This document shows positions 1-64,000 of a stretch of 64,000 nucleotides of DNA, piece by piece. Source of the stretch: an uncultured Chitinophaga sp. (GTDB lineage: Bacteria; Bacteroidota; Bacteroidia; NS11-12g; UBA9320); NCBI GenBank assembly GCA_964617955.1, contig CAZTXB010000014.1:8430-72429 (forward strand), in the 5' to 3' direction. The notes under the pieces are model-generated. The model was given only the letters and a program-made list of their open reading frames with translations. It was not told the DNA's origin and ran no database searches. Each line of letters opens with the position of its first letter. Positions within the stretch are counted from its first letter, which is position 1. The position numbers and the translations under genes are program-made.

Positions 1-81
1 CCGAATGTAGACACTGTTTTTAAGGAAATCTATGGGTTGATGCACGAATATAACCCTTCCAGGTATCCTGAATGGCTAACT

Positions 82-268
82 TAGGGCTTGCTGAAAAAGT
101 TCAGTGAAACCGATTTCACTAAACTTCTCGCAAACCTTTGGTAGCACTATGATTCAACACTCCTCTACCAACTATTTTTGACTATTATGCCATCGCGCAT
201 TAAGAGCAATAAAAAATTTAATGAACCTCATGATATCAAGCCTTTAAGTGTTTTTCAGCAGGCCCTAA
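82..268. repeat. Intergenic element, copy 1, with 15-bp terminal inverted repeats (GGGCTTGCTGAAAAA ... TTTTTCAGCAGGCCC).
   Basis: The left arm is 85-99 and the right arm is 251-265. The conserved ends are shared with copy 2 at 48468-48708. The element starts at a TAG triplet. Confidence 0.6.
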
Positions 269-293
269 CTTAGGTTAAACCAGATGCGATGCA

Positions 294-1289
294 TCATGTA
301 AAATTTATTTCAGTGCTGTCCCCAAGATTCAGGTTAAGTGAAACGCCCTTTAAGCTTGCATCGTTACCGATGACGCTATTATCGAGGTTGGCATTTTCGA
401 GATGTGAATGAGGGCCAATAATGGAATTTTTGATAATGGAATAGTCTACTATTACATCGTCTCCGATAGAAACATTTGGCCCAATGATTGAATTCGAAAT
501 TTTAGAGCCCTTTCCAATATAAACCGGATCGATGATGATGGTTGAATTATATTGCGCTGAAGAGGCTGGTTCATAGCCCTCCCTTTTAAGCAAAATGGCA
601 TTTGTTTCAAGCAAAATATCCTTCTTTCCGCAATCAAACCATCCCTCCACATTTTGGGCATACATTTTTACGCCGTTGTCTATCATATGCATGAGGGCAT
701 CCGTGAGTTGATACTCTCCTCTGGTAATAATGTTGTGTTCAATATTATAACAGAGAGCCGCCTTGAGTTGCCTGGTCTCACATATTTTATAAACCCCAAC
801 TAAGGCCAAATTTGATTTTGGGATGGTAGGTTTTTCAACCAACTTTTTAATCTGACCCGAATCATCGATTTCGGCCACTCCGAATTCCCTTGGATCATCC
901 ACCCTTTTCACTCCCAACAAAGTTGTCGGTGAACCCGTTATCTTATGAAGATCGGCCTGAACGATGGTGTCACCGAAAATAATCAGAACAGGGCTTTCAT
1001 CTTTTAGTAAATCCTTAGCAAGCCAAAGGGCATGACCGGTTCCCTTTCCATCGGTTTGAACTACAAAATAAGATTTGATATTGGGATAATTTATGGAAAT
1101 GTACTGTTCAATTTTATCTCCGAGATAGCCAATGATAAAAATAAATTCGTCGATGCCTACTTCTATGAGGCTATCTACAATATGTGCAAGAATGGGTTTA
1201 CCTGCAACCGGTATTAAAGACTTGGGCTGAGTATGGGTATGCGGCCTTAACCTGCTTCCTATACCTGCTACCGGAATGAGTGCTTTCAT
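294..1289 (-). CDS. Sugar-phosphate nucleotidyltransferase. It has an N-terminal NTP_transferase fold with a G-x-G-x-R-L motif and a C-terminal left-handed beta-helix with hexapeptide repeats.
   Basis: The 331-aa ORF starts MKALIPVAGIGSRLRP, which matches the GxGxRL nucleotide-binding loop. Its C-terminal third is rich in I/V-G-x hexapeptide repeats (IGPNVSIGDDVIV, IGPHSHLENANL). Confidence 0.75.
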   Translation of the reverse strand: MKALIPVAGIGSRLRPHTHTQPKSLIPVAGKPILAHIVDSLIEVGIDEFIFIIGYLGDKIEQYISINYPNIKSYFVVQTDGKGTGHALWLAKDLLKDESPVLIIFGDTIVQADLHKITGSPTTLLGVKRVDDPREFGVAEIDDSGQIKKLVEKPTIPKSNLALVGVYKICETRQLKAALCYNIEHNIITRGEYQLTDALMHMIDNGVKMYAQNVEGWFDCGKKDILLETNAILLKREGYEPASSAQYNSTIIIDPVYIGKGSKISNSIIGPNVSIGDDVIVDYSIIKNSIIGPHSHLENANLDNSVIGNDASLKGVSLNLNLGDSTEINFT

Positions 1290-1352
1290 GCGTATGGTTA
1301 TTTAAGTGGCAAACCAAATACAATTATCCGACTATACAAAATTAATCATCCC

Positions 1353-1392
1353 TTACCAAAACAAAACCCGTTCAGCAAAGCTAAACGGGTTT
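1353..1392 (-). terminator. Rho-independent terminator candidate for the 2188-aa gene.
   Basis: An inverted repeat aacccgtt (1365-1372) / aacgggtt (1384-1391) with an 11-nt loop lies about 22 nt past the stop at 1414. On the minus strand it is followed by a T-rich run (ttttgttttgg). Confidence 0.5.
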
Positions 1393-1413
1393 TAGTTTTA
1401 TAAAAGGCTATAA

Positions 1414-4400
1414 CTATTTACCTCTGAGAAGGGTAACGGTACCACTCATAGGCTTTTTACGTCCATCGTTAAGTGGTTTACCTTTAACTTGGTAATTCAT
1501 GATATAGAAATAAGTTCCTTCTGGACAGTCGGCGCCATCATTCTTAACTTTTCCGTTCCATCCAAACTTGGAATCCTGACTTTCGAAAACCACCTCGCCC
1601 CAACGGTTATAGATGGTGATATCGAATTTATCAAGACCCTGTGCTTTTACTCTAAACAAATCATTTAGGCCATCCTTTGGTTCAGGCGTAAATACGTTGT
1701 ATGGAATGATTACCGCTACGAATGTTGAACAAACTTCCTGATAAGCCGTATCGGTACATCCTATGGCATTTGTAGCAATAAGCGTTACCAAATGACAACC
1801 TGTATCAGGCCACTGGTAGCATGGATCCTTTAAAATAGAGCTTCCATTCGGGTTATCCTCAAAAATCCACTCATACTTCACAGCTCCTTGAGATGCATTC
1901 ACGAAACAGAAGAGTGGTGATTTGGTATCATCCACAGTAAAGTCAGCCTTCACATCCAATACAACCACATCGTGACTCACCGTGTCAAGGCACTTATGGA
2001 ACTCGGGCGTGTCGTAATCAGGTATCATAGTCACCTTGTACTTACCAACATTTGTAAACCTGTAGCTGGCAAAAGTATCAGTGGTATTTACGGTATCTTC
2101 AGTTCCAAATAACCAGGTAAAACGTTTGTACAGGGTATCGGAAACTGAGCTGAAGTTTAGCAAAGTATTTGGACAAATGGTGTCGTTTGGCAAGATATCA
2201 AACTCGGCAGGAGCTACAGCTTTCACTCTGATAATCCTTCGAACCGGAATATCAAAATCAGCCGTCGTGTCAGGATAAATAACAGAGCAACGCTTGTTTG
2301 GATCTCCCTGAATATTGGCAAACTGAGTTAAATAAACATAGTATGTACCAGGATTTTTATATCTATGACCCACCGACTTCTTAGTAGTATCTGAGTAAGT
2401 ACTTAAATCACCGAAGTCCCAAATCCATTTTGGATTCCAGCCGGTAGGGTTTGGTGGATCCCAACTGTTATTTATAAATGAAACTGAATCATTCACGCAT
2501 ACAACGGTATCACCAAGATGATCAAAATGTGGACGAGGACCTTCAATATGAATTTTTACACTGGTGCTGTCTTCACAACCCAGTTTGGTTCTCACTTTTA
2601 GCGTGATGGTAAAGTCTCCATTTTGAGTGTAATCGTGGGATGGGTTTTGCAATTTACTCTTGCGTTTTCCATCTCCAAAATCCCATGTGTACTCCACAAT
2701 ATTGTCGCAGGGTTTTCCTTTTGCCAACAGGCATGGGTCAATCACCTTACTGGTGTCGAGGAATGAGAAAATGTTCTTACATGGATTTGTAGAGGCATTG
2801 ATAACCTTTATACCTGCCTTAACACCGGTAACATATATTTTTTGTCTGGTGGTATCCACGCATCCCATACTGTCTTTCATGGCTATACGCACTGTATAAA
2901 TTCCGGGATCATCATAGTGCCATTTGAAAGGAGGCACTCCTATTCCTGTTGTTCCAAATAGGTTATTAGGATAGGCTATACTGTCGCAATAAGGTGGTAA
3001 TTTACTTTTCTTAATACTGTCGTTATGCTCATTCCAATCGATTTTCATCCTCTCGCGGTTGTTTACAAATCGGGTTGGCGTATTCCAGTAACGGGTTCCA
3101 TTGAGCCAATTGAAAGGATCCTGGTAAGCAAAATAACGGATGCTATCGCGCAACACAATATCGGTATTGCCATGACAAATGATAGAATCGGAGAACGTCC
3201 AGTTTGAGAAGAATCCAACAACCACCTCGGTATTCCGTGGTTGGAAACATCCTTCAGTATTTCTCAACTGGAAAGTTGGGAAATATCGGCTGGCCTTAGT
3301 ATAAGCATGTCGGTAAACACCTGGAGTCGCAGCTAAGTTGGTGAGCTTATTTGCTCTTAAGCTATCCCCATAGGTAGGTACTTTGCTCTTAATCATACTG
3401 TCATAAAGAATAAAACTCTTGCTTCTGATCACGCTGTCCCTATACACTTTTATTTTGCTCTTGGTCTTAGTGTAGACATACGTTTTCACATTGCTCTTGA
3501 TGGCGCTGTCGCCATAAGGTGGCAATTTACTTTTCACAGTAATTATGCTGTCATCCGAAACTTTTCTCCACCACCAGAACCATGAGAATTTGCTTCCCAA
3601 AATAAGCGGCTTAGGATTAAACAATTTCTTTTTAACGGTGCTGTCTTTGTAAATGAAACTTACAATGGTGCTGTCAAGGAAAGTAAAACTTTTAGCCTTT
3701 ATCACGCTGTCTCTATAAACACGCACCCTACTCTTTGTGATTAAACTGTCACGGAAGAATGCTTTTCTACTTTTTATGGTACTATCACCAAATGGACACA
3801 CCTTACTGGCAGTTTTAACTCTGTGCTTTAGAGTATCCCATCCTGCCTGACTGCTATCTCTCCAATGAAGTTTCTGAGATATAATCACTGAGTCCTTTTT
3901 GGTATAGTCGGTATAACGGTACCAGGTGTCACCAACTTTAAATCCAACGGTGGCAACGCTATCTTTCAATGTATTGACTTTGCTCTTCATGTATACCAGC
4001 ATGCTGTCGCGGAAAGGAGCAATCTTACTTTTCACCACACTGTCGGCAAATGGAGCTAATTTACTTTTTAGGCGCACTAGGGTAGTCCGGCTGGTCAATG
4101 CGTCCCGATAAGGCGCTACACCATAACTAATGAGACTACCTAAACCAGTGGTATCTATACATCCTTTACCTGAACCATTTCCAAAATAGAGTGGGATTTC
4201 AGTCGATGGAATTTCCGACATAACCAGATTAAGTGCCTTAAAGGCATTTTCAAGGGCCACTCCTGCCCTCGTGACATCTGCGGCTATTGTCCATTTTCGA
4301 ATAATGCCTGTTACGATGGTATCAAGTGTTTTGTAATTAAAACCGTCATACTCCAAGCGTATCACGTAACTATAGAGCCACTTGTCACCTTTTTTCCAGT

Positions 4401-7400
4401 CTTTAATGACCCGGTCATTCCGGTTATTATTAGGTCCGGGATAAGGTTTGTAGTAATAAGTTCTTTCTTCATAATACGAGCCCTGGTCATCGTTCCAATT
4501 CCATACCAGCTGGGTTACGCTGTCCATTTTCGGATCAACAAGTTGGAAGGTAATGGTATCGCCAACGCAAACCGTTTTTTGGGTTCTTTCAGGAACGATC
4601 ACTGTAAATCTTGAATCGAGATAAAGATACCTGAAGGCATTGTGGTACCAAGTTGTATCTATACATTCGATGGTATCAAGTGGCGCGGCATAATCCATCC
4701 AACGGCCGTTTCCAATAATAACACCTACTGTTACCCAACCCGGATTACGGTTCTGAATTTGTCCGGCCGTGTAAGGCATCACAAATCGTGTAGGGTAAGC
4801 ACCTGCAGGCTGATAGCCTGGGTGCCATGGCTGGGCTCCTGGTAAAGGTGGTGACAAGAAACCACCATGAGTTACCCAATTGTTGGTTCCTCCGGCCGAG
4901 TCGAAATTAAATTTGAGCAACCTTTGGGTACAACCCGGTTTGGTCTCCCCTACGTCAAAAATCATACCATATGGTGGACTTGGGGGTGCATAGCATTTAA
5001 TACCTTCCCACTTTAACCCTCTACCGTTTGGCGGAACCAGTGCTAATGAAATTTGTCCCTGGCTCTTGCAGCGAAGGGAATGCACTGTATCCTCATGGTA
5101 TAGGGAAACGGTATTGCATTGGGCAGTATTAAAATAAAAATTCTCGCGGTGGAAGTTGGAGTCAATATAAATACGACTTCTGGTTACAAAAGTGTCTCTT
5201 CCACCAATGATGGTATCCACACAAATGGTAGTAGGCTGCGCGTTGATGGTTCTGCCGGCGGTGATATAAAATTGAGACCTAGAGAAGGCTGTATCGGCGA
5301 TGATGCGATACTCACTAATGTTCAGAACATCATTTCCAGATTTAATAGGGTTGCTGATAGGTCTTTTGACCTTTTGTCCATTGACATAATAAATGATACT
5401 GTCAGCATCTCCGTATTTTTGGTAGAAGGTTTCAAGCGTATCTTTTTCAAGGAAGAAACGGGTTACCTTTCCAAGATCAGCATTAACCTTTTGCTTTGTT
5501 ATTTTTGAATTTTCACGGACTCCCCAATTTTCAACGGTGCTGGTATCTCCCACATAAGTTCCTCCACCCGGAATGGTTCCTACCTTGTATGGACGCAATG
5601 AGTAACCATGTAAGGGTTCATCGTGCATATGCCAGAGTTTAAGATAAACAACCGGTCTGCTGCTGGTTAAGGTGTAAGTACGCCACTGGCGCTCTGGCTC
5701 CAACTGCATCTGGTCCGTCATGTTTCTCAGAGTCACCATACCATTAGGTTGGTTGGTGTAAACACCTGTTCTGATGTTTTTCACAGTAATACTATCAGGC
5801 GTTTGTAAAAACCATTTTTCATCACTTAGGGTTGGAACATAGGAGCCCATCCCTGCAATGTAGGTCGGTACTTTTTTAATTCTGAAGGAGCCTGTAAATT
5901 TCTCCGGTGTACTCGGTTTAATGGTATCTTTTCCAAAAAATACCATGGTGGAATCCTGAGGCACAATCACCAAAGTATCGGCCGGAATCACAAAAGAATT
6001 GGCGGGATAGTAGCGAATCTTATAACAATATCTTCCTCCTTTACACAATACGGTCTTCTCAGCGGCGGTAGCGTAAAACTGACCATTGTTATAATTCTTG
6101 TACAATTGTTCCCAAGGGGTATACCAATGCACAGGCAAGCTATCTCTGCTAAAATTACAGTTAAGCCCTACGTTTTTATTTTTTCTTGTATCAGTGGTAC
6201 ACTTAGGAGCGTAGTTATCTCCAAAGGTCCACAATCTTAAAGCATGTTCCTTATGTCTTTGGCGGGCAGGAGGGAAAACCGATGGGATAGCAGTTTGATC
6301 ACCGGGCCATCTGAAGGCATATTCTTTTACCTTGCTAAAAATGATTGTATCCTTCCCTGAAATGATTGGATTAATAATTGCCTTCCTGACCTTCTTACCA
6401 TTGATATAATAAATGATACTGTCTTTTTCGTTGGCTGTTAAGCTCAATGTTTCAAGCGTATCCTTATCCAGGTATAAAATAGTTGTGATCCCATATTTAC
6501 CCTGATAGGTTCCGAAAGGTTGTATGGTGTCAAGTGTTAATGGCTTCTCCCAATAGCCCACCTTATTTCGGCTGGCTGAGGTAAAATAAGTAAACACCCT
6601 TGAACTGTCTTCAAACACAGGAACATCGTCCACATGATAAAAACTCGAGTTGTTTACAAAATGTACCGAGTCGCGGATTACGCATTGGTATTTTTCATCT
6701 TCCTTAACCCTGTTAAAGGGTATCTCAATCGTAGAAGTAGGTCCTATTTTTGTGATGGTATCAAATACCGTCACATTGCAAGGCCCGCTTCTGATATTTA
6801 CCGAAGCCATCCAGGGTCCTAACGGATAGTTATGTGCAGCTTTTATTAAAGTTCTGTTGTTGAAGTTTGCAGGACCTGCTGGCGGCCGTCCAAAATTCCA
6901 CAAGAAATTACTTGAGCTAATCGGCTGCAAGGTATTTCTGTCCACAGCTGTATATTCAACCAAAGGGGTGCTCGAGCAAGAAGAATCCGGGTCGGCTATG
7001 ATTTTAACATTCAAAATAGAGATGGTTGCAGCCGCCTTAAAAGTGAACGAATCGACACAACCATGAATGGTGGTAACTGTTAATTTCCCATTGAAAACAT
7101 AGGTGCCACTGGGCATCCCCGTGACATTATACGTATGTGTGTGAACCCCGTTACCGGTTGGTCCCATCCACCATTGTGTATTAATACCCAAGCTACCGCT
7201 TCCTGTGATAATGTTGTTAAATGACCCCGGGAATCCATAGTTCCAAACGAAAGATTTAATGGAAGATAAAGGCGTAAATGCAGGTGTTAAGTTTCTGATG
7301 GTAGCTACCGATTGAATACAAGCATTGGGTCCTGAGGCAGTGAAGTTTACCCCTATTTTAGGAAACACCCTAATGAAGGTGTCGTATTTGACCTTGGTTA

Positions 7401-7980
7401 TACAGCCATTTGAATCTTCCGACTCTATGGTTAAATCGAAATATCCTCCAGCCGGATCTATCACGCTATGGCAGATGGTATCGCCACCTTTTGGATTGGT
7501 GAGAACGTAAAGCGCGCCATCACTAAAAAGATATTTTGTTTTTAGAATTTTGCCGGGATTGGCAGCTTTAGTGCTGTCGATAAAGCAAAATTTATTTCCT
7601 AGGAAACATTGATTTTTATTGTGGAGTGGGCGGGTAAATACACGTGGACTTGCCTTAATCACTATATCGAAAGAGCCCGTACATTTTACGCCGGTTACGC
7701 TATTGGTAAAAGTGTAGGTAACGGTATAAGTACCTGCTTTGGAATAGGCATAAAAAGGATCGCGTTGCGTGGAAGTTCCTCCATTTCCAAAATCCCAGGC
7801 ATAGACATCCTTTCCAGGCGAATTGGCCACAAAAAATATGGGTGAGTTTTCGCAATTTGAACTTTTTGTTTTATCCCAGAATGGATTACAGGCTTGGCCC
7901 TGACTGAACTTTGAACCTGTAATTAAAAGCAGCAACATGCCGATTTTCAATAACGCTGAGATGGTTTTGTTTTTTCTCAT
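1414..7980 (-). CDS. Giant secreted cell-surface protein of 2188 aa. It has a signal peptide, PKD-like domains, an internal 13-aa tandem repeat array and a T9SS type-B (gliding motility-associated) C-terminal domain.
   Basis: The N-terminus MRKNKTISALLKIGMLLLLITGSKFSQGQA is a Sec signal. There are multiple W/FDFGDG...Y PKD-type motifs. The C-terminus reads YNVFTPEPKDGLNDLFRV...IYNRWGEVVFES...WNGK...GTYFY...GTVTLLRGK, which is the T9SS type-B CTD consensus. Confidence 0.9.
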   Translation of the reverse strand: MRKNKTISALLKIGMLLLLITGSKFSQGQACNPFWDKTKSSNCENSPIFFVANSPGKDVYAWDFGNGGTSTQRDPFYAYSKAGTYTVTYTFTNSVTGVKCTGSFDIVIKASPRVFTRPLHNKNQCFLGNKFCFIDSTKAANPGKILKTKYLFSDGALYVLTNPKGGDTICHSVIDPAGGYFDLTIESEDSNGCITKVKYDTFIRVFPKIGVNFTASGPNACIQSVATIRNLTPAFTPLSSIKSFVWNYGFPGSFNNIITGSGSLGINTQWWMGPTGNGVHTHTYNVTGMPSGTYVFNGKLTVTTIHGCVDSFTFKAAATISILNVKIIADPDSSCSSTPLVEYTAVDRNTLQPISSSNFLWNFGRPPAGPANFNNRTLIKAAHNYPLGPWMASVNIRSGPCNVTVFDTITKIGPTSTIEIPFNRVKEDEKYQCVIRDSVHFVNNSSFYHVDDVPVFEDSSRVFTYFTSASRNKVGYWEKPLTLDTIQPFGTYQGKYGITTILYLDKDTLETLSLTANEKDSIIYYINGKKVRKAIINPIISGKDTIIFSKVKEYAFRWPGDQTAIPSVFPPARQRHKEHALRLWTFGDNYAPKCTTDTRKNKNVGLNCNFSRDSLPVHWYTPWEQLYKNYNNGQFYATAAEKTVLCKGGRYCYKIRYYPANSFVIPADTLVIVPQDSTMVFFGKDTIKPSTPEKFTGSFRIKKVPTYIAGMGSYVPTLSDEKWFLQTPDSITVKNIRTGVYTNQPNGMVTLRNMTDQMQLEPERQWRTYTLTSSRPVVYLKLWHMHDEPLHGYSLRPYKVGTIPGGGTYVGDTSTVENWGVRENSKITKQKVNADLGKVTRFFLEKDTLETFYQKYGDADSIIYYVNGQKVKRPISNPIKSGNDVLNISEYRIIADTAFSRSQFYITAGRTINAQPTTICVDTIIGGRDTFVTRSRIYIDSNFHRENFYFNTAQCNTVSLYHEDTVHSLRCKSQGQISLALVPPNGRGLKWEGIKCYAPPSPPYGMIFDVGETKPGCTQRLLKFNFDSAGGTNNWVTHGGFLSPPLPGAQPWHPGYQPAGAYPTRFVMPYTAGQIQNRNPGWVTVGVIIGNGRWMDYAAPLDTIECIDTTWYHNAFRYLYLDSRFTVIVPERTQKTVCVGDTITFQLVDPKMDSVTQLVWNWNDDQGSYYEERTYYYKPYPGPNNNRNDRVIKDWKKGDKWLYSYVIRLEYDGFNYKTLDTIVTGIIRKWTIAADVTRAGVALENAFKALNLVMSEIPSTEIPLYFGNGSGKGCIDTTGLGSLISYGVAPYRDALTSRTTLVRLKSKLAPFADSVVKSKIAPFRDSMLVYMKSKVNTLKDSVATVGFKVGDTWYRYTDYTKKDSVIISQKLHWRDSSQAGWDTLKHRVKTASKVCPFGDSTIKSRKAFFRDSLITKSRVRVYRDSVIKAKSFTFLDSTIVSFIYKDSTVKKKLFNPKPLILGSKFSWFWWWRKVSDDSIITVKSKLPPYGDSAIKSNVKTYVYTKTKSKIKVYRDSVIRSKSFILYDSMIKSKVPTYGDSLRANKLTNLAATPGVYRHAYTKASRYFPTFQLRNTEGCFQPRNTEVVVGFFSNWTFSDSIICHGNTDIVLRDSIRYFAYQDPFNWLNGTRYWNTPTRFVNNRERMKIDWNEHNDSIKKSKLPPYCDSIAYPNNLFGTTGIGVPPFKWHYDDPGIYTVRIAMKDSMGCVDTTRQKIYVTGVKAGIKVINASTNPCKNIFSFLDTSKVIDPCLLAKGKPCDNIVEYTWDFGDGKRKSKLQNPSHDYTQNGDFTITLKVRTKLGCEDSTSVKIHIEGPRPHFDHLGDTVVCVNDSVSFINNSWDPPNPTGWNPKWIWDFGDLSTYSDTTKKSVGHRYKNPGTYYVYLTQFANIQGDPNKRCSVIYPDTTADFDIPVRRIIRVKAVAPAEFDILPNDTICPNTLLNFSSVSDTLYKRFTWLFGTEDTVNTTDTFASYRFTNVGKYKVTMIPDYDTPEFHKCLDTVSHDVVVLDVKADFTVDDTKSPLFCFVNASQGAVKYEWIFEDNPNGSSILKDPCYQWPDTGCHLVTLIATNAIGCTDTAYQEVCSTFVAVIIPYNVFTPEPKDGLNDLFRVKAQGLDKFDITIYNRWGEVVFESQDSKFGWNGKVKNDGADCPEGTYFYIMNYQVKGKPLNDGRKKPMSGTVTLLRGK
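3355..4075 (-). repeat. Coding tandem repeat array inside the 2188-aa protein. The unit is 39 nt (13 aa), there are about 18-20 copies, and each contains a DS dipeptide.
   Basis: The motifs gctgtc (DS on the minus strand) and ttgctctt (KSK) recur about every 39 nt. Peptide units include KSKLAPFADSVV, KSKIAPFRDSMLV, KSRVRVYRDSVIK, KSKLPPYGDSAIKS and KSKIKVYRDSVIRS. Confidence 0.7.
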
Positions 7981-8065
7981 AATTTGTATTTTAAATATGT
8001 CTTAAAGGGCTTCCTTTTAAAACAGCCCGCTATTTTACGATTTTTATTTTAATTATCAATAGGCC

Positions 8066-8905
8066 TTACAACAAAGTAAGTCCCCTCATGTCTCTTCTTT
8101 TAAACCCACTTTTCAGTTCATATCCGTATTTTACAAGGTAATACCCTCGTTCACAAGGCTGTCCTGTTGTCATATCTTTTCCGTCCCATCCTTTATTTTT
8201 ATCAAAGCTTTCAAAAACTTTTTTGCCGTTGCTTGTAAAGATTTGAAGGTAAAATGATTTTTCATTTTCTACCTCAATTTTGAAAAAATCATTCTGCCCA
8301 TCCCCATCCGGTGTAAACACATTAGGAGGTTCAACGAAGGCAATAGGTTGCGAATTTTCTTCCTTTTCTTCAACTTTCCCGGCAGGTTCTTCAATAATTT
8401 TGGTTTTTGGTGCAGGAATTGGCGTTGTTTCAGTCTCAACAACCGTGTTAGGATCATTGAATTTCGATTGAGGAATTCTTTCAGGTTCAGGCGTTTCGTC
8501 AACAATATACATTTCAACCATCGGAAGACTATCGTGCGATTGAGTGGCTTTTTGTATTAAAGATGGGTTGTTTGAGACGGTATTATCGGCTAGTTCAATT
8601 TCAAAAGTATCCTTGTCTGCCGCAACCGCAGTTACTGAATCGGGTTTTCTGTCGATGGGTGGCTTGGCTTCATTGCTTTGTAAGTACCTATAGCTTATAA
8701 ACCCTAGGCCGCCCAGAGCAAGCATGCCGGCTATCACTTTCGCAAATAAGAATTTAGATATGGCAATTTTTGCAGTTGACACAGCACCTGCACTTATGGA
8801 AGAACCCACTGATTCCCATACCCCTTCGGGTACTGGCATTTTTGTACCTTCAACAGCCTGCTTGAGCATCTGGTCGAAGGGGTGGTTGAGTTCCTGGTTT
8901 TCCAT
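8066..8905 (-). CDS. Single-pass membrane protein in the anti-sigma position downstream of an ECF sigma factor. It has a P/E/T-rich linker and ends in a T9SS type-B C-terminal domain.
   Basis: The 279-aa protein has a roughly 50-aa N-terminal cytoplasmic segment, one TM helix (FLFAKVIAGMLALGGLGFISY) and a low-complexity linker. Its C-terminus reads PNVFTPDGDGQNDFFKIEV...IFTSNGKKVFES...WDGKD...GYYLVKY, matching the CTDs of the giant proteins in this window. The start lies 3 nt after the sigma factor stop (8909/8905). Confidence 0.7.
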   Translation of the reverse strand: MENQELNHPFDQMLKQAVEGTKMPVPEGVWESVGSSISAGAVSTAKIAISKFLFAKVIAGMLALGGLGFISYRYLQSNEAKPPIDRKPDSVTAVAADKDTFEIELADNTVSNNPSLIQKATQSHDSLPMVEMYIVDETPEPERIPQSKFNDPNTVVETETTPIPAPKTKIIEEPAGKVEEKEENSQPIAFVEPPNVFTPDGDGQNDFFKIEVENEKSFYLQIFTSNGKKVFESFDKNKGWDGKDMTTGQPCERGYYLVKYGYELKSGFKRRDMRGLTLL

Positions 8906-8908
8906 TTT

Positions 8909-9448
8909 TTAAAAATTATCCTTTAGCATTCTTTGTAACATTTGCCTTCCCTTATGCAGTTGCGTTTTAGAAGTACTTTCCGAAATTCCAAGCTTTTCGG
9001 AAATTTCCTTATGACTGTATCCTTCAATGATAAAAAGATTGATGGCAGTGCGGTATCCAAGTGGTAATTTTTGAATCAGATCCATCAATTTTTTCGCATC
9101 ATGTCGGTCAAATTGAATGGTTTCAGAACTTAAATCGTGGACTTCTTCTACATCAACTGTGGTCGGCTGCCTAAGTTCTTTTCTGATATATTCCAACGAG
9201 TGGTTAATAAAAATTCGCTTCAGCCAGCCTTCAAATGATCCTTCAAATTTAAACTCTGACAATTTAGTAAAAGCTTTGATGAAGCCTTCCTGAAGCAAGT
9301 CTTTGGCCTGATCGGCATCTTTTGAATACCTGTAACAAATCGCATACATGGTAGGGGCAAATATGTCAAATAACGCTTTTTGTGACTTTGGATTCTGAGC
9401 AATGCATCCTTGTATCAGCAGTATATTCCTCTCTTCGGATTGCAGCAT
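8909..9448 (-). CDS. RNA polymerase sigma-70 factor, ECF subfamily.
   Basis: The 179-aa protein has a region-2-like segment (FDIFAPTMYAICYRYSKDADQAKDLLQEGFIKAF) and a region-4 HTH (GYSHKEISEKLGISESTSKTQLHKGRQMLQ). Confidence 0.9.
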   Translation of the reverse strand: MLQSEERNILLIQGCIAQNPKSQKALFDIFAPTMYAICYRYSKDADQAKDLLQEGFIKAFTKLSEFKFEGSFEGWLKRIFINHSLEYIRKELRQPTTVDVEEVHDLSSETIQFDRHDAKKLMDLIQKLPLGYRTAINLFIIEGYSHKEISEKLGISESTSKTQLHKGRQMLQRMLKDNF

Positions 9449-9523
9449 AGTTTCTCATTGAAGTTCTTTAAGTCACCCTGTAAGGATGAAATAATTATTG
9501 ACATGGTTGCCTAATGAATAAAA

Positions 9524-9997
9524 TTATTCGGATAATTTTTTTACCCCATAATTTTTAGAATAATATTCGGCCAGCATTTCGGCGTAATAACCTGTGCTTT
9601 CTACTGCTTCTATTACTTCAGCCTCTGTGAGTCCGGCAACAATTCGCTTGTACTTAATCGCCAAAACATTGTCTTGACGGTTTACAATGATGGAGGCCTG
9701 GTAAAGGTGAAAATTCATATGCAGCAATTCCTCATAAAATTGAAACAGTCTGGAGGCTTCGGGCAATTCGGTAATGGGTGCTATAACCTGAAAGGTATTA
9801 ACCGCATGCTCGGTTCCGGTGTAGTTCCAGTCGGAGTTTATGCTCGGCTTCCAAACATCTATAAATATACAAATGGCTCCTCTGAATAACTGCCATTGGC
9901 CTGTTTCTTCGCCTCTGGTTTCTTCCGGCGTCAATCCCATTTTTTGGATTGCAGATTCAATAATTTGGGTGTAATTGTCTGACATAAAAGAGCGCAA
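9524..9997 (-). CDS. YbjN-like (putative sensory-transduction/T3SS-chaperone-fold) domain protein.
   Basis: The 157-aa acidic cytoplasmic protein has a C-terminal pattern (LAIKYKRIVAGLTEAEVIEAVESTGYYAEMLAEYY) that resembles the YbjN family. I cannot confirm this without an HMM. Confidence 0.4.
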   Translation of the reverse strand: MRSFMSDNYTQIIESAIQKMGLTPEETRGEETGQWQLFRGAICIFIDVWKPSINSDWNYTGTEHAVNTFQVIAPITELPEASRLFQFYEELLHMNFHLYQASIIVNRQDNVLAIKYKRIVAGLTEAEVIEAVESTGYYAEMLAEYYSKNYGVKKLSE

Positions 9998-10074
9998 AAA
10001 TAAATTAATTTTTTATTCTACTTTATAAATGCCAAAATATCAAAGGAATCGAGATTTCAATCCGGTTAAATTGT

Positions 10075-12087
10075 TCAGTGAAGAATAACCAATGGCGCTG
10101 TTTTCACCTGATGGTTATCAACTCTTTTTACCTGGTAGCTGCCGTTGGGAAGGAATGATAAATCTATGACTGACTTGTCTTTATGAATTTTTTCAGTGCT
10201 TACTAAAGTGCCAATTGCGTTGTAAATGTAAATCTCCGCCTCGGAAGTCAGATTAAAGTTCAAGGACTTTGAACAGGGATTTGGATAAAAATATAGGGCA
10301 CCGGTTCCTGTGTTATTTTTTCGAGAATATTGTGTTGCGTCTATGCAAGTAGCATCGCTAATAACCCTCTGTTTATTAATGCCTTCAACAACCCAGCGGT
10401 AGCATCCGCTTCCCTTGTCCAAGTCAAAGGTTTCAACAACGCTGTCTTTTTGAAATAGCGTGTTATTTGAAAAATTATGACCCATATCGGACCAATTGCT
10501 CTGCGCACTGTCAGCTTTTTGTAGGGTTATGCTCTTCACATTCCATTGTAGGTTTCCGGAGAAGACGGCAATAATTTTATTCTCGCTGAGTTCGAATCTT
10601 GGAACATAATTTATGCTGAATTCATCTTCACCAACACTCAAAGCCCTCAAAGCTACATGGTCGTAGCGGTACCTGGCCGGAATACCAGAATTGCGGTTAC
10701 TCAATGGAAATCCAATGGCTGGATAGGTTTTAAAACTTGGCCACCAATAAGGGTTTTGGATTAGGTAAAGGCTTGGTTCAATCAAAGGTGTTTTCGGATT
10801 TTCGGAAGGCAGATAATTCGACAGAAGATAATTGCCCTCTCCTGTCATATTATTTAATTTTCCTGTATTTTCATTCGCCAAAAAGTGAGTTCGGTTACCG
10901 GCGCCTGTATTCATAAATATACCCCAATTGTTTGTTCTGTTTCTAAAAAATAAGTTTCCGGGACCATTTTGACCATGCGAGTTGTCTACCACGATATTGC
11001 CCAACTCATTTCCTTCAAATAAGTTGGCAAAGGGATAATTGCCATGCAAAACTATTTCTCCTGCCGAATTGGAAGGAAAGAACCCTTCCTTCCAAAATGG
11101 ATTCAGGGAATAATTGCCGGAAATAACATTGGTATTAGCCCCAGCCTGCAACAAAATGCTGTGACGCAGGTTCTCAAATATGCAGTTTTCTATAAGGCAG
11201 TGGCTGCTGCTAAAGCTCAGTTCAACGCCGTAGGCTTTTCCTCCTCCTCCGTAATCGAAGGCATGATGTATATAGGAGTCGGCCACTTTGCAGTGAAAGG
11301 ATTTGTTGATGCTCACATGCGACATGTTGGATTTAAAACTTTCCACTCCCACGACTGAACAGTGGGCTGCATAGTAAAAATTAAAATTATGGGTTTGGCC
11401 TGGCGTTGCGTCTAACCTTTGCAGGGAAAAGTTTTTGAAATGCACATTGAATATTGGACGGATATGCCTGATGCGCGCATTTTCATAAAGGCTGTAATTA
11501 AGCGCCAACTCTGTAGTAAAATAAGCCTTTTTATCAGAGCTGCTTTCACATTTTAGTATTTGCCCAATGCTGTTCATCGCCCAATCGCTGGTTGCTAATC
11601 CCTTGCCATTAATCAACAATTCGTAGTACTCATTTTTAAGTAGGACAGAATCACTGAATACCTCTTTCGAGTGGAGTTGGTGTCCGCCAAGAATTGGGAA
11701 AAAACTTTCTGATTGAGGCGCCGAAATTTCGAAGAGATGTCCCTTGCCTCTTAAATCAAACAGGAATTTTGTTCTAACAGCTCCTTCACCCTGAATGCAT
11801 ATATTGCTTTTAAGATAAATGGTGTTTTCAAAAAAATAGGTGCCTTCAGGAAAATAAAAAATATTTACAATCTCGTCAGAAGCTTCGTTTATCAATTTTT
11901 GAAGCTGAACACTGTTGTCGAAAGCCCCATTTCCAAGAAGTCCCATGTCGAGAACATTGACTTTTCTCTCATGTATAGAAAACGCTTGATTTCCTGAAAT
12001 ATTCCAGTCAAAACGCAGACTATCAGGCACTTGACTAAATGCGCTTAGGGCACAAAATGCAAAAATAAATGCATAAATTGTCTTCAA
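10075..12087 (-). CDS. Secreted right-handed parallel beta-helix (pectin-lyase-fold) protein with a T9SS type-A (Por) C-terminal sorting domain.
   Basis: The signal peptide is MKTIYAFIFAFCALSAFSQ. Gly/Asn-rich beta-helix repeats are present (GGGGKAYGVELSFSSSHCLIENCIFENL, NTNVISGNYS). The C-terminus YFYPNPCSKSLNF...IYNAIGTLV...LPNGSYQV fits the type-A CTD. Confidence 0.8.
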   Translation of the reverse strand: MKTIYAFIFAFCALSAFSQVPDSLRFDWNISGNQAFSIHERKVNVLDMGLLGNGAFDNSVQLQKLINEASDEIVNIFYFPEGTYFFENTIYLKSNICIQGEGAVRTKFLFDLRGKGHLFEISAPQSESFFPILGGHQLHSKEVFSDSVLLKNEYYELLINGKGLATSDWAMNSIGQILKCESSSDKKAYFTTELALNYSLYENARIRHIRPIFNVHFKNFSLQRLDATPGQTHNFNFYYAAHCSVVGVESFKSNMSHVSINKSFHCKVADSYIHHAFDYGGGGKAYGVELSFSSSHCLIENCIFENLRHSILLQAGANTNVISGNYSLNPFWKEGFFPSNSAGEIVLHGNYPFANLFEGNELGNIVVDNSHGQNGPGNLFFRNRTNNWGIFMNTGAGNRTHFLANENTGKLNNMTGEGNYLLSNYLPSENPKTPLIEPSLYLIQNPYWWPSFKTYPAIGFPLSNRNSGIPARYRYDHVALRALSVGEDEFSINYVPRFELSENKIIAVFSGNLQWNVKSITLQKADSAQSNWSDMGHNFSNNTLFQKDSVVETFDLDKGSGCYRWVVEGINKQRVISDATCIDATQYSRKNNTGTGALYFYPNPCSKSLNFNLTSEAEIYIYNAIGTLVSTEKIHKDKSVIDLSFLPNGSYQVKRVDNHQVKTAPLVILH

Positions 12088-12133
12088 TTTTCTTGTGTTA
12101 GCACAACGAAGCTAACCCTTAATTTTGAATAAT

Positions 12134-12841
12134 TCAAGTGCCAATCAAAAAAATTGCTGGTTGTTTGTGTAAATTAAGCTCTGTCTGCTTCCATTTTTCA
12201 ATGGTTTGTGATAGGATAATTTCATTTTCGAGCGAAATATTGCAGCCGATGCAAAGCTTAGTTAACGGGTTGAGATGTTGCACAAGAGATTGTAAAAGTT
12301 GACCATTCCTGTAGGGCGTTTCCATAAATATTTGGGTTTGCCCGCTTTTCTTCACATCAAGTTCAAGTTGTTTTATTTTTTTTGTTCTTAGCGTTGATTC
12401 AATAGGTAGATAGCCGTGAAAGGCAAAGTTTTGACCATTAAAGCCGGAAGCCATCAAAGCCATATATATGCTGGATGGTCCACTCAGAGGCGTGACCGAG
12501 ATTCCATTTTTGTGTGCAAAAGCAACTGCTTTGTTTCCGGGATCGGCCACGCATGGAATCCCCGAATCGCTCATCAGTCCAATATTTTCGCCTTTAAGGC
12601 AACTTTTAAAATAAGGCGTTAAATCAAAATTTGATTTTGAATGCTCATTGAGCTCATAAAAGACAAACTCACTTTGAGGAACGGGATGTTCAATGGTTTT
12701 TAAAAAAGATCTGGCTGATTTTTCAGATTCAACAATAAAACTCTTAAGCCCGTGAATGATACTCAATTGCCGGGGCGAAATATCACCAACATGACCTGAT
12801 CCCAGAAAATTGGGAATGATAAATAAACGACCCTTTGACAA
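12134..12841 (-). CDS. SAM-dependent methyltransferase of the tetrapyrrole-methylase (RsmI/YraL-like) family.
   Basis: The 235-aa protein starts LFIIPNFLGSGHVGDIS. It contains the family motifs ...IGLMSDSGIPCVADPG...SGPSSIYMALMASG... Confidence 0.65.
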   Translation of the reverse strand: MSKGRLFIIPNFLGSGHVGDISPRQLSIIHGLKSFIVESEKSARSFLKTIEHPVPQSEFVFYELNEHSKSNFDLTPYFKSCLKGENIGLMSDSGIPCVADPGNKAVAFAHKNGISVTPLSGPSSIYMALMASGFNGQNFAFHGYLPIESTLRTKKIKQLELDVKKSGQTQIFMETPYRNGQLLQSLVQHLNPLTKLCIGCNISLENEIILSQTIEKWKQTELNLHKQPAIFLIGT

Positions 12842-13026
12842 GTTTCAAATATAAAACGACAATATTAATAAAATACATGGATGATCTCGTCTTGATATGG
12901 CTACTCGTCTTAATATTGGAATAACTACCTTTGCGCTCCATTCTTGTAGATTTTCGAAAAATATGCGCATGCGAGGTTCTGAATTATTTCATTTGAAGTA
13001 TAATCTTAACCAGTCGTGCTTAGAAC

Positions 13027-15174
13027 GTGATCTATAGTATGAGAAATATATTCAACATGATGTCACAACCGGAAAAAGTCTCAGATAAAAACAAGCAGCA
13101 AGCCTCCAAAAAACTACCTCATAAATCGGTCGAAAGATTAGTGGCTCCGCAAGCCAAAAAAATAAAAAAAGTATTAAGCTCAAATGGTGACGACAGGCTC
13201 GACAATTATTACTGGCTGAACGATAGAGAGAATCCCGAGGTTATCAAATATCTGGAGGAGGAGAATGCTTACACCAAAGAGTGCTTAGATCACACCGAAA
13301 AATTTCAGAATAATCTATTTAAAGAAATGGTCGGTCGCATTAAGCAAACCGATGCGTCGGTACCTTATAAACTTAACGGTTACTGGTACTATACGCGGTT
13401 TGAAGAGAAAAAAGAATACCCCATTTATTGCCGTAAAAAAGAGTCCCTTGACAAACCTGAGGAAATATTGCTCGATGTAAACAAGTTGGCCAAAGGGCAA
13501 TCGTATATGGATGTAAGCGGCCTCAGTGTAAGTCCTGATAACAACATTTTGGCCTATTCGACCGACACCCTGAGCAGAAGAATTTACACCATACATTTTA
13601 AAAACTTAAAGACAGGCACGCTTTTAAAAGATACCATTGAAAACACCACCGGCGGCTGTTTTTGGGCAGCAGACAGCCAGCATGTTTTTTATTCAGTGAA
13701 AGATCAAAAAACCTTGAGGTCATTTCAAATCTATCGCCGAAAGCTCAATGAAGAAAAATCGCATCTGGTTTATGAAGAAAATGACGAGACTTTCAATACC
13801 TACATTTTTAAAAGCAAATCTAAAAAATACCTTTTCATTGGGTGCGACAGCACGCTCACTTCGGAGTATAGAATTTTAGAGTCCGACAATCCTACAGGAG
13901 AATTTAGAATTTTTCAGTCCAGAAAACGCGGGGTGGAATATAGCATTGCGCACTTTGAGGACAAATTTTTTATCAGTACCAATTGGAAAGCCCGAAATTT
14001 CAGATTGATGAAATGCTCTGAAGCTCAAACCGAAATGGAGCATTGGGAAGAATTAATCCCACATCGAAACGACACCTTGCTGGAGGGTATTGAAATTTTT
14101 AAAAATTTTATGGTGGTTGACGAGCGAAAAAATGGGCTTACCCACTTGCGCATCATTAACCAAAGCGACCAAAGCGAGCATTATCTCGACTTTGGTGAAC
14201 CGGTGTACAGTGCGGCTACAGGCGTAAATCCCGATTTTGACAGCGAATGGCTGAGGTTCACCTATACTTCACTCACTACACCCAACAGCGTTTACGATTA
14301 TCATCTTTTAAATAAAGAAAAAAAATTGCTGAAGCAGCAAGAGGTTGTGGGAGGATATGATGCACAAAACTACGCCTCTGAGAGGCTTTTTGCAGTAGCG
14401 GATGACGGAAAAAAAATTCCGATTTCTTTGGTGTACAACAAACAATTTGTGAAAGGCGAAAACACTCCCTTACTTTTATATGGGTATGGTTCGTATGGAG
14501 CCAGCATGGATGTGTATTTCAGCTCCGTGAAGCTGAGTTTGCTCGACCGGGGATTTACTTTTGCGATTGCCCATGTAAGAGGAGGGCAAGATTTGGGAAG
14601 GAAATGGTATGAAGACGGTAAACTGTTAAAAAAGAAAAACACCTTTACCGATTTTATTCAATGTGCCCACTTTTTAATTTCAAAAAAGTACACTTCGGCG
14701 GAACATCTCTATGCCATGGGGGGTAGTGCCGGGGGCTTACTCATGGGCGCTGTTGTAAACATGCAGCCTTCCATATGGCGCGCAGTGGTTGCTCAGGTTC
14801 CCTTTGTAGACGTGCTCACCACCATGCTCGACGATTCCATCCCACTCACAACCGGAGAATACGATGAGTGGGGAAATCCAAATAAGAAGAATTACTACGA
14901 TTACATAAAATCTTACAGCCCATACGACAATATTAAAGCCCAAAATTACCCGGCCATGCTTATCACCACCGGATTGCATGATAGCCAGGTGCAATATTGG
15001 GAGCCGGCAAAGTGGGTAGCCAAGCTGAGAGAATTAAAAACGGATCACAATCGAATATTGCTTTATACCAATATGGAAGCCGGCCACGGGGGTGCTTCGG
15101 GCCGATTCGAGAGGTTGAAGGAAGTGGCATTAGAATATGCCTTTTTATTGGATTGTGAAGGAATAAAGAAGTAA
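13027..15174 (+). CDS. ptrB: Oligopeptidase B (S9A prolyl-oligopeptidase-family serine peptidase).
   Basis: The N-terminal DNYYWLNDRENPEVIKYLEEENAYT motif is present. The catalytic region GGSAGGLLMG ... PFVDVLTTMLDDSIPLTTGEYDEWGNP ... TTGLHDSQVQYWEPAKWVAKLRELKTD is nearly identical to E. coli PtrB. The true start may be the MMSQ at about 13057. Confidence 0.9.
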   Translation: MIYSMRNIFNMMSQPEKVSDKNKQQASKKLPHKSVERLVAPQAKKIKKVLSSNGDDRLDNYYWLNDRENPEVIKYLEEENAYTKECLDHTEKFQNNLFKEMVGRIKQTDASVPYKLNGYWYYTRFEEKKEYPIYCRKKESLDKPEEILLDVNKLAKGQSYMDVSGLSVSPDNNILAYSTDTLSRRIYTIHFKNLKTGTLLKDTIENTTGGCFWAADSQHVFYSVKDQKTLRSFQIYRRKLNEEKSHLVYEENDETFNTYIFKSKSKKYLFIGCDSTLTSEYRILESDNPTGEFRIFQSRKRGVEYSIAHFEDKFFISTNWKARNFRLMKCSEAQTEMEHWEELIPHRNDTLLEGIEIFKNFMVVDERKNGLTHLRIINQSDQSEHYLDFGEPVYSAATGVNPDFDSEWLRFTYTSLTTPNSVYDYHLLNKEKKLLKQQEVVGGYDAQNYASERLFAVADDGKKIPISLVYNKQFVKGENTPLLLYGYGSYGASMDVYFSSVKLSLLDRGFTFAIAHVRGGQDLGRKWYEDGKLLKKKNTFTDFIQCAHFLISKKYTSAEHLYAMGGSAGGLLMGAVVNMQPSIWRAVVAQVPFVDVLTTMLDDSIPLTTGEYDEWGNPNKKNYYDYIKSYSPYDNIKAQNYPAMLITTGLHDSQVQYWEPAKWVAKLRELKTDHNRILLYTNMEAGHGGASGRFERLKEVALEYAFLLDCEGIKK

Positions 15175-15210
15175 GAAAAGCCTGTTTCTGATTCAAACTT
15201 TTTCGAAATC

Positions 15211-16119
15211 CTAATGTTCCGGATTGCTCTGCATTTTAAATATGTGAAAAACATAGGGAAACAGCACATCCATATATTGGGTTACGGCTTTGGCTGAGCC
15301 CGGAAAGGTAAGAACCAGGGATTTTTTTCTCATGCCTGAAATCCCTCTCGATAACATGGAGTAAGGAGTTCTCTGGTTTCCATACTGCCTTGCGTTTTCC
15401 ATTATTCCCGGGATGTCAATTTCCAGTAAAGGTTTTACAGCATTTGGAGTGATATCCCGCAATGCCAGACCAGTACCTCCGGTAAATAGGATCAAGTCAA
15501 TTCCCGCATCCGAATGCCTAATCAATTCCCTGGAAATAGGCTCACCCTCATCTGGAATAACTGAATAGGATTCCACCTTAACTTGAAGGGATTCCAATTT
15601 AGATGTGATAATTTTACCTGACACATCTTCTTTTTGGCCTGTGGAAACCGAATCGGAACACACGATCACAGCAGCAGTGAGAGGGCGATCTGCAGGGTTT
15701 TTAAAATCCGACTTGCCGCCTCTCTTTTCCAATAATTTAATGTTACAAATTTCTACGCCTTTGTCGATAGGCTTGAGCATATCATAAATAGTTAGTGCTG
15801 CAATGGACGCGCCATGCATTGCCTCGACCTCCACACCTGTTTTGTAAATGGTTTTAACTTCTAAAAATATGATGATTTTCAACTCAGATATTTCGAATTC
15901 AATTTTTGCCGATTCAATGGGCATGGGATGGCAATCCGGAATCAAATCGGAAGTTTTTTTTACGCCAAGTAATGCTGCTGCTTTGGCCATAGAAAACACA
16001 TCGCCTTTCGGAACCTTAGAATTTAAGATTGCTTTTATGGTCTCCATATCCGAAACCTGCACAATAGCCTGAGCTCTTGCCATTCTCAATGTAAAAATTT
16101 TGTGGGTGATGTCGTTCAT
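15211..16119 (-). CDS. moaC: Bifunctional molybdenum-cofactor protein: an N-terminal MoaC (cyclic pyranopterin monophosphate synthase) fused to a C-terminal MogA/MoaB domain.
   Basis: The N-terminal half has DLIPDCHPMPIESAKIEFE...GVEVEAMHGASIAALTIYDMLK (MoaC). The C-terminal half has AAVIVCSDSVSTG...LILFTGGTGLALRDITPNAVKPLL...MLSRGISG (MogA/MoaB fold). Confidence 0.85.
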   Translation of the reverse strand: MNDITHKIFTLRMARAQAIVQVSDMETIKAILNSKVPKGDVFSMAKAAALLGVKKTSDLIPDCHPMPIESAKIEFEISELKIIIFLEVKTIYKTGVEVEAMHGASIAALTIYDMLKPIDKGVEICNIKLLEKRGGKSDFKNPADRPLTAAVIVCSDSVSTGQKEDVSGKIITSKLESLQVKVESYSVIPDEGEPISRELIRHSDAGIDLILFTGGTGLALRDITPNAVKPLLEIDIPGIMENARQYGNQRTPYSMLSRGISGMRKKSLVLTFPGSAKAVTQYMDVLFPYVFHIFKMQSNPEH

Positions 16120-16443
16120 AGATGACTAATTAAAAGCGAAATCTGACCTGCGAAATTAAACGATTCTCAATCAAGTTAGGTTGATGAAGTATGCCAACAG
16201 CTTTAAAATAAAATAGCCGGCTTTGTATCGAATTATTGTTTTTTCAATTATAGACTTTGCATTTAAATAGATTCGGGTATAAAAAAGTAGCAAAGGTTTA
16301 AACTAACCTTTCTTTGTTTGATTTTCTTTCTGCGTCATGTTTTTATTCCATTTTTAAACAAACGCTTGGCAAAGAAATCCTATAAAAAGAAATTGCCTGA
16401 ATACCTTTAATTTTGATAATGGATTTCATTATTAAAAATTCTC

Positions 16444-17853
16444 ATGCAACCCATAGAACACATCAATGCGCTATTTGAAAAGGCAAAGAAAGGGGAAGCT
16501 CACCTTGCTCCGGAAATATTCGAGGTCATTTGGCTCAACCACACCCGAATGCCTCATTCCGCAATCAAACCTTTGCTCGATAAGATTTACGAATGGGCAA
16601 AACAAACTGCTGTAAAGTATCCCGAATTATTGGCTCTCACCTATTTAGCCATGGGGACCGTTGCTCACCATTCCGACCAGTTTGAGCACTCCCTCCAATG
16701 TTGTAATGCCTCATTCTCATTGTTTTCGGGAATAAACGACAAAGATGGTATGGCAGCAGCATCAGTTTATATTGGATATGTTTACCGCTCACTGGGGGAG
16801 ATAGATTTGGCGCTTGAATATGGACTGGATGGCATAGAGCAACTTTCAAAAAGCGGCAAGCATAAAATGCTTTTAATCATTGATTATTATTGGGTAGGTA
16901 CGGTATATGCCGAATCAGGTCAGCACAAGGACGCCATAGATTTATTTAACGCAGGTTTAAGCGTTGATTATGAAGCCGGCCATGAAGCCTTAAAAGCCAG
17001 ATTAACCAATGGGATTGCAGGTGTTTACATGAACCAAAAAAAATATGATCTCGCTTTAGAATTCTACGATAAGGCTTTGGGACAATGCAGCGAATATGAG
17101 CCGACCTTTAAAGCCAGGGGCCTAACCGATTTGGGTAATTATTATTTTCACATGGGCGATTACAAAAAAGCCATCGCTTACAATGAGGAGGCATTGAATT
17201 TAAGACGCCAAATGAATATTGTGAATGGGTCGATAACCAATTTGATGAACCTTGGAAACATTGCAAAAACGCAAGGCGATTTGATCGGAGCAATTGAGAT
17301 TTTTAAAGAGTGCTTAAGCCTTGCTGAGAGCATTAGGGTCAAATCAAAAATGTATCAGATTCATTATCATTTGTATGAGCTATACCTTGGGTTAGGCAAA
17401 GTTGAGAATTCCCTTACTCACTTTAAAGCTTTTCATGAAATCAGGGAGGATGTTAGTCATGAAGACAATGAGAGAAAGGTGAAAAATCAACAACTTTTAT
17501 TTGAAGCCAAGCAAACGAGAAAGGAAAATGCCATTATCAAGCAGCAGAAGGAGCAAATTGAAGAGAAGAACCGTGAGCTACAAGCGACCATCGAAGAGCT
17601 CACGATTACCAAAATAAGCCGTCGTGCCAAGGCAATAACCCTTTTCATTGCCGTATTCTTGATTATTATTGACACTTTATTGCATCATTTTGTCATTTCA
17701 AAATATGCCCATAACAACTATTTTATATTGTTGGCCTCAGAAGGTGTTTTGGTATTGTTTTTAAAGCCCATCGAAAATGCCGTTGAGCACAGATTGCTTG
17801 CTCAGGTTATCAAGCAAAGAAGAAAAAAAGAGGCGTTACAAAACACACCATAA
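16444..17853 (+). CDS. Tetratricopeptide-repeat protein with a coiled-coil segment and two C-terminal transmembrane helices. It resembles the sensor module of Bacteroidetes TPR sensors but has no output domain.
   Basis: There are repeated TPR-like units (AL.Y..AL....). A heptad-rich segment KENAIIKQQKEQIEEKNRELQATIEEL follows, then two hydrophobic helices (AITLFIAVFLIIIDTLL; FILLASEGVLVLFL). Confidence 0.6.
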   Translation: MQPIEHINALFEKAKKGEAHLAPEIFEVIWLNHTRMPHSAIKPLLDKIYEWAKQTAVKYPELLALTYLAMGTVAHHSDQFEHSLQCCNASFSLFSGINDKDGMAAASVYIGYVYRSLGEIDLALEYGLDGIEQLSKSGKHKMLLIIDYYWVGTVYAESGQHKDAIDLFNAGLSVDYEAGHEALKARLTNGIAGVYMNQKKYDLALEFYDKALGQCSEYEPTFKARGLTDLGNYYFHMGDYKKAIAYNEEALNLRRQMNIVNGSITNLMNLGNIAKTQGDLIGAIEIFKECLSLAESIRVKSKMYQIHYHLYELYLGLGKVENSLTHFKAFHEIREDVSHEDNERKVKNQQLLFEAKQTRKENAIIKQQKEQIEEKNRELQATIEELTITKISRRAKAITLFIAVFLIIIDTLLHHFVISKYAHNNYFILLASEGVLVLFLKPIENAVEHRLLAQVIKQRRKKEALQNTP

Positions 17854-17872
17854 GTGAATCGTGCCACCCTGT

Positions 17873-18316
17873 TCAAGAATTAACCTTCCATTGATGCGAC
17901 AAGTCGTCGAAGAGCTCCTTACCAAAAATCGGTGCTTCGCTTTTAATACGGTTCACCGTGGCCTCACATGCCTTGAAAGCTGCGTTGCGGTGAGGAGAGG
18001 ATACGAATACCCAAAAACAAATTTCACCGCTATTTATTTTACCTAAACTGTGCTTCACATGGGCACAAGTAAGTTCGTACTCCACAATAATTTCTTCCCT
18101 TATTTTTTCGAGAACCTCATCGGCCATGGGCCTGTAGGCAGAGTATTCGATCGCGGCAATGGTTTTACTCTCCTTTAGGTCGGCCCTTACCTGTCCTAAA
18201 AAAATTTGGTGTGCCCCGATGTTTGTTTTGCGCTGGTGACCAGAGATGCTTGAGGCAATCATTTCCGGGGTAATGGGTCCTTCAACAAAAAAGTTATGTT
18301 TTTTATTTTTATCCAT
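17873..18316 (-). CDS. moaE: Molybdopterin synthase catalytic subunit MoaE.
   Basis: The 147-aa protein contains GAHQIFLGQVRAD...IEYSAYRPMA...ICFWVFVSSPHRNAAFKACEATVNRIKSEAPIFGKE, which is MoaE-like. It sits in the moa cluster. Confidence 0.8.
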   Translation of the reverse strand: MDKNKKHNFFVEGPITPEMIASSISGHQRKTNIGAHQIFLGQVRADLKESKTIAAIEYSAYRPMADEVLEKIREEIIVEYELTCAHVKHSLGKINSGEICFWVFVSSPHRNAAFKACEATVNRIKSEAPIFGKELFDDLSHQWKVNS

Positions 18317-18328
18317 GCCTTTGCTGTT

Positions 18329-19096
18329 TTAAGTTTCACTTGCCATTTTAAGTCGCGACAGTATGGCTTCGGTATTTCTTTTAATTTTTAAAAATTGAAT
18401 GTGATAGTTTTTTGTATTGAAGAGCATCATTTGTCCTGAACAAATTTCTCCAATACCGGTAATCATTTTAATAACCTCATTGGCTTGCATGGTGCCCAGT
18501 ATACCCGGTGTCGTTCCTAGAACTCCGGTAATTGCGCAATTAATGGTGATTTCATTCGACGGTCTTTCAGGAAAGGCACAGCGGTAAGTTGGACTTTTTT
18601 CATCCAGATTAAAGACTGAGAGTTGGGCTTCGAATTTATGAATACCGGCATAAACAAAAGGTGTGTTGAGCCTGACACAAGCGTCGTTGATGGCATAGCG
18701 CGCCTCAAAATTGTCGGTGCAATCCACCACAATATCAAATTTCGAAAAGATGCTTTCAGCGTTCTCAGGGCTTAAGGTGAGATTGAAAATTTCTACCTGT
18801 ATATTCGGGTTTTGGGCATGGATCCAGTTTTGGGCACATACAACTTTTGCTTTCCCGATGTCATTTTGGGTAAAAATTACCTGACGGTGTAAGTTGCTGA
18901 GTTCCACCAAATCAAAGTCTACGATACCCAGATGGCCTATGCCGGCAGCGCTAAGGTATTGTATGACCGGACCTCCTAATCCCCCGGCCCCTACAATGAC
19001 CACTTTAGCCATTTTTAATTTTTCCTGACCTGAAACCCCAAATTCGGAGAGTTGAATTTGCCGGCTGAAGCGGTTTATTTCCTCTTTGTTCAACAT
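18329..19096 (-). CDS. moeB: Molybdopterin-synthase adenylyltransferase (HesA/MoeB/ThiF family).
   Basis: FSRQIQL...AKVVIVGAGGLGGPVIQYLSAAGIGHLGIVDFDLVELSNLHRQ is the E1-like Rossmann motif. The gene lies adjacent to moaD/moaE. Confidence 0.8.
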   Translation of the reverse strand: MLNKEEINRFSRQIQLSEFGVSGQEKLKMAKVVIVGAGGLGGPVIQYLSAAGIGHLGIVDFDLVELSNLHRQVIFTQNDIGKAKVVCAQNWIHAQNPNIQVEIFNLTLSPENAESIFSKFDIVVDCTDNFEARYAINDACVRLNTPFVYAGIHKFEAQLSVFNLDEKSPTYRCAFPERPSNEITINCAITGVLGTTPGILGTMQANEVIKMITGIGEICSGQMMLFNTKNYHIQFLKIKRNTEAILSRLKMASET

Positions 19097-19098
19097 AA

Positions 19099-19326
19099 TT
19101 ATCCTCCAGAGAATGGTGGAAGTAAGGCAAGTTCATCGTCATGCTGTATCACCGTATTCTCTGCAATTATTTCGCGATTCACTGCCAATTCAAATCGGTA
19201 ATTTTTTAAAAATGGGTAAGCATCATACAGTCTTTCTTTTAAGTTTTCAGAATTCTCGACACCTTTCATTTCTATTTCTGTATCGCCGATGACCTCTGTG
19301 AGTACCCCAAAAATTTGTATTTTCAT
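19099..19326 (-). CDS. moaD: Molybdopterin synthase sulfur-carrier subunit MoaD.
   Basis: The 75-aa protein has a beta-grasp size and ends in Gly-Gly (...LPPFSGG). Confidence 0.8.
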   Translation of the reverse strand: MKIQIFGVLTEVIGDTEIEMKGVENSENLKERLYDAYPFLKNYRFELAVNREIIAENTVIQHDDELALLPPFSGG

Positions 19327-19339
19327 TTTGAATTCTAAA

Positions 19340-20518
19340 TTACCAAAGTTTATGCACTTCTACAAGTTGATTCATTTCTATTTTGTGAGTTCCGGCCGGC
19401 ACATAAATAAGTGCGTTGGCCAAAGAGAACGAATGCAGCATAAATGAATCCTGTCCCTCGAGAGGTCTTACCCCTGCTTCATTTGCCCGAGCTCGGATAA
19501 ACTGAGCCCTGCTTTCACGACTTTGAATTGGCGATAACAGATTTAGAAATTCTTTGTCGGGGAATTCTCTGTTAAATCCTTGCATGCGCTTAATGAAAGG
19601 AAGGATATATTCATAGAAGCACACCAGAACTGCCGCCGGGTTGCCGGGTAAAGCAAAGATGTATTTTCCGTTTAACTTGCCACAAAAAAAAGGCTTACCC
19701 GGTTTTTGAGCCACTTTGTAAAAGAGCGTTTCAACGCCAAATTTCATAAGCGTTTCATAAACGAGGTCGTACTTTCCGACAGAAATCCCTCCGGTTAAGA
19801 TTAGAATTTCGGAGAGTTGTAGAGCGGTTTCAATCTTTTTACTCAGGGCCAGTGGCTTGTCCTTCACACGGTAAATTCTTTGTGGTTTAATCCCAAGGTT
19901 AGCCAAGGAGGCCTCCAGAGCAAAGGTATTGGATTCGTATATCTGACCTGATTTTAAAGATTTCCCAGGCATAACCAGCTCATCTCCTGTAGCCAGTAAA
20001 CTCACTTTCGGGTTGTCATAAACTCTGATTTCTTTATAGCCCATGGAAGCGAGATAACTTATAGAAGCAGGATTAAGCAACTGTCCTTTGGCCAGGGCAA
20101 GATCCCCCTTTTTCATCATAGATCCGGTTTTTCTCACAAAATCGCCCTGAGAATAGTTCTGCATAGCCCGTATTTTATGCCCAAACACTTCGACATTTTC
20201 CTGGATGAGGATGGTATCGGCGCCTGCGGGCAATTTTGCCCCTGTAAAAATTCGCATGGCCTCACCAATACCAAGAGCTTTGGTGGGATTTTGACCGGCT
20301 CTGATTTCGCCAATTACTTCAAACGACTTCAAGTCGGGGGTTTGACCTGAAATGGCATAGCCATCCATGGAGGAGTTATCAAAGGCCGGTTGGTGAAAGG
20401 GGCTTAATACATCTTCCGCCAAAATGTGAGATAAGGCCTTCCTTACCCCACATGAAGAGACAATTTGGTTAACCTTTATTTCCTTTAACAATTTTTTTGC
20501 CTCTTCAACGCCAATCAT
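19340..20518 (-). CDS. moeA: Molybdopterin molybdenumtransferase MoeA.
   Basis: The 392-aa protein has a central MoCF_biosynth domain (ILILTGGISVGKYDLV). It is in synteny with moaD/moeB. Confidence 0.85.
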   Translation of the reverse strand: MIGVEEAKKLLKEIKVNQIVSSCGVRKALSHILAEDVLSPFHQPAFDNSSMDGYAISGQTPDLKSFEVIGEIRAGQNPTKALGIGEAMRIFTGAKLPAGADTILIQENVEVFGHKIRAMQNYSQGDFVRKTGSMMKKGDLALAKGQLLNPASISYLASMGYKEIRVYDNPKVSLLATGDELVMPGKSLKSGQIYESNTFALEASLANLGIKPQRIYRVKDKPLALSKKIETALQLSEILILTGGISVGKYDLVYETLMKFGVETLFYKVAQKPGKPFFCGKLNGKYIFALPGNPAAVLVCFYEYILPFIKRMQGFNREFPDKEFLNLLSPIQSRESRAQFIRARANEAGVRPLEGQDSFMLHSFSLANALIYVPAGTHKIEMNQLVEVHKLW

Positions 20519-20826
20519 CGTTCAAATTATTACCTGGGGCAAAGGTAAAACTATTGAATTATAAATGATATTAACTGCAGATTGGCTTTGGGGTTTATAA
20601 AGTGAGGTTTAATGCCTCATCATACACCTTTTAAACTTTCCTGGCGGGATTGATACTCCTTATGACGCTATCATTTGCAAAGACAAATGGCACGCTCAGA
20701 ATTGCGTTTACCAAAAGGTCGTTAATTAGCCAAGTGGCAAAGTGAAGAGGCAAAAATCTTAACAACAAGCCCTTTTAGACTTGTTTTCCGTTTTGTACTT
20801 TTACAAGCCCCGGCAAAACAGCTCAA

Positions 20827-21213
20827 TTAGAAGGGCAAATTTTCTTCCGAAACCACCATTTCCACGCTCTTATTTTTAGGTGCGCTGGCGAACAGGAATT
20901 CAGAAATCACGATTTCCGAAATGTATTTTTTGGTCCCATCCTTTGCCTCATAACTCCGGTTTGAGATTTTGCCTTCGACACAGAGTTTGTCGCCTTTGTT
21001 GACATACTTCTCTACCGTATCGACCAGCTTTCCAAGAGCTACAAGATTGTGCCAGGTAGTTTCTTCCACCAATTCTCCTTTTTGATCCTTGTACTTTTCG
21101 GAGGTGGCGAGGGAGAATTTTGCCGCCTTTTTACCGCTTTCAAAAATTTTAATTTCAGGATCCTGACCTACATTGCCGTAAAGGCGTACCGAATTTCTTA
21201 AATTGTTCATCAT
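20827..21213 (-). CDS. ssb: Single-stranded DNA-binding protein.
   Basis: The OB-fold motifs are present (RLYGNVGQDPEIKIFESGKKAAKFSLATSE...TTWHNLVALGKLV...YVNKGDKLCVEGKISNRSYE). The C-terminus is acidic and ends in ...EENLPF. Confidence 0.85.
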   Translation of the reverse strand: MMNNLRNSVRLYGNVGQDPEIKIFESGKKAAKFSLATSEKYKDQKGELVEETTWHNLVALGKLVDTVEKYVNKGDKLCVEGKISNRSYEAKDGTKKYISEIVISEFLFASAPKNKSVEMVVSEENLPF

Positions 21214-21488
21214 AGTTTTTTTTAGGGTTTACATTAATTTTTATCTTAGGATTAATTCCAAAAGACAAGGCAAAAATTGCTAAACCCATTTAAACTAATC
21301 GGTAAATAATTAATTAAATTCTTTTGTAAGCGTTTGAAAATGTTTAATCCCTTTTATCAAGTTTATTTTTTTGGTTAAATTTGTCGAGTCATGATTAAAA
21401 ACTACCCTTTTATGATGGACTTAAAGTCCGTCTGAAATTGTGAAGATGAATCCATGGCCGGAATAAACTTTGTTTAATTAAACCTATT

Positions 21489-21845
21489 ATGAATGTTAAA
21501 TTTTGCCTTGACTGCGAGTCAAAAATCGTGGGCAGGGCTGACAAAAAGTTTTGCAACGACGCCTGTCGTAACAATTTCAACAACCGTCAAAATTCGGATA
21601 TCAATGCCCGGATGAGAAACATCAACTATGCCTTGCGCAGAAATCGCAGAATTCTCAGCAATATTCTGTCTCAGCCATCGAAAAGGGTTCAGATTCAAGG
21701 ACAAAACCTGATTGCCCTTGGGTTTAGCTTTGAATTTTTTACCCATATACAAAACACCAAGTCCGGAAATGTAAATTATTATTGTTATGAGTTCGGTTAC
21801 AGAAAGCTTGAGAATGGAAACTGCCTTATTTTAAAGAGTCGGTAA
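21489..21845 (+). CDS. Small hypothetical protein with an N-terminal CxxC...CxxxC zinc-ribbon.
   Basis: The 118-aa basic protein has Cys at positions 6/9 and 22/26 (CLDCES...CNDACRNN). Confidence 0.45.
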   Translation: MNVKFCLDCESKIVGRADKKFCNDACRNNFNNRQNSDINARMRNINYALRRNRRILSNILSQPSKRVQIQGQNLIALGFSFEFFTHIQNTKSGNVNYYCYEFGYRKLENGNCLILKSR

Positions 21846-22124
21846 TCCTTAACTTTTTTTGATACCTGCTCAAAAAAAATCTTCATTTTCAAAATAATCA
21901 AGCAAACAATTTAATTCGATAGGCCTTAACCAAATTCCTTATGTATTTGGCATGTATGAACTGTATTTAAATTTATACTTTTGAAAAATGCAAGCGCAGA
22001 AATCGGCATCCAATTGTTATAAGATAAAGCAAAGATTATCGACTAAATTTCATTTTAGGCATTATCATTGCTTTTGGACCTGCAGTGCTTTGTCTCCATT
22101 TAATTTTAAACCATCAGCTCGAGC

Positions 22125-22778
22125 ATGAAAAAATATTTTAAGTTGCAAAACTATATTCTGCTGGTCATAAACTTTATTCCACTTGCAGGGGTTTTATTTT
22201 TCAATTGGAATGCTTTAAGTCTTATTTTATACTATTTCACCGAGACAGTCATGATTGGCTTCATACACCTTATTAAAATGACAGCCTTATATTTCCTTAA
22301 CCATAAAAATCCTGCGGCTCTGGCAGTTGTGAGAACAAACCAAGGTTTAAAGGGATGGTCTTTGTTGCCATTTTTCGTCATACATTTTGGATTTTTTGTA
22401 TTGATCCAGATTGTAATATTCAATGGTTTTGTAGGGCATAAGGCTTGGAGAGAGTGGGCTATTTTAATCAATGGTGAGTTTAGATATGCCCTGGCTAGCT
22501 TGTTTGTAGTTAAAATATTTTACCTCTCGGTGTCACTTTTTTGGGACCATGACTTAAAACTTAAATTACCGGAGGATGTATTTTTCGAACCTTACCCTAG
22601 AATTTTTATACAACAATTCATGGTATTGATAGGGGCTTGGTTTAGCATCTTTAGCGGCAGCATGCTTCCCTTTTTAATTGTCTTGATCCTTTGTAAAACC
22701 CTTTTAGACCTTGCCATAGCCAATTTGGACATCACCTCTTTATTCACCAAAATCCGTTTAAAATCTGATCGCGGTTAA
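22125..22778 (+). CDS. Hypothetical polytopic membrane protein.
   Basis: The 217-aa protein has six or more hydrophobic helices. I recognise no family. Confidence 0.5.
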   Translation: MKKYFKLQNYILLVINFIPLAGVLFFNWNALSLILYYFTETVMIGFIHLIKMTALYFLNHKNPAALAVVRTNQGLKGWSLLPFFVIHFGFFVLIQIVIFNGFVGHKAWREWAILINGEFRYALASLFVVKIFYLSVSLFWDHDLKLKLPEDVFFEPYPRIFIQQFMVLIGAWFSIFSGSMLPFLIVLILCKTLLDLAIANLDITSLFTKIRLKSDRG

Positions 22779-22787
22779 AAAATAGTT

Positions 22788-23939
22788 CTAATTGGATATT
22801 TCCAGAGCAGCATCAATATACAAATTTATATCTTTGGGATGGCCGTTTATTTTGGCCTGGCTTCGCTTTCTGCCCAATCTTACCACTACCATGTTTTTAT
22901 CGGGAATGTCAATGATATATTGGCCATTGATTCCCCTTGCATAGAAAATATCATGCCCTTTGTATTTCATAATCCACCATTGGTAGCCATAAAGGTGATT
23001 AGCCTCGCCACTTAATTGCAAGTTAGGATAGGGCGTTATGCTGCTCCGAAAATAGGCGTAGGAAATAAGGGTATCCTGATTCCAAATGCCTTTTTGCAAC
23101 ATGAGCTGCCCGACTTTTGCAAAATCGCGTGCGTTGCTGTGAAAACAACAGAAGGCTTTTTCCATACCATTGGCTCTATCCAGGCTCCAAAAGGCAGGCT
23201 GCTCAGCTCCTATTTTTCTCCATAATTTCTTTGAGGCATATTCACTCAAGCTCATGCCGGTGGCCTTTGTGAGTATAAAGCCTAGCACCTGAGTATTGCC
23301 ACTGAGGTAGATAAAATGTTTCCCGGGTAAATTATTGACTCTGTATTTTTTATTTAGTCTTTCCAAATCAGTTCCATATAGCGACTTGGCATTATAACCG
23401 TAGGGGTTCGCGTATTGTTCTTTAAAATTGATACCGGAACTCATGCTTAGCAAATGTTTAATTTTTAAACCTGTATTTTTAAATTCGGGCAAAAAATCGC
23501 CGGCGTATTGCTCCACACTTTCAATTTTCCCCTCCTTAATGGCACAACCTACAAGCAATGAAACAATAGACTTGGCCAAACTCCATGAATTGGTCTCGGA
23601 CTTGGCGCCATATCCCGACCAATACTTTTCATACCTCACTTTTCCATCTTTTGTTACCAAAAAAGCCAAGGTTTGGTATTTCTCCATTTCCTGTATCCTT
23701 GAGTCATCGATTTTGTACTTACCAAAAAGCGAATCCATGGCCCAGGGTTGGGGTTTTCCTGTGGCTATTTTCCTTGTAGAAAAAAGCAATCTGGTATCCA
23801 CCGAGGGTCCCAATCTTCCTTTGAGAATCGTGCTTCCAAGCGTTTTAAAAATATGGGTATTAGAGGTCAGGTAAGCATGGGCTACAAAGAGTATAGATAT
23901 GATAAAAATCCATTTTAAAAAGGTAAAGAATCGTTTCAT
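22788..23939 (-). CDS. Serine hydrolase of the beta-lactamase/PBP-like family.
   Basis: An N-terminal membrane anchor is present. The motifs are S-x-x-K (SWSLAKS) and HLYGYQWWIMKYKGHDIFYARGINGQYI, typical of class-C-like serine hydrolases. Confidence 0.75.
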   Translation of the reverse strand: MKRFFTFLKWIFIISILFVAHAYLTSNTHIFKTLGSTILKGRLGPSVDTRLLFSTRKIATGKPQPWAMDSLFGKYKIDDSRIQEMEKYQTLAFLVTKDGKVRYEKYWSGYGAKSETNSWSLAKSIVSLLVGCAIKEGKIESVEQYAGDFLPEFKNTGLKIKHLLSMSSGINFKEQYANPYGYNAKSLYGTDLERLNKKYRVNNLPGKHFIYLSGNTQVLGFILTKATGMSLSEYASKKLWRKIGAEQPAFWSLDRANGMEKAFCCFHSNARDFAKVGQLMLQKGIWNQDTLISYAYFRSSITPYPNLQLSGEANHLYGYQWWIMKYKGHDIFYARGINGQYIIDIPDKNMVVVRLGRKRSQAKINGHPKDINLYIDAALEISN

Positions 23940-24189
23940 GGGATAATTTCTTGTCGTACTTTGGGTTCAAAATTAAGGTAATAATTAAATAATGATGCTT
24001 ATACCTTTAGATAGAACAAAAACCAGAACCGTTTTAAAAAAAAGAACCGGTCTTTCTGATTAGCAAAGCCCCCACTCAGGTCAAAATTTTTTTTTGTTTT
24101 TATTATTTTTTGTTTTCCTTTGATTGGCGCATTGAAAATTAGGGATTAACGATTATTCCTTTTCTTTTATAACAATTCTAATTTCTTGA

Positions 24190-26322
24190 ATGATGAAAAT
24201 TTACGACGAAAAACACATTAAAAATCTGGCCTTGGTAGGAGCTCACAAAAGTGGGAAAACCACCCTTGCGGAAACTATGCTTTTTGAGGCCGGTATTATC
24301 AATCGCAGAGGAACGGTTGAGGCCAAAAACACGGTATCGGATTACCATCAGGTTGAACAAGACAGGGAAACCACGCTTTTTGCAACACCACTGCACACCG
24401 AATGGAGGAATTATAAAATTAATTTAATAGACACACCCGGGCTCGACGATTTTATAGGTGAAATTGCCTCCACCATGCGCATTGCCGATACCATAGCCAT
24501 GGTGGTGAATGCGGTTCACGGAGTGGAAGTGGGTACAGAAATCATATGGGATTATATAGATAAAATGGGCAAGCCCACGCTGTTTGTGGTCAATCAAATC
24601 GACCACCCTAATGCCAATTTCGAAGACACCGTACAATCTATAAAGAATGCTTTTGGCAAAAACGCCATGTTAATGCAGTATCCCATCAAGGTTGGTGGCA
24701 ATATAGCAATTGTCGATGTCTTGAAAATGCAGGCATACAAATTTGGACCACAGGGCGGCAAACCCGAAAAAATTCCGATTCCCGCAGAGGAAACTGAGAA
24801 AGCAGAGGCCTTGCATAACGAATTGGTAGAAAAGGCCGCTGAAAACGACGAGCAACTGATGGAACTCTTTTTTGAAAAAGGCACGTTAAATGAAGAGGAG
24901 ATGAGGGAAGGAATAAAGCAAGGCATGTTGCACCATGAATTGTTCCCTATTTTCAGTGTGTCGGCCTTGCTCGATATGGGCAGTGGCCGACTGATGGGAT
25001 TTATCGACAACGTGGCCCCGGCGGCGTCTGAATTAAAGCCTGAACAAAGTATAGAAGGAGATGAAATTAAATGTGTGCCAAACGCGCCGGTGGCTTTATT
25101 TATTTTTAAAACGCTTTTTGAGCCCAACTTAGGCCAGATCAGTTTCTTTAAAGTTAAATCGGGTGAAATAAAACCGGGCGACAAAGTCATCAACTCCAGA
25201 ACCGGTGAGGAGCAAACCATCAACCAGCTCTTTATTATGGATGGCAATAAGCGGGAGCCTGTATTAAAATTGAGCTCAGGCGATATTGGGGCTGCTTTAA
25301 AGTTAAAACAGACTGAAACCAACGACACCCTTCACGCCCCTAATAAAAAGATCAGTATACTTCCAATTCAATTCCCTGAGCCAAGAATGCATAAAGCCAT
25401 TTCGGCTCTTAATAAAAAAGATGAGGAGAGAATGAGTGAAGTCTTGAAAAAAATCCACATCCAGGACCCAACCGTTCAGGTTTCATTCAACAGCGAAGTA
25501 AGGCAACTCTTTGTGGGATGCCAGGGCGAGTTGCACCTGTCGATCGTAGAGTGGATCCTCAACCACGAATACACGATTGATGTGGAGTTTCTCGCCCCCA
25601 AAATATCTTATAGGGAAACCATACAACGCTCATCTACAGCCAGCTACCGTCATAAAAAACAATCAGGGGGGTCGGGTCAATACGGCGAGGTTCATTTAAA
25701 AATCGAACCCTATACCGAAGGAATGCCTGAACCTCAGGGTTTTCAATTGAGAGGCAAAGAGGAAATCCCATTGCCATGGGGAGGGGTTCTGGTATTCTAC
25801 AATTGTATCGTAGGAGGGGTTATTGATATGCGCTTTTTGCCTTCTATACGGAAAGGAATTATGGAGGTAATGGAAAATGGGCCCATTACAGGCTCGCACG
25901 CAAGAGACATCAGGGTCATGGTGTTTGACGGTAAAATGCACCCGGTGGATTCAAACGACATCGCATTTAAAATAGCCGGAGGGCATGCTTTTAAAGAGGC
26001 TTTTCTCAATGCCAGTCCAAGGTTGCTTGAGCCGATTCAGGACTTGGAGGTGAAAGTGCCCGATGAGCTCATGGGAGATATTATTACCGATCTGCAGAGT
26101 CGCCGATCCATCATTTTAGGCATGGAAGGAGCTGGCCATTATCAGGTAATTAAAGCCAAAACACCATTGGCTGAGCTTTACCAATATTCGACCACTTTGC
26201 GCTCACTTACCCAAGGCAAAGGATCTTTCACCAATAAATTTTCCGGATACAGCCATGTTCCCCAAAATATTCAGGAAGAACTCTTAAAATCGCATAGTGC
26301 GGCCGCTTCAACTTCGGAATAA
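24190..26322 (+). CDS. Elongation factor G-family translational GTPase (an EF-G paralog).
   Basis: The G1 motif GAHKSGKTT, the DTPG motif and an NQID variant of NKxD are present. The 710-aa five-domain length is EF-G-like. Confidence 0.85.
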   Translation: MMKIYDEKHIKNLALVGAHKSGKTTLAETMLFEAGIINRRGTVEAKNTVSDYHQVEQDRETTLFATPLHTEWRNYKINLIDTPGLDDFIGEIASTMRIADTIAMVVNAVHGVEVGTEIIWDYIDKMGKPTLFVVNQIDHPNANFEDTVQSIKNAFGKNAMLMQYPIKVGGNIAIVDVLKMQAYKFGPQGGKPEKIPIPAEETEKAEALHNELVEKAAENDEQLMELFFEKGTLNEEEMREGIKQGMLHHELFPIFSVSALLDMGSGRLMGFIDNVAPAASELKPEQSIEGDEIKCVPNAPVALFIFKTLFEPNLGQISFFKVKSGEIKPGDKVINSRTGEEQTINQLFIMDGNKREPVLKLSSGDIGAALKLKQTETNDTLHAPNKKISILPIQFPEPRMHKAISALNKKDEERMSEVLKKIHIQDPTVQVSFNSEVRQLFVGCQGELHLSIVEWILNHEYTIDVEFLAPKISYRETIQRSSTASYRHKKQSGGSGQYGEVHLKIEPYTEGMPEPQGFQLRGKEEIPLPWGGVLVFYNCIVGGVIDMRFLPSIRKGIMEVMENGPITGSHARDIRVMVFDGKMHPVDSNDIAFKIAGGHAFKEAFLNASPRLLEPIQDLEVKVPDELMGDIITDLQSRRSIILGMEGAGHYQVIKAKTPLAELYQYSTTLRSLTQGKGSFTNKFSGYSHVPQNIQEELLKSHSAAASTSE

Positions 26323-27295
26323 CATTAAGAGGTCAATCGCTGGATGCAACTATCTGGTGCTTGCAATCTGCCTTGGCGCTTGTGTAGAAAAGGCGCCAAA
26401 AAGTAGTAACAATAGCTGCCAACTGATAGTGTTAGGTAATATCCAGGATGGGGGTTCTCCCCATATAGGATGTAAAAAAAAATGCTGTGAAAACTTATTC
26501 CTTCATCCTGATGTTTCGCGCAAAGTAGTTTGCTTAGGACTGATAGACCATAAAATACACACATCATGGCTTTTTGAAGCCACTCCCGATATAGGCGAAC
26601 AATTCAAATTTTTGAAGAAGGCGGTTTTTGAAAACTTTAAAACCGAAAACGGGCTTAACAAAATTCCTGAAGGTATTTTCCTCACCCATGCACACATTGG
26701 ACACTATTCCGGTTTGATGTATTTGGGCAAGGAGGCTATGGGAGCTAAAGGTGCGCAGGTTTATGCCATGCCCCGAATGAAACAATTTTTGGAAGCAAAT
26801 GGCCCCTGGAGTCAGCTGGTGGAGCAAAAAAATATCATTCTATCCATTCTTCAGGCAGATAGCCAAGTTCGTTTAAGTTCACAAATAAGCATTCTGCCGT
26901 TTCTGGTTCCACATCGCGACGAATATTCGGAAACCGTAGGTTATAAAATTACCGGACCGACTAAAAAGGCCTTGTTTATTCCCGACATTAATAAGTGGGA
27001 ATTATGGGACCGAAGCATTATAGAAGAGATTAAATCCGTTGATTATGCCTTTTTGGATGCTACTTTTTTCGATGGTAAGGAACTCAACACCCGAGATCTT
27101 TCCCAAATCCCTCATCCATTTGTAGTGGAAAGCTTAGAACTTTTTAAAAACCTGGTTCCTGAAGAAAAAAGCAAAATTTACTTCATCCACTTTAACCACA
27201 CCAACCCCTTGATAAATCCAAACAGTAAAGAGCGAAAACTGATAGAAAAACTAGGCTTTCATGTAGCCGGATTTGGAGAAAAGTTCTCACTTTAA
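26297..27295 (+). CDS. MBL-fold metallo-hydrolase lipoprotein (PqqB-like).
   Basis: The lipobox is LAICLGAC. The metal-binding motif is HAHIGHYSGL. The ORF overlaps the EF-G 3' end by 26 nt. Confidence 0.7.
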   Translation: MRPLQLRNNIKRSIAGCNYLVLAICLGACVEKAPKSSNNSCQLIVLGNIQDGGSPHIGCKKKCCENLFLHPDVSRKVVCLGLIDHKIHTSWLFEATPDIGEQFKFLKKAVFENFKTENGLNKIPEGIFLTHAHIGHYSGLMYLGKEAMGAKGAQVYAMPRMKQFLEANGPWSQLVEQKNIILSILQADSQVRLSSQISILPFLVPHRDEYSETVGYKITGPTKKALFIPDINKWELWDRSIIEEIKSVDYAFLDATFFDGKELNTRDLSQIPHPFVVESLELFKNLVPEEKSKIYFIHFNHTNPLINPNSKERKLIEKLGFHVAGFGEKFSL

Positions 27296-27334
27296 TTTAG
27301 GCTTAAGAGGTGATGTTGGAGAATTATTAAGTAA

Positions 27335-28363
27335 TCAGGCCTTTAAGTCGATTTGATTAAGCACAACTTCAACTTCAGCGAGCATGTCCTCTGAAATGTC
27401 AAGATGGGTAACAAACCGCACCCAACCTCCTCCTGTAGAGGCCGCCAGAATATTTTTTTCTTTTAAGGATTTTAGGAACGACTCGGCTAAGGCTATGGAA
27501 GGCGTTTTGAAAAGAACGATATTGGTTTCTACCGGCATCACCTCTTCAACATAACCGAGCTTTTGCAATGCCTTTTCCAGATAAATGGCCTTGGCATGGT
27601 CTTGTTCAAGTCGTCCAACATGATTTTGCAAGGCATAAATCGCAGCAGAGGCCAAATATCCAACCTGCCTCATTCCCCCGCCAAATCTTTTCCTATGCTT
27701 TGCAGCCCCTTTTATCAAATCTGAGTTCCCAACCAAAACCGAACCCACGGGGCAACCTAACCCTTTGCTGAAACAAACCGATATACTGTCGAAATACCTT
27801 GCATAGTGTTTTGGGTTTTGGCCGGTTTTTATCAAGGCATTCCAAAGTCTGGCCCCATCAAGATGTGTTTTTAAGCTGTTTTCGTGAGCGGTCCTACATA
27901 CCGACTCCAATTGCATTTCAGACCAGCAAATACCCCCGCCTTTATTCACCGTGTTTTCAATACACAGCAATGAAGTTCTTGGAAAATGCGCATCCTCTTT
28001 ATTAATATTTTCTAAGACATCTTCTGATTTAAAAATACCCCTTTCTCCATTGAGTAGTCGAACAGAAGCACCGGAGTGAAAAGCGATACCCCCTCCTTCA
28101 TAGCGGTAAACATGAGCCGTTTGGTCGCAAATAATCTCATCACCCGGCTGGGTATGGCATTTTATAGCTACCTGATTGGCCATGGTACCACTTGGAAAAA
28201 ACAAGCCATCTTCCATGCCAAAAAATTCAGCGCATAGCTTTTGTAAGGCATTTACTGTTGGATCGTCTCCGAATACATCATCACCTACTGAAGCATGAAA
28301 CATGGCCTCTTTCATGGCAGGAGTTGGTCGGGTTACCGTGTCACTTCTAAGGTCAATAAGCAT
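27335..28363 (-). CDS. ltaE: Low-specificity L-threonine aldolase.
   Basis: It starts [21 protein letters not shown]...[15 protein letters not shown], followed by the PLP motif [13 protein letters not shown]. Confidence 0.85.
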
Positions 28364-28461
28364 GATGGTTCTAAAATTTTACGATGATACAAATATATAT
28401 CTAAGGCTATGGAATACTAAAAATTTGAATACTCCTTTTTTATTTTAGATTTGAGGCCATT

Positions 28462-29523
28462 ATGCGCAAAATAATTCTTTGTTTTTTAAGCCTTTCATCC
28501 CTGATCGCAAATGGTCAGGCCGAGAAACCGGAAACCATCCCCGGTAAGTTGGAGCAAAAATATTGTAAAGCCCGTATCGATGGAATGAGCCCTAATAAAA
28601 TACTTTCAATTGGATGGGACAGGGAGTTTGCCCAGGACCTCAAATCTTCGCCTCTTGGCTCCTATCAGGATGACGAGGCGGTTCAATACACAGAAAAATA
28701 CAGTTTTAAAAAGGTGTCAGGGGCTCGATTTAGTTTGAAACTTCCTCTGATCAATAAACCAAAAAGGGTGTGGTTAATTGGATTTAATTACCTGGAGGCC
28801 AATTTAGAAGTCATTCCCGATAAGACCGAAAAAATTTCAAACAGTTTAAACTCATCCTTTGGTGGAGAATTAAATAAATTGAGAAGTACGGGAATGAATA
28901 CTTCATTTTTCCAACCTTTAAGTGCCAAAACCTTCGTCACCTTTTTAGCCTCCGTAGACTTAAATGGCGATGCCGGCCTCAAAAATATTGGCCCTTTAAA
29001 GTATGCGAAATTGACCATGGCTGCCCTCTACGGTAAAAGGCCTCATGACCGAAAAAATTGGGCCATTGGTCTCTCCCGTGGATACCAGGGAGGCATAGCT
29101 ACCATTCTCCCATTGATTATGTACAACTACACTGCACCTAACATGAAATGGGGTCTCGAATTTTTAATCCCGACAAGAGCCTGGTACAGATATAACTTTA
29201 ATAAAAATAATTTGCTGAGGGCCGGATTCGAACTGGAAGGAGCCAGTTATAGGCTTTTGAATACCAATTCATCACTAAACCATATGGAATTGCGAAAAGG
29301 TCAGCTGAGATTAAAATTAGAATATCAGAGAAAAATATATGGTCCGGTTTGGGCATCGGTTCAGACGGGATATGCCAATATACTCAACTATAATCTTGAT
29401 TATTTAGGGTCCGATAAAAACGATTTTCACAGAGGAATTTTCGGAAAGGATAAATATGCCCTCCTGAACAAACTTTCAAATTTTATGTTCATCAACTTTA
29501 GTCTGAATGTTGTGACCTTGTAA
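28462..29523 (+). CDS. Hypothetical secreted protein, possibly an outer-membrane beta-barrel.
   Basis: The signal peptide is MRKIILCFLSLSSLIANGQA. The protein has alternating hydrophobic beta-strand patterns and is aromatic-rich. I recognise no family. Confidence 0.5.
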   Translation: MRKIILCFLSLSSLIANGQAEKPETIPGKLEQKYCKARIDGMSPNKILSIGWDREFAQDLKSSPLGSYQDDEAVQYTEKYSFKKVSGARFSLKLPLINKPKRVWLIGFNYLEANLEVIPDKTEKISNSLNSSFGGELNKLRSTGMNTSFFQPLSAKTFVTFLASVDLNGDAGLKNIGPLKYAKLTMAALYGKRPHDRKNWAIGLSRGYQGGIATILPLIMYNYTAPNMKWGLEFLIPTRAWYRYNFNKNNLLRAGFELEGASYRLLNTNSSLNHMELRKGQLRLKLEYQRKIYGPVWASVQTGYANILNYNLDYLGSDKNDFHRGIFGKDKYALLNKLSNFMFINFSLNVVTL

Positions 29524-29569
29524 GCTCAAATCGCTTACATTTGAAAGTTTATAGTTTTTATAAATTTTC

Positions 29570-32554
29570 ATGCAGCTTTCCGAAAAGGCAAATATTGCTT
29601 TTGTTTATTCCATCACAAATCACCATCATCTTGGGTTGGTCATCGAACCCTTATTGGTTGAAATTACACCTGCAGGAAACTTTTCTCTGGCACATCAGCG
29701 TTTGCTGGTTTCGAACACCAATTTATTTCAGCATTTATTAAGCGAAGATGACCAAAAAGCAATAAAAATTCTTGAAGAAATCATGCCTGAGCGCATTGTA
29801 AAAAAATTCAATCAAAAGGGAAACATCAGACCCAAGGAGTTTTTTGAAAAAAAATGCGATGAAAACATGTTTAAGCTTAGCATCAGACCTTTTATTGAGA
29901 ACAGGTTGACAGAGGCACTTCAATTCATCGACAGGGAAAACCTCTATTTTGCAAGCGAAACCAAAAACCCAACTGCAAAAAAAATCCAGGTATGCGAGGA
30001 CAACCTGAGTGTGCTTTTTCATTTTAACCGAAGTGAGGAGGAAACGAGATATTACGCAACCATCAAACTCAACAACGAGCGGCTCAAACTTTTAAACAGC
30101 AGTTCAGTGCTTACCTACGACCCGGCACATATTATTGTCGACGACAAGCTCTTGGTTTTGAAAGAGGTTGATGGAAAAAAAATTGAGCCTTTTCTCACCA
30201 AATACTACATTTCTGTAGCACGCCGATCAGAGGAAATCTTTTTTAAAAAATTTGGTTTAGAGCTTATTGAGAAGTTCAATGTGAGGGCAGAAGGATTTGA
30301 AATATTGCAAGAAACACATAAGGCATCAGCAGTGCTTAAACTTGAAAAAGTGTTAAACAACGCGTACGCCTTTATTTTGTCCTTTAAATACGATGGCCAA
30401 AATTTTCCATACCATTCCAAAAAAATGGCTCATGCCGTATATGAAAAAAGGGGAGATTCATTTGTGTTTAAAAAGATAAGGCGCAGCCGCGATTGGGAAG
30501 AACATAAAAGGGAATTTATAGAATCTATGGGTTTGAGGCAAATGGAAGGATCTATCTTCAGGCTTCAACCAAAAGGACTTTTAAACAAAAATTTTGAGGA
30601 TGCCGATGAAAAATACCGCATCCTTGATTGGCTTGAAGCCAGCAAAGAGGCGTTAAGCGGAAGGGGCTTTGAAATCATCCAGAATCTCAATGAAGGCGTC
30701 TTTTTCCTTGGCGAAAAAAATATCAAGCTTCAAATTTCAAAAGAAGCCGATTGGTTTGATATCAATGCCGTAGTTTGGTTTGGTAATTTTGAAATGCTTT
30801 TTAAAGAATTGCGGCCTTACATATTAAAGGGTAACAGGGAATTTATGCTTCCCAATGGTGAAATTGCCATCATACCTCAGGAGTGGATGGCAAAGTTTCA
30901 GGGCATTTTGCGTTTTGATGAAGGCAGTCACAGCATAAGGCTTAATAAAATGCATTGGGGCTTGCTTGGAGATTTTGAAACGACCAAAGGCATTCAGGCG
31001 AAACTGGAAGGTTTAAATGATTATAAGGAAATTGCTGCGCTTCCGATGCCAGGTGAATTTAACGGGCAATTGAGAGACTACCAATTGGCAGGCTATTATT
31101 GGATGTATTTTCTCAAGCAATTTGGATTTGGAGGATGCTTAGCCGACGATATGGGCTTAGGAAAAACAATACAAACCCTTGCCTTGCTCCTGAACGAAAA
31201 ACAAATTCATCCATCAGAGTCAAAAGCAGGCTTTTTACAACCAAAGCAACAAAAAGGTCAACTGAGCATTTTCGAAAGTCCTGACACGACCTCTACCTTA
31301 TCAACTCAATCATCTAAAACTTCTCTATTGGTGGTGCCTACCAGTCTCATTTATAATTGGATGAATGAGTCTTCAAAATTCACTCCAACCCTTAAACTAT
31401 TTGTCCATATTGGTCAGGCCCGGGTAAAGGAAAACGAACATTTCGAAAACTACGACCTCATAATCAGCACCTACGGCACAGTGAGGAACGATGAGGCCTT
31501 GTTCAAAAATTTTAAATTCCATTACATTATTTTAGATGAAAGTCAAAATATTAAAAATCCGCATAGCCAGGTTTCTAAGACTCTGAGGAATTTGAATTCG
31601 GAATTCCGTTTGGTTTTAACAGGTACCCCAGTTGAAAACTCCATTAAAGATTTATGGTCACAGATTAGTTTTGTAAACCCGGGTCTTTTAGGAGGTTTAA
31701 AGTTTTTTGAGGACACCTATGTGTACCCTATCGAAAAAGGGGGAGATGACGCTAAACTTTTAGAACTAAAAACCCTGATAAAGCCATTTATATTAAGAAG
31801 AACCAAACAGCAAGTAGCCAAGGAACTGCCCGAAAAAACGGAACAAATTCTTTACTGTGAAATGACCCCTGAGCAGGAAAAGATTTATGAAGAAACCAAG
31901 TCCCGTTTTCGCAACCAGGTATTTGAAACCATTACCGATGTTGGTTTGGCCAAGGCCAGATTTAGCATAATTGCCGGCCTTACCAAATTGCGTCAAATTG
32001 CCAACCATCCTGGATTAACAGAATCAGACTATGAAGGAAGCTCAGGCAAGTTCATTGAGTTGTTGACCCGAACTGCCACAGCCATTGAAAGCGGGCATAA
32101 ACTGCTTATTTATTCTCAGTTTGTGCAACAACTTCAAATCATCAAAAAAGCCTTCGACAAAGAAGGTTTAAAATACTGCTATTTTGATGGGAGTTATAAC
32201 GCAAAACAACGACAAATTCAGGTGAAACAGTTTCAGGAATCGCCCGAAATTCCTATTTTCCTGGTATCTCTAAAAGCTGGAGGCGTTGGGCTAACACTTA
32301 CGGCCGCCGATTACGTTTTTATCATTGACCCTTGGTGGAATCCATCGGTTGAGAGGCAAGCTGTAGACCGAACCCATCGAATCGGGCAGACTAAAAACAT
32401 TTTTTCATACAAATTCATTACAAAAAATACCGTGGAAGAAAAAATACTGAATTTGCAAAACAGAAAGCTATCCCTGGCTTCGGAAATGGTTCTGGCTGAA
32501 GAATCTTTTTATAAAACATTGGATATTAATGACATAAAAAATATATTAGGATAG
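29570..32554 (+). CDS. SNF2-family (RapA/HepA-like) DEAD/DEAH helicase with a roughly 480-aa N-terminal accessory domain.
   Basis: Motif I is LADDMGLGKT, motif II is DESQNIKN, motif III is LTGTPVEN, and the helicase-C motifs are QAVDRTHRIGQ. Confidence 0.85.
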   Translation: MQLSEKANIAFVYSITNHHHLGLVIEPLLVEITPAGNFSLAHQRLLVSNTNLFQHLLSEDDQKAIKILEEIMPERIVKKFNQKGNIRPKEFFEKKCDENMFKLSIRPFIENRLTEALQFIDRENLYFASETKNPTAKKIQVCEDNLSVLFHFNRSEEETRYYATIKLNNERLKLLNSSSVLTYDPAHIIVDDKLLVLKEVDGKKIEPFLTKYYISVARRSEEIFFKKFGLELIEKFNVRAEGFEILQETHKASAVLKLEKVLNNAYAFILSFKYDGQNFPYHSKKMAHAVYEKRGDSFVFKKIRRSRDWEEHKREFIESMGLRQMEGSIFRLQPKGLLNKNFEDADEKYRILDWLEASKEALSGRGFEIIQNLNEGVFFLGEKNIKLQISKEADWFDINAVVWFGNFEMLFKELRPYILKGNREFMLPNGEIAIIPQEWMAKFQGILRFDEGSHSIRLNKMHWGLLGDFETTKGIQAKLEGLNDYKEIAALPMPGEFNGQLRDYQLAGYYWMYFLKQFGFGGCLADDMGLGKTIQTLALLLNEKQIHPSESKAGFLQPKQQKGQLSIFESPDTTSTLSTQSSKTSLLVVPTSLIYNWMNESSKFTPTLKLFVHIGQARVKENEHFENYDLIISTYGTVRNDEALFKNFKFHYIILDESQNIKNPHSQVSKTLRNLNSEFRLVLTGTPVENSIKDLWSQISFVNPGLLGGLKFFEDTYVYPIEKGGDDAKLLELKTLIKPFILRRTKQQVAKELPEKTEQILYCEMTPEQEKIYEETKSRFRNQVFETITDVGLAKARFSIIAGLTKLRQIANHPGLTESDYEGSSGKFIELLTRTATAIESGHKLLIYSQFVQQLQIIKKAFDKEGLKYCYFDGSYNAKQRQIQVKQFQESPEIPIFLVSLKAGGVGLTLTAADYVFIIDPWWNPSVERQAVDRTHRIGQTKNIFSYKFITKNTVEEKILNLQNRKLSLASEMVLAEESFYKTLDINDIKNILG

Positions 32555-32616
32555 TGAAAAAGTCAATCTAAATATTACTTTTGAAATTCAATATTATTTA
32601 TAACTCAAAAAAAATC

Positions 32617-33348
32617 ATGAAAAAAATCTTTACATTAGCGTTGACTTTGGTTTCAGTTGCCACATTTGCCCAACGTTCGGCAGATATTAGCGTGACCATG
32701 AATAGCCCTACCACCGGAACGAACATCGTTTCTGGAAAATCTTTCACTCTTAACTACACGGGCACCAATATGGGACCGGACAAATTGGCCATTGGCGACA
32801 CCGTTGTTTATGGATTGGTCATTAACAACACTTTTATCAATGGAACTATTTTTTTCAGAGTGCTTACGGCTGATATCTTAAAAGATGGAGTGGTTCAGTC
32901 CTTTAATCAAACGGTAACGTTAAACATTCCCAATGAGTTAAATAATGCCAATTTTTGCGCTTACGTGGGTGCACAAAACCGATCATTCGGTTCTCCTAAA
33001 GTATCAGATCCGGCTACTGCCAATAATTTAGGCTGCTCTGTAGTAAATTTAAAAACCAGTAGCATAAAAAGTTTGGGCGAAGGATTGGCAACAGCCACCC
33101 ACATCAATGCTACTCCAAATCCCGCCAATGACGTGGTAAACATAAGTTATGAATTGGTTAACCCTGAAACGGTAAGCGTAGCGCTATACGACATGAATGG
33201 CCGTCAGGTAGTTGAAACCATTACCAACAAACAAAGTGCTGGCGAAAACACTGTTCAGATGAACACTTCTGAATTGAATTCAGGTCTTTATTTTTATGAA
33301 GTGAAAATTGGTGTTAACACAAAGCGTTACAAATTGATGATTAATTAA
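32617..33348 (+). CDS. Small secreted protein with a T9SS type-A C-terminal sorting domain.
   Basis: The signal peptide is MKKIFTLALTLVSVATFAQ. The C-terminus ATPNPANDVVNISYEL...VALYDMNGRQVVE...LNSGLYFYEV fits the type-A CTD. The ORF track begins 36 nt earlier, at 32581. Confidence 0.8.
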   Translation: MKKIFTLALTLVSVATFAQRSADISVTMNSPTTGTNIVSGKSFTLNYTGTNMGPDKLAIGDTVVYGLVINNTFINGTIFFRVLTADILKDGVVQSFNQTVTLNIPNELNNANFCAYVGAQNRSFGSPKVSDPATANNLGCSVVNLKTSSIKSLGEGLATATHINATPNPANDVVNISYELVNPETVSVALYDMNGRQVVETITNKQSAGENTVQMNTSELNSGLYFYEVKIGVNTKRYKLMIN

Positions 33349-33364
33349 AATTTGTTAGATATTT

Positions 33365-33406
33365 AAAAAAAACCTTCACCATTGATTTGGTGAAGGTTTT
33401 TTTTTG
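33365..33406 (+). terminator. Rho-independent terminator.
   Basis: The stem ccttcacc (33373-33380) / ggtgaagg (33389-33396) has an 8-nt loop and is followed by a 9-T run. It is preceded by an A-run and so could act bidirectionally. Confidence 0.75.
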
Positions 33407-33630
33407 AAACATTCCTTCACTTTTAAAAGAAATTTCTGTCTTGTACGTGTTTCAAGAATTCTCAATCCCAAAATCAGGCTTCTTTAATCTTAAAAGCGTT
33501 AATAAGATTCCCTTAAATGAACACGGAGTATGTCTCCGATATTTTCTCCGGAGAATTGCACAATTAAAACAAGATTATATGGCTCTAAGGCATATTCTAA
33601 GGGTATATGCCCTATTTTTGCTTCCGTTAA

Positions 33631-34389
33631 ATGTCAGGACACAGTAAATGGGCCAATATTAAGCACCGCAAAGGAGCACAGGACAAGCGGAGGGCAAAAT
33701 TATTTACCCGAATAATCAAGGATATTTCAATTGCAGCAAAAAATGGCGGCGACAATCCCGCAAGCAATCCTGCGTTGCGCTTAGCCATTCAAAATGCCAA
33801 AGGCGCGAATCTTCCCAAGGAGAAAGTAGAAAACGCGATTAAGAAAGCCTCAGGGCACGAAGCCGATAATTTTCTTGAACTCACCTACGAAGGTTATGGG
33901 CATGGTGGGGTAGCTGTATTTATTGAAGCGGCTACGGATAACGTCAATAGAACCGTAGCCAATATTCGAAGCATTTTTTTAAAGTCAGGAGGAAGTTTAG
34001 GTACCAATGGATCCCTCAATTTTATTTTCGCGCATAAAGGTGTTTTTCGAGTGCCTCTTTCACAAATTGACGCCATAAATTCAGATGAATTAGAAATTGA
34101 GTTGATAGATGGCGGGGCTGAAGAAATTGAGAAAGAAGATGGGGTTTGGGAAATAGTTACTTCTTTTGAAAATTTCGGTGAAATGCAAAAAAAACTGGAG
34201 GAAGTAAAGCTTGAGGCCGAAAGTTCAACCTTGCTTCGCCTGCCACTTATAACAAAGGCATTGCCTGTAGCAGAGGCCTTAAAATTTTTAAAAATGATAG
34301 AAAAACTTGAGGACGACGAAGACATCAATACGGTGTATCACAATCTGGAGTTAACCGATGATTTGATAATGGAAATCGAAAAACTTTAA
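33631..34389 (+). CDS. yebC: YebC/PmpR-family transcriptional regulator.
   Basis: It starts [32 protein letters not shown], which is the family signature. Confidence 0.9.
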
Positions 34390-34423
34390 TGCACACTTAA
34401 ATACAAATCGGTTTTATATTCGA

Positions 34424-35989
34424 ATGCCCATAGATAAAAATTCAAGACTCGACATGAGAGAAAAATTAATAGCCAAAAGAAAACAAAGCCTTTTAGGAGG
34501 TGGAGTGGATCGCATCGATTCACAACATAAGAAAGGTAAATTAACGGCAAGGGAACGCTTAGAACTCTTGCTCGATAAAGGGAGCTTTGAAGAAATTGAC
34601 GCCTTCGTAAAACACAGAAGCACCGATTTTGGAATGGAAAAAACCCATTATCCGGGCGATGGGGTTATTACGGGTTATGGAACAGTGCATGGGCGTTTGG
34701 TTTTTGTCTTTTCACAAGATTTTACAGTATTTGGGGGCTCCTTAAGTGAAACCCATGCCGAAAAAATTTGTAAAATAATGGACATGGCCATGAAGAATGG
34801 CGCCCCGGTAATTGGGTTGAACGACAGTGGAGGCGCACGCATTCAGGAAGGCGTGGTTTCTTTAGGAGGCTATGCTGATATTTTTTACAGAAACACCTTG
34901 GCCAGTGGCGTCATTCCTCAAATTTCGGTCATCATGGGACCTTGTGCCGGCGGCGCAGTTTACAGTCCTGCCATTACCGATTTTATCATGATGGTTGAAA
35001 AAACCTCCTATATGTTTGTAACGGGGCCCAATGTTGTAAAAACAGTGACCAACGAAGAGGTGAGCAGTGAAAATTTAGGGGGGGCCTCTGTGCACGGCAC
35101 CAAATCGGGAGTGTCACACATCAGTGCCGGCAACGAACTGGATGCCATGAATAAGTTGCGCCAATTGCTCAGCTATATTCCGCAAAACTGTGAAGAAAGG
35201 CCTCCTTTCACTGAATATACCCTTACAAAAAATGAGTCGAGGGAAGAACTTGCAAGTATAATTCCCGAAAATGCCAATCAGCCTTATGATATCCGCGACG
35301 TCATATTTGGCACCATCGACCATGACAGTTTTTTTGAAATCCACAAAGATTTCGCAGAAAATATAGTGGTGGGCTTCGCCCGATTGGCAGGCCGGAGTAT
35401 TGGCATCGTCGCCAATCAGCCCGCATTTTTGGCTGGGGTTTTAGACGTTAAAAGCAGTCAGAAGGCCGCACGCTTTGTTCGCTTTTGCGACGCCTTCAAT
35501 ATTCCTTTGTTGGTATTTGAAGATGTTCCGGGGTTTTTACCCGGCACCGATCAGGAATGGAATGCCATCATAACCAACGGGGCCAAGCTGCTTTATGCCT
35601 TTTGCGAGGCAACGGTTCCGAGGGTGACGGTAATCACCCGCAAAGCATACGGAGGAGCTTATGATGTGATGAACAGTAAGCACATAGGCGCCGATATGAA
35701 TTTTGCCTGGCCAAGTGCCGAAATCGCGGTGATGGGTGCCAAAGGCGCTGCCGAAATAATTTTTAAAAAAGAAATCACCGAAGCCGCAAATCCGGAGGAG
35801 GCATGGAAACAGAAAGAAGCAGAGTACGCCGGAATTTTTGCCAACCCCTATCGCGCAGCCGAAAGAGGCTTTATTGATGAAGTAATTTTGCCGGAAGAAA
35901 CACGGATTAAACTCATCAAAGCATTCAAAATGCTGGAGAACAAAGTAGCCAACCTGCCAAAGAAAAAGCATGGGAATATTCCGTTGTAA
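34424..35989 (+). CDS. Acyl-CoA carboxylase carboxyltransferase (beta) subunit (PccB / methylmalonyl-CoA decarboxylase alpha-like).
   Basis: It contains [28 protein letters not shown] and the carboxyltransferase N- and C-domain motifs ([15 protein letters not shown]). Confidence 0.9.
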
Positions 35990-36194
35990 GGGGCTTAAAT
36001 ACATCAGTTATTTTGTTTCTTTAGAGAAATATAATACCCCAAAGACAGAATGGATTTTTAAGGTAATGTGGTCAAAAATAGTTGGTAGATTTTAGACTAA
36101 TTAGGTTTAAAATAGCCGCATCAATCTGAAGAGGAAGTAAGCTCTGGTGGAGACCAACTTGCGAGCAATAGGATTGATGCATTAAAGGTAATAG

Positions 36195-36225
36195 GCAGTT
36201 CTTTTTATGAGCTGCCTTTTTTTAT
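36195..36225 (+). terminator. Rho-independent terminator candidate.
   Basis: The stem ggcagttc / gagctgcc is 8 bp with one G-U pair and a 7-nt loop (tttttat). It is followed by a 7-T run. It lies about 200 nt past the carboxyltransferase stop and immediately 3' of an inverted-repeat element. Confidence 0.5.
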
Positions 36226-36318
36226 ATTACCTGTATGCCTGTATCGCTAAAAAAAACTCATTTGTTATTGGACAAATAGACGTACCATTGCCTTTATTTG
36301 CAATGGACAAGATATTAA

Positions 36319-36759
36319 CCAGCAGACCCTAATATAGTATTTAGTGGAATACTAAACTCGAATAGTCAAATAGGTAAAATATTAATCAACTCAAGCAAAC
36401 ATTTTCAATTTTATAGTTGCGATTTTCTTAAAGTAGAAATAATAAAACACAGGGAAAAGCTCCTCCAACTGACCAAACTAAACGAGAATGAATTAAATGA
36501 GTTGGAAACATTGGTAACATCCAATATCACGTTTATTAATGAAGGTCTTATTCCAAAAAGAGAGATTGATGAATCACTTGAAATGTTAAAGGATATTGAT
36601 ATCAAGGATGCCCCTTTCGTGGCATTGACAAAATATCTTAATGGAACTCTTTGGACAGGGGACAAAGTTCTGATCAATGGATTAAAGGCAAACAAATTTC
36701 TGAAAACAATCACAACTTCTGACCTTTTTCATAGACTTGACGATTTAGAGAGAGAATAG
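36319..36759 (+). pseudogene. Possible PIN-domain (VapC-like) gene remnant.
   Basis: The C-terminal part (DIKDAPFVALTKYLNGTLWTGDKVLINGLKA) matches the PIN C-terminal hA..A....lLTxD motif. The annotated ORF uses a TTG start at 36502. The frame stays open upstream to 36319 without a recognisable PIN N-terminus or ATG. Confidence 0.3.
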
Positions 36760-36912
36760 GAAAACATTTGATAAAAACTGAATTCTCTACCGTCTATTAT
36801 GAAGCTTTGGATACTTTAAATATCGAATTAAATTTGTAGTGGCTTGAATCGTTGGTTGTTGGAGGTAGGTGCCCCTCAAACAAAACAGACGGGCTTATAA
36901 AAAATCACAACC

Positions 36913-37878
36913 ATGAAAATATTAAAAGCATTTAAATTAATCCCGCTTTTCGGAATTGTCGCCATGTCAAATTTGGCCTCAGGCACAACTTGGGATGAAC
37001 CATGGCAAGAAAAAATCATTAAGGAGGCTGATTATTTTGTGCTGGCAAAAATTAAATCGACCAATCATAAAAGTGTCACTCTTTCAAATATTACTACATT
37101 TGGAGGCGAAGAGCTAAAAGGAAATATTAAAATAACAAATTTTTATGATACCCATGTTCAAAGCTGGTCATCGGGTAGCCATGGTCCAGAGTTTAACTTT
37201 AAAAACATTAAGACATGTTACTTTTTTATAAAGAAAAATTCTGATGGAGAATACTGTATAGCCACGCCAACCTCAGGATTTGCAATGGTTGAGGATGGGA
37301 AAGTTTATGCCACGTATCGACACAGTTACCATCAAGCCATTGTCCCGTTTGATATTTACGAAAAATCTATGACGGCCATTTTTAACCACTATCATCAAAA
37401 GTCTTATGACGTAAAAGCGATTAGAGACTATATTGATATTTGTCTGTCACAAAATCCTACTGGTCTTAAAGAAGAGGAGATGACCACATTTTTTGCGCAA
37501 CATGTGGCCTTGGAGTGCGTTTATCATTTAAGACTGGATGGCTATTTTGAAAAAGTGCTTCCATTTCTTAAGGACACTTTGAATTTTCATAATCAAATTT
37601 CCGGAGCTAGAGCCTTAGCAAGCAATAATACTTTGGCATGCAAGCAAGAGCTTTTAAAAGTTATTGCCGATACAACAGCAAGCCGATTTGTTCAGGTGAT
37701 TTGTATTTGGACCCTGAGCGAATTTAAGCCAGTGGAATTGAAAAGTGAATTGACCACCTTATTGACTTTAGTTTCAGCTAAAAGCACAGGTTTTGGAGGC
37801 AATATTATGGACCCGCGGGTAGGGACTCACTTTCCTTCTCCTAGAGGGGCTTTGGAGAAACTAATAGAAGAATTGTGA
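36913..37878 (+). CDS. Hypothetical secreted protein.
   Basis: The 321-aa protein has an N-terminal signal-like segment (LIPLFGIVAMSNLASG). I recognise no family. It lies in a low-GC region. Confidence 0.5.
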   Translation: MKILKAFKLIPLFGIVAMSNLASGTTWDEPWQEKIIKEADYFVLAKIKSTNHKSVTLSNITTFGGEELKGNIKITNFYDTHVQSWSSGSHGPEFNFKNIKTCYFFIKKNSDGEYCIATPTSGFAMVEDGKVYATYRHSYHQAIVPFDIYEKSMTAIFNHYHQKSYDVKAIRDYIDICLSQNPTGLKEEEMTTFFAQHVALECVYHLRLDGYFEKVLPFLKDTLNFHNQISGARALASNNTLACKQELLKVIADTTASRFVQVICIWTLSEFKPVELKSELTTLLTLVSAKSTGFGGNIMDPRVGTHFPSPRGALEKLIEEL

Positions 37879-38052
37879 ACCTATTGGAGCCTAAAACCGT
37901 GCGCTAAAGATAATCCTTTGTTTTGGTTAACAATTTCAAGAGGCCCAGGGTTAGAGCACCTAAACCTTGAATTGTCAAATTTAATTTACTTAAGCATTTA
38001 ACACGAGTATTAATTGAAAAATGAATTTTATAAGCAAACAAAAACATTTTAG

Positions 38053-38559
38053 ATGAACTTCCCGCAGAATATATGGGCGCTTTTTTATGTTCTATTTTTT
38101 ATTGGAGTCCTTTTAATCTCTATGGGACTTTTACTACGCTGGGTTAAATTCAAACACGACTATGTTTCATTTTATTTAGGCTACTTTTTTTTAGTTTATT
38201 CAGTTTTTATTTTTATAAACCAATTGAATACAAGGAAAAAAGAAATGAAAGAAAGAGAAGGGGTGTATTGTGCATTAAGACAAAATGAAGTTTACGAACT
38301 TTGTAAGGACTTAAATGTTGATAGCTTACAATTAACATTAGAGAAAAGTGGCAAGTGCTATTTTAATTTTAAGACATGCTTCATCAATAATTCAATTGGC
38401 ACTTGGACTTGGAACGAAGATATGGTTGGCGCATGGATAAGTATAGACATAAATTTAAAAGATCAGGCTCATCTAACTTTTGACGAAAAGGATACCCTAA
38501 GACTTTACAACCAAAATAATATCTACATAACATTTGCAAAGAAAAAGATGCAAAAATGA
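38053..38559 (+). CDS. Hypothetical membrane protein.
   Basis: The 168-aa protein has two N-terminal TM helices. Its stop overlaps the start of the next ORF (38556), suggesting a small operon. Confidence 0.45.
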   Translation: MNFPQNIWALFYVLFFIGVLLISMGLLLRWVKFKHDYVSFYLGYFFLVYSVFIFINQLNTRKKEMKEREGVYCALRQNEVYELCKDLNVDSLQLTLEKSGKCYFNFKTCFINNSIGTWTWNEDMVGAWISIDINLKDQAHLTFDEKDTLRLYNQNNIYITFAKKKMQK

Positions 38560-39011
38560 AATGCTCCAAAAGTTATCAATCTTGTATAAATCAGAGAATG
38601 AAAAGAATCCTATTAATATTATCAATTCTAGTCTTCAATCCACCAAGTCATAGCCAATCTATTTTTTTTGACAACCTCAACAACTCCATTTGGACTTCAA
38701 CAGCAGAAATTTCAGATTCCATCTTAAAAACCTCAAAACAAATTCCCATATCAAAACTTATTTATTCAAAGGACTCCATTGATAAAGATGTGACTATATG
38801 GCTATTCAAAGACGGCTTTTTATAAATAGTCTATTATAATCATCAGTCAAAAACTGAAAACTTGGTAGGTACTTATGAATATTTAATCGAATTAAATAAG
38901 GGTACGTTACAACTGATTGTTGAGAATGTCACCTTAAAATATAAAGTTGGTATTGTTTCTTCTGGCTATCATGCTGTACTTTTACGGACAAAAGAGAGAA
39001 GAAAAAAATGA
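38556..39011 (+). pseudogene. Small secreted protein gene interrupted by an in-frame TAA at 38823-38825.
   Basis: The 89-aa ORF has a signal-like N-terminus. After the TAA the same frame stays open for 61 more codons (IVYYNHQSKTENLVGTYEYLIELNKGTLQLIVENV...) until a TGA at 39009-39011. Confidence 0.4.
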
Positions 39012-39217
39012 AAACTTGATTCAAATACAGGGAATAAAATTAATAGCCAGTCTAGCAAGGAATAAAAATCCCTATCAAATTTACTATTTCCTTTTCTGAA
39101 AGTTTGAAAACCAGATCACAGATCCAAAACTAAGTCAAATCTGTAAGCCTGAATTTTAGTTCATAATTTTACCAATCAATTTTTTTTGATAATTTTTGTA
39201 AATTTGAATAAGTAAAC

Positions 39218-39457
39218 ATGAGAACATTAAATATATCCATATCCGACATTGAGTTTAACAAATATGGATTAACAAAAGAAAAATTAACGTTTACAGATCT
39301 CATCGAACTGGTTATCAGAGAATTGACCCGTCAAAACTTGAACAAAAGCGTAGAACTTGCCGAAAAGTACGGACTTTCTAAAATGACTATGGATGAAATC
39401 TCAGACGAAGTAAAATATGTCAGAGAAGATGCAAAGGGTCGTGATATATACCAATGA
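39218..39457 (+). CDS. Small hypothetical protein.
   Basis: The 79-aa protein is charged and helical. I recognise no family. Confidence 0.35.
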   Translation: MRTLNISISDIEFNKYGLTKEKLTFTDLIELVIRELTRQNLNKSVELAEKYGLSKMTMDEISDEVKYVREDAKGRDIYQ

Positions 39458-39692
39458 TATAGTTTCATCCTTTATTTAATGAATTAAAGGTAAACAATAT
39501 AAACCAATTAAAACCTGATGGCTAACCGAGTTGAATGCGAAAATGCTTTTTTCTCTTAGCTTTAGCTCGCATCAGAATCCATCCTTTTCAAATTCCATTC
39601 ACCCCTAAGTTCATGCCTGCAACCAAACCCGAAACAACAAACTCGAACCCCCAAACCAAAAACCCCCAAACCCTCAAACCTCAAAACCCTCC

Positions 39693-40094
39693 TCAATACT
39701 CCACCTCCTGGCAATCACATTTCCTTATCACCCTCCGCCTTCCGTTCTTATTTATTTTTAACCAGGGTTTATTTTGGTCGTAGTATATAATCCATTTTAC
39801 GACTCCATGCTTATATTTTATTTTCTTTTGAATGCTTTGGTCAGGGTGGTACCATGTCCATATTTTATGCCTCTTTAAATTTTTAAAATAACCTTTCACC
39901 TCAACCTTAGCCTCAACCTTAGCCTCAACCTTATCCTCAACCTTATCCTCAACCTTATCCTCAACCTTAGCCTTAAAAATATAGGTACCCGTTTTTAAAG
40001 AATCGTAAACTATGGATTGAGCTTTGACAACTTGTAATCCCATCAATAGGATGGAAACTAACCAAATCCTACCTGTATTTTTTATATTAATCAA
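39693..40094 (-). CDS. Small secreted repeat protein (MORN/YwqK-like motif) with an internal (KVED/A)n tract.
   Basis: The signal peptide is [27 protein letters not shown]. The C-terminal half is W/Y/G-rich ([12 protein letters not shown]...[23 protein letters not shown]). The [24 protein letters not shown] tract is encoded by a 12-bp tandem repeat. Confidence 0.5.
39901..39972. repeat. Perfect or near-perfect 12-bp tandem repeat, six copies, in frame within the CDS.
   Basis: The units are tcaaccttagcc, tcaaccttagcc, tcaaccttatcc, tcaaccttatcc, tcaaccttatcc and tcaaccttagcc. Confidence 0.9.
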
Positions 40095-40884
40095 TGATGG
40101 TAAGATGCGTTCCTGAGAAATAGAGCAATAATATCAAAACTCCCACAGCTATGCGATAGTAACCAAACCACTTAAAACCGTAACGGGTCAAAATATTTAT
40201 GAGGAAGCGTATGGCAAGGATTGAAACGACAAATGCGATGACATTGCCTAAGGCAAATAGTTTCCATTGTTCCTGGCTCACTTCAACGCCCGCTTTAAAA
40301 TAATCGTATAACGACATAACCGTGGCGCCAAGCATGGTGGGAACTGCCAAAAAAAATGAAAATTCAGCCGCAGCTTTTCGGGTTAAACCTTGGGTCATAC
40401 CTCCGATAATGGTAGCAGCCGATCTGGACACTCCGGGAATCATACTGATGGTTTGGAAAAGGCCTATGATAAAGGCGTTTTTGTAAGTGGTTTGCGTTTC
40501 GGTATCTTTTCTTCCTCTATCAAAAAAACCATCGATGAATACAAGAATGATTCCACCTATCACGAGGGCTATAGCCACCACCACCACATTTTCCAGGAGG
40601 GAATCGATCTGCTTCTTAAAAATCAGCCCGAAAATGACCGCAGGAATAAAGGCCACAAATAATTTAAAATAGAAATTAAAACTTTGAAAAAAGCGTTTCC
40701 AATACAAGGCTACAACAGCCATAATGGCTCCCAATTGAATGCACACTGTAAACAATTTTACAAAAGGCTCCGATTGAATTCCCATCGCTGAAGAAGCGAT
40801 TATCATATGCCCTGTGCTGCTCACCGGAATATACTCAGTGAGGCCTTCAACAATAGCCAGAACAATGGCTTCAATCAGCCCCAT
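40087..40884 (-). CDS. uppP: Undecaprenyl-diphosphate phosphatase.
   Basis: It starts [29 protein letters not shown], the BacA/UppP N-terminal signature. It has about 8 TM helices. The ORF track extends 30 nt further, to 40914. Confidence 0.85.
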
Positions 40885-41140
40885 GCTTGGCTTTAGGCTT
40901 ATACATAATGGCAATCACTCCGATTAAGAATCCGAGAATGACCACTATGGGTGCAAGGGTTGTTTGCCTGAAATCGTAAACCTGTTCAGGCGTTCCGTAC
41001 ATGAGTAGAAAACCGATGAGAACCACACCAAATGCCAGAGCGGCCAGCATGTAATTTTGTTTACCAAAAACCATATCTATTTTGGTGTTGGGAGTCACTT
41101 TAAAACCCTGCTTTGCTTTTTCCTGTACTTTCTTCGACAT
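40871..41140 (-). CDS. DUF3098-like small membrane protein, a conserved FtsX neighbour in Bacteroidetes.
   Basis: The 89-aa protein has two TM helices. It lies immediately downstream of ftsX and upstream of uppP. Confidence 0.55.
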
Positions 41141-41148
41141 ATAATTAA

Positions 41149-42063
41149 CTAATAAAGATCTTCAATGTTGCTATACAAATAGCGCTTGGTGCTCCAATAG
41201 GTGCAAATAATTGAAATGAGCATACCTACGAGAAACAAGCCTGCAAATAACGAAGAATAAATGAATATTTCTTCCATCAAATTTTTGGAGGCAATCCACT
41301 GTATATCATCTAAAACCAAGAGATGACTCACCCATTTTTCCATCACATAAAAGGAACCTACCAATAACACGGACGAAAATAAAAAACCTAAAGTTGCCTG
41401 CCAAGCGGCCTTTTTTAAAAAGGGGGCTATGATAAACCCTTCTGTGGCCCCGACCAATTGCATGCTCCTGATTAAAAACCGCTTGCTGTAAATGCTCAGG
41501 CGTATGGTACTATTGATTAAAAAAAATGCGATGATAATAAAAAGCAGACCAATGATGGCCAAGGTGCCTGACACCAACTCTTTGTTTTTATTGATTTCGT
41601 CGATCAAACTGATCTGTGTCAAAACCTCCGTAACCCCTTCATAGCGGTACAACTCACTTTCTATTTTTTTCAAACGGCTTCGGTCGCCATGTTTTGCCTT
41701 TATGGAAACCTCTATGCTGGCTGGCAGAGGATTGTACCCAAGTATATCTACAAAGTCTTGTTCAAGTTCCTTTTTATAGGAAAAAGCCGCTTCTTCGCTG
41801 CTTAGGTAAATAGCCTCTTTTACATACGTCTTTTCTTTTATGGAAGCCAGAACTTTAAGAATCGTACTTTCCGCTGTGCCTTGCGCGAAGTAGACATTCA
41901 CATGGACTTTTTCCTTGAGGTTATCCACCAGTTTTTGGCCGGCAAAAAAAAGTAAACCCGACAAGCCCAGTAAAAAAAGAATAATGGTAATGCTAACTAC
42001 CGGAGGCCAGGAGGATGGATCACGTCTTGTAATTCGAGGGCTTGAAGTATTAAAATTACTCAT
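41149..42063 (-). CDS. ftsX: Cell division protein FtsX (ABC-transporter permease-like).
   Basis: The protein has an N-terminal TM helix, a periplasmic domain and three C-terminal TM helices with the FtsX motif (RSMQLVGATEGFIIAPFL). Confidence 0.8.
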   Translation of the reverse strand: MSNFNTSSPRITRRDPSSWPPVVSITIILFLLGLSGLLFFAGQKLVDNLKEKVHVNVYFAQGTAESTILKVLASIKEKTYVKEAIYLSSEEAAFSYKKELEQDFVDILGYNPLPASIEVSIKAKHGDRSRLKKIESELYRYEGVTEVLTQISLIDEINKNKELVSGTLAIIGLLFIIIAFFLINSTIRLSIYSKRFLIRSMQLVGATEGFIIAPFLKKAAWQATLGFLFSSVLLVGSFYVMEKWVSHLLVLDDIQWIASKNLMEEIFIYSSLFAGLFLVGMLISIICTYWSTKRYLYSNIEDLY

Positions 42064-42387
42064 GGTCTGTACTACTTCAAAAAAACAATTTTTTGATCAA
42101 ACTTTTGCTTTTAATAATTCACACCCAACCGACAAGTTTAAAAACGACTTCGGGTACAGACATACCTCTTGTTTGCAAAGCTTAAAAAAATTATATATTG
42201 GAGCGATGCCGTTACATCTTGCCACAACTCCTAATAAAGTGGCCTAAGACTTTCTTCATTTTTAAAACAGTTCCAGAATACCCTAATTTGAGTGACGATT
42301 CTTAAAATGAAACAGGGTGGCAGGAAGTTTTATGAAAACAAAATGATGACTAACCTGCCATCAATCCATACGCTTCAACCGTAGCCT

Positions 42388-43896
42388 TTAGTCCCATTTC
42401 TCGGGCCGCATTTGCGGAAAGAACAAAACCTCTTGAATCGAGGCCTGATTGGTAAGCAACATCACCAGTCGGTCCATACCAATTCCTATACCTGCCGTAG
42501 GAGGCATCCCATACTCCAGGGCTCTTAAAAAATCCTGATCAATAAACATGGCTTCGTCATCGCCCTTTTCACTCAAGCGCATTTGCTCCATGAATCGTTC
42601 TCTTTGGTCAATGGGGTCGTTAAGCTCGCTGTAGCAGTTGGCTATTTCCTTTCCATTGATAATCAACTCAAAACGCTCTGTCAAAGTAGGGTCGCTGCGG
42701 TGAATTTTGGTTAAGGGGCTCATTTCTATGGGATAGTCCATGATAAAAGTGGGTTGAATCAGGTGATGTTCAACCAGTTCACCAAACAACGCATCAATCA
42801 TTTTGCCGATTCCCATTTTTTCGTCGGCGTGGATTCCCTTGCTTTTGCAAATTGTCCTCAACTCAGCCTCTCCCTTGCCTTTAACATCAACATTTCCATA
42901 TTTTTTAATCGCATCAATAATGCCAATTCTTTCAAATGGTTTTCCGAAGTCGATTTGGTTATCGCCAAAAGCCACTTCGTCACTGCCCGTAACTTCGAAG
43001 GCCACCTGCTGAAGCATTTTTTCAGTGGTATCCATCATCCAGTAATAGTCCTTGTAGGCCACGTAAAGCTCCATGATGGTGAACTCCGGATTATGGGTGC
43101 GATCCATGCCTTCATTCCTAAAATCTTTGGCAAACTCATAAACCCCGTCAAAACCACCAACGATGAGACGCTTCAGGTATAATTCATTGGCTATTCTTAA
43201 ATACAATTCTGTATCCAGGGCATTGTGATGGGTTACAAAGGGGCGAGCAGCTGCACCACCCGGGATGGGCTGTAAAATGGGCGTCTCCACTTCCATATAA
43301 CCTAAGTTGTTGAGAAAGTTGCGCATGCTTGTAAATACTTTATTGCGCTTAATAAAAATGTCCTTTTGGTGGCGGTTCACTATCAAATCGACGTATCGCA
43401 TGCGGTAGCGCGCTTCAGGGTCGGTAAAGGAGTCATAAATTACCCCGTCTTTTTCTTTAGGTAAGGGCAAGGGGTTCAGCGCCTTGGAAAGGAGAGTAAG
43501 CTCTGACACATGTACACTGGTTTCGCCGGTTTGGGTGGTAAACACATATCCCTTCACGCCAATAATATCACCGATGTCCAGCAATTTTTTAAAAACTTCA
43601 TTGTACTGGGTCTTGTCTTCGCCCGGACAAATTTCATCGCGGTTGACATATATTTGAATTCTTCCTGAGGCATCCTGGATAACGGCAAAGGCAGCTTTGC
43701 CCATGATTCGAATGGACATGATGCGCCCGGCCATTGAAATATCCTTGTAATTCAGCTTATCGTTTTGATAGTTTTCGAGGATATCGGCTGCCTGCGCATT
43801 AACCTCGTAAGGCTGTGCGGGATAAGGGTTTATACCTAATTCTCGCAAACGCTTTAGCTTTTCGCGTCTTTGAATCTGTAGTTCATTTAATTCCAT
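42388..43896 (-). CDS. lysS: Lysine--tRNA ligase (class II).
   Basis: It contains [23 protein letters not shown], class II motifs 1-3 ([24 protein letters not shown]) and ends ...[11 protein letters not shown]. Confidence 0.9.
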
Positions 43897-43979
43897 TCCT
43901 AAAAAGAACTGCGAATATAAGGCTTCGTAAGCAACTCTTTTAGCAAAGCGGTTGTCTAATCAACAAGGATTGCCGAATT

Positions 43980-46900
43980 TTGAGTGAGCCAATGCCTAAA
44001 GGTAGCAACATATTATTCTTAGTCTTTTTAGCGCTTTGTCCTGGGTTTGGATTTTCACAAAGCGATGCGTCCCTGGCCTTTGTCAAAAATTTGGGCCAAT
44101 TTGAACCAGAGGTTTTGTTCAGAGTACAACTTCATCACGGCTATATTTATTTGGAAAAAAACGGCATCACCTTTAAGTTGTTCGAAGAACAGGATTACAA
44201 TGAGCATCACCGCCATTTAAGCCACGACATCGAAAAGGAAGAAACGGCTATGCGTGGACATTCTTTTCAGTACCGTTTTCTAAACAGCATGCCACTTGCG
44301 ATTGAAGGTTTAGAACCTTTTCAAGAGAAACACAATTATTTTTTGGGAAACGATAAAAAAAAGTGGGCTTCACATGTTCCACTCTTTTCTGAGGTGGTTT
44401 ATAAAAACATTTATCCATCCATCGATTTAAAAATCTTTTCGCAATTCGGACGCTTAAAATATGAATGGGAAGTGAATCCTGGCGCTCAGATCAAGGACAT
44501 TTCTATAGAAATAATAGGGCTCGATTCGCTAAGCGTTAAGGAGAATAACCTATTGCTGTATACCTCTATAGGATGCTTTCCCGATAAAAACTTGTGGGTT
44601 TGGCAAAAACCTAATAAAGAATTAAACGCCAGGCAACTTGTAGCTAGCCAGTACCGAATAACTCATAACGTGGTGAGCTATTTTTTACCTGAGGGGTATG
44701 ATCAAACGCTGCCTTTGATCATTGACCCGGTGTTGGTATTTTCGACTTATTCGGGTTCTAAGGGCGACAACTTTGGATTCACAGCTACTTATGATGCGAG
44801 GGGAAATTTATACGCAGGTGGCATCACCGACAACACCCATGGAGAGTACCCCGTTACCAAAGGGGCCTTTCAGGACAGCTGCCATAAAGGATATGGTGGC
44901 ACGGGTGGCAGGGGCCGACCGCCGGTAAATTTGCCATGTGACATCACCATTAGCAAATACGATTCATCCGGCAAAAATTTACTTTATGCCACCTATGTTG
45001 GAGGCAGCGACGATGAGTATCCACATAGCATGGTGGTGAATTCAAAAAATGAGCTCATGGTTTTCGGGACCTCTTATTCATTTAACTTTCCAATGTTGGC
45101 AAGTGGATATGATACCTCGCACCACAGGGATACCGGCAGCATCATCGACACCGACATTGTAGTTTTCATATTATCAGAGAAAGGAGATTCATTAAAAGGC
45201 TCTACTTTTTTTGGCGGAAGCAAAAACGACGGTCTCACAAACTCAGCCTTGCGGTATAATTACGCCGACGATTTCAGAGGTGAGGTACTCACAGATAAGT
45301 CTGATAATATTTTTGTAGTTAGCAATACCAATTCGCCCAAACTTCCAATGATAAAATCGATTAAGGATACGCTTGAAGGGGTTTCGGATGGCATCTGCCT
45401 TAAATTTTCCAAAGGGCTCGACCAACTGTTATGGTCAACCTATTACGGAGGAAACAATGCCGATGCGATTTACAGTTTGGAGTTCGACCAAGACGAGAAC
45501 ATTTACATTGGCGGCGGCACCTCGAGCACAAATCTACCTAAAAGCACGGGCAGTTTCGGGAGCTCCAATCATGGTGGAATAGATGGCTTCGTGGCCTCTT
45601 TTAAAAAAGACAGTTTCAGTTTGAAACAAAGCACTTATTTTGGAACCGCTGCCTATGACCAGCTTTATTTTTTAGAAATCGACAAGCTGGGCAAAATTTA
45701 TGCTACAGGACAAACCGAGGGCAATATCACGGCCTCCTATGGCACCTATAACAATCGCCAAAATGCAGGGCAGTTTATTTTTATTTGTGATGATTCACTC
45801 AAAAGAATACACAAACAAACGGTGTTCGGGTCAATGACCAACAAACCAAATTTTTCCCCCTCTGCCTTTTTGGTCGATTCTTGTGGAAGCATTTATATCT
45901 CCGGTTGGGGGTTAACTTCAGGTTTGCCCATCACCTCCAATGCCTTACAAAGCTCAACCGACGGCCAAGATTTTTATTTAGCAGTTTTTGCAAAAAACAT
46001 TTCTAGTTTATTGTTCGGTACATTTTTTGGTGGCAATAAATCTCAGGACCATGTGGATGGAGGCACAAGCAGGTTCGACAAAAAAGGCATCATTTACCAG
46101 TCGGTTTGTTCAAGCTGCCCTGGCACCCCAGGTTCAACTTTAAATGATTTTCCGACCACAAGCTCGGCCGCATTTCCAAAAAATGTAAGTTGGCGATGCA
46201 GCAATGCAGCTTTCAAAATCGATTTTCAAATCAACAACGTTGTCAAGGCAAAATTCAAACCCGATTCCATTTTATGTGGTCCTGCCGATATTCAATTCTC
46301 TAACCAAAGCATTGGAAATGGAAGGTATTTCTGGAGTTTTGGCGATGGCCAAACTTCAACAGCCCTGGTGCCAAAACACAGTTATGCCGACACTGGAAAA
46401 TACACCATTCAACTCATTGCCATTGACTCCAACGCCTGTAACTTTTCTGATACCGCCATTAGAAAAATTCAGGTTCTACAAAAACCTACAGCCCTTTTCA
46501 CCGCTGTGGTTTCCAAATGTTTTAATCAGGTAGAAATCACCCACAAAAGCAAAGATTTTACCACCCTGCACTGGAATTATGGTGACGGGAATCAAGACCA
46601 GGTTCAGTCCCCCAATCCCAGGGTTTACAAATACGACACCGGGAGTTACAGGCTGAGTTTAATAACCGACGCCAACAAATTCTGTAAAGATTCCATGAGC
46701 CTAAACCTCAAAATAAATGAAATTAAATATGTAAAAGCTTTGTTCAAACCCGATACCACCTTATGCGGCCCGGCCAGAGTTCAATTCAAAAATTACAGCG
46801 ACAGCTCGGCAACCTACTTTTGGGATTTTGGGGACGATAGCACCTCATCCGCAAAAAACCCCCTTCATTCTTTTCCCTCCACCGGTCAGTATCATATTAA

Positions 46901-48470
46901 GCTCATAGTAACGGATAGCAACTCTTGCAATGGCAGCGACAGTGTGTTAAAAGTGGTGAATATTTTAAAAAAGCCCGATGCAATATTTAATTTAAAACAA
47001 TACAAATGCAACTGGGAAATTGATTTGAAAAACAGTTCTAAATCATACCGCTCCGTTAAGTGGAGTTTTGGTGATGGTAACTCCAGTACGGATAGCAATT
47101 TAACATCTTACACTTACAACAGTCCAGGGAAATATAAATTGACCCTTTATGCCGACAATAATTACTGTTCGGACAGCATGACCAAAGAACTGGAAATTAA
47201 AATAAAGACCTATGTAAAAGCAGGTTTTGAGCCTGACACGCTTTTTTGCGGTCCAGGAACCGTAAAATTTAGAAATGTAGGAACAGGAGCTTATTTATGG
47301 GATTTTGGTGACTCTAAAACGTCTACTGACACGAATCCTTCTAACTTTTATGCGAAAGAGGGGGTGTTTAGGGTAAAACTTGCTGTAAAAGACAGTTCAA
47401 CTTGCAATGAGCAGGACAGCGCGTTTAGAACGGTAGAAGTCATACCCATTCCTAAAGCCGATTTTAACCTAATCGTTCAACGATGTAGAAGTGAGGTTGA
47501 AGTTGAGAATAACAGTGTCAACCACCTCTATTCGAATTGGCAATTTGGCGATGGGGCGTTAAGCACTTTAGAAAACCCAATATCACATGTTTATTCAAAT
47601 ACGGGAACTTACACCATCACCCTGAAAATAGCCCACAAAATATGTAAGGACAGTATTTCAAAAACATTTGAACTAAAACCTAAAACTTTTGTAATTGCCG
47701 GTTTCAAACCCGACACGGCCTTATGCGACCCGGGTGATGTGCAATTCCGAAACTTAAGTTCAGGATCCGGCTTGTATAGGTGGGATTTTGGAGAGGGTTC
47801 AACTTCCGCTTTGTTTGAGCCGATGCATCGCTTTAATCGAATTGGTCGTTTTATTACAAAACTTTTGGTTGAGGATACCAGTACCTGTAATTTAAAAGAT
47901 TCTGCATTTAGAACCATTGACATAAACCCGCAAAGTCATGCCGCCTTTCATCTGAATGTCTCTGAATGTTTGAGTCATGTAGAGATTATAAATAACAGTG
48001 AAACTTTTCAAACAGTAGACTGGGATTTTGGAGATGGGGGTACCAGCCAAAAAGAGCATCCCGGGATTTACACCTACAAAGACTCGGGAAAATACCGCAT
48101 CCGACTCATCACCGATGCGGGAAATGTTTGCCCTGATACTGCCTATTTCCTGGCTCATGTTACGGGTACTCCTGCCGATATTTTTTTGCCAATAAACGTG
48201 TTTACCCCTGATGGAGATGGCCTAAACGATTGCTTTCATTTCGGGGGTCGACTCAACCATTGCAGTGAAATAAAAATTTATATTTATGACCGATGGGGTC
48301 TTAAAATGTTTGAAACCGACGATTTCAACTCCTGCTGGAACGGTCGCATTTTCAATTCAGGCAGAGAGTGTCCCGAGGCTACTTATTTTTACTTATGCCA
48401 CTACAAAGGGGAGTCAACATCTATCCAATCCAGGTTTTCCGGAACCGTAACGCTCATCCGAGGTAAGTAG
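43980..48470 (+). CDS. Giant secreted protein of 1496 aa. It has an N-terminal beta-propeller (SBBP-like) region, about 10 tandem PKD-like domains and a T9SS type-B C-terminal domain.
   Basis: The signal peptide is ILFLVFLALCPGFGFSQS. There are repeated F.PD...CGP..V.F.N.S.G...Y.WDFGDG.TS modules. The C-terminus reads INVFTPDGDGLNDCFHF...IYDRWGLKMFE...CWNGR...ATYFY...GTVTLIRGK. Confidence 0.9.
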   Translation: MSEPMPKGSNILFLVFLALCPGFGFSQSDASLAFVKNLGQFEPEVLFRVQLHHGYIYLEKNGITFKLFEEQDYNEHHRHLSHDIEKEETAMRGHSFQYRFLNSMPLAIEGLEPFQEKHNYFLGNDKKKWASHVPLFSEVVYKNIYPSIDLKIFSQFGRLKYEWEVNPGAQIKDISIEIIGLDSLSVKENNLLLYTSIGCFPDKNLWVWQKPNKELNARQLVASQYRITHNVVSYFLPEGYDQTLPLIIDPVLVFSTYSGSKGDNFGFTATYDARGNLYAGGITDNTHGEYPVTKGAFQDSCHKGYGGTGGRGRPPVNLPCDITISKYDSSGKNLLYATYVGGSDDEYPHSMVVNSKNELMVFGTSYSFNFPMLASGYDTSHHRDTGSIIDTDIVVFILSEKGDSLKGSTFFGGSKNDGLTNSALRYNYADDFRGEVLTDKSDNIFVVSNTNSPKLPMIKSIKDTLEGVSDGICLKFSKGLDQLLWSTYYGGNNADAIYSLEFDQDENIYIGGGTSSTNLPKSTGSFGSSNHGGIDGFVASFKKDSFSLKQSTYFGTAAYDQLYFLEIDKLGKIYATGQTEGNITASYGTYNNRQNAGQFIFICDDSLKRIHKQTVFGSMTNKPNFSPSAFLVDSCGSIYISGWGLTSGLPITSNALQSSTDGQDFYLAVFAKNISSLLFGTFFGGNKSQDHVDGGTSRFDKKGIIYQSVCSSCPGTPGSTLNDFPTTSSAAFPKNVSWRCSNAAFKIDFQINNVVKAKFKPDSILCGPADIQFSNQSIGNGRYFWSFGDGQTSTALVPKHSYADTGKYTIQLIAIDSNACNFSDTAIRKIQVLQKPTALFTAVVSKCFNQVEITHKSKDFTTLHWNYGDGNQDQVQSPNPRVYKYDTGSYRLSLITDANKFCKDSMSLNLKINEIKYVKALFKPDTTLCGPARVQFKNYSDSSATYFWDFGDDSTSSAKNPLHSFPSTGQYHIKLIVTDSNSCNGSDSVLKVVNILKKPDAIFNLKQYKCNWEIDLKNSSKSYRSVKWSFGDGNSSTDSNLTSYTYNSPGKYKLTLYADNNYCSDSMTKELEIKIKTYVKAGFEPDTLFCGPGTVKFRNVGTGAYLWDFGDSKTSTDTNPSNFYAKEGVFRVKLAVKDSSTCNEQDSAFRTVEVIPIPKADFNLIVQRCRSEVEVENNSVNHLYSNWQFGDGALSTLENPISHVYSNTGTYTITLKIAHKICKDSISKTFELKPKTFVIAGFKPDTALCDPGDVQFRNLSSGSGLYRWDFGEGSTSALFEPMHRFNRIGRFITKLLVEDTSTCNLKDSAFRTIDINPQSHAAFHLNVSECLSHVEIINNSETFQTVDWDFGDGGTSQKEHPGIYTYKDSGKYRIRLITDAGNVCPDTAYFLAHVTGTPADIFLPINVFTPDGDGLNDCFHFGGRLNHCSEIKIYIYDRWGLKMFETDDFNSCWNGRIFNSGRECPEATYFYLCHYKGESTSIQSRFSGTVTLIRGK

Positions 48471-48708
48471 GGCCTGCTGAAAAAGTTCAGTGTGCGTGCA
48501 GGACGAGGCGGCAAAGCGCAGATGTACTTTGACGTACCTCAAGCTGCAGCCGCCGAAGTGATGCATGTGCAATGAACTAACGACTTTATGAAGGAATTTG
48601 ATGCATGACATTTTCATACTTTACTGATTTTATCGTGCATTAATAGAAATAGAAGCTAATGTGAACCTAATCATATCAAGCTTTGAAGTGTTTTTCAGCA
48701 GGCCCTAA
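48468..48708. repeat. Intergenic element, copy 2, with a perfect 15-bp terminal inverted repeat (GGGCCTGCTGAAAAA ... TTTTTCAGCAGGCCC).
   Basis: It begins exactly at the TAG stop of the 1496-aa gene. About 26 nt on the left and about 60 nt on the right are conserved with copy 1. The interior is a GC-rich segment with internal inverted repeats. Confidence 0.6.
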
Positions 48709-48747
48709 GTAAAGTGCACCTTGGATTGATCAGCTACTTTTTGTAAA

Positions 48748-49389
48748 TCATTTTACAATCATGGTTTCTTCAAAAAATTTCACTTCCCCAGTGATGATAT
48801 CATGCACTCCACCTACAATTCCAATTTCGCCGTTTTCAATCATGCTCTTCAAAATCGGGCTCCTTTCGGTAATCGCCTTAAGTGCCCTGTTCACGTTGAT
48901 ACCGGTCACTTTGTCAACGAAGGCCTCGTTATTTGAGTTTCTATTTTCCTTTACCGTGGTTTCATCATCAACAGCAGGTCTGATTTTTGAAAGCAGTGAA
49001 GTTAAATTACCCATCTCCACGTGATCACAAGCTCCTTTAACGGCCCCACATCGGTTGTGGCCCATAATGGCTATAATTTTTGAGCCGGCTACCTTACAGG
49101 CAAATTCCATACTCCCTAAAATATCCTCATTGATAATGTTGCCGGCAATACGAATACTGAATATATCGCCAAGGCCCTGATCAAAAATTAACTCCGCCGA
49201 AGTACGGCTATCGATACAACTTAATATCACCGCAAAGGGATGTTGCCCATCTGACGTTTCGTTGGCTTGTTGCAAAAGATTGCGGTTTAATTTTAAGTTA
49301 TTGACAAATCGCTTGTTTCCATCCTTTAATAATTGGAGTGCCATGGACGGAGTAATGGCTGCTTGCATTTCTTTTGTGAGCGTTTTCAT
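48748..49389 (-). CDS. Beta-class carbonic anhydrase.
   Basis: The zinc ligand motifs are present: SCIDSR (C-x-D-x-R) and HNRCGAV (H-x-x-C). Confidence 0.85.
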   Translation of the reverse strand: MKTLTKEMQAAITPSMALQLLKDGNKRFVNNLKLNRNLLQQANETSDGQHPFAVILSCIDSRTSAELIFDQGLGDIFSIRIAGNIINEDILGSMEFACKVAGSKIIAIMGHNRCGAVKGACDHVEMGNLTSLLSKIRPAVDDETTVKENRNSNNEAFVDKVTGINVNRALKAITERSPILKSMIENGEIGIVGGVHDIITGEVKFFEETMIVK

Positions 49390-49408
49390 TATAGCTGTTT
49401 TTTTTTAT

Positions 49409-50953
49409 TTAGTTTTCAATAGGAGTAATTCCGATTAGGCTTACCTCTATGCCATTGGTTTTTGCATTTATTTGATAGTTCTGAAATATTTCGACCACGT
49501 CGTAATGAATACTTCTCGATTTACTTCCATCGATAATCACTTTTGAATTTGCAGGGATAGTATTCAACATCGCCAGAATGCTTCCTTTGTTGAGAAAAGA
49601 AACCTCCTCCGACAGTTGAATAATATGTTCACTGCCTTCCTGAGCCTCTTCCTTGATTTGGTGAAATGGATTCAAGAAATTGTTTCTTAACAAATAAAAA
49701 ATGGCTATAACCATCCCAATGCCAATACCTTTAAGCAAATCGGTAAGTAAAATAGCGACTACGGTGACTACAAAAGGTACAAATTGTTCCCATCCGAGTT
49801 TATACATTTGTTTAAAGAGGGAAGGTTTAGCCAATTTATATCCCACTATAAATAATATAGAAGCCAGGGTGGCTAATGGAATCATATTGAGAACTGCTGG
49901 TAAAAGTATGGCTGAGATGAGAAGAAATACACCATGTAAAATGGCCGATAATTTGGTTTTGCCTCCAAAGGTTATGTTGGCACTGCTGCGCACAATGACC
50001 TGTGTAATAGGCAAACCGCCGATCATCCCTGATAAAATATTTCCAACCCCTTGCGCTTTGAGTTCCCTGTTGGTTGGAGTAACTCTTTTGTCAGGGTCAA
50101 GCTTATCGGTAGCCTCTACACAAAGCAAGGTTTCCAAACTGGCAACCAATGCAATGACCAATGCCAATAAATAGACATCAGGATTGCTCAGTGCGCTGAA
50201 ATTTGGAAGAGTGAATTGCCCCAGAAATTCTCCGAAACTATGTGCTTCCGGAATATTTACGGTTTGCTTTCTGTTCAATGAAAAGGGTAACCATCCCTTC
50301 TGAAAAGTGTAATTCAGGACTATGCCGGTAAATACTGCCACTAACGGCCCATTGAGCATACTAAATACTTTATGCTTTTTGGCAAGTACCAGATCCCAAA
50401 GCAGCAGAATGCCTAAAGACACAAAGGTCACTAAAATGGCACCGGGAGTGATATATCTGAGCATATTATACAGTTCTGAAAAGGTGTTTTGCCCATCGAT
50501 TTGAGCAAAGGCATCGTCTCCTTCAAAATCTAAATCATAACCTACTGCATGTGGCATTTGCTTAAAAATAATGAGCAATCCAATACCGGTAAGCATTCCC
50601 TTAATTACAGAAGAAGGGAAATAATAAGCAATGATGCCTAGTTTTAAATAACCGGAAATGAGTTGAATAACGCCGGCCAATACAACAGCCAACAAAAAGG
50701 ATTCCCATGAACCACCAAGTGTTGCTACAGCATTGAGCACAATAACCGCAAGCCCGGCAGCCGGACCACTGACCCCCAGGGGTGAACCACTTACCGAACC
50801 AACGACCATTCCCCCGATAACACCAGCAATAATTCCTGCGAACAAAGGTGCACCTGAAGCCAGGGCTATTCCCAAACACAGAGGTACTGCTACAAAAAAT
50901 ACAATGATACTAGCCGGTAAATCGCTTTTAATTTCCTTGAATAATTTTTTCAC
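49409..50953 (-). CDS. SulP-family inorganic anion (sulfate/bicarbonate) transporter with a C-terminal STAS domain.
   Basis: The 514-aa polytopic protein has the SulP N-terminal motif (SGAPLFAGIIAGVIGGMVVGSVSGSPLGVSGPAAGLAVIV). Its C-terminal soluble domain is about 120 aa. Confidence 0.85.
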   Translation of the reverse strand: MKKLFKEIKSDLPASIIVFFVAVPLCLGIALASGAPLFAGIIAGVIGGMVVGSVSGSPLGVSGPAAGLAVIVLNAVATLGGSWESFLLAVVLAGVIQLISGYLKLGIIAYYFPSSVIKGMLTGIGLLIIFKQMPHAVGYDLDFEGDDAFAQIDGQNTFSELYNMLRYITPGAILVTFVSLGILLLWDLVLAKKHKVFSMLNGPLVAVFTGIVLNYTFQKGWLPFSLNRKQTVNIPEAHSFGEFLGQFTLPNFSALSNPDVYLLALVIALVASLETLLCVEATDKLDPDKRVTPTNRELKAQGVGNILSGMIGGLPITQVIVRSSANITFGGKTKLSAILHGVFLLISAILLPAVLNMIPLATLASILFIVGYKLAKPSLFKQMYKLGWEQFVPFVVTVVAILLTDLLKGIGIGMVIAIFYLLRNNFLNPFHQIKEEAQEGSEHIIQLSEEVSFLNKGSILAMLNTIPANSKVIIDGSKSRSIHYDVVEIFQNYQINAKTNGIEVSLIGITPIEN

Positions 50954-51048
50954 GTGTTAAAAATATTTTGCGCAAAAATAGTAAAAGTATTTTTAATGAT
51001 AGTATTACTATTATAAATAAATATTCTACTTTTGTGTATCATTAACCC

Positions 51049-51726
51049 ATGGAGTTACAGCTGAAAATACCTATGAACCATAGGCTATTTATTAGAGACC
51101 CTGAAGAAACAGAGTTGGGTAAAAAAATTATTGAGCATAGTATTTTGCTTATTCACAAAATTGGATTTGAGGCATTTACTTTTAAAAAAGTTGCTGCCCA
51201 GATTAAAACGACTGAGGCGGGAATTTATAGGTATTTTGAAAATAAGCATCTCTTACTCATCTACCTTGTCGATTGGTATTGGAGTTGGCAAGCCTACCGA
51301 TTAACCTATAACACAAAAAATTTAACCCAAACCAAGGATAAGCTGTCTTGCGCCATTGCATTGTTATCCAGCCCGGTAATGGATGATATTGCCACCTCCC
51401 ATATTAAGGAAAACTTGTTATATGATATCGTCATGGCCGAAGGGGCCAAATCATACCTCACAAGAAATGTAGCCCAATACAATGAGGCCAAACTGTTTAA
51501 GCCTTACAAGGATTTTTGTGGGAAGATCGCCGAAATCATAAGTGAATATAATCCCAACTATAAATTTCCGAGATCTTTGGCCTCTACCATCATTGAAATG
51601 GCACATTCCCAGTCATTTTATCAAAAAAATCTTCCATCATTAACTGATTTTGGAAATTCGAAAGATGAAGGAATCATTGCAAAATTTCTGGAAGAAATGG
51701 TGCTTGCCGCCATTAACAAGGCTTAA
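51049..51726 (+). CDS. TetR/AcrR-family transcriptional regulator.
   Basis: The N-terminal HTH is FTFKKVAAQIKTTEAGIYRYFENKHLLL. Confidence 0.7.
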   Translation: MELQLKIPMNHRLFIRDPEETELGKKIIEHSILLIHKIGFEAFTFKKVAAQIKTTEAGIYRYFENKHLLLIYLVDWYWSWQAYRLTYNTKNLTQTKDKLSCAIALLSSPVMDDIATSHIKENLLYDIVMAEGAKSYLTRNVAQYNEAKLFKPYKDFCGKIAEIISEYNPNYKFPRSLASTIIEMAHSQSFYQKNLPSLTDFGNSKDEGIIAKFLEEMVLAAINKA

Positions 51727-51728
51727 TT

Positions 51729-53114
51729 CTAGAGGTGAATGACTTCACCGTAGGCTGCTGCTGTAGCTTCCATAATGGCCTCGCTCATGGTTGGGTGCGG
51801 ATGCACCGACTTAATGATTTCTTGGCCGGTGGTTTCTAGTTTACGGGCAACTACCGCTTCAGCTATCATTTCCGTCACGTTGGCTCCTACCATATGGCAA
51901 CCGAGCCATTCACCGTATTTGGCGTCAAATATCACTTTTACAAACCCTTCTTTAGCACCAGCGGCACTGGCTTTGCCTGAAGCAGAGAATGGAAATTTAC
52001 CCACCTTAATTTCATAACCCATTTCAATGGCTTGTTTTTCGGTATAACCCAAAGAAGCCACTTCAGGCCAGCAATAGGTACAACCCGGAATATTGTTATA
52101 ATCAAGTGGTTCGGGATGGTGGCCCGCTATTTTTTCTACACAAATAATGCCTTCCGCGCTGGCCACGTGTGCCAAAGCCTGTCCAGGAACAATGTCGCCA
52201 ATGGCATAAACACCGGCCACATTGGTTTGGTAAAACGGATCCACCAAAACCTTTCCTTTATCGGTTTTAATTCCAAGATTTTCGAGTCCTAAGTTTTCCA
52301 GGTTCGTTTGAACACCTGCTGCCATGAGCACTATATCGCATTCACGGGTTTCTTCTCCTTTGGGGGTTTTTATTTTTACTGAGCATCCAGGGCCTGCAGT
52401 GTTCACTGATTCCACCGTTGATGAAGTAAGAACTTCAATGCCTTTATTCTTAAAACTTTTCTCCATTGCCTTGCTCACCTCTTCGTCCTCTACAGGCAAT
52501 ATATTTGGCATAAATTCCACAAGGGTTACTTTGGTACCCATGCTGTTATAAAAATATGCAAACTCGCTCCCAATAGCTCCTGAGCCGATTACAATCATCG
52601 ATTTGGGCAGCTCCGGTAAAACCATGGCTTCCCTGTATCCAATGATTTTCTTTCCGTCAATTTTAATATTGGGTAACTCGCGGCTTCTGGCTCCTGTGGC
52701 TAAAATAATGCTTTTGGCTTCATAGGTAAGTTTAGCACCGTTTGCCTCTACTTCAACTTTTCCTTTCCCTAAAATTTTACCAACGCCCTGAAGCACATTG
52801 ATTTTATTTTTCTTCATTAAAAATTGAACGCCTTTGCTCATTCCTGCAGCTACTTTTCTGCTTCTTCCTATCACGGCGTCAAAATCCACCACCGAATCCA
52901 CTACCGAAATACCATATTCTTCGGCGTGCTTAATGTATTCAAAAACCTGGGCCGATTTTAAAAGTGCTTTGGTAGGTATGCATCCCCAGTTAAGACATAT
53001 TCCTCCAATTTCTGCTTTTTCAACAACAGCAACACTCAGCCCTAGCTGAGAGGCTCTTATGGCAGCAACATAACCTCCCGGACCGCTTCCAATTATTATA
53101 ATATCGAATGACAT
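51729..53114 (-). CDS. lpdA: Dihydrolipoyl dehydrogenase (E3).
   Basis: It starts MSFDIIIIGSGPGGYVAAIRASQLG...GGICLNWGCIPTK (redox-active disulfide). The interface motif is HPHPTMSEA. Confidence 0.9.
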   Translation of the reverse strand: MSFDIIIIGSGPGGYVAAIRASQLGLSVAVVEKAEIGGICLNWGCIPTKALLKSAQVFEYIKHAEEYGISVVDSVVDFDAVIGRSRKVAAGMSKGVQFLMKKNKINVLQGVGKILGKGKVEVEANGAKLTYEAKSIILATGARSRELPNIKIDGKKIIGYREAMVLPELPKSMIVIGSGAIGSEFAYFYNSMGTKVTLVEFMPNILPVEDEEVSKAMEKSFKNKGIEVLTSSTVESVNTAGPGCSVKIKTPKGEETRECDIVLMAAGVQTNLENLGLENLGIKTDKGKVLVDPFYQTNVAGVYAIGDIVPGQALAHVASAEGIICVEKIAGHHPEPLDYNNIPGCTYCWPEVASLGYTEKQAIEMGYEIKVGKFPFSASGKASAAGAKEGFVKVIFDAKYGEWLGCHMVGANVTEMIAEAVVARKLETTGQEIIKSVHPHPTMSEAIMEATAAAYGEVIHL

Positions 53115-53241
53115 GCTGCAAAGATAAAAGGAATTACCATTTAAGAATTTGAAATTTAAGTCGCTCCTTAAAATGTTCGGCTTGATTCACTTTTTGCCCT
53201 CTGTGTTAGAGAGTAATCAAAAAAAATCCATCACACCAAAC

Positions 53242-54699
53242 TTACTCATTCTTAGAATCTCCGGGTGGATTATTAGGACGGTTGGGGTTTCCCGGGCGAT
53301 TGTTGTTAGGACGATTTGGATTATTTGGACGGGTGTTGTTAGGCTGGTTGCCGCCATTGTTCCCATTTCGGTTTGGTCTGAAATTTTTGTTAGGGTTTGG
53401 GTTCGGATTCTGAACACGCGGATTTTCATTCCTTTCCTGATTTTGGGGTCTGTTATCCTGACGGTTGGGATGGTTTGGATTTGGAGGATTGGGTCTTTGA
53501 TTTCTTTCAGGGTTTCGGTTTCCTGAGTTCTGATTTTTAGCGTTAAAGGGTCGGTTGCGGTCTCTGAAATTTCGGTCACCCTGTTTGTTTTTGCGATTCT
53601 TATCCTCGAGCCGAGTGATGCTGGAGTCTTCGAGCATGTCGTCGACCTTATAGGCTGTTTTCGACATAATTTCAGCTCCCAATGGCCTGTCTACCAGTGT
53701 TTCAGGTATTTCTCCTTTTTTATTTTTTTCAATAATTTCATTCACTTTGGCTGCTTCAATCGGTATCCAATCTCCGGGTTTATCCTGATAAGAAAACCAC
53801 ATCATTTTTTTCAAAATATCCACTTTTTGAAGGGTGGCGGTACCTACCTTAGTTTTTACCGACACTTTCTCAGTACCCGGGAACTCGTCAAGAGACTCCA
53901 TATAGGTATCGAGTTCATAATTAAGGCAACATTTTAAGCGCCCACACTGGCCTGAAAGTTTGAGCATATTGATGCTGAGGTTTTGATATCTCGCAGCTGA
54001 AATATTCACGATCTTGTAGTCGGTAAGCCAGGTACTGCAGCACAACTCTCTTCCACACGAACCAATTCCACCCAAACGGCTGGCTTCTTCACGGTAGCTT
54101 ATCTGACGCATTTCGATGCGGGTTTTAAAATCGGCGGCATACCGTTTGATAAGCTCCCTAAAATCCACTCTTTCCTCTGCTGTATAAAAGAAAATCACTT
54201 TTTTTCCATCGGCCTGAAACTCAATATCGCTCAGTTTCATTTCTAATTTCAGCTCCAGTGCAATGGTTCTTGCCTTTTCAAGGGTTGAGGGTTCTTTGGC
54301 CTTAAACTCGGTATACTTTTCTTTGTCGGCCTCTGTAGCTATTCTATAAATTTTCTTGATAGCGGCATTGTCTTCGGTCATTTCGGCTTTGCGCAATTGC
54401 AAGCGCACCAGTTCACCGGTTAGCGAAACGTGCCCTATATCATGCCCTAAATCGCTTTCCACTACCACCGCATCTCCTGTGTAAAGTTCAAAATGGTTAA
54501 CGTTTCTAAAAAATTCTTTTCGACTGCCTTTAAATCTGATTTCAATGATATCGAAAGGGGTATAGTTTTCGGGCAAATCGATATCCTTAAACCAGTCGTA
54601 GGTATTTAATTTATTGCAACCCGATGTGCCACAGGTGCCGTTGCTTTTACACCCTTTTGGCGCCCCATCAGTTGTAGTTCCACATGATCCGCATCCCAT
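53242..54699 (-). CDS. ricT: PSP1-domain protein (RicT/YaaT homolog) with a Cys-rich N-terminus and a roughly 110-aa N/P/R-rich low-complexity C-terminal tail.
   Basis: The PSP1 core is GSCGRELCCSTWL...KLSGQCGRLKCCLNYE. Synteny with holB upstream matches B. subtilis. The tail contains repeats such as NPNRPNN and RPNNPNRPNNNRPGNPNRPNNP. Confidence 0.8.
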   Translation of the reverse strand: MGCGSCGTTTDGAPKGCKSNGTCGTSGCNKLNTYDWFKDIDLPENYTPFDIIEIRFKGSRKEFFRNVNHFELYTGDAVVVESDLGHDIGHVSLTGELVRLQLRKAEMTEDNAAIKKIYRIATEADKEKYTEFKAKEPSTLEKARTIALELKLEMKLSDIEFQADGKKVIFFYTAEERVDFRELIKRYAADFKTRIEMRQISYREEASRLGGIGSCGRELCCSTWLTDYKIVNISAARYQNLSINMLKLSGQCGRLKCCLNYELDTYMESLDEFPGTEKVSVKTKVGTATLQKVDILKKMMWFSYQDKPGDWIPIEAAKVNEIIEKNKKGEIPETLVDRPLGAEIMSKTAYKVDDMLEDSSITRLEDKNRKNKQGDRNFRDRNRPFNAKNQNSGNRNPERNQRPNPPNPNHPNRQDNRPQNQERNENPRVQNPNPNPNKNFRPNRNGNNGGNQPNNTRPNNPNRPNNNRPGNPNRPNNPPGDSKNE

Positions 54700-55001
54700 A
54701 TATCTATTCAGCTAAATGTTAAAAATAAATGGCGAAGATAGGGTAATTTTATTTGCAAATCGGGATACCCAATTTGGGGTGCACTGCTTTCGCGTAAAAA
54801 CGTGAGAATAGGGAGTGTTGGTGCGATGCATTGGTATTCCATGTCAAAGAATCTGCTATTGATTGGAAGTCCAAAAATAATGGAAATTTGAAATGATGAA
54901 TGAATCATCAACCCATTTCAAAAGCACAAAGGTTTAGAGTGTTTTTTTTACAGGCTTTGGGTTAAAATTACATTGGTGGCAGCCCTGCCAGGCGAATCTG
55001 C

Positions 55002-56123
55002 TTACTTTTCAAGAAGAATATTTCTCATGTTCAGTGAAAGATTAAACAGCGAAATTTTAGCATTGGCGTTCCTATCGATATGATAAATGGTATCGTTGAT
55101 TTTACTATAAATTTTTTCAATTTTCTTTTCGTTCAAAATCTTGCTGATATTTAGTATAAAATTAGCATTTGATTCAGGCACTCTGGGTTTATGGTCCTTG
55201 ATATAACGGCAATGCAAGCACTCTCCAAAAACATAGAGGCAATTTTCAAGAAATTGCTTTATTTTTTCTCTTCCCTGCCCTGAAGTAAACGTAACCCAGT
55301 CGTTTATTTTTTGAATATTGCGGGCATAACAGTATTGAAGCCATTGCTGCATGCGCTCGGTGTATTCTTTTTCCTCTTCATGCATGAGCTGCTGTGCCAG
55401 GCTCATATTGCCCCTGCTCAGATACGCCACCGTTTCGGCATCTTTTTCGGCCATCTCATAATGTTTCCTTAAATATTCGGTCACGGTTTTAGCCGAATAG
55501 GCAGGTACGTTGTAAATTTGGGTTCTCGATATGATCGTCGGTAAAATCAAATTAACATCCTCCGTTACTAGAATTAAGTGGGTTTCATCCGGGGGTTCTT
55601 CTATGAGCTTGAGAAGTATATTTCCATTTTGACCCAAAAATTCGGGAAGCCAAATAAGCATAAATTTTTTACCCCCTTCATACGACTTTAAACTCAGCCT
55701 TTTGAGTATATCGCGGCATTCATCTGCACTGATATTTCCCTGTTTATTTTGATCTTCTTTCGATTTTATGGCTTCCATCCAATCCTCATAGCTCAAAAAT
55801 GGGTTGTCAATCAAAGCTTTTCGCCATTCCTGTATAAAAACGTTGCTCAGCTTCGCTCCGTCGCTGCTGATGATGGGAAAGCTGAAATGCACATCGGGGT
55901 GAATAAGCGATTTGTTTTTTGAGCAAGCATCACATTCGCCACATGAATCGGTTTCGGTTGGTTTTTCGCATAGCAAATACGACATCATAGCTAAGGCAAG
56001 AGCCAATCCGCCATTGCCTTCGGGGCCGTGAATAAGAATGGCATGCGGCAATCGCTGTTTTAAGCCGGCCGTTAGCATTCTCGACTTAATTAAACTTCTT
56101 CCCGGGATATTCTCAAATCGCAT
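55002..56123 (-). CDS. holB: DNA polymerase III delta-prime subunit.
   Basis: The AAA+ P-loop-like segment is ILIHGPEGNGGLALALA. A zinc module (CGECDAC) is present. The length is about 370 aa. Confidence 0.8.
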   Translation of the reverse strand: MRFENIPGRSLIKSRMLTAGLKQRLPHAILIHGPEGNGGLALALAMMSYLLCEKPTETDSCGECDACSKNKSLIHPDVHFSFPIISSDGAKLSNVFIQEWRKALIDNPFLSYEDWMEAIKSKEDQNKQGNISADECRDILKRLSLKSYEGGKKFMLIWLPEFLGQNGNILLKLIEEPPDETHLILVTEDVNLILPTIISRTQIYNVPAYSAKTVTEYLRKHYEMAEKDAETVAYLSRGNMSLAQQLMHEEEKEYTERMQQWLQYCYARNIQKINDWVTFTSGQGREKIKQFLENCLYVFGECLHCRYIKDHKPRVPESNANFILNISKILNEKKIEKIYSKINDTIYHIDRNANAKISLFNLSLNMRNILLEK

Positions 56124-56164
56124 AGGATTTAGTAAAAAGTCAAATTTGAGAAATTCTGTCCCAT

Positions 56165-58639
56165 CTATTCAGCGCTTTCAGGCTTTTTTCTTTTTATAAA
56201 TTGAGATCCAAGAGCTGCTGCCAAAAGTACATACATCAAGAGGTTACTCACCAAAGCTAAACTTGAGGCTTGCTTTAAAACCTGAGGTTCAAATCTGAAT
56301 TCTATTTTGTGGCTTCCGGCAGGGAGGAGCATGCCTCTCAAAATATAATTGCACCTGAAGTGAGGCACTTTTTTATTATCGACATATGCCGACCAACCTT
56401 TTTTATCGTTGTAGTAAATCTCCGAAAACACAGCCAGTTGTGGCGCTTTGGCATTATAGCTGTAAGTGAGCTTATCGGGATGGTAAGAATCCAATAATAT
56501 GGCATTGGACGAATCATAATCCGGAGTAAACCCTTTGAGTTGATCTGCATAGCGCTTATCTACTATGGCGGTATTTTTTGGGTTTATGTCTCCAAGCATT
56601 TGTATTTCTTCGTTCGCATCTTTCAAGAGTTTGTAGTCTCTTACAAACCATGCATTGCCGCAGGCGTCCGGATTTTGGGGGGCAAAAAGCTGACCGGTAT
56701 TCTGATCTTGCTGTATAAAGTATTTCACATTGAGCATATTGAAAATGTCCATATCGTTGTTCACAATATGCCATTCAACGACCTCTTGAAAACGGCGGAG
56801 TTTTGCAGCGTGATATCCCCCAATGGAGTGGTGAAAGTAAGAGGCGCTTGCACTGGTAAAGGGATTTTGAGTCACATCGTAAACCCGGTAGTAGCTTTTA
56901 TCCTTTAATATTTCAAGATCGGCAGGCGAAGGAGTAGTATTCTGAGCAGTATACGCCTTTTCCTTTTCCCAGCTTTTATCGTTTAAATACCTTCTGTCTA
57001 CCATCCAAAGATCTACCAAAATCAAAACTCCAACAATGGCCATGGTATAGTTTCGGTTAAGTTTGCCTTTGAAAAAATACCAGAAGGTGGCAAATCCCGC
57101 CGCAATAAAAAAAAGTGATCTCAAAGCGTCCATTCTCAAATAGCTTGCCCTGTCACTGATTATGGCATCGTTGGGGGCTACATTTTTTGGATTAGAACTC
57201 ACAAAATCGGCACCACCGGAGTATAAAATCATTAAAATGCAAAAACCTCCCGTAACATACAAGGCTCTCCACAGGGCCTTTTTAACCGCAGCTTGATCTA
57301 TTTTTTCTTTAAACAGTTCATTCAAAGAAATCATTGAGAAAATTGCTACGGCAATTTGTCCGATTACCAATGACATATTCACGGATCGGAACTTGTTGTA
57401 CAAAGGCAGGTAATGAAATAAAATCTGATTGAAGGATATAAAGTTTTCGCCTAGGGAGCAAAGCAGGGACAGAATGAGTGCTACAAGCCACCACCACTTA
57501 GTTGGGCTTTTGCTGTAAAACATGCCGAAACTAAAAAGGAATAAAACCAGAGCGCCGAAATACACAGGACCTGATGTGAAATCGAGAGAGCCCCAGTAAG
57601 CCCATGGATTAACTTTTTGAGCCAACAATTGCTGTGCTTGTTGTGCCTGTCCAGGGTCTGTACTTTGGGCCAACTGCTTCAAAAAATCATAGGTGGCATC
57701 GCCTTTGTTTAATTGAGTTCCACCACCCCCTCCTGCAAAGTTCGGAATAATAATGGTGGGAAGTTCCTCCCATCCCTGGCTCCAGTCAAAGGCATAATCC
57801 ATATCTAAACCTGTACTTTTCGGTTTTTTTGATAAGGTCTTTTTGCCGTCGGCCGTAACCTGTTTAATGGTTAGCTCGGATTGTCCGCGGATGGTTTCTT
57901 TTGAATATTCTTCGGTGAGAAGCAATGAAACGCTGTTGGTTCCTAAACCTATGAGCGAAGCCCCACAAAACAATCCCACTGCCATTGCAAATGGCTTTAA
58001 GGCTTTACTTTTAAATGCAGCAACTGCCTCAGCTATCATCCAAAGTCCAAGAATCAATCCCAGGTAATACGTAATTTGAAAGTGATTGGATTGCAATTGA
58101 AGGGCCATGGCCGCTGTGGTTACCCCTGCGCCGATGAGCCATTTTTTATTTAAAAGCAATTTGAAACCGGCCAGAAGCAGAGGAGCATACCCTATGGCAT
58201 ATAGTTTGGTGTTATGCCCTGCCTCAATTAAAATAATATTGTAACTTGAAAAGGCGTAAGCTATCCCTCCAATGGCTGCAATCCACGGGTTCACTCCAAA
58301 AGTCAGAAGTAAAACAAAGGCGCATACCATGCCCACAAACAGCATATTTACAGGATGGGTAAACAGACTTATTTTGCGAAGATATTTTGCATAATTGTTG
58401 GGAGGTTCGTAGGAAATTTGATAAGTAGGCATGCCACCAAACATGGAGTTGGTCCAAAGGGGCCCATGCCCTTCTTTGGCTTTATAATCCTGAATTTCTT
58501 TGGAGGCCCCACTGTATTGCTGAATATCACCCTGGCGCACCACCTTGCCATTGAAAGCCGGGGCCATATAAACGGCCGTTAACAAAGCGAAAATCGCAAT
58601 AGGAATCAGGTACTGTAAATACTTTTTGTAGGCGTTCAT
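56165..58639 (-). CDS. YfhO-family polytopic membrane protein (putative glycosyl-transfer-associated).
   Basis: The 824-aa protein has more than 12 TM helices in the N-terminal two-thirds and a C-terminal soluble region ending in a final TM helix. This architecture is typical of YfhO. Confidence 0.6.
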   Translation of the reverse strand: MNAYKKYLQYLIPIAIFALLTAVYMAPAFNGKVVRQGDIQQYSGASKEIQDYKAKEGHGPLWTNSMFGGMPTYQISYEPPNNYAKYLRKISLFTHPVNMLFVGMVCAFVLLLTFGVNPWIAAIGGIAYAFSSYNIILIEAGHNTKLYAIGYAPLLLAGFKLLLNKKWLIGAGVTTAAMALQLQSNHFQITYYLGLILGLWMIAEAVAAFKSKALKPFAMAVGLFCGASLIGLGTNSVSLLLTEEYSKETIRGQSELTIKQVTADGKKTLSKKPKSTGLDMDYAFDWSQGWEELPTIIIPNFAGGGGGTQLNKGDATYDFLKQLAQSTDPGQAQQAQQLLAQKVNPWAYWGSLDFTSGPVYFGALVLFLFSFGMFYSKSPTKWWWLVALILSLLCSLGENFISFNQILFHYLPLYNKFRSVNMSLVIGQIAVAIFSMISLNELFKEKIDQAAVKKALWRALYVTGGFCILMILYSGGADFVSSNPKNVAPNDAIISDRASYLRMDALRSLFFIAAGFATFWYFFKGKLNRNYTMAIVGVLILVDLWMVDRRYLNDKSWEKEKAYTAQNTTPSPADLEILKDKSYYRVYDVTQNPFTSASASYFHHSIGGYHAAKLRRFQEVVEWHIVNNDMDIFNMLNVKYFIQQDQNTGQLFAPQNPDACGNAWFVRDYKLLKDANEEIQMLGDINPKNTAIVDKRYADQLKGFTPDYDSSNAILLDSYHPDKLTYSYNAKAPQLAVFSEIYYNDKKGWSAYVDNKKVPHFRCNYILRGMLLPAGSHKIEFRFEPQVLKQASSLALVSNLLMYVLLAAALGSQFIKRKKPESAE

Positions 58640-59019
58640 TTATTTTTATGATAGAGGCACAAACATAAATCAAATACCGCAATGGGCAAAGTGTAAATTA
58701 ATCCTTTGAAGCAGGCTGTTTCTTAAAAATAAGCCCTCTAAAGAGCCAATTTAAAATACATCAATGCCTTATAGCTCGGTGGATTCTTAGCCAAATTCAA
58801 CTCAGGATTTATGCGTATCCTTAACAGGATGAAACGTGAGTTTACAGGAATTATTTATGCGGACTCAAAAAAAACAACAGCTTAAAAAGTGGGAAATTTC
58901 TTTCCATCATTTCTAACCCTCCACACCTAAATATTATGTGCAAAACCCGTTAAGAAATATTTCATCAAAAAAAGAAGGAGTAAGCCAGTGTATTTCTATC
59001 TTCGCGAAACTTCTTAACT

Positions 59020-61191
59020 ATGCGTTTCCAAGCCATACAAACCGCGCAATCGCGCAAAATTTCTCAAGTAAAAACTGACATCTCCGACATCCCTGCTCTT
59101 TTTGGTTCTAACGTTTTCGGACACGATGCCATGAAAGAATACATGGGAAAAGAAGCCTTCAAGGCCGTGAATGAAGCCATTAAAACCGGCCGACCCATTC
59201 AGCGGGATGTAGCACAAAAAATTGCCGATGGAATGAAACAATGGGCTCTTGAAAAAGGAGCTACCTCTTTCAGTCACTGGTTTCAGCCCCTCACCGGATT
59301 GACCGCCGAAAAACACGATTCGTTTTTTGAAGTTTGGGGAGGTAAGGCCATTGAGAAATTTTCGGCCGGTTCGCTGGTGCAACAAGAGCCCGATGCGAGC
59401 AGCTTGCCTAGTGGCGGACTGCGCAACACTTTTGAAGCCAGAGGTTACACCGCATGGGACCCCTCATCACCTGCTTTCATTCTTGAAAAAGCTTCCGGGA
59501 AAACCCTTTGCATCCCCACCATCTTTGTATCCTATCATGGAGAGGCACTGGATTATAAGGCCCCTTTATTAAAAACCATGGCCATCTTAAATAAGGCAGC
59601 CACTGAGGTCTGCAATTATTTCGATAAAGAAGTAAAAAATGTTGGGGCAAGTTTGGGTATTGAGCAGGAATATTTTTTAGTAGACAAGGCGCTTTTTGAT
59701 GCCAGACCTGATTTGGTAATGACCGGTCGCACGGTTTTTGGCCATGCACCGGCACGAGGACAACAAATGGACGACCATTATTTTGGTGCCATTCCGTCGA
59801 GGGTATTTAACTTTATGTACGATCTCGAGCTGGAATCCATGAAACTGGGTATCCCCTTGAGAACCCGGCACAATGAGGTTGCGCCCGGTCAATACGAATG
59901 TGCCCCTATGTTTGAAGAAATTAACCTGGCAGTTGACCACAACCAACTCCTTATGGATTTAATGGAAGAACTTGGGCGCAAACACGGATTTAAAGCGCTG
60001 CTGCACGAAAAACCGTTTGCTGGAATTAACGGCTCGGGAAAGCACAACAACTGGAGCTTAATTACCGATACAGGGGTTAATTTGTTGTCGCCCGGCAGCG
60101 ACCCAAATTCCAACTTACAATTCCTTACTTTTTTCATCAATACCATCAAGGCTTTTCACGACAGTGCACCCATTTTACGGGCAAGCATAGCCAGTGCCAG
60201 CAACGATCATCGCCTGGGTGCAAACGAAGCTCCACCGGCCATCATGTCGGTTTTTATCGGCAGTACACTCACTAAGGTGTTAAACGATTTTAAAACCAAC
60301 AAAAAAGCTTCGGGTCAAAACAACGACAACCAGGTAATTTCGGTTCACAATCTCCCCGAAATCTTAAAGGACAATACCGACCGTAACCGCACCTCACCTT
60401 TTGCCTTTACAGGAAATAAATTTGAATTCAGAGCTGTTGGCTCAACCGAAAATTGCGGCAGGCCTATGATCGTGTTGAATGCCGCCATGGCCAATCAACT
60501 GATACAGTTTAAAAAGGATGTGGATGGCCTCATAAAAAAGAAGAAGAAAACTGAAGATGCCATTTTTGAAGTCTTGAAATCTTACCTAAAATCATCGGAG
60601 AAAGTATTGTTTGAGGGAAACGGTTACAGCGATGAATGGGCCGCCGAGGCGGAGAAGCGCGGATTACCAAATGTAAAGAATACGGTAGACGCCCTAGATT
60701 CATATTTAAGCAAATCGGCTGAAGATATTTTTGTGAAAAACGGTATTTTCACCAAAGCCGAATTGCACGCCCGATATGAGATTAAGCTTGAAGATTACAT
60801 TAAAAAAATTCAAATAGAAGGCCGCATTATGGATGAGCTGGCTTATACCCATATCTTACCTGCGGCACTGACTTACCAAAAACAATTGGCCGACACCATC
60901 AATTCAATGCTGGCAGCAGGAGCAACAAAAGCATCGGTAAAGGGACTATTGGAGCTTTTGAATGATATAACTGCTCATAGCAACGGTTTAAAAGGCGCTA
61001 CCGACAGAATGGTGAACGAGAGAAAAGTGGCCAACGCCACTGAGGGCTCTAAGAAAAAAGCCGAAGCTTATTGTAAAAAGGTAAAACCCCTTTTTGATGA
61101 AATAAGAAAACACGCCGACAACCTGGAACATTTGGTTGATGACGAGCTTTGGAAATTGCCGAAATACAGGGAATTGTTGTTTGTGAGGTAA
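59020..61191 (+). CDS. Glutamine synthetase type III.
   Basis: The 723-aa protein has an N-terminus (...HWFQPLTGLTAEKHDSFFE) and overall length characteristic of GSIII (GlnN) of Bacteroidetes. Confidence 0.9.
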   Translation: MRFQAIQTAQSRKISQVKTDISDIPALFGSNVFGHDAMKEYMGKEAFKAVNEAIKTGRPIQRDVAQKIADGMKQWALEKGATSFSHWFQPLTGLTAEKHDSFFEVWGGKAIEKFSAGSLVQQEPDASSLPSGGLRNTFEARGYTAWDPSSPAFILEKASGKTLCIPTIFVSYHGEALDYKAPLLKTMAILNKAATEVCNYFDKEVKNVGASLGIEQEYFLVDKALFDARPDLVMTGRTVFGHAPARGQQMDDHYFGAIPSRVFNFMYDLELESMKLGIPLRTRHNEVAPGQYECAPMFEEINLAVDHNQLLMDLMEELGRKHGFKALLHEKPFAGINGSGKHNNWSLITDTGVNLLSPGSDPNSNLQFLTFFINTIKAFHDSAPILRASIASASNDHRLGANEAPPAIMSVFIGSTLTKVLNDFKTNKKASGQNNDNQVISVHNLPEILKDNTDRNRTSPFAFTGNKFEFRAVGSTENCGRPMIVLNAAMANQLIQFKKDVDGLIKKKKKTEDAIFEVLKSYLKSSEKVLFEGNGYSDEWAAEAEKRGLPNVKNTVDALDSYLSKSAEDIFVKNGIFTKAELHARYEIKLEDYIKKIQIEGRIMDELAYTHILPAALTYQKQLADTINSMLAAGATKASVKGLLELLNDITAHSNGLKGATDRMVNERKVANATEGSKKKAEAYCKKVKPLFDEIRKHADNLEHLVDDELWKLPKYRELLFVR

Positions 61192-61246
61192 AAATTGTCT
61201 AAAAAATTTAAGTCAGCGGTGATTGGTAACAATGTGTCTATACCTC

Positions 61247-64000
61247 TTATCTTATTATCTCCAATGTGCCTTGTTGTGCATAATGTTTGCCATTTCTGTC
61301 CTGGGCTTTTACAGCATAATAAAAAATCTCACCTAACTTAGGTATGTTTCCAAGGTATGAACCGTCCCAATTGTCGTTTTGATTTTCGGATTCAAATACT
61401 TTTTCTCCCCAGCGATTAAAAATGATAAGTTTAAAGTTTATTAGCCCAAACGTGGCTAACGAAAACTCATCATTTAAACCATCCCCATTTGGACTGAATG
61501 CGTTTGGCACAAACAATTTTGGCAGGTAGTTTAAACACATTGCATTGCTCGAACTAATTTCACCTGGCATATTGTTTCCAAAGGCAATAACGCGATAACA
61601 TTTTTCCAATTGACCCTCTGCCATAAACATTTCATCCCTATAATCGGATGATTTACCATTAATTGTTATCAGGTTATCCCAGATCCCCTGAACAGCATTA
61701 AAACTTTGAATGGTATAGGATTTAACGCCCCCCGGCCATTGCTCATAACCTGTCCAACTCAAAGTGCTGTATTTATTTTCAATATTTGAGCCTTTTAATA
61801 AAATGGTTTTCCCTGTATTGCTCAGACCGCTATATCGGTTGCATTGGTCTACTGCTTTTATTTGAAAGCTAAATGTTCCTTTCTCCGAATTTTTGTCATT
61901 ATAAAAGGTATCTATAACCGAACCATCCATAACTCTATCTTTAAATATTAAGTAGTGTTTAGCTAGAGGTACTCTGAGCCAGCTAATTTGTGGTCTCTCA
62001 TCCTCCAATAAGGTAGCTGCAATTAGAGTTGGGTGATAGGTTGAATCGAAACCCTTAATTAAAGCAATCGTTTTTATGGATTGGGTAATACACCCTGTTG
62101 GCCCGTAAAGGCTTTGGGTCACATTAAAATTACCATCATTGAGGTAGTTTGTTTTTACCTCTTCCTTTTTCGATACCTTACTCTCTCCATTACCAAAATC
62201 CCATTTCACACTATCCAAATTGGCTAAATAACTGTTTTTGAAGGTTACCACCTGTGGACTGCAGATTTTCTCAGGATTGTAAGTAAAACCGGGTTGGGGA
62301 GCCTCTAAGATTTTTACTTTTTTTGAAAGTGTCAAAGTGTCTTTGCATTGCCCGTTATTAAATATTAGGCTTATCTTATAATCTCCAGCCTGGGTATAAA
62401 TGTGGGTTGGGCTTTTGAGTGGCAATGTTTTACCGCTAATCAGTGTATCATGCCCATCGCCGAAATACCAGTAACTCAAATAGGAGCTTGTTTTCACAGG
62501 ACTTACGCTTTGGTCATTAAATTTAAAACCAAGCCATTGGCAGCCAATGGTATCTGTCGTGGAGAAGTATGCTTTTGGAGGGGCAAATATTTCAATTGAA
62601 TCTAATAAGCATACATCCGGATAATCGCCTGACACAGCTGTTAACTTATAATAATGTTTGCCAGGCTTGAGTTGAGTTTTAAAACTATCCAAGTTTTGTT
62701 TGCTTGTATATACCACCTTGTTATCTATTGTGAGGATTCCATTTTTATAAAAACTATCCAAAAAACTATAAAAAGTAACAGCCCCTTTGCAATTTTTAAT
62801 TGCTTTAATCGAACTTGGCCTATAAAGCGATAAGAAATTAGAAAAGGCTGAATGAAAAATTAAATCTTTGTTGCTAATTAATTGAACCTTGTCCTGAAAA
62901 TTACAACCTTTGCCAAAAACATTTGGATTATGAATTTGACTTAAATAATAACTTTGGTCTCTGTATAAAACGCTACTATTCGCCCATCCAAAATTTAATT
63001 TACCATCATTCGACATTCTTGAATATTGAGGGGTATATGCCTGAATACCGTAGGTAGAATCTATCCAGTAATAACGTTTATTATTGTATAAATCTAACTG
63101 CACCATAGTTTTGTCACTTATATTTAGAAAGTATTTATCGTAATTAATAAAATTTATGTATAATAAAGAATCGTTTGGGGAAAAAGAAAATCCGCCTGGA
63201 GACGCTGTGGGGTAGAAAATCTCATTATAGAATTTCAACATATCGATTGTTTTGTTGTAGCTTAGTTTGCCGTTTATGTTATCAAAATTGTATAAAGTTA
63301 ACTCTAAGTCTTCTCGATAAAACTTTAGAGCATTAACATTTTTTCTATTATAGCTTAAGAGCCTTTTTCCGCTCGATGAGATATAACAATCTATTGGAAG
63401 ATGGCAATTTTCATTACCAGAACTTAGGCTGTCATGCAGATTGATGCCCTTGCTGTCAATTCTAAATATATAATAATACTTGATACCCTTTGCAATTAAC
63501 CAGTATCCCTTTAAATTTTCGAACGGGACGATGATTTGGTTAATTAAGGGCTTATTTGACACTAAATAATAGGATTCTGAACTAAAGCCTCCTCTATTAT
63601 TATTTACAGTATCATCCAATATCCGGTAAGCTAGTCTTATATGATTAAAGGTAGTGTCTTTATAATACGGTACCTTAGTAGGAAATGAGTTAAATACATA
63701 GTATTGGTAGGGTTTTATTTTTGTAGGGCATGCAATGACATGAAAAAGGCAGGATGAGCTCATTGATCCCCGATAATCACCCAAATCTTTTCTAAAACGG
63801 CTATTTTTCAAATAATTGCCATTTTTATCATAACAACTGTCCCATGAAAGATTATATTTTATTTTTCCGTTACTGTCATGGATTGAAAACTGGCCTCCAA
63901 ATCCTCTATTTTTTTCTTCAATAATAACATTATCTGAACCACAATATCTCAATAAACTATAAACTTTAAGGCCATTAATATGCCATTCATTGGGTATTTG
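61247..64000 (-). CDS. Large PKD-domain protein with a T9SS type-B C-terminal domain. It is 5'-truncated by the window edge.
   Basis: The C-terminus reads PNAFSPNGDGLNDEFSL...IFNRWGEKVFES...NWDGS...GTLEIIR. The frame stays open to nucleotide 64000, and the annotated 63952 start is a TTG. Confidence 0.8.
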   Translation of the reverse strand, partial: QIPNEWHINGLKVYSLLRYCGSDNVIIEEKNRGFGGQFSIHDSNGKIKYNLSWDSCYDKNGNYLKNSRFRKDLGDYRGSMSSSCLFHVIACPTKIKPYQYYVFNSFPTKVPYYKDTTFNHIRLAYRILDDTVNNNRGGFSSESYYLVSNKPLINQIIVPFENLKGYWLIAKGIKYYYIFRIDSKGINLHDSLSSGNENCHLPIDCYISSSGKRLLSYNRKNVNALKFYREDLELTLYNFDNINGKLSYNKTIDMLKFYNEIFYPTASPGGFSFSPNDSLLYINFINYDKYFLNISDKTMVQLDLYNNKRYYWIDSTYGIQAYTPQYSRMSNDGKLNFGWANSSVLYRDQSYYLSQIHNPNVFGKGCNFQDKVQLISNKDLIFHSAFSNFLSLYRPSSIKAIKNCKGAVTFYSFLDSFYKNGILTIDNKVVYTSKQNLDSFKTQLKPGKHYYKLTAVSGDYPDVCLLDSIEIFAPPKAYFSTTDTIGCQWLGFKFNDQSVSPVKTSSYLSYWYFGDGHDTLISGKTLPLKSPTHIYTQAGDYKISLIFNNGQCKDTLTLSKKVKILEAPQPGFTYNPEKICSPQVVTFKNSYLANLDSVKWDFGNGESKVSKKEEVKTNYLNDGNFNVTQSLYGPTGCITQSIKTIALIKGFDSTYHPTLIAATLLEDERPQISWLRVPLAKHYLIFKDRVMDGSVIDTFYNDKNSEKGTFSFQIKAVDQCNRYSGLSNTGKTILLKGSNIENKYSTLSWTGYEQWPGGVKSYTIQSFNAVQGIWDNLITINGKSSDYRDEMFMAEGQLEKCYRVIAFGNNMPGEISSSNAMCLNYLPKLFVPNAFSPNGDGLNDEFSLATFGLINFKLIIFNRWGEKVFESENQNDNWDGSYLGNIPKLGEIFYYAVKAQDRNGKHYAQQGTLEIIR

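Follow-up and report, generated by a model that had tools for sequence, protein, structure and literature searches.

What are the two look-alike intergenic segments, each beginning at a TAG stop codon, that lie some 48 kb apart in a 64,000-nucleotide stretch of an uncultured Chitinophaga sp. (GCA_964617955.1 CAZTXB010000014.1:8430-72429; hereafter the window)? The initial annotation of this DNA proposed a MITE- or REP-like mobile or structured element, or alternatively a conserved 3'-UTR RNA. The analysis described here indicates, with a probability that we put at roughly 0.93, that both segments are MITEs, that is, derivatives of an ISMae6-like IS5-family insertion sequence that have lost the transposase through internal deletion. 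They show every structural hallmark of a MITE (size, terminal inverted repeats, target duplication, presence/absence polymorphism, dispersed copies and autonomous elements with matching ends). The MITE part of the original proposal is thus retained on the basis of an empty site, copies at unrelated loci and full-length IS5-family elements with the same ends, while no support remains for the REP-like identity or for a primary identity as a fixed 3'-UTR RNA.

The terminal inverted repeat common to both copies is GGGCYTGCTGAAAAA (15 bp), and its arms pair at 14 of 15 positions in copy 1 and at 15 of 15 in copy 2. The two segments and their 15-bp repeat had been recognized correctly, with a one-base offset: the left arm of copy 1 is at 84-98, not 85-99. 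The stop codons are at 82-84 and 48468-48470, and the G of each is the first base of the element. The left end of both elements corresponds to the transposase-distal end (IRR) and the right end to the transposase-proximal end (IRL) of the full-length relatives described below. The features are as follows.

84-265, plus strand: copy 1 of the MITE, 182 bp, written from IRR to IRL; an ancestral transposase would have been encoded on the minus strand
84-98, plus strand: IRR arm of copy 1, GGGCTTGCTGAAAAA; the conserved end reaches 106 (23 nt)
97-126, minus strand: short hairpin adjoining the IRR of copy 1, from self-complementarity and folds, with a terminator-like UUUUUCAG after it on the minus strand
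192-265, plus strand: IRL-side conserved block of copy 1, about 75 bp, 81% identical to 48632-48706
195-200, plus strand: GCGCAT box of copy 1, inside the IRL-side conserved block
251-265, plus strand: IRL arm of copy 1, TTTTTCAGCAGGCCC
77-83: left target-site duplication of copy 1, TAACTTA, 7 bp, repeated directly at 266-272
266-272: right target-site duplication of copy 1, TAACTTA
48470-48705, plus strand: copy 2 of the MITE, 236 bp, from IRR to IRL; precisely absent from contigs L020, L021 and L022
48470-48484, plus strand: IRR arm of copy 2, GGGCCTGCTGAAAAA
48485-48577, plus strand: 93-nt imperfect hairpin module adjoining the IRR of copy 2, from folds; kept in L005, L015 and L016
48598-48643, plus strand: second hairpin of copy 2 with TGCA...TGCA arms, on the IRL side, from folds
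48691-48705, plus strand: IRL arm of copy 2, TTTTTCAGCAGGCCC; the conserved IRL block begins at about 48632
48464-48469: left target-site duplication of copy 2, TAAGTA, verified against the empty-site contigs
48706-48711: right target-site duplication of copy 2, TAAGTA, verified against the empty-site contigs

Copies 1 and 2 align over the left 23 bp and the right ~75 bp (81% identity). The homology ends sharply between TA and GGG on the left and between CCC and TA on the right, and the flanks are unrelated. As the initial annotation stated, the interiors differ; they cannot be aligned, and each opens with a hairpin straight after the left arm. The 23-mers of the left and right ends each occur exactly twice in the window and gave no match in 100 shuffles, and the 15-mer arm with up to two mismatches occurs four times against 0.3 expected. 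At 182 and 236 bp, the copies are under the ~600 bp of a MITE; only ORFs of 31-67 aa overlap them, and they lack transposase coding capacity.

Both copies are located between convergent genes. Copy 1 was placed 3' of a nucleotidyltransferase gene (minus strand, 294-1289) by the initial annotation; this position is correct, 28 nt beyond the stop of that gene, and copy 1 also abuts the stop codon (TAG, 82-84) of a plus-strand ORF that runs off the start of the window. Copy 2 is situated between the gene of a 1496-aa PKD/CHU_C (type IX secretion) protein (43980-48470, plus strand) and a beta-carbonic anhydrase gene (48748-49389, minus strand). As a separate observation, the window encodes two PKD-repeat proteins of very large size that end in CHU_C (type IX secretion) domains, the 1496-aa protein and a 2188-aa protein (1414-7980, minus strand), a pair that is consistent with a Bacteroidota host.

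Mobility of copy 2 was established by comparison with related strains. An exact-protein look-up of the beta-carbonic anhydrase returned 7 contigs, including two filled sites (L018 and L019, both ending inside the element) and three without the element. The latter (L020, L021 and L022; Logan assemblies of SRR18749950, SRR18749948 and SRR19238513, respectively) encode an identical carbonic anhydrase. Their identity to the window is 97.7% in the alignment that reaches 48706 and ~99% in the one that runs downward from 48469, and these two flank alignments have 6 query bases in common. What is missing is thus 48470-48705 together with one TAAGTA: at this site, the three contigs have TAAGTA exactly once, as against TAAGTA-element-TAAGTA in the window. 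CACTT-TACTTA-CCTCGG is the sequence of the empty allele (junction sequence, CACTTTACTTACCTCGG), and TACTTA-[GGGCC...GGCCC]-TACTTA that of the filled allele. With six shared bases at the empty site, the 236-bp copy 2 therefore entered in one piece and duplicated a 6-bp target, and the comparison shows that copy 2 is a recent insertion, polymorphic between closely related strains (97.7-99% identical).

The only other contig found with the nucleotidyltransferase of copy 1 (Logan contig L023) ends 23 nt inside copy 1, and no empty allele was seen there; the predicted pre-insertion sequence is ...GGCTAACTTAGGTTAAAC... The duplication of copy 1 was assigned from the direct repeat and the family pattern TA-N-TA, and is 7 bp, not 6 bp. 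Direct repeats at the ends are TAAGTA for copy 2, TAACTTA for copy 1 and TATTTA for a related element, L005, while the duplication of another, L015, is imperfect. At both sites, independently assembled contigs stop within the element, as a dispersed repeat would cause them to do.

Short copies were also found in other genomes. An uncultured Flavobacterium MAG has three elements of the copy 2 type at unrelated loci (L005, L009 and L015); identity to copy 2 is 80% over the full length for L005 and 73% for L015. A further copy-2-type element on a metagenome contig (L016) was the sole true relative from the metagenome scan with the left end; L017, from the same scan, was rejected as a chance match. 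A Bacteroidetes MAG (L004) holds a different short variant, and the right ends of L004 and L016 are degenerate. An uncultured-bacterium MAG (L003) has a copy-1-like fragment, the first 32 nt of which are 94% identical to copy 1. A Brocadia locus (L013) was discarded as a chance or coding match because it has no TA flank and no further similarity. Copy 2 DNA had no match in the plasmid and phage collections, and exact-end scans of viral contigs gave none either. Dispersed copies thus comprise two in the 64-kb window and three in the Flavobacterium MAG, plus L003, L004 and L016, and the neighboring genes differ at every locus. The same short architecture at different loci and in different genomes indicates that the short element itself transposes, and is not a full insertion sequence decayed in place.

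The ends led to a probable parent. A search of 185,579 species genomes for exact occurrences of the left end gave 15 loci, 10 of which are in the cyanobacterium Richelia intracellularis (among them L001, L002, L006-L008, L010-L012 and L014). This organism carries ~10 copies of a ~1.68-kb element that opens with 23 nt identical to the IRR of copy 1 (84-106), and contig L014 contains the whole element. Its other tip is GGGTTTGCTGAAAAA, the 6-bp duplications are TACTTA, TACCTA and TAAGTA/TAGGTA, and the interior holds decayed pieces of an IS5 transposase (NF033578; fragments scoring 120 and 78 bits). Intact relatives were reached through the plasmid collection: ISMae6, an IS5-family element of 1686 bp in Microcystis aeruginosa (PMC2779907), and elements of Nostoc sp. 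C052, Fulvitalea axinellae (clade transposase WP_338393039.1) and Persicobacter sp. JZB09, the last two hosts being Bacteroidota. Each of these four encodes a transposase of ~498-503 aa. Three of the proteins, those of ISMae6, Fulvitalea and Nostoc, were scored with the NF033578 profile and gave 485, 303 and 482 bits (cut-off, 275). Their tips follow GGG(T/G)(T/C)T(G/A)CTGAA, and their duplications are TAATTA, TAGTTA or TATATA. Full-length relatives in Richelia, Microcystis, Nostoc, Fulvitalea and Persicobacter are alike in length (1.65-1.7 kb), in termini of the kind GGGNYTGCTGAAAAA and in a 6-bp TANNTA duplication. A transposase-profile scan of viral contigs added 8 further members, none of which has the exact MITE tips; most of those with comparable flanks have the TANNTA duplication, members with diverged tips included.

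The window copies resemble the ISMae6-like elements in the terminal repeat GGGNYTGCTGAA(A/T)AA, in the 6-bp TANNTA duplication and in a TGCA box or hairpin ~65 nt inside the IRL. They differ in being 182 and 236 bp long and encoding nothing, whereas the full-length elements are ~1.65-1.7 kb with a DDE transposase of ~498-503 aa. The end match to autonomous elements is at the family level in all relatives and reaches 23/23 at the IRR with the Richelia insertion sequence. The TANNTA 6-bp duplication is found in full-length members and MITEs, and copy 1 deviates with its 7 bp. An (A/G)TGCA box occurs ~66 nt from the IRL tip in the MITEs and in 5/5 full-length insertion sequences compared. A TGCA...TGCA hairpin with this box as its 5' arm is predicted at the same distance from the IRL in copy 2, L005, Fulvitalea, Nostoc and, weakly, Richelia; that of ISMae6 is a reading by eye and is not in the minimum-energy fold. 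Genome, plasmid and viral-contig searches found no full-length element with GGGCCTGCTGAAAAA at both tips. A tblastn search with the transposases of Richelia, Microcystis, Nostoc, Fulvitalea and Persicobacter gave no match in the 64-kb window or the Bacteroidota loci, and no remnant within the elements.

Several observations lie beside this comparison. On the minus strand, a sigma-70-like pattern is present in both copies (258 to 230 and 48698 to 48670). It consists of a -35 box, CTGAAA, that falls within the terminal repeat and, after a spacer of 17 nt, a TG-extended -10 box (TATCAT or TATGAT). It points inward from the IRL, where the transposase promoter of the parent would lie; this is a pattern only, and Bacteroidota promoters differ. 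Two IMG/VR contigs (L030 and L031) encode relatives of the transposase (33-35% identity) between quite different tips (ATGTAAACTGCACAAA). The 6-bp duplication of L030 is also of the TA-NN-TA form (TACTTA), and the flanks of L031 do not match; this points to a target preference common to the whole transposase clade. For the left end, the best full-length match comes from a cyanobacterium, and the Bacteroidota full-length relatives (Fulvitalea and Persicobacter) match only 12-13 of 15 positions. The 23-nt IRR identity with a cyanobacterial insertion sequence may reflect cross-phylum transfer of the parent element. Finally, the Richelia copies contain, at varying positions, a distinct nested element of 91 bp (GGCGTTGCTGAATC...ATGCAACGCC; terminal inverted repeats of 8 bp):

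L002, 3019-3109 and 3647-3737: 91-bp nested element
L006, 4740-4830: 91-bp nested element
L011, 3894-3984: 91-bp nested element
L012, 7105-7195: 91-bp nested element

Direct repeats of ~6-8 bp, for example GATGTTGT and AAGTATAA, flank several of these copies, and the nested element looks like a second, cyanobacterial MITE.

Both window elements fold well. Compared with shuffled sequences, the whole-element folds have z = -7.7 (plus strand) and -5.3 (minus strand) for copy 2 and z = -4.6 and -3.0 for copy 1; such strong folding is to be expected wherever an element has terminal inverted repeats. The single T/C difference between the left arms is real, and it had been interpreted as an RNA- or hairpin-level constraint (U·G versus C-G pairing with the same G). 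This interpretation fails on the wider comparison. Positions 4-5 of the terminal repeat vary freely across the insertion sequence clade (GGGCC, GGGCT, GGGTT, GGGTC and GGGGT), and the T variant of the IRR is a lineage feature common to copy 1, L003 and all Richelia copies. In the Richelia element, the tips are mismatched (C·A) at the T/C position and lie 1.6 kb apart. The local CTGAAaaagTTCAG hairpin that had been described in the left arm is likewise not kept in other family members. The arms of the terminal repeat are best read as transposase-binding sites.

The covariation analysis proposed for aligned copies did reveal conserved structure, in an internal module and not in the terminal repeat. 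The 93-nt module 48485-48577 of copy 2 is 74-85% identical among copy 2, L005, L015 and L016. In the alignment of these four sequences, pairing extends to 96.7% of the cells, and compensatory changes are seen in 4 of 30 pairs. Of 500 shuffles used as controls, 2 attained the observed number of compensatory pairs and the covariation score, and 1 attained the paired fraction; slid registers pair at only 26-43%. With four sequences, these values are suggestive, not conclusive, of a hairpin-level constraint on the module. G·U pairs occur in six paired columns and A·C in none, and the plus strand (IRR to IRL) is more stable by 7-12 kcal/mol in 4/4 copies. The more stable strand is the opposite of the strand that has the U-run (terminator sense).

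At the same place as the module of copy 2, copy 1 has its hairpin at 97-126 (-13.0 kcal/mol on the minus strand and -8.8 kcal/mol on the plus strand). The minus-strand hairpins 126 to 97 and 48577 to 48485 are both followed by UUUUUCAG, their stems are A+T-rich or imperfect, and a consensus terminator scan called neither. The ISMae6 and Fulvitalea elements also have a hairpin and then a T-run at the IRR, which in our reading of the sequences closes the transposase gene. Most simply, the IRR-side hairpins would be the terminator region of the parent, which the MITE has kept. Minus-strand read-through transcription of the nucleotidyltransferase and carbonic anhydrase genes would run into them. 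A search of the whole window against Rfam gave no match at the gathering score, and permissive scans of both regions gave chance-level hits only (E ≥ 1.7; eukaryotic snoRNA and plant-virus leader models).

The association with stop codons follows from the geometry of the junctions. Each TAG consists of the TA of the target duplication and the first G of the element, because every junction reads TA followed by G inward. Insertion of copy 2 changed the TAA of the T9SS/CHU_C gene (…GGT AAG TAA AGT… in the empty allele) to TAG and left the protein unchanged; the sequence predicted for the copy 1 site before insertion has TAG as well. A junction TAG closes a long ORF in 4 of 8 Bacteroidota short elements, namely copy 2 (1508 codons), L003 (429), L004 (243) and the IRL junction of L015 (638). 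That of copy 1 probably does so too, the ORF running off the window. Among ~20 junctions of cyanobacterial and plasmid full-length elements, none closes a long ORF. Only 3 of the 52 non-disruptive TANNTA sites in the window are stop-regenerating, so that an enrichment of insertions at stop codons is apparent. Normal convergent spacers in the window are 2-55 bp and almost devoid of TANNTA; selection on tolerated insertions is therefore a sufficient explanation for the bias. Purifying selection may leave only gene-end insertions, where stop codons supply the TA. Active targeting of stop codons is unproven. Apart from these short spacers, two convergent-gene intervals of the window are unusually long (35990-36410, 421 bp, and 38560-39692, 1133 bp); they contain no ORF of at least 100 aa and have no match in Rfam.

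Other explanations were weighed against the MITE assignment. With no more than two copies in view in the window, one could imagine that they arose by local or segmental duplication or resemble each other by chance, and the initial annotation had named a simple local duplication, with no further copies genome-wide, as the outcome that would overturn its proposal. This idea is scarcely tenable and was already refuted by the evidence above, the empty site included: the flanks are unrelated, homology stops at the terminal repeats, the interiors differ, shuffled sequences gave no matches, and copies occupy unrelated loci in genomes of other genera. A REP/BIME-like palindrome mobilized by a RAYT (IS200/IS605-type) enzyme would suit the hairpin-rich character and the intergenic location between convergent genes, and yet elements of 182-236 bp are far larger, have true terminal inverted repeats and a target duplication, lack a GTAG/CGTC head and end like a DDE IS5-family element, which leaves this origin with almost no credibility. 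The TA on both sides of every copy would also be expected of a Tc1/IS630-type MITE that duplicates only the TA dinucleotide. Such an assignment is very improbable, as the empty site shows that 6 bp were added, unless TA is counted in both ends and a TA-NN-TA target is still required. Moreover, the transposases of the matching elements score against NF033578 (303-485 bits), and the models listed are IS5, ISNCY and IS1182, with no IS630.

A different kind of alternative is that a host-selected structured RNA or 3'-end module (a terminator or mRNA stabilizer) follows these genes, its mobility being incidental or long extinct. The fold z-scores of both copies (-7.7/-5.3 and -4.6/-3.0), the 93-nt hairpin that is paired across four copies with four compensatory pairs and G·U on one strand only, the minus-strand IRR hairpins followed by UUUUU and the 4-5 of 8 Bacteroidota copies that abut the stop codon of a long ORF all accord with this idea. 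We nevertheless consider it unlikely. A closely related strain without copy 2 encodes the same flanking proteins, which makes the element dispensable and recently acquired, and the flanking genes are different at every locus. Neither Rfam nor the terminator scan recognized anything, foldability comes with terminal inverted repeats, and the covariation derives from four sequences, in which templated repair can keep palindromes paired without selection on RNA.

Comparison with described repeats supports an ordinary status for the two MITEs: they are not a new type of system but a usual kind of bacterial repeat. IS5-family-derived MITEs are known from Porphyromonas gingivalis (BrickBuilt, MITE239/PgRS and others; PMC4596501), and these share with the window copies a Bacteroidota host, IS5-matching terminal repeats, intergenic positions, long stem-loops and the lack of a transposase remnant or Rfam match. 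Their terminal repeat is different (GAGACCTTTGCA), which implies a different parent IS5 subgroup; in addition, their duplications are variable or short, BrickBuilt contains a minisatellite, and overlap with stop codons was not reported (PMC4596501). REP elements and BIMEs are likewise intergenic and hairpin-forming and often lie between convergent genes, whereas REP elements are only 20-40 bp, have no terminal inverted repeats or target duplications and are tied to RAYT enzymes. The Correia elements (CREE) of Neisseria are short, bounded by terminal inverted repeats, non-autonomous and inserted at TA-containing targets; they are often co-transcribed with their neighbors and can act as terminators or RNase III substrates. 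They differ from the window MITEs in unrelated sequence, a TA-only duplication, an unknown or different parent and another phylum.

We propose the following course of transposition for the MITEs. Only the cis-acting ends of the parent would have been retained: at the IRR, the 15-bp terminal repeat, eight further conserved bases and the adjacent hairpin, and at the IRL, the terminal repeat and ~60-110 bp of subterminal sequence with the conserved TGCA box or hairpin. A DDE transposase of the clade, supplied in trans by a full-length copy elsewhere, would bind both ends; because the window and the Bacteroidota loci contain no transposase of the clade, we infer this partner. The enzyme would excise or copy the element and insert it at TA-N2(3)-TA with a 6-bp (once 7-bp) staggered cut, thereby duplicating the target. 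As the element begins with G and ends with C beside the duplicated TA, insertion into the TA of a stop codon would rebuild TAG without altering the protein. A compact genome tolerates insertions of this kind, and the element consequently abuts stop codons. The hairpins may also affect neighboring genes, as terminators or stabilizers. A joint reading goes further: the ISMae6-like machinery or selection would favor stop codons, where the terminal G rebuilds TAG, and the MITEs would deliver a strand-specific RNA hairpin (its G·U pairs confined to the IRR-to-IRL strand) that would serve convergent genes as a portable module for 3' ends, a stabilizer or terminator placed between them. We regard this as a long shot, and quite unlikely as a whole. 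If it were true, the 23/23 IRR identity would also point to recent cross-phylum spread of the parent, and if the stop-codon bias and the strand-specific hairpin were functional, the elements would illustrate how a MITE can shape gene 3' ends.

The assignment as MITEs accounts for an unannotated repeat in the genome of an uncultured Bacteroidota, explains contig breaks in assemblies of the source organism and illustrates how an insertion can be placed harmlessly at a stop codon. It also defines the cis-requirements of a poorly described IS5 subgroup, with ~23 bp and a hairpin at the IRR, ~75 bp at the IRL and a TA-NN-TA target. Members of this subgroup are found in both cyanobacteria and Bacteroidota, and Firmicutes have more distant relatives.

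Follow-up and report, generated by a model that had tools for sequence, protein, structure and literature searches.

The closest described relative of the locus reported here is the Dma/Das architecture, which was described in Bacteroides in 2024 (PMC10927553) and in which ECF21 sigma factors are encoded beside Dma proteins (PMC10927553; PMC13088901). Dma1 spans both membranes via a disordered tether, its N-terminal 40 amino acids (1-40) pull down the sigma factor Das1, and C-terminal fragments of the protein occur in a growth-phase-dependent manner (PMC10927553). The Dma1-Das1 regulon in Bacteroides includes NigD1, which is required for the OMV phenotype. In the Fec system (FecA-FecR-FecI), the periplasmic end of the anti-sigma factor FecR contacts an energised outer-membrane machine, the TonB-dependent transporter, while in the FlgM/sigma-28 system the fate of the anti-sigma factor is tied to the secretion apparatus, with FlgM being soluble and fully exported. 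Neither the Fec nor the FlgM system shows a sequence or domain relationship to the anti-sigma factor described below.

Known T9SS cargo proteins carry cleavable signal peptides and depart from the inner membrane, and a cognate PorP/SprF-like gene near type-B CTD substrates is frequent, but not universal. Type-B CTD proteins are reported to associate with PorP-like proteins, by which they become anchored at the cell surface (PMC9143113). In Porphyromonas gingivalis, the CTD protein PorA relays T9SS/surface information to an ECF sigma pathway, as we also propose for the present locus; PorA, however, is a surface protein whose action runs through the kinase PorY and the regulator PorX, involving neither an anti-sigma factor nor a membrane tether to the sigma factor, and SigP of this organism controls T9SS component genes (PMC7712824, PMC12152298).

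In the window, i.e. the whole 64-kb stretch of DNA that was analysed, three minus-strand ORFs were found at 9448..8909 (179 aa), 8905..8066 (279 aa) and 7980..1414 (2188 aa), exactly as given in the initial annotation, which had nevertheless overlooked a conserved promoter (9511..9484) and one further conserved gene, the fourth of the unit (9985..9527, 153 aa). As part of an overall explanation that we regard as probable, these genes form a four-gene envelope-signalling module of Bacteroidota consisting of the 153-aa gene, an ECF sigma factor, a CTD-bearing anti-sigma factor and a giant protein. The arrangement is a conserved module rather than a one-off. Its features are as follows:

1362..1394, minus strand: terminator-like hairpin (15 pairs and a T run) 3' of the giant gene, likely the end of the operon
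1414..7980, minus strand: 2188-aa secreted giant protein (four PKD domains, type-B CTD), conserved as the final gene of the module
8007..8030, minus strand: small conserved hairpin, GCGGGCT...AGCCC followed by TTT, within the 85-nt spacer 5' of the giant gene
8069..8338, minus strand: T9SS type-B CTD (CHU_C/TIGR04131) of the anti-sigma factor, residues ~190-279 (PF13585, TIGR04131, AF2 beta-sandwich)
8339..8689, minus strand: disordered Glu/Pro/Thr/Ser/Lys-rich linker of ~117 aa (AF2: no secondary structure, pLDDT 50-60)
8690..8752, minus strand: single TM helix, ~residues 52-72 (AF2 helix 57-78; mean hydropathy 2.03 over 19 aa)
8792..8881, minus strand: N-terminal region of the anti-sigma factor, residues 9-38, two short helices with the motif FDxxhKxxhx7PxPxGVWExV, presumed sigma-binding element
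8909..9448, minus strand: ECF (group IV) sigma-70 factor, 179 aa (Sigma70_r2, Sigma70_r4_2, TIGR02937)
9484..9511, minus strand: predicted ECF-type promoter GGCAACC-N16-CATCC, ~35 nt 5' of the sigma ATG
9527..9985, minus strand: cytoplasmic protein of 153 aa, T3SS-chaperone/YbjN-like in its fold, first gene of the module

The TAA stop codon of the sigma gene (8911-8909) is followed by AAA and then by the ATG of the 279-aa gene at 8905, leaving a gap of 3 nt without overlap and both genes in one frame. Analysis of relatives revealed sigma-to-anti-sigma gaps of -20 to +9 nt with a frequent -4 ATGA overlap; coupled translation of the two proteins, which had been suggested for this locus, therefore fits, although the window itself shows no overlap. 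An in-frame arrangement of sigma and anti-sigma genes was also considered as a sign of a Dma3-like fusion, and this reading was dropped because out-of-frame gaps occur in relatives. For the 153-aa gene, the mechanical ORF call (9524..9997) started at a TTG, and relatives begin at the ATG at 9985. Its product has the T3SS class-I chaperone/YbjN fold (alpha-beta3-alpha-beta2-alpha); more speculatively, it might serve in partner switching, similar to ExsC, or be a chaperone acting before export.

The 179-aa protein matched Sigma70_r2 (PF04542) with 51 bits, Sigma70_r4_2 (PF08281) with 59 bits and the sigma70-ECF model TIGR02937 with 91.5 bits against a cutoff of 42.9. With its length of ~180 aa it comprises regions sigma-2 and sigma-4 alone, as is characteristic of the ECF group (group IV), and its closest solved structures in the PDB are the ECF factors SigE, SigW and SigH. 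Upstream of the sigma gene, the consensus GGCAACC-N16-CWTCY was present in 29/29 CTD-type loci having at least 100 nt of upstream sequence, always with a spacer of 16 nt. The motif occurred singly per locus and at a constant position, the exception being one off-position chance match in locus L005, and was found once in the 64-kb window (0.21 expected by chance). From this pattern, we predict that GGCAACC-N16-CATCC is probably the promoter of an autoregulated operon.

AlphaFold2 modelling of the 279-aa protein, based on a 70-sequence alignment, yielded two helices (9-19 and 29-38), a TM helix at 57-78, an unstructured stretch from 79 to ~190 and a beta-sandwich at 190-279 with pLDDT values of 94-98. 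This bears out the originally proposed layout of a short N-terminus, a single TM helix and a disordered linker, the latter measuring ~117 aa compared to the earlier estimate of ~130 aa. The T9SS CTD claimed for the protein was recovered by HMM search as PF13585 CHU_C (residues 193-260, 52.3 bits vs 27, E 6e-14) and as TIGR04131 (36.2 bits), which exceeds its cutoff of 35 by a margin of just 1.2 bits. Similarly, the claim that the protein lacks a ZAS, FecR or RskA domain held, as neither Pfam nor NCBIfam returned a ZAS/RsrA, FecR or RskA match at E<=0.1. A profile search with the N-terminus against PDB sequences gave no relative. A cleavable Sec signal peptide is not apparent, as judged from the position of the hydrophobic segment, which begins at about residue 52 behind the conserved cytoplasmic-type motif.

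A first homologue search with the 279-aa protein returned just one 99%-identical copy, and an exhaustive search of cluster representatives was used instead, which identified 314 representatives at E<=1e-10. Among the top 150 cluster representatives (50% identity), 141 combined the N-terminal motif with a TM helix and a CTD, and the N-terminal motif was conserved throughout the family. Net charge alone favours an N-in topology, in 119/141 members; the K+R counts used for the positive-inside rule, 1.34 before the TM helix and 1.45 after it, point to neither orientation. The linker is unconserved in sequence and constrained in length, with a minimum of 116 aa in the 141 members and a range of 116-164 aa in the 89 short-type members. 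An ECF sigma gene lies directly 5' in 59/59 homologues with readable upstream DNA. A script counted 57/62, manual translation contributed two more loci (L057 and L028), and the remaining three of the 62 do not enter the total because their sequence is cut by the locus ends. The comparative check suggested by the initial annotation was thus carried out, and the combination of sigma factor, CTD anti-sigma factor and giant CTD cargo was encountered repeatedly in many Bacteroidota.

Database entries name the family members 'gliding motility-associated-like protein', 'gliding motility-associated C-terminal domain-containing protein' or 'hypothetical protein', for which reason a regulatory role would remain invisible in databases. 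Taken at face value, these names and the bona fide CTD would point to a small T9SS cargo of the ordinary kind whose N-terminal signal sequence is unusually long and whose sigma neighbourhood reflects conserved gene order without a regulatory protein-protein link. We consider this very improbable, since the hydrophobic segment starts only at about residue 52, behind a motif common to anti-sigma factors whose N-terminal 40 aa bind sigma, since a 'mature' protein would consist of the disordered linker and the CTD alone and thus contain no functional domain, and since the sigma adjacency is without exception in the 59 readable loci, with gaps confined to -20 to +9 nt. The protein can also be compared with T9SS type-B cargo, i.e. 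SprB-type adhesins with PorP/SprF-type partners (PMC9143113, PMC12618676). It shares with them a C-terminal TIGR04131/PF13585 domain and a genome containing other type-B cargo; in contrast, it has a predicted cytoplasmic N-terminus and a membrane anchor instead of a cleavable signal peptide, a disordered linker instead of a passenger domain, and no adjacent porP/sprF gene.

A second reading starts from the C-terminal fold. Foldseek comparison of the anti-sigma model with the PDB mainly returned Ig-like folds of a generic kind, among them the CTD of NucA from the T9SS translocon complex 8glk_D. The protein could accordingly be a conventional single-pass ECF anti-sigma factor whose CHU_C-like sandwich serves as a periplasmic sensor or binding domain (for a ligand, the giant protein or a periplasmic T9SS part) and is never handled by the T9SS and never located at the outer membrane. 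Sigma adjacency and the N-terminal motif support an anti-sigma function as such, the sandwich is of a generic Ig-like type, the N-terminus is not of the signal peptidase type, and the CTDs form an ancient clade of their own apart from the cargo CTDs, as could be expected of a specialised function other than secretion. We nevertheless judge this reading to be rather unlikely, as the domain scores above the curated thresholds of both type-B models and keeps the type-B motif PNVFTPxGDGxND...W.G...GxY, as the linker never falls below 116 aa despite its unconserved sequence, which fits a reach to the outer membrane as in Dma1, and as the sister family has an outer-membrane anchor in place of this domain.

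The 2188-aa giant protein carries four PKD domains and a CHU_C CTD (65 bits), and the remaining two large CHU_C proteins of the window were confirmed as real, in agreement with the three giant CTD proteins counted previously. Orthologues with 30-64% identity over the whole length are encoded directly 3' of CTD-type anti-sigma genes in other genomes. A CHU_C CTD was present in each of the 14 downstream ORFs that are complete, 13/14 being orthologues of 1607-2188 aa, while a further 22 downstream ORFs stay open up to the locus end. Gaps between the anti-sigma and giant genes amount to 1-4, 54 or ~85 nt, and the orthologous 1600-2200-aa CHU_C protein is almost always next. A Pfam scan of window ORFs of at least 120 aa and of the called genes of loci L004, L005, L007 and L008 gave no PorP/SprF match, in line with the earlier remark that no porP/sprF-like gene is adjacent in the window.

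In the clade of the window, the 85-nt spacer between the anti-sigma and giant genes holds the hairpin and a sigma-70-like element (TTGATA-N16-TAAAAT), so that transcription of the giant gene may start from a promoter of its own. The hairpin is conserved in 7 related loci and shows one compensatory change (GGGCT/AGCCC to GGACT/AGTCC in L005 and L014), which was identified by eye and is its sole support, its fold energy being not significant (z -0.43). Possibly, it represents an attenuator or an RNA-stability element.

A third alternative is a cargo-mimic relationship, in which the CTD of the anti-sigma factor (in long variants ~250 giant-like aa) would vie with the giant for one PorP-like anchor or T9SS receptor, and the sigma factor would report occupancy by that particular cargo in a feedback loop rather than serve as a general T9SS sensor. 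The giant is indeed an orthologous, module-specific partner, both proteins carry type-B CTDs, and the long anti-sigma variants (413-475 aa) align to giant residues ~1929-2188. In contrast, anti-sigma CTDs are no closer to the CTD of the cognate giant than to those of non-cognate giants, the cognate domain ranking anywhere from 1 to 13 of 13 at identities of ~30-41%. We found no cognate-specific similarity and no co-evolution between the anti-sigma CTD and that of the neighbouring giant, and the two sets form separate clades. Such a competition is thus quite unlikely in our assessment.

Comparison with Dma-type loci was based on Bacteroidales MAGs retrieved with a hand-built degenerate DNA pattern, which sampled the PxGVWEx[VI] subfamily alone. 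Ten out of ten tested CTD-less proteins bearing the N-terminal motif matched PF13568 OMP_b-brl_2. The N-termini of the CTD-type and OMP_b-brl_2 anti-sigma factors align in register, the comparison set being beta-barrel proteins of matching architecture from Bacteroidales MAGs, and the similarity at motif residues arises partly by construction because the beta-barrel set was retrieved with a motif-derived pattern. The sigma factor of the window shares 37-46% identity with those adjoining beta-barrel (Dma-type) anti-sigma factors, values that coincide in part with the lower end of the 38-53% found among more distant CTD-type sigma factors. In addition, several Dma-type sigma genes are preceded by similar GCAAC-N16-CATCT elements when compared by eye. 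The identity values and the resemblance of the promoter motif point indirectly to a possible assignment of the sigma factor to ECF21 (Das-type), a group confined to Bacteroidota. The hits were MAGs throughout, the CTD variant being encountered mostly in those of environmental samples, and the BAM-inserted barrel variant in the sampled Bacteroidales gut MAGs.

As in Dma/Das (ECF21), the 279-aa protein is thus encoded directly 3' of a Bacteroidota ECF sigma factor and combines a short N-terminal motif region, presumed by analogy to bind sigma, with one TM helix and a long disordered tether. The C-terminal 8-stranded OMP_b-brl_2 barrel of Dma proteins is absent (no OMP_b-brl match was obtained) and its place is taken by the PF13585 CHU_C domain, so that the protein is not a strict Dma member. 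The operon partners are also different, as they comprise a giant surface protein of the CHU_C type and a protein with a chaperone fold here. From the shared N-terminal motif, sigma type and promoter type, we infer that the 279-aa protein is likely a Dma-like anti-sigma factor in which the outer-membrane barrel has been replaced by a T9SS CTD. The sigma/anti-sigma pairing postulated by the initial annotation is very likely genuine, judging from the sigma adjacency and the N-terminal motif common to OMP_b-brl_2 anti-sigma factors. In contrast, its remark that it recognised no described system with this architecture requires correction, as Dma/Das (PMC10927553) precedes it and the C-terminal outer-membrane module alone differs; a Dma-like anti-sigma factor with a T9SS CTD was not found described in the literature.

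Taken as a whole, we consider it probable that the locus represents a Dma/Das (ECF21-type) chassis with the barrel replaced by a T9SS type-B CTD, embedded in a four-gene signalling module. In the corresponding working model, the N-terminal ~40 aa would hold the sigma factor at the inner membrane, by analogy to Dma1(1-40)-Das1, the linker would cross the periplasm, and the CTD would dock on the T9SS or on a PorP/SprF-type outer-membrane partner. The anti-sigma factor would be tethered to both membranes via the secretion system and not via BAM-inserted strands. Its destruction or disengagement, for which proteolysis is the probable route in view of what has been suggested for Dma1, would allow the sigma factor to activate its own promoter, leading to more sigma factor, anti-sigma factor and co-transcribed giant surface protein. 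With the anti-sigma factor docked by its CTD and sigma freed on disengagement, the signal would consist in the condition of the T9SS or of the site of outer-membrane anchoring, and either engagement or failed engagement could release the sigma factor. T9SS engagement or CTD cleavage as the release signal, as put forward in the initial annotation, would be a possible form of this. A wiring of transcription to T9SS activity is suggested by the arrangement and would be plausible.

More tentatively, the anti-sigma factor might itself be a T9SS client. The T9SS, driven by the proton motive force, would capture its CTD and might even pull on it, or else the CTD would rest on a PorP-like anchor, the N-terminus meanwhile keeping the sigma factor at the inner membrane, with sigma release gated by secretion competence or anchor occupancy. 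If true, this would amount to an FlgM-like logic operating through a trans-envelope tether, and would be the first case of a transcription checkpoint that forms a physical part of the T9SS, gating the synthesis of a ~2000-aa surface protein.

Apart from the PorXY-SigP pathway of P. gingivalis, little is known of how T9SS-bearing bacteria match the synthesis of giant surface proteins to secretion and anchoring capacity. The module is a compact candidate for such a function, with one sigma factor, one promoter, one conserved cargo and one anti-sigma factor, whose sole extracytoplasmic feature is a secretion tag. Judged from these sequence comparisons, the Dma concept appears to extend beyond the beta-barrel proteins for which it was described, with a portable inner-membrane part (sigma-binding motif, TM helix and tether) and an exchangeable outer-membrane module.

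HMM matches identified the 179-aa protein as a standard ECF sigma factor (Sigma70_r2, Sigma70_r4_2, and TIGR02937 at 91.5 bits), with SigE, SigW and SigH as its nearest solved relatives. Its stop codon TAA (8911-8909) is followed by AAA and then by the ATG of the putative anti-sigma gene at 8905, leaving a gap of 3 nt. The sole domain match of the encoded 279-aa protein was a T9SS type-B sorting domain, as PF13585 (CHU_C) scored 52.3 bits at residues 193-260 (cutoff 27, E 6e-14) and TIGR04131 gave a marginal 36.2 bits, barely above its cutoff of 35. The type-B CTD recognized in the initial annotation is thus borne out, the latter model doing so marginally, and the HMM search likewise returned no signal for ZAS, FecR or RskA domains, none of which had been recognized. 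An AlphaFold2 model of this protein, based on a 70-sequence family alignment, revealed short helices at 9-19 and 29-38, a TM helix at 57-78, about 110 unstructured residues and, at 190-279, a beta-sandwich predicted with confidence (pLDDT 94-98). Net charge alone favours an N-in topology; the K+R count does not decide. The linker sequence is unconserved, with a high content of E, K, S, T and P, while its length is constrained, with a minimum of 116 aa and a range of 116-164 aa in 89 short-type members. The 2188-aa protein carries four PKD domains and a CHU_C CTD. ORF positions, which were confirmed for all three minus-strand genes, domain matches and the structural model led to the conclusion that the original observation of an ECF sigma, a CTD-bearing neighbour and a giant CTD protein was correct in every particular.

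Features of the window (coordinates, strand, description)
1414-7980, minus, gene of the 2188-aa giant protein
8004-8060 (within), minus, sigma-70-like element TTGATA-N16-TAAAAT and a GGGCT/AGCCC hairpin with a T run behind it
8066-8905, minus, gene of the 279-aa putative anti-sigma
8909-9448, minus, ECF sigma gene
9511..9484, minus, GGCAACC-N16-C(A/T)TC(T/C) promoter, single match in the window, found in 29/29 CTD-type loci of sufficient length
9527-9985, minus, gene of a 153-aa protein with a T3SS-chaperone/YbjN-like fold
10075-12087, minus, 670-aa protein with a pectate-lyase fold (right-handed beta-helix) and a type-A T9SS CTD, immediately upstream of the module
32581-33348, plus, 255-aa protein with a type-A CTD, T9SS cargo
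43980-48470, plus, 1496-aa DUF7948/PKD/CHU_C protein, T9SS cargo
61247-63952, minus, PKD/CHU_C T9SS cargo protein, at least 901 aa long, cut by the window end

An exhaustive HMMER search with the 279-aa protein across 1.84 billion cluster representatives returned 314 proteins at E<=1e-10, and 141 of the top 150 representatives share the plan of N-terminal motif, TM helix, linker and CTD. Public records name them 'gliding motility-associated-like protein', 'gliding motility-associated C-terminal domain-containing protein' or 'hypothetical protein'. The same neighbourhood recurred around sigma homologues at 79%, 72% and 52-54% identity and was absent around the 50%-identical sigma of a Rapidithrix. 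A degenerate DNA pattern for D-x3-[KR]-x10-P-x-G-V-W-E-x-[VI], run over 185,579 species genomes, yielded 58 loci that carry the ascertainment bias of the pattern and derive, going by record title, nearly all from Bacteroidota MAGs; the CTD-type carriers found are all MAGs. After annotation with purpose-built HMMs, 57 of the 62 ORFs with the motif, a set that counts in the window and the loci retrieved earlier, showed an ECF sigma directly upstream at a gap of -20 to +9 nt; manual translation added two and the other three are cut by locus ends, so that adjacency holds in 59/59 ORFs wherever upstream sequence exists. The scenario in which homologues are never sigma-adjacent therefore fails decisively, and pairs of sigma and CTD-bearing anti-sigma do recur beside giant CTD cargo. 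Some MAG titles clash with their content: L039 holds a CTD-type Bacteroidota module under a 'Burkholderiales' title, and L037 and L053, titled 'Chitinophaga pinensis', encode sigmas with 78-80% identity to the window sigma. All three are likely mis-binned or mislabelled.

The genome scan also revealed a second class of motif-bearing, CTD-less proteins of 370-470 aa, most of them encoded in gut and rumen MAGs of Bacteroidales. All ten tested contain PF13568 (OMP_b-brl_2), and at the N-terminus they can be aligned in register with the 279-aa protein. Their sigmas share 37-46% identity with the window sigma, overlapping the lower part of the CTD-class range, and by eye GCAAC-N16-CATCT precedes several of them. 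This architecture is that of the published Dma (dual membrane-spanning anti-sigma) proteins with ECF21 'Das' sigmas: Dma1, in which a long disordered tether links a TM helix to a beta-barrel in the outer membrane, shows growth-phase-dependent fragments, Dma1(1-40) pulls down Das1, and the barrel defines the family (PMC10927553, PMC13088901). Neither paper mentions a T9SS CTD, and a full-text search for anti-sigmas with a T9SS/type-B CTD found only the PorA-PorXY-SigP work, whose mechanism differs. The claim of an unprecedented architecture consequently needs tempering, as Dma/ECF21 anti-sigmas have the same plan but with a barrel. The most fitting description of the window protein is that of a Dma-like anti-sigma whose barrel is exchanged for a T9SS type-B CTD; lacking the defining barrel, it is not placed in the Dma family, yet it very probably works like Dma on the cytoplasmic side. 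The original interpretation is supported in part; the proposed sigma/anti-sigma pairing appears to hold up on the consistent adjacency and the shared Dma-type N-terminus. In the window, TAA-AAA alone (8909-8911 / 8903-8905) separates the two genes, which share a frame, and read-through would yield a Dma3-like fusion; since the relatives' genes are not in frame, this arrangement is probably a coincidence.

The module comprises four genes and a promoter. The motif GGCAACC-N16-C(A/T)TC(T/C) lies between the 153-aa-protein and sigma genes in every CTD-type locus with enough sequence, with an invariable 16-nt spacer, and usually ends some 32-35 nt ahead of the sigma start codon; each locus has a single copy there, L005 alone showing an additional chance match elsewhere. 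ECF promoters are typified by an 'AAC' -35 element, and we infer an autoregulated operon promoter. All 14 complete ORFs downstream of CTD-type proteins end in a CHU_C CTD and 13 measure 1607-2188 aa; in another 22 the reading frame is still open where the retrieved DNA stops. These giants are orthologous to the 2188-aa protein over its whole length (30-64% identity) and are not arbitrary cargo. The short, clade-dependent gaps between anti-sigma and giant genes (1-4, 54 or about 85 nt) argue for co-transcription. In the window's clade the 85-nt spacer is kept, and as it holds a weak hairpin and a sigma-70-like element, transcription of the giant gene may start there from a separate promoter; the hairpin shows one compensatory change (GGACT/AGTCC, in L005 and L014) and its predicted folding energy is not significant. 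The 670-aa pectate-lyase-fold gene is syntenic in L005 and L006, not in L004, L007 and L008.

Mimicry of the giant by ongoing gene conversion is argued against by the anti-sigma CTDs, which belong to an old, separate clade without cognate-specific resemblance to the neighbouring giant's CTD. Long variants of 413-475 aa (L007 8543-9784, L011 4511-5788, L018 2506-3846, L022 365-1672, L025 1432-2718 and others) have an extra domain before the CTD, and because their last ~250 aa align to giant residues about 1929-2188, they copy more than the sorting domain. Some members of about 465-490 aa (P0140, P0166, P0172, P0185, P0220, P0229; loci L038 3572-4984 and L039 448-1875) carry a tandem pair of N-terminal sigma-binding-type motifs before the TM helix.

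None of the three further T9SS cargo genes in the window is sigma-adjacent, and no PorP/SprF gene was found among the window ORFs scanned, extending the earlier remark that none is adjacent. The stretch 36000-40100 is low in GC (0.32-0.35 vs about 0.41 elsewhere), its ORFs 36913-37878, 38053-38559 and 39693-40094 are without Pfam match, and it may be acquired DNA.

Mechanistically, the N-terminal helices of the 279-aa protein would sequester the sigma and the disordered tether would span the periplasm; at the textbook value of ~0.35 nm per residue of extended chain, a fully extended 116-aa tether could reach about 40 nm. The CTD would dock on the T9SS or a PorP/SprF-type anchor, and PMC9143113 links surface anchorage of type-B CTD proteins to association with PorP-like proteins. 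Loss or change of docking would lead to anti-sigma degradation, whereupon the sigma would drive the operon, giant surface protein included; judged from sequence, the T9SS/docking signal may be of either sign. Overall, this common module, so far neither annotated nor described, is a variant of the known Dma/ECF21 kind and gives experiments direct access to the question of how transcription might couple to type IX secretion.
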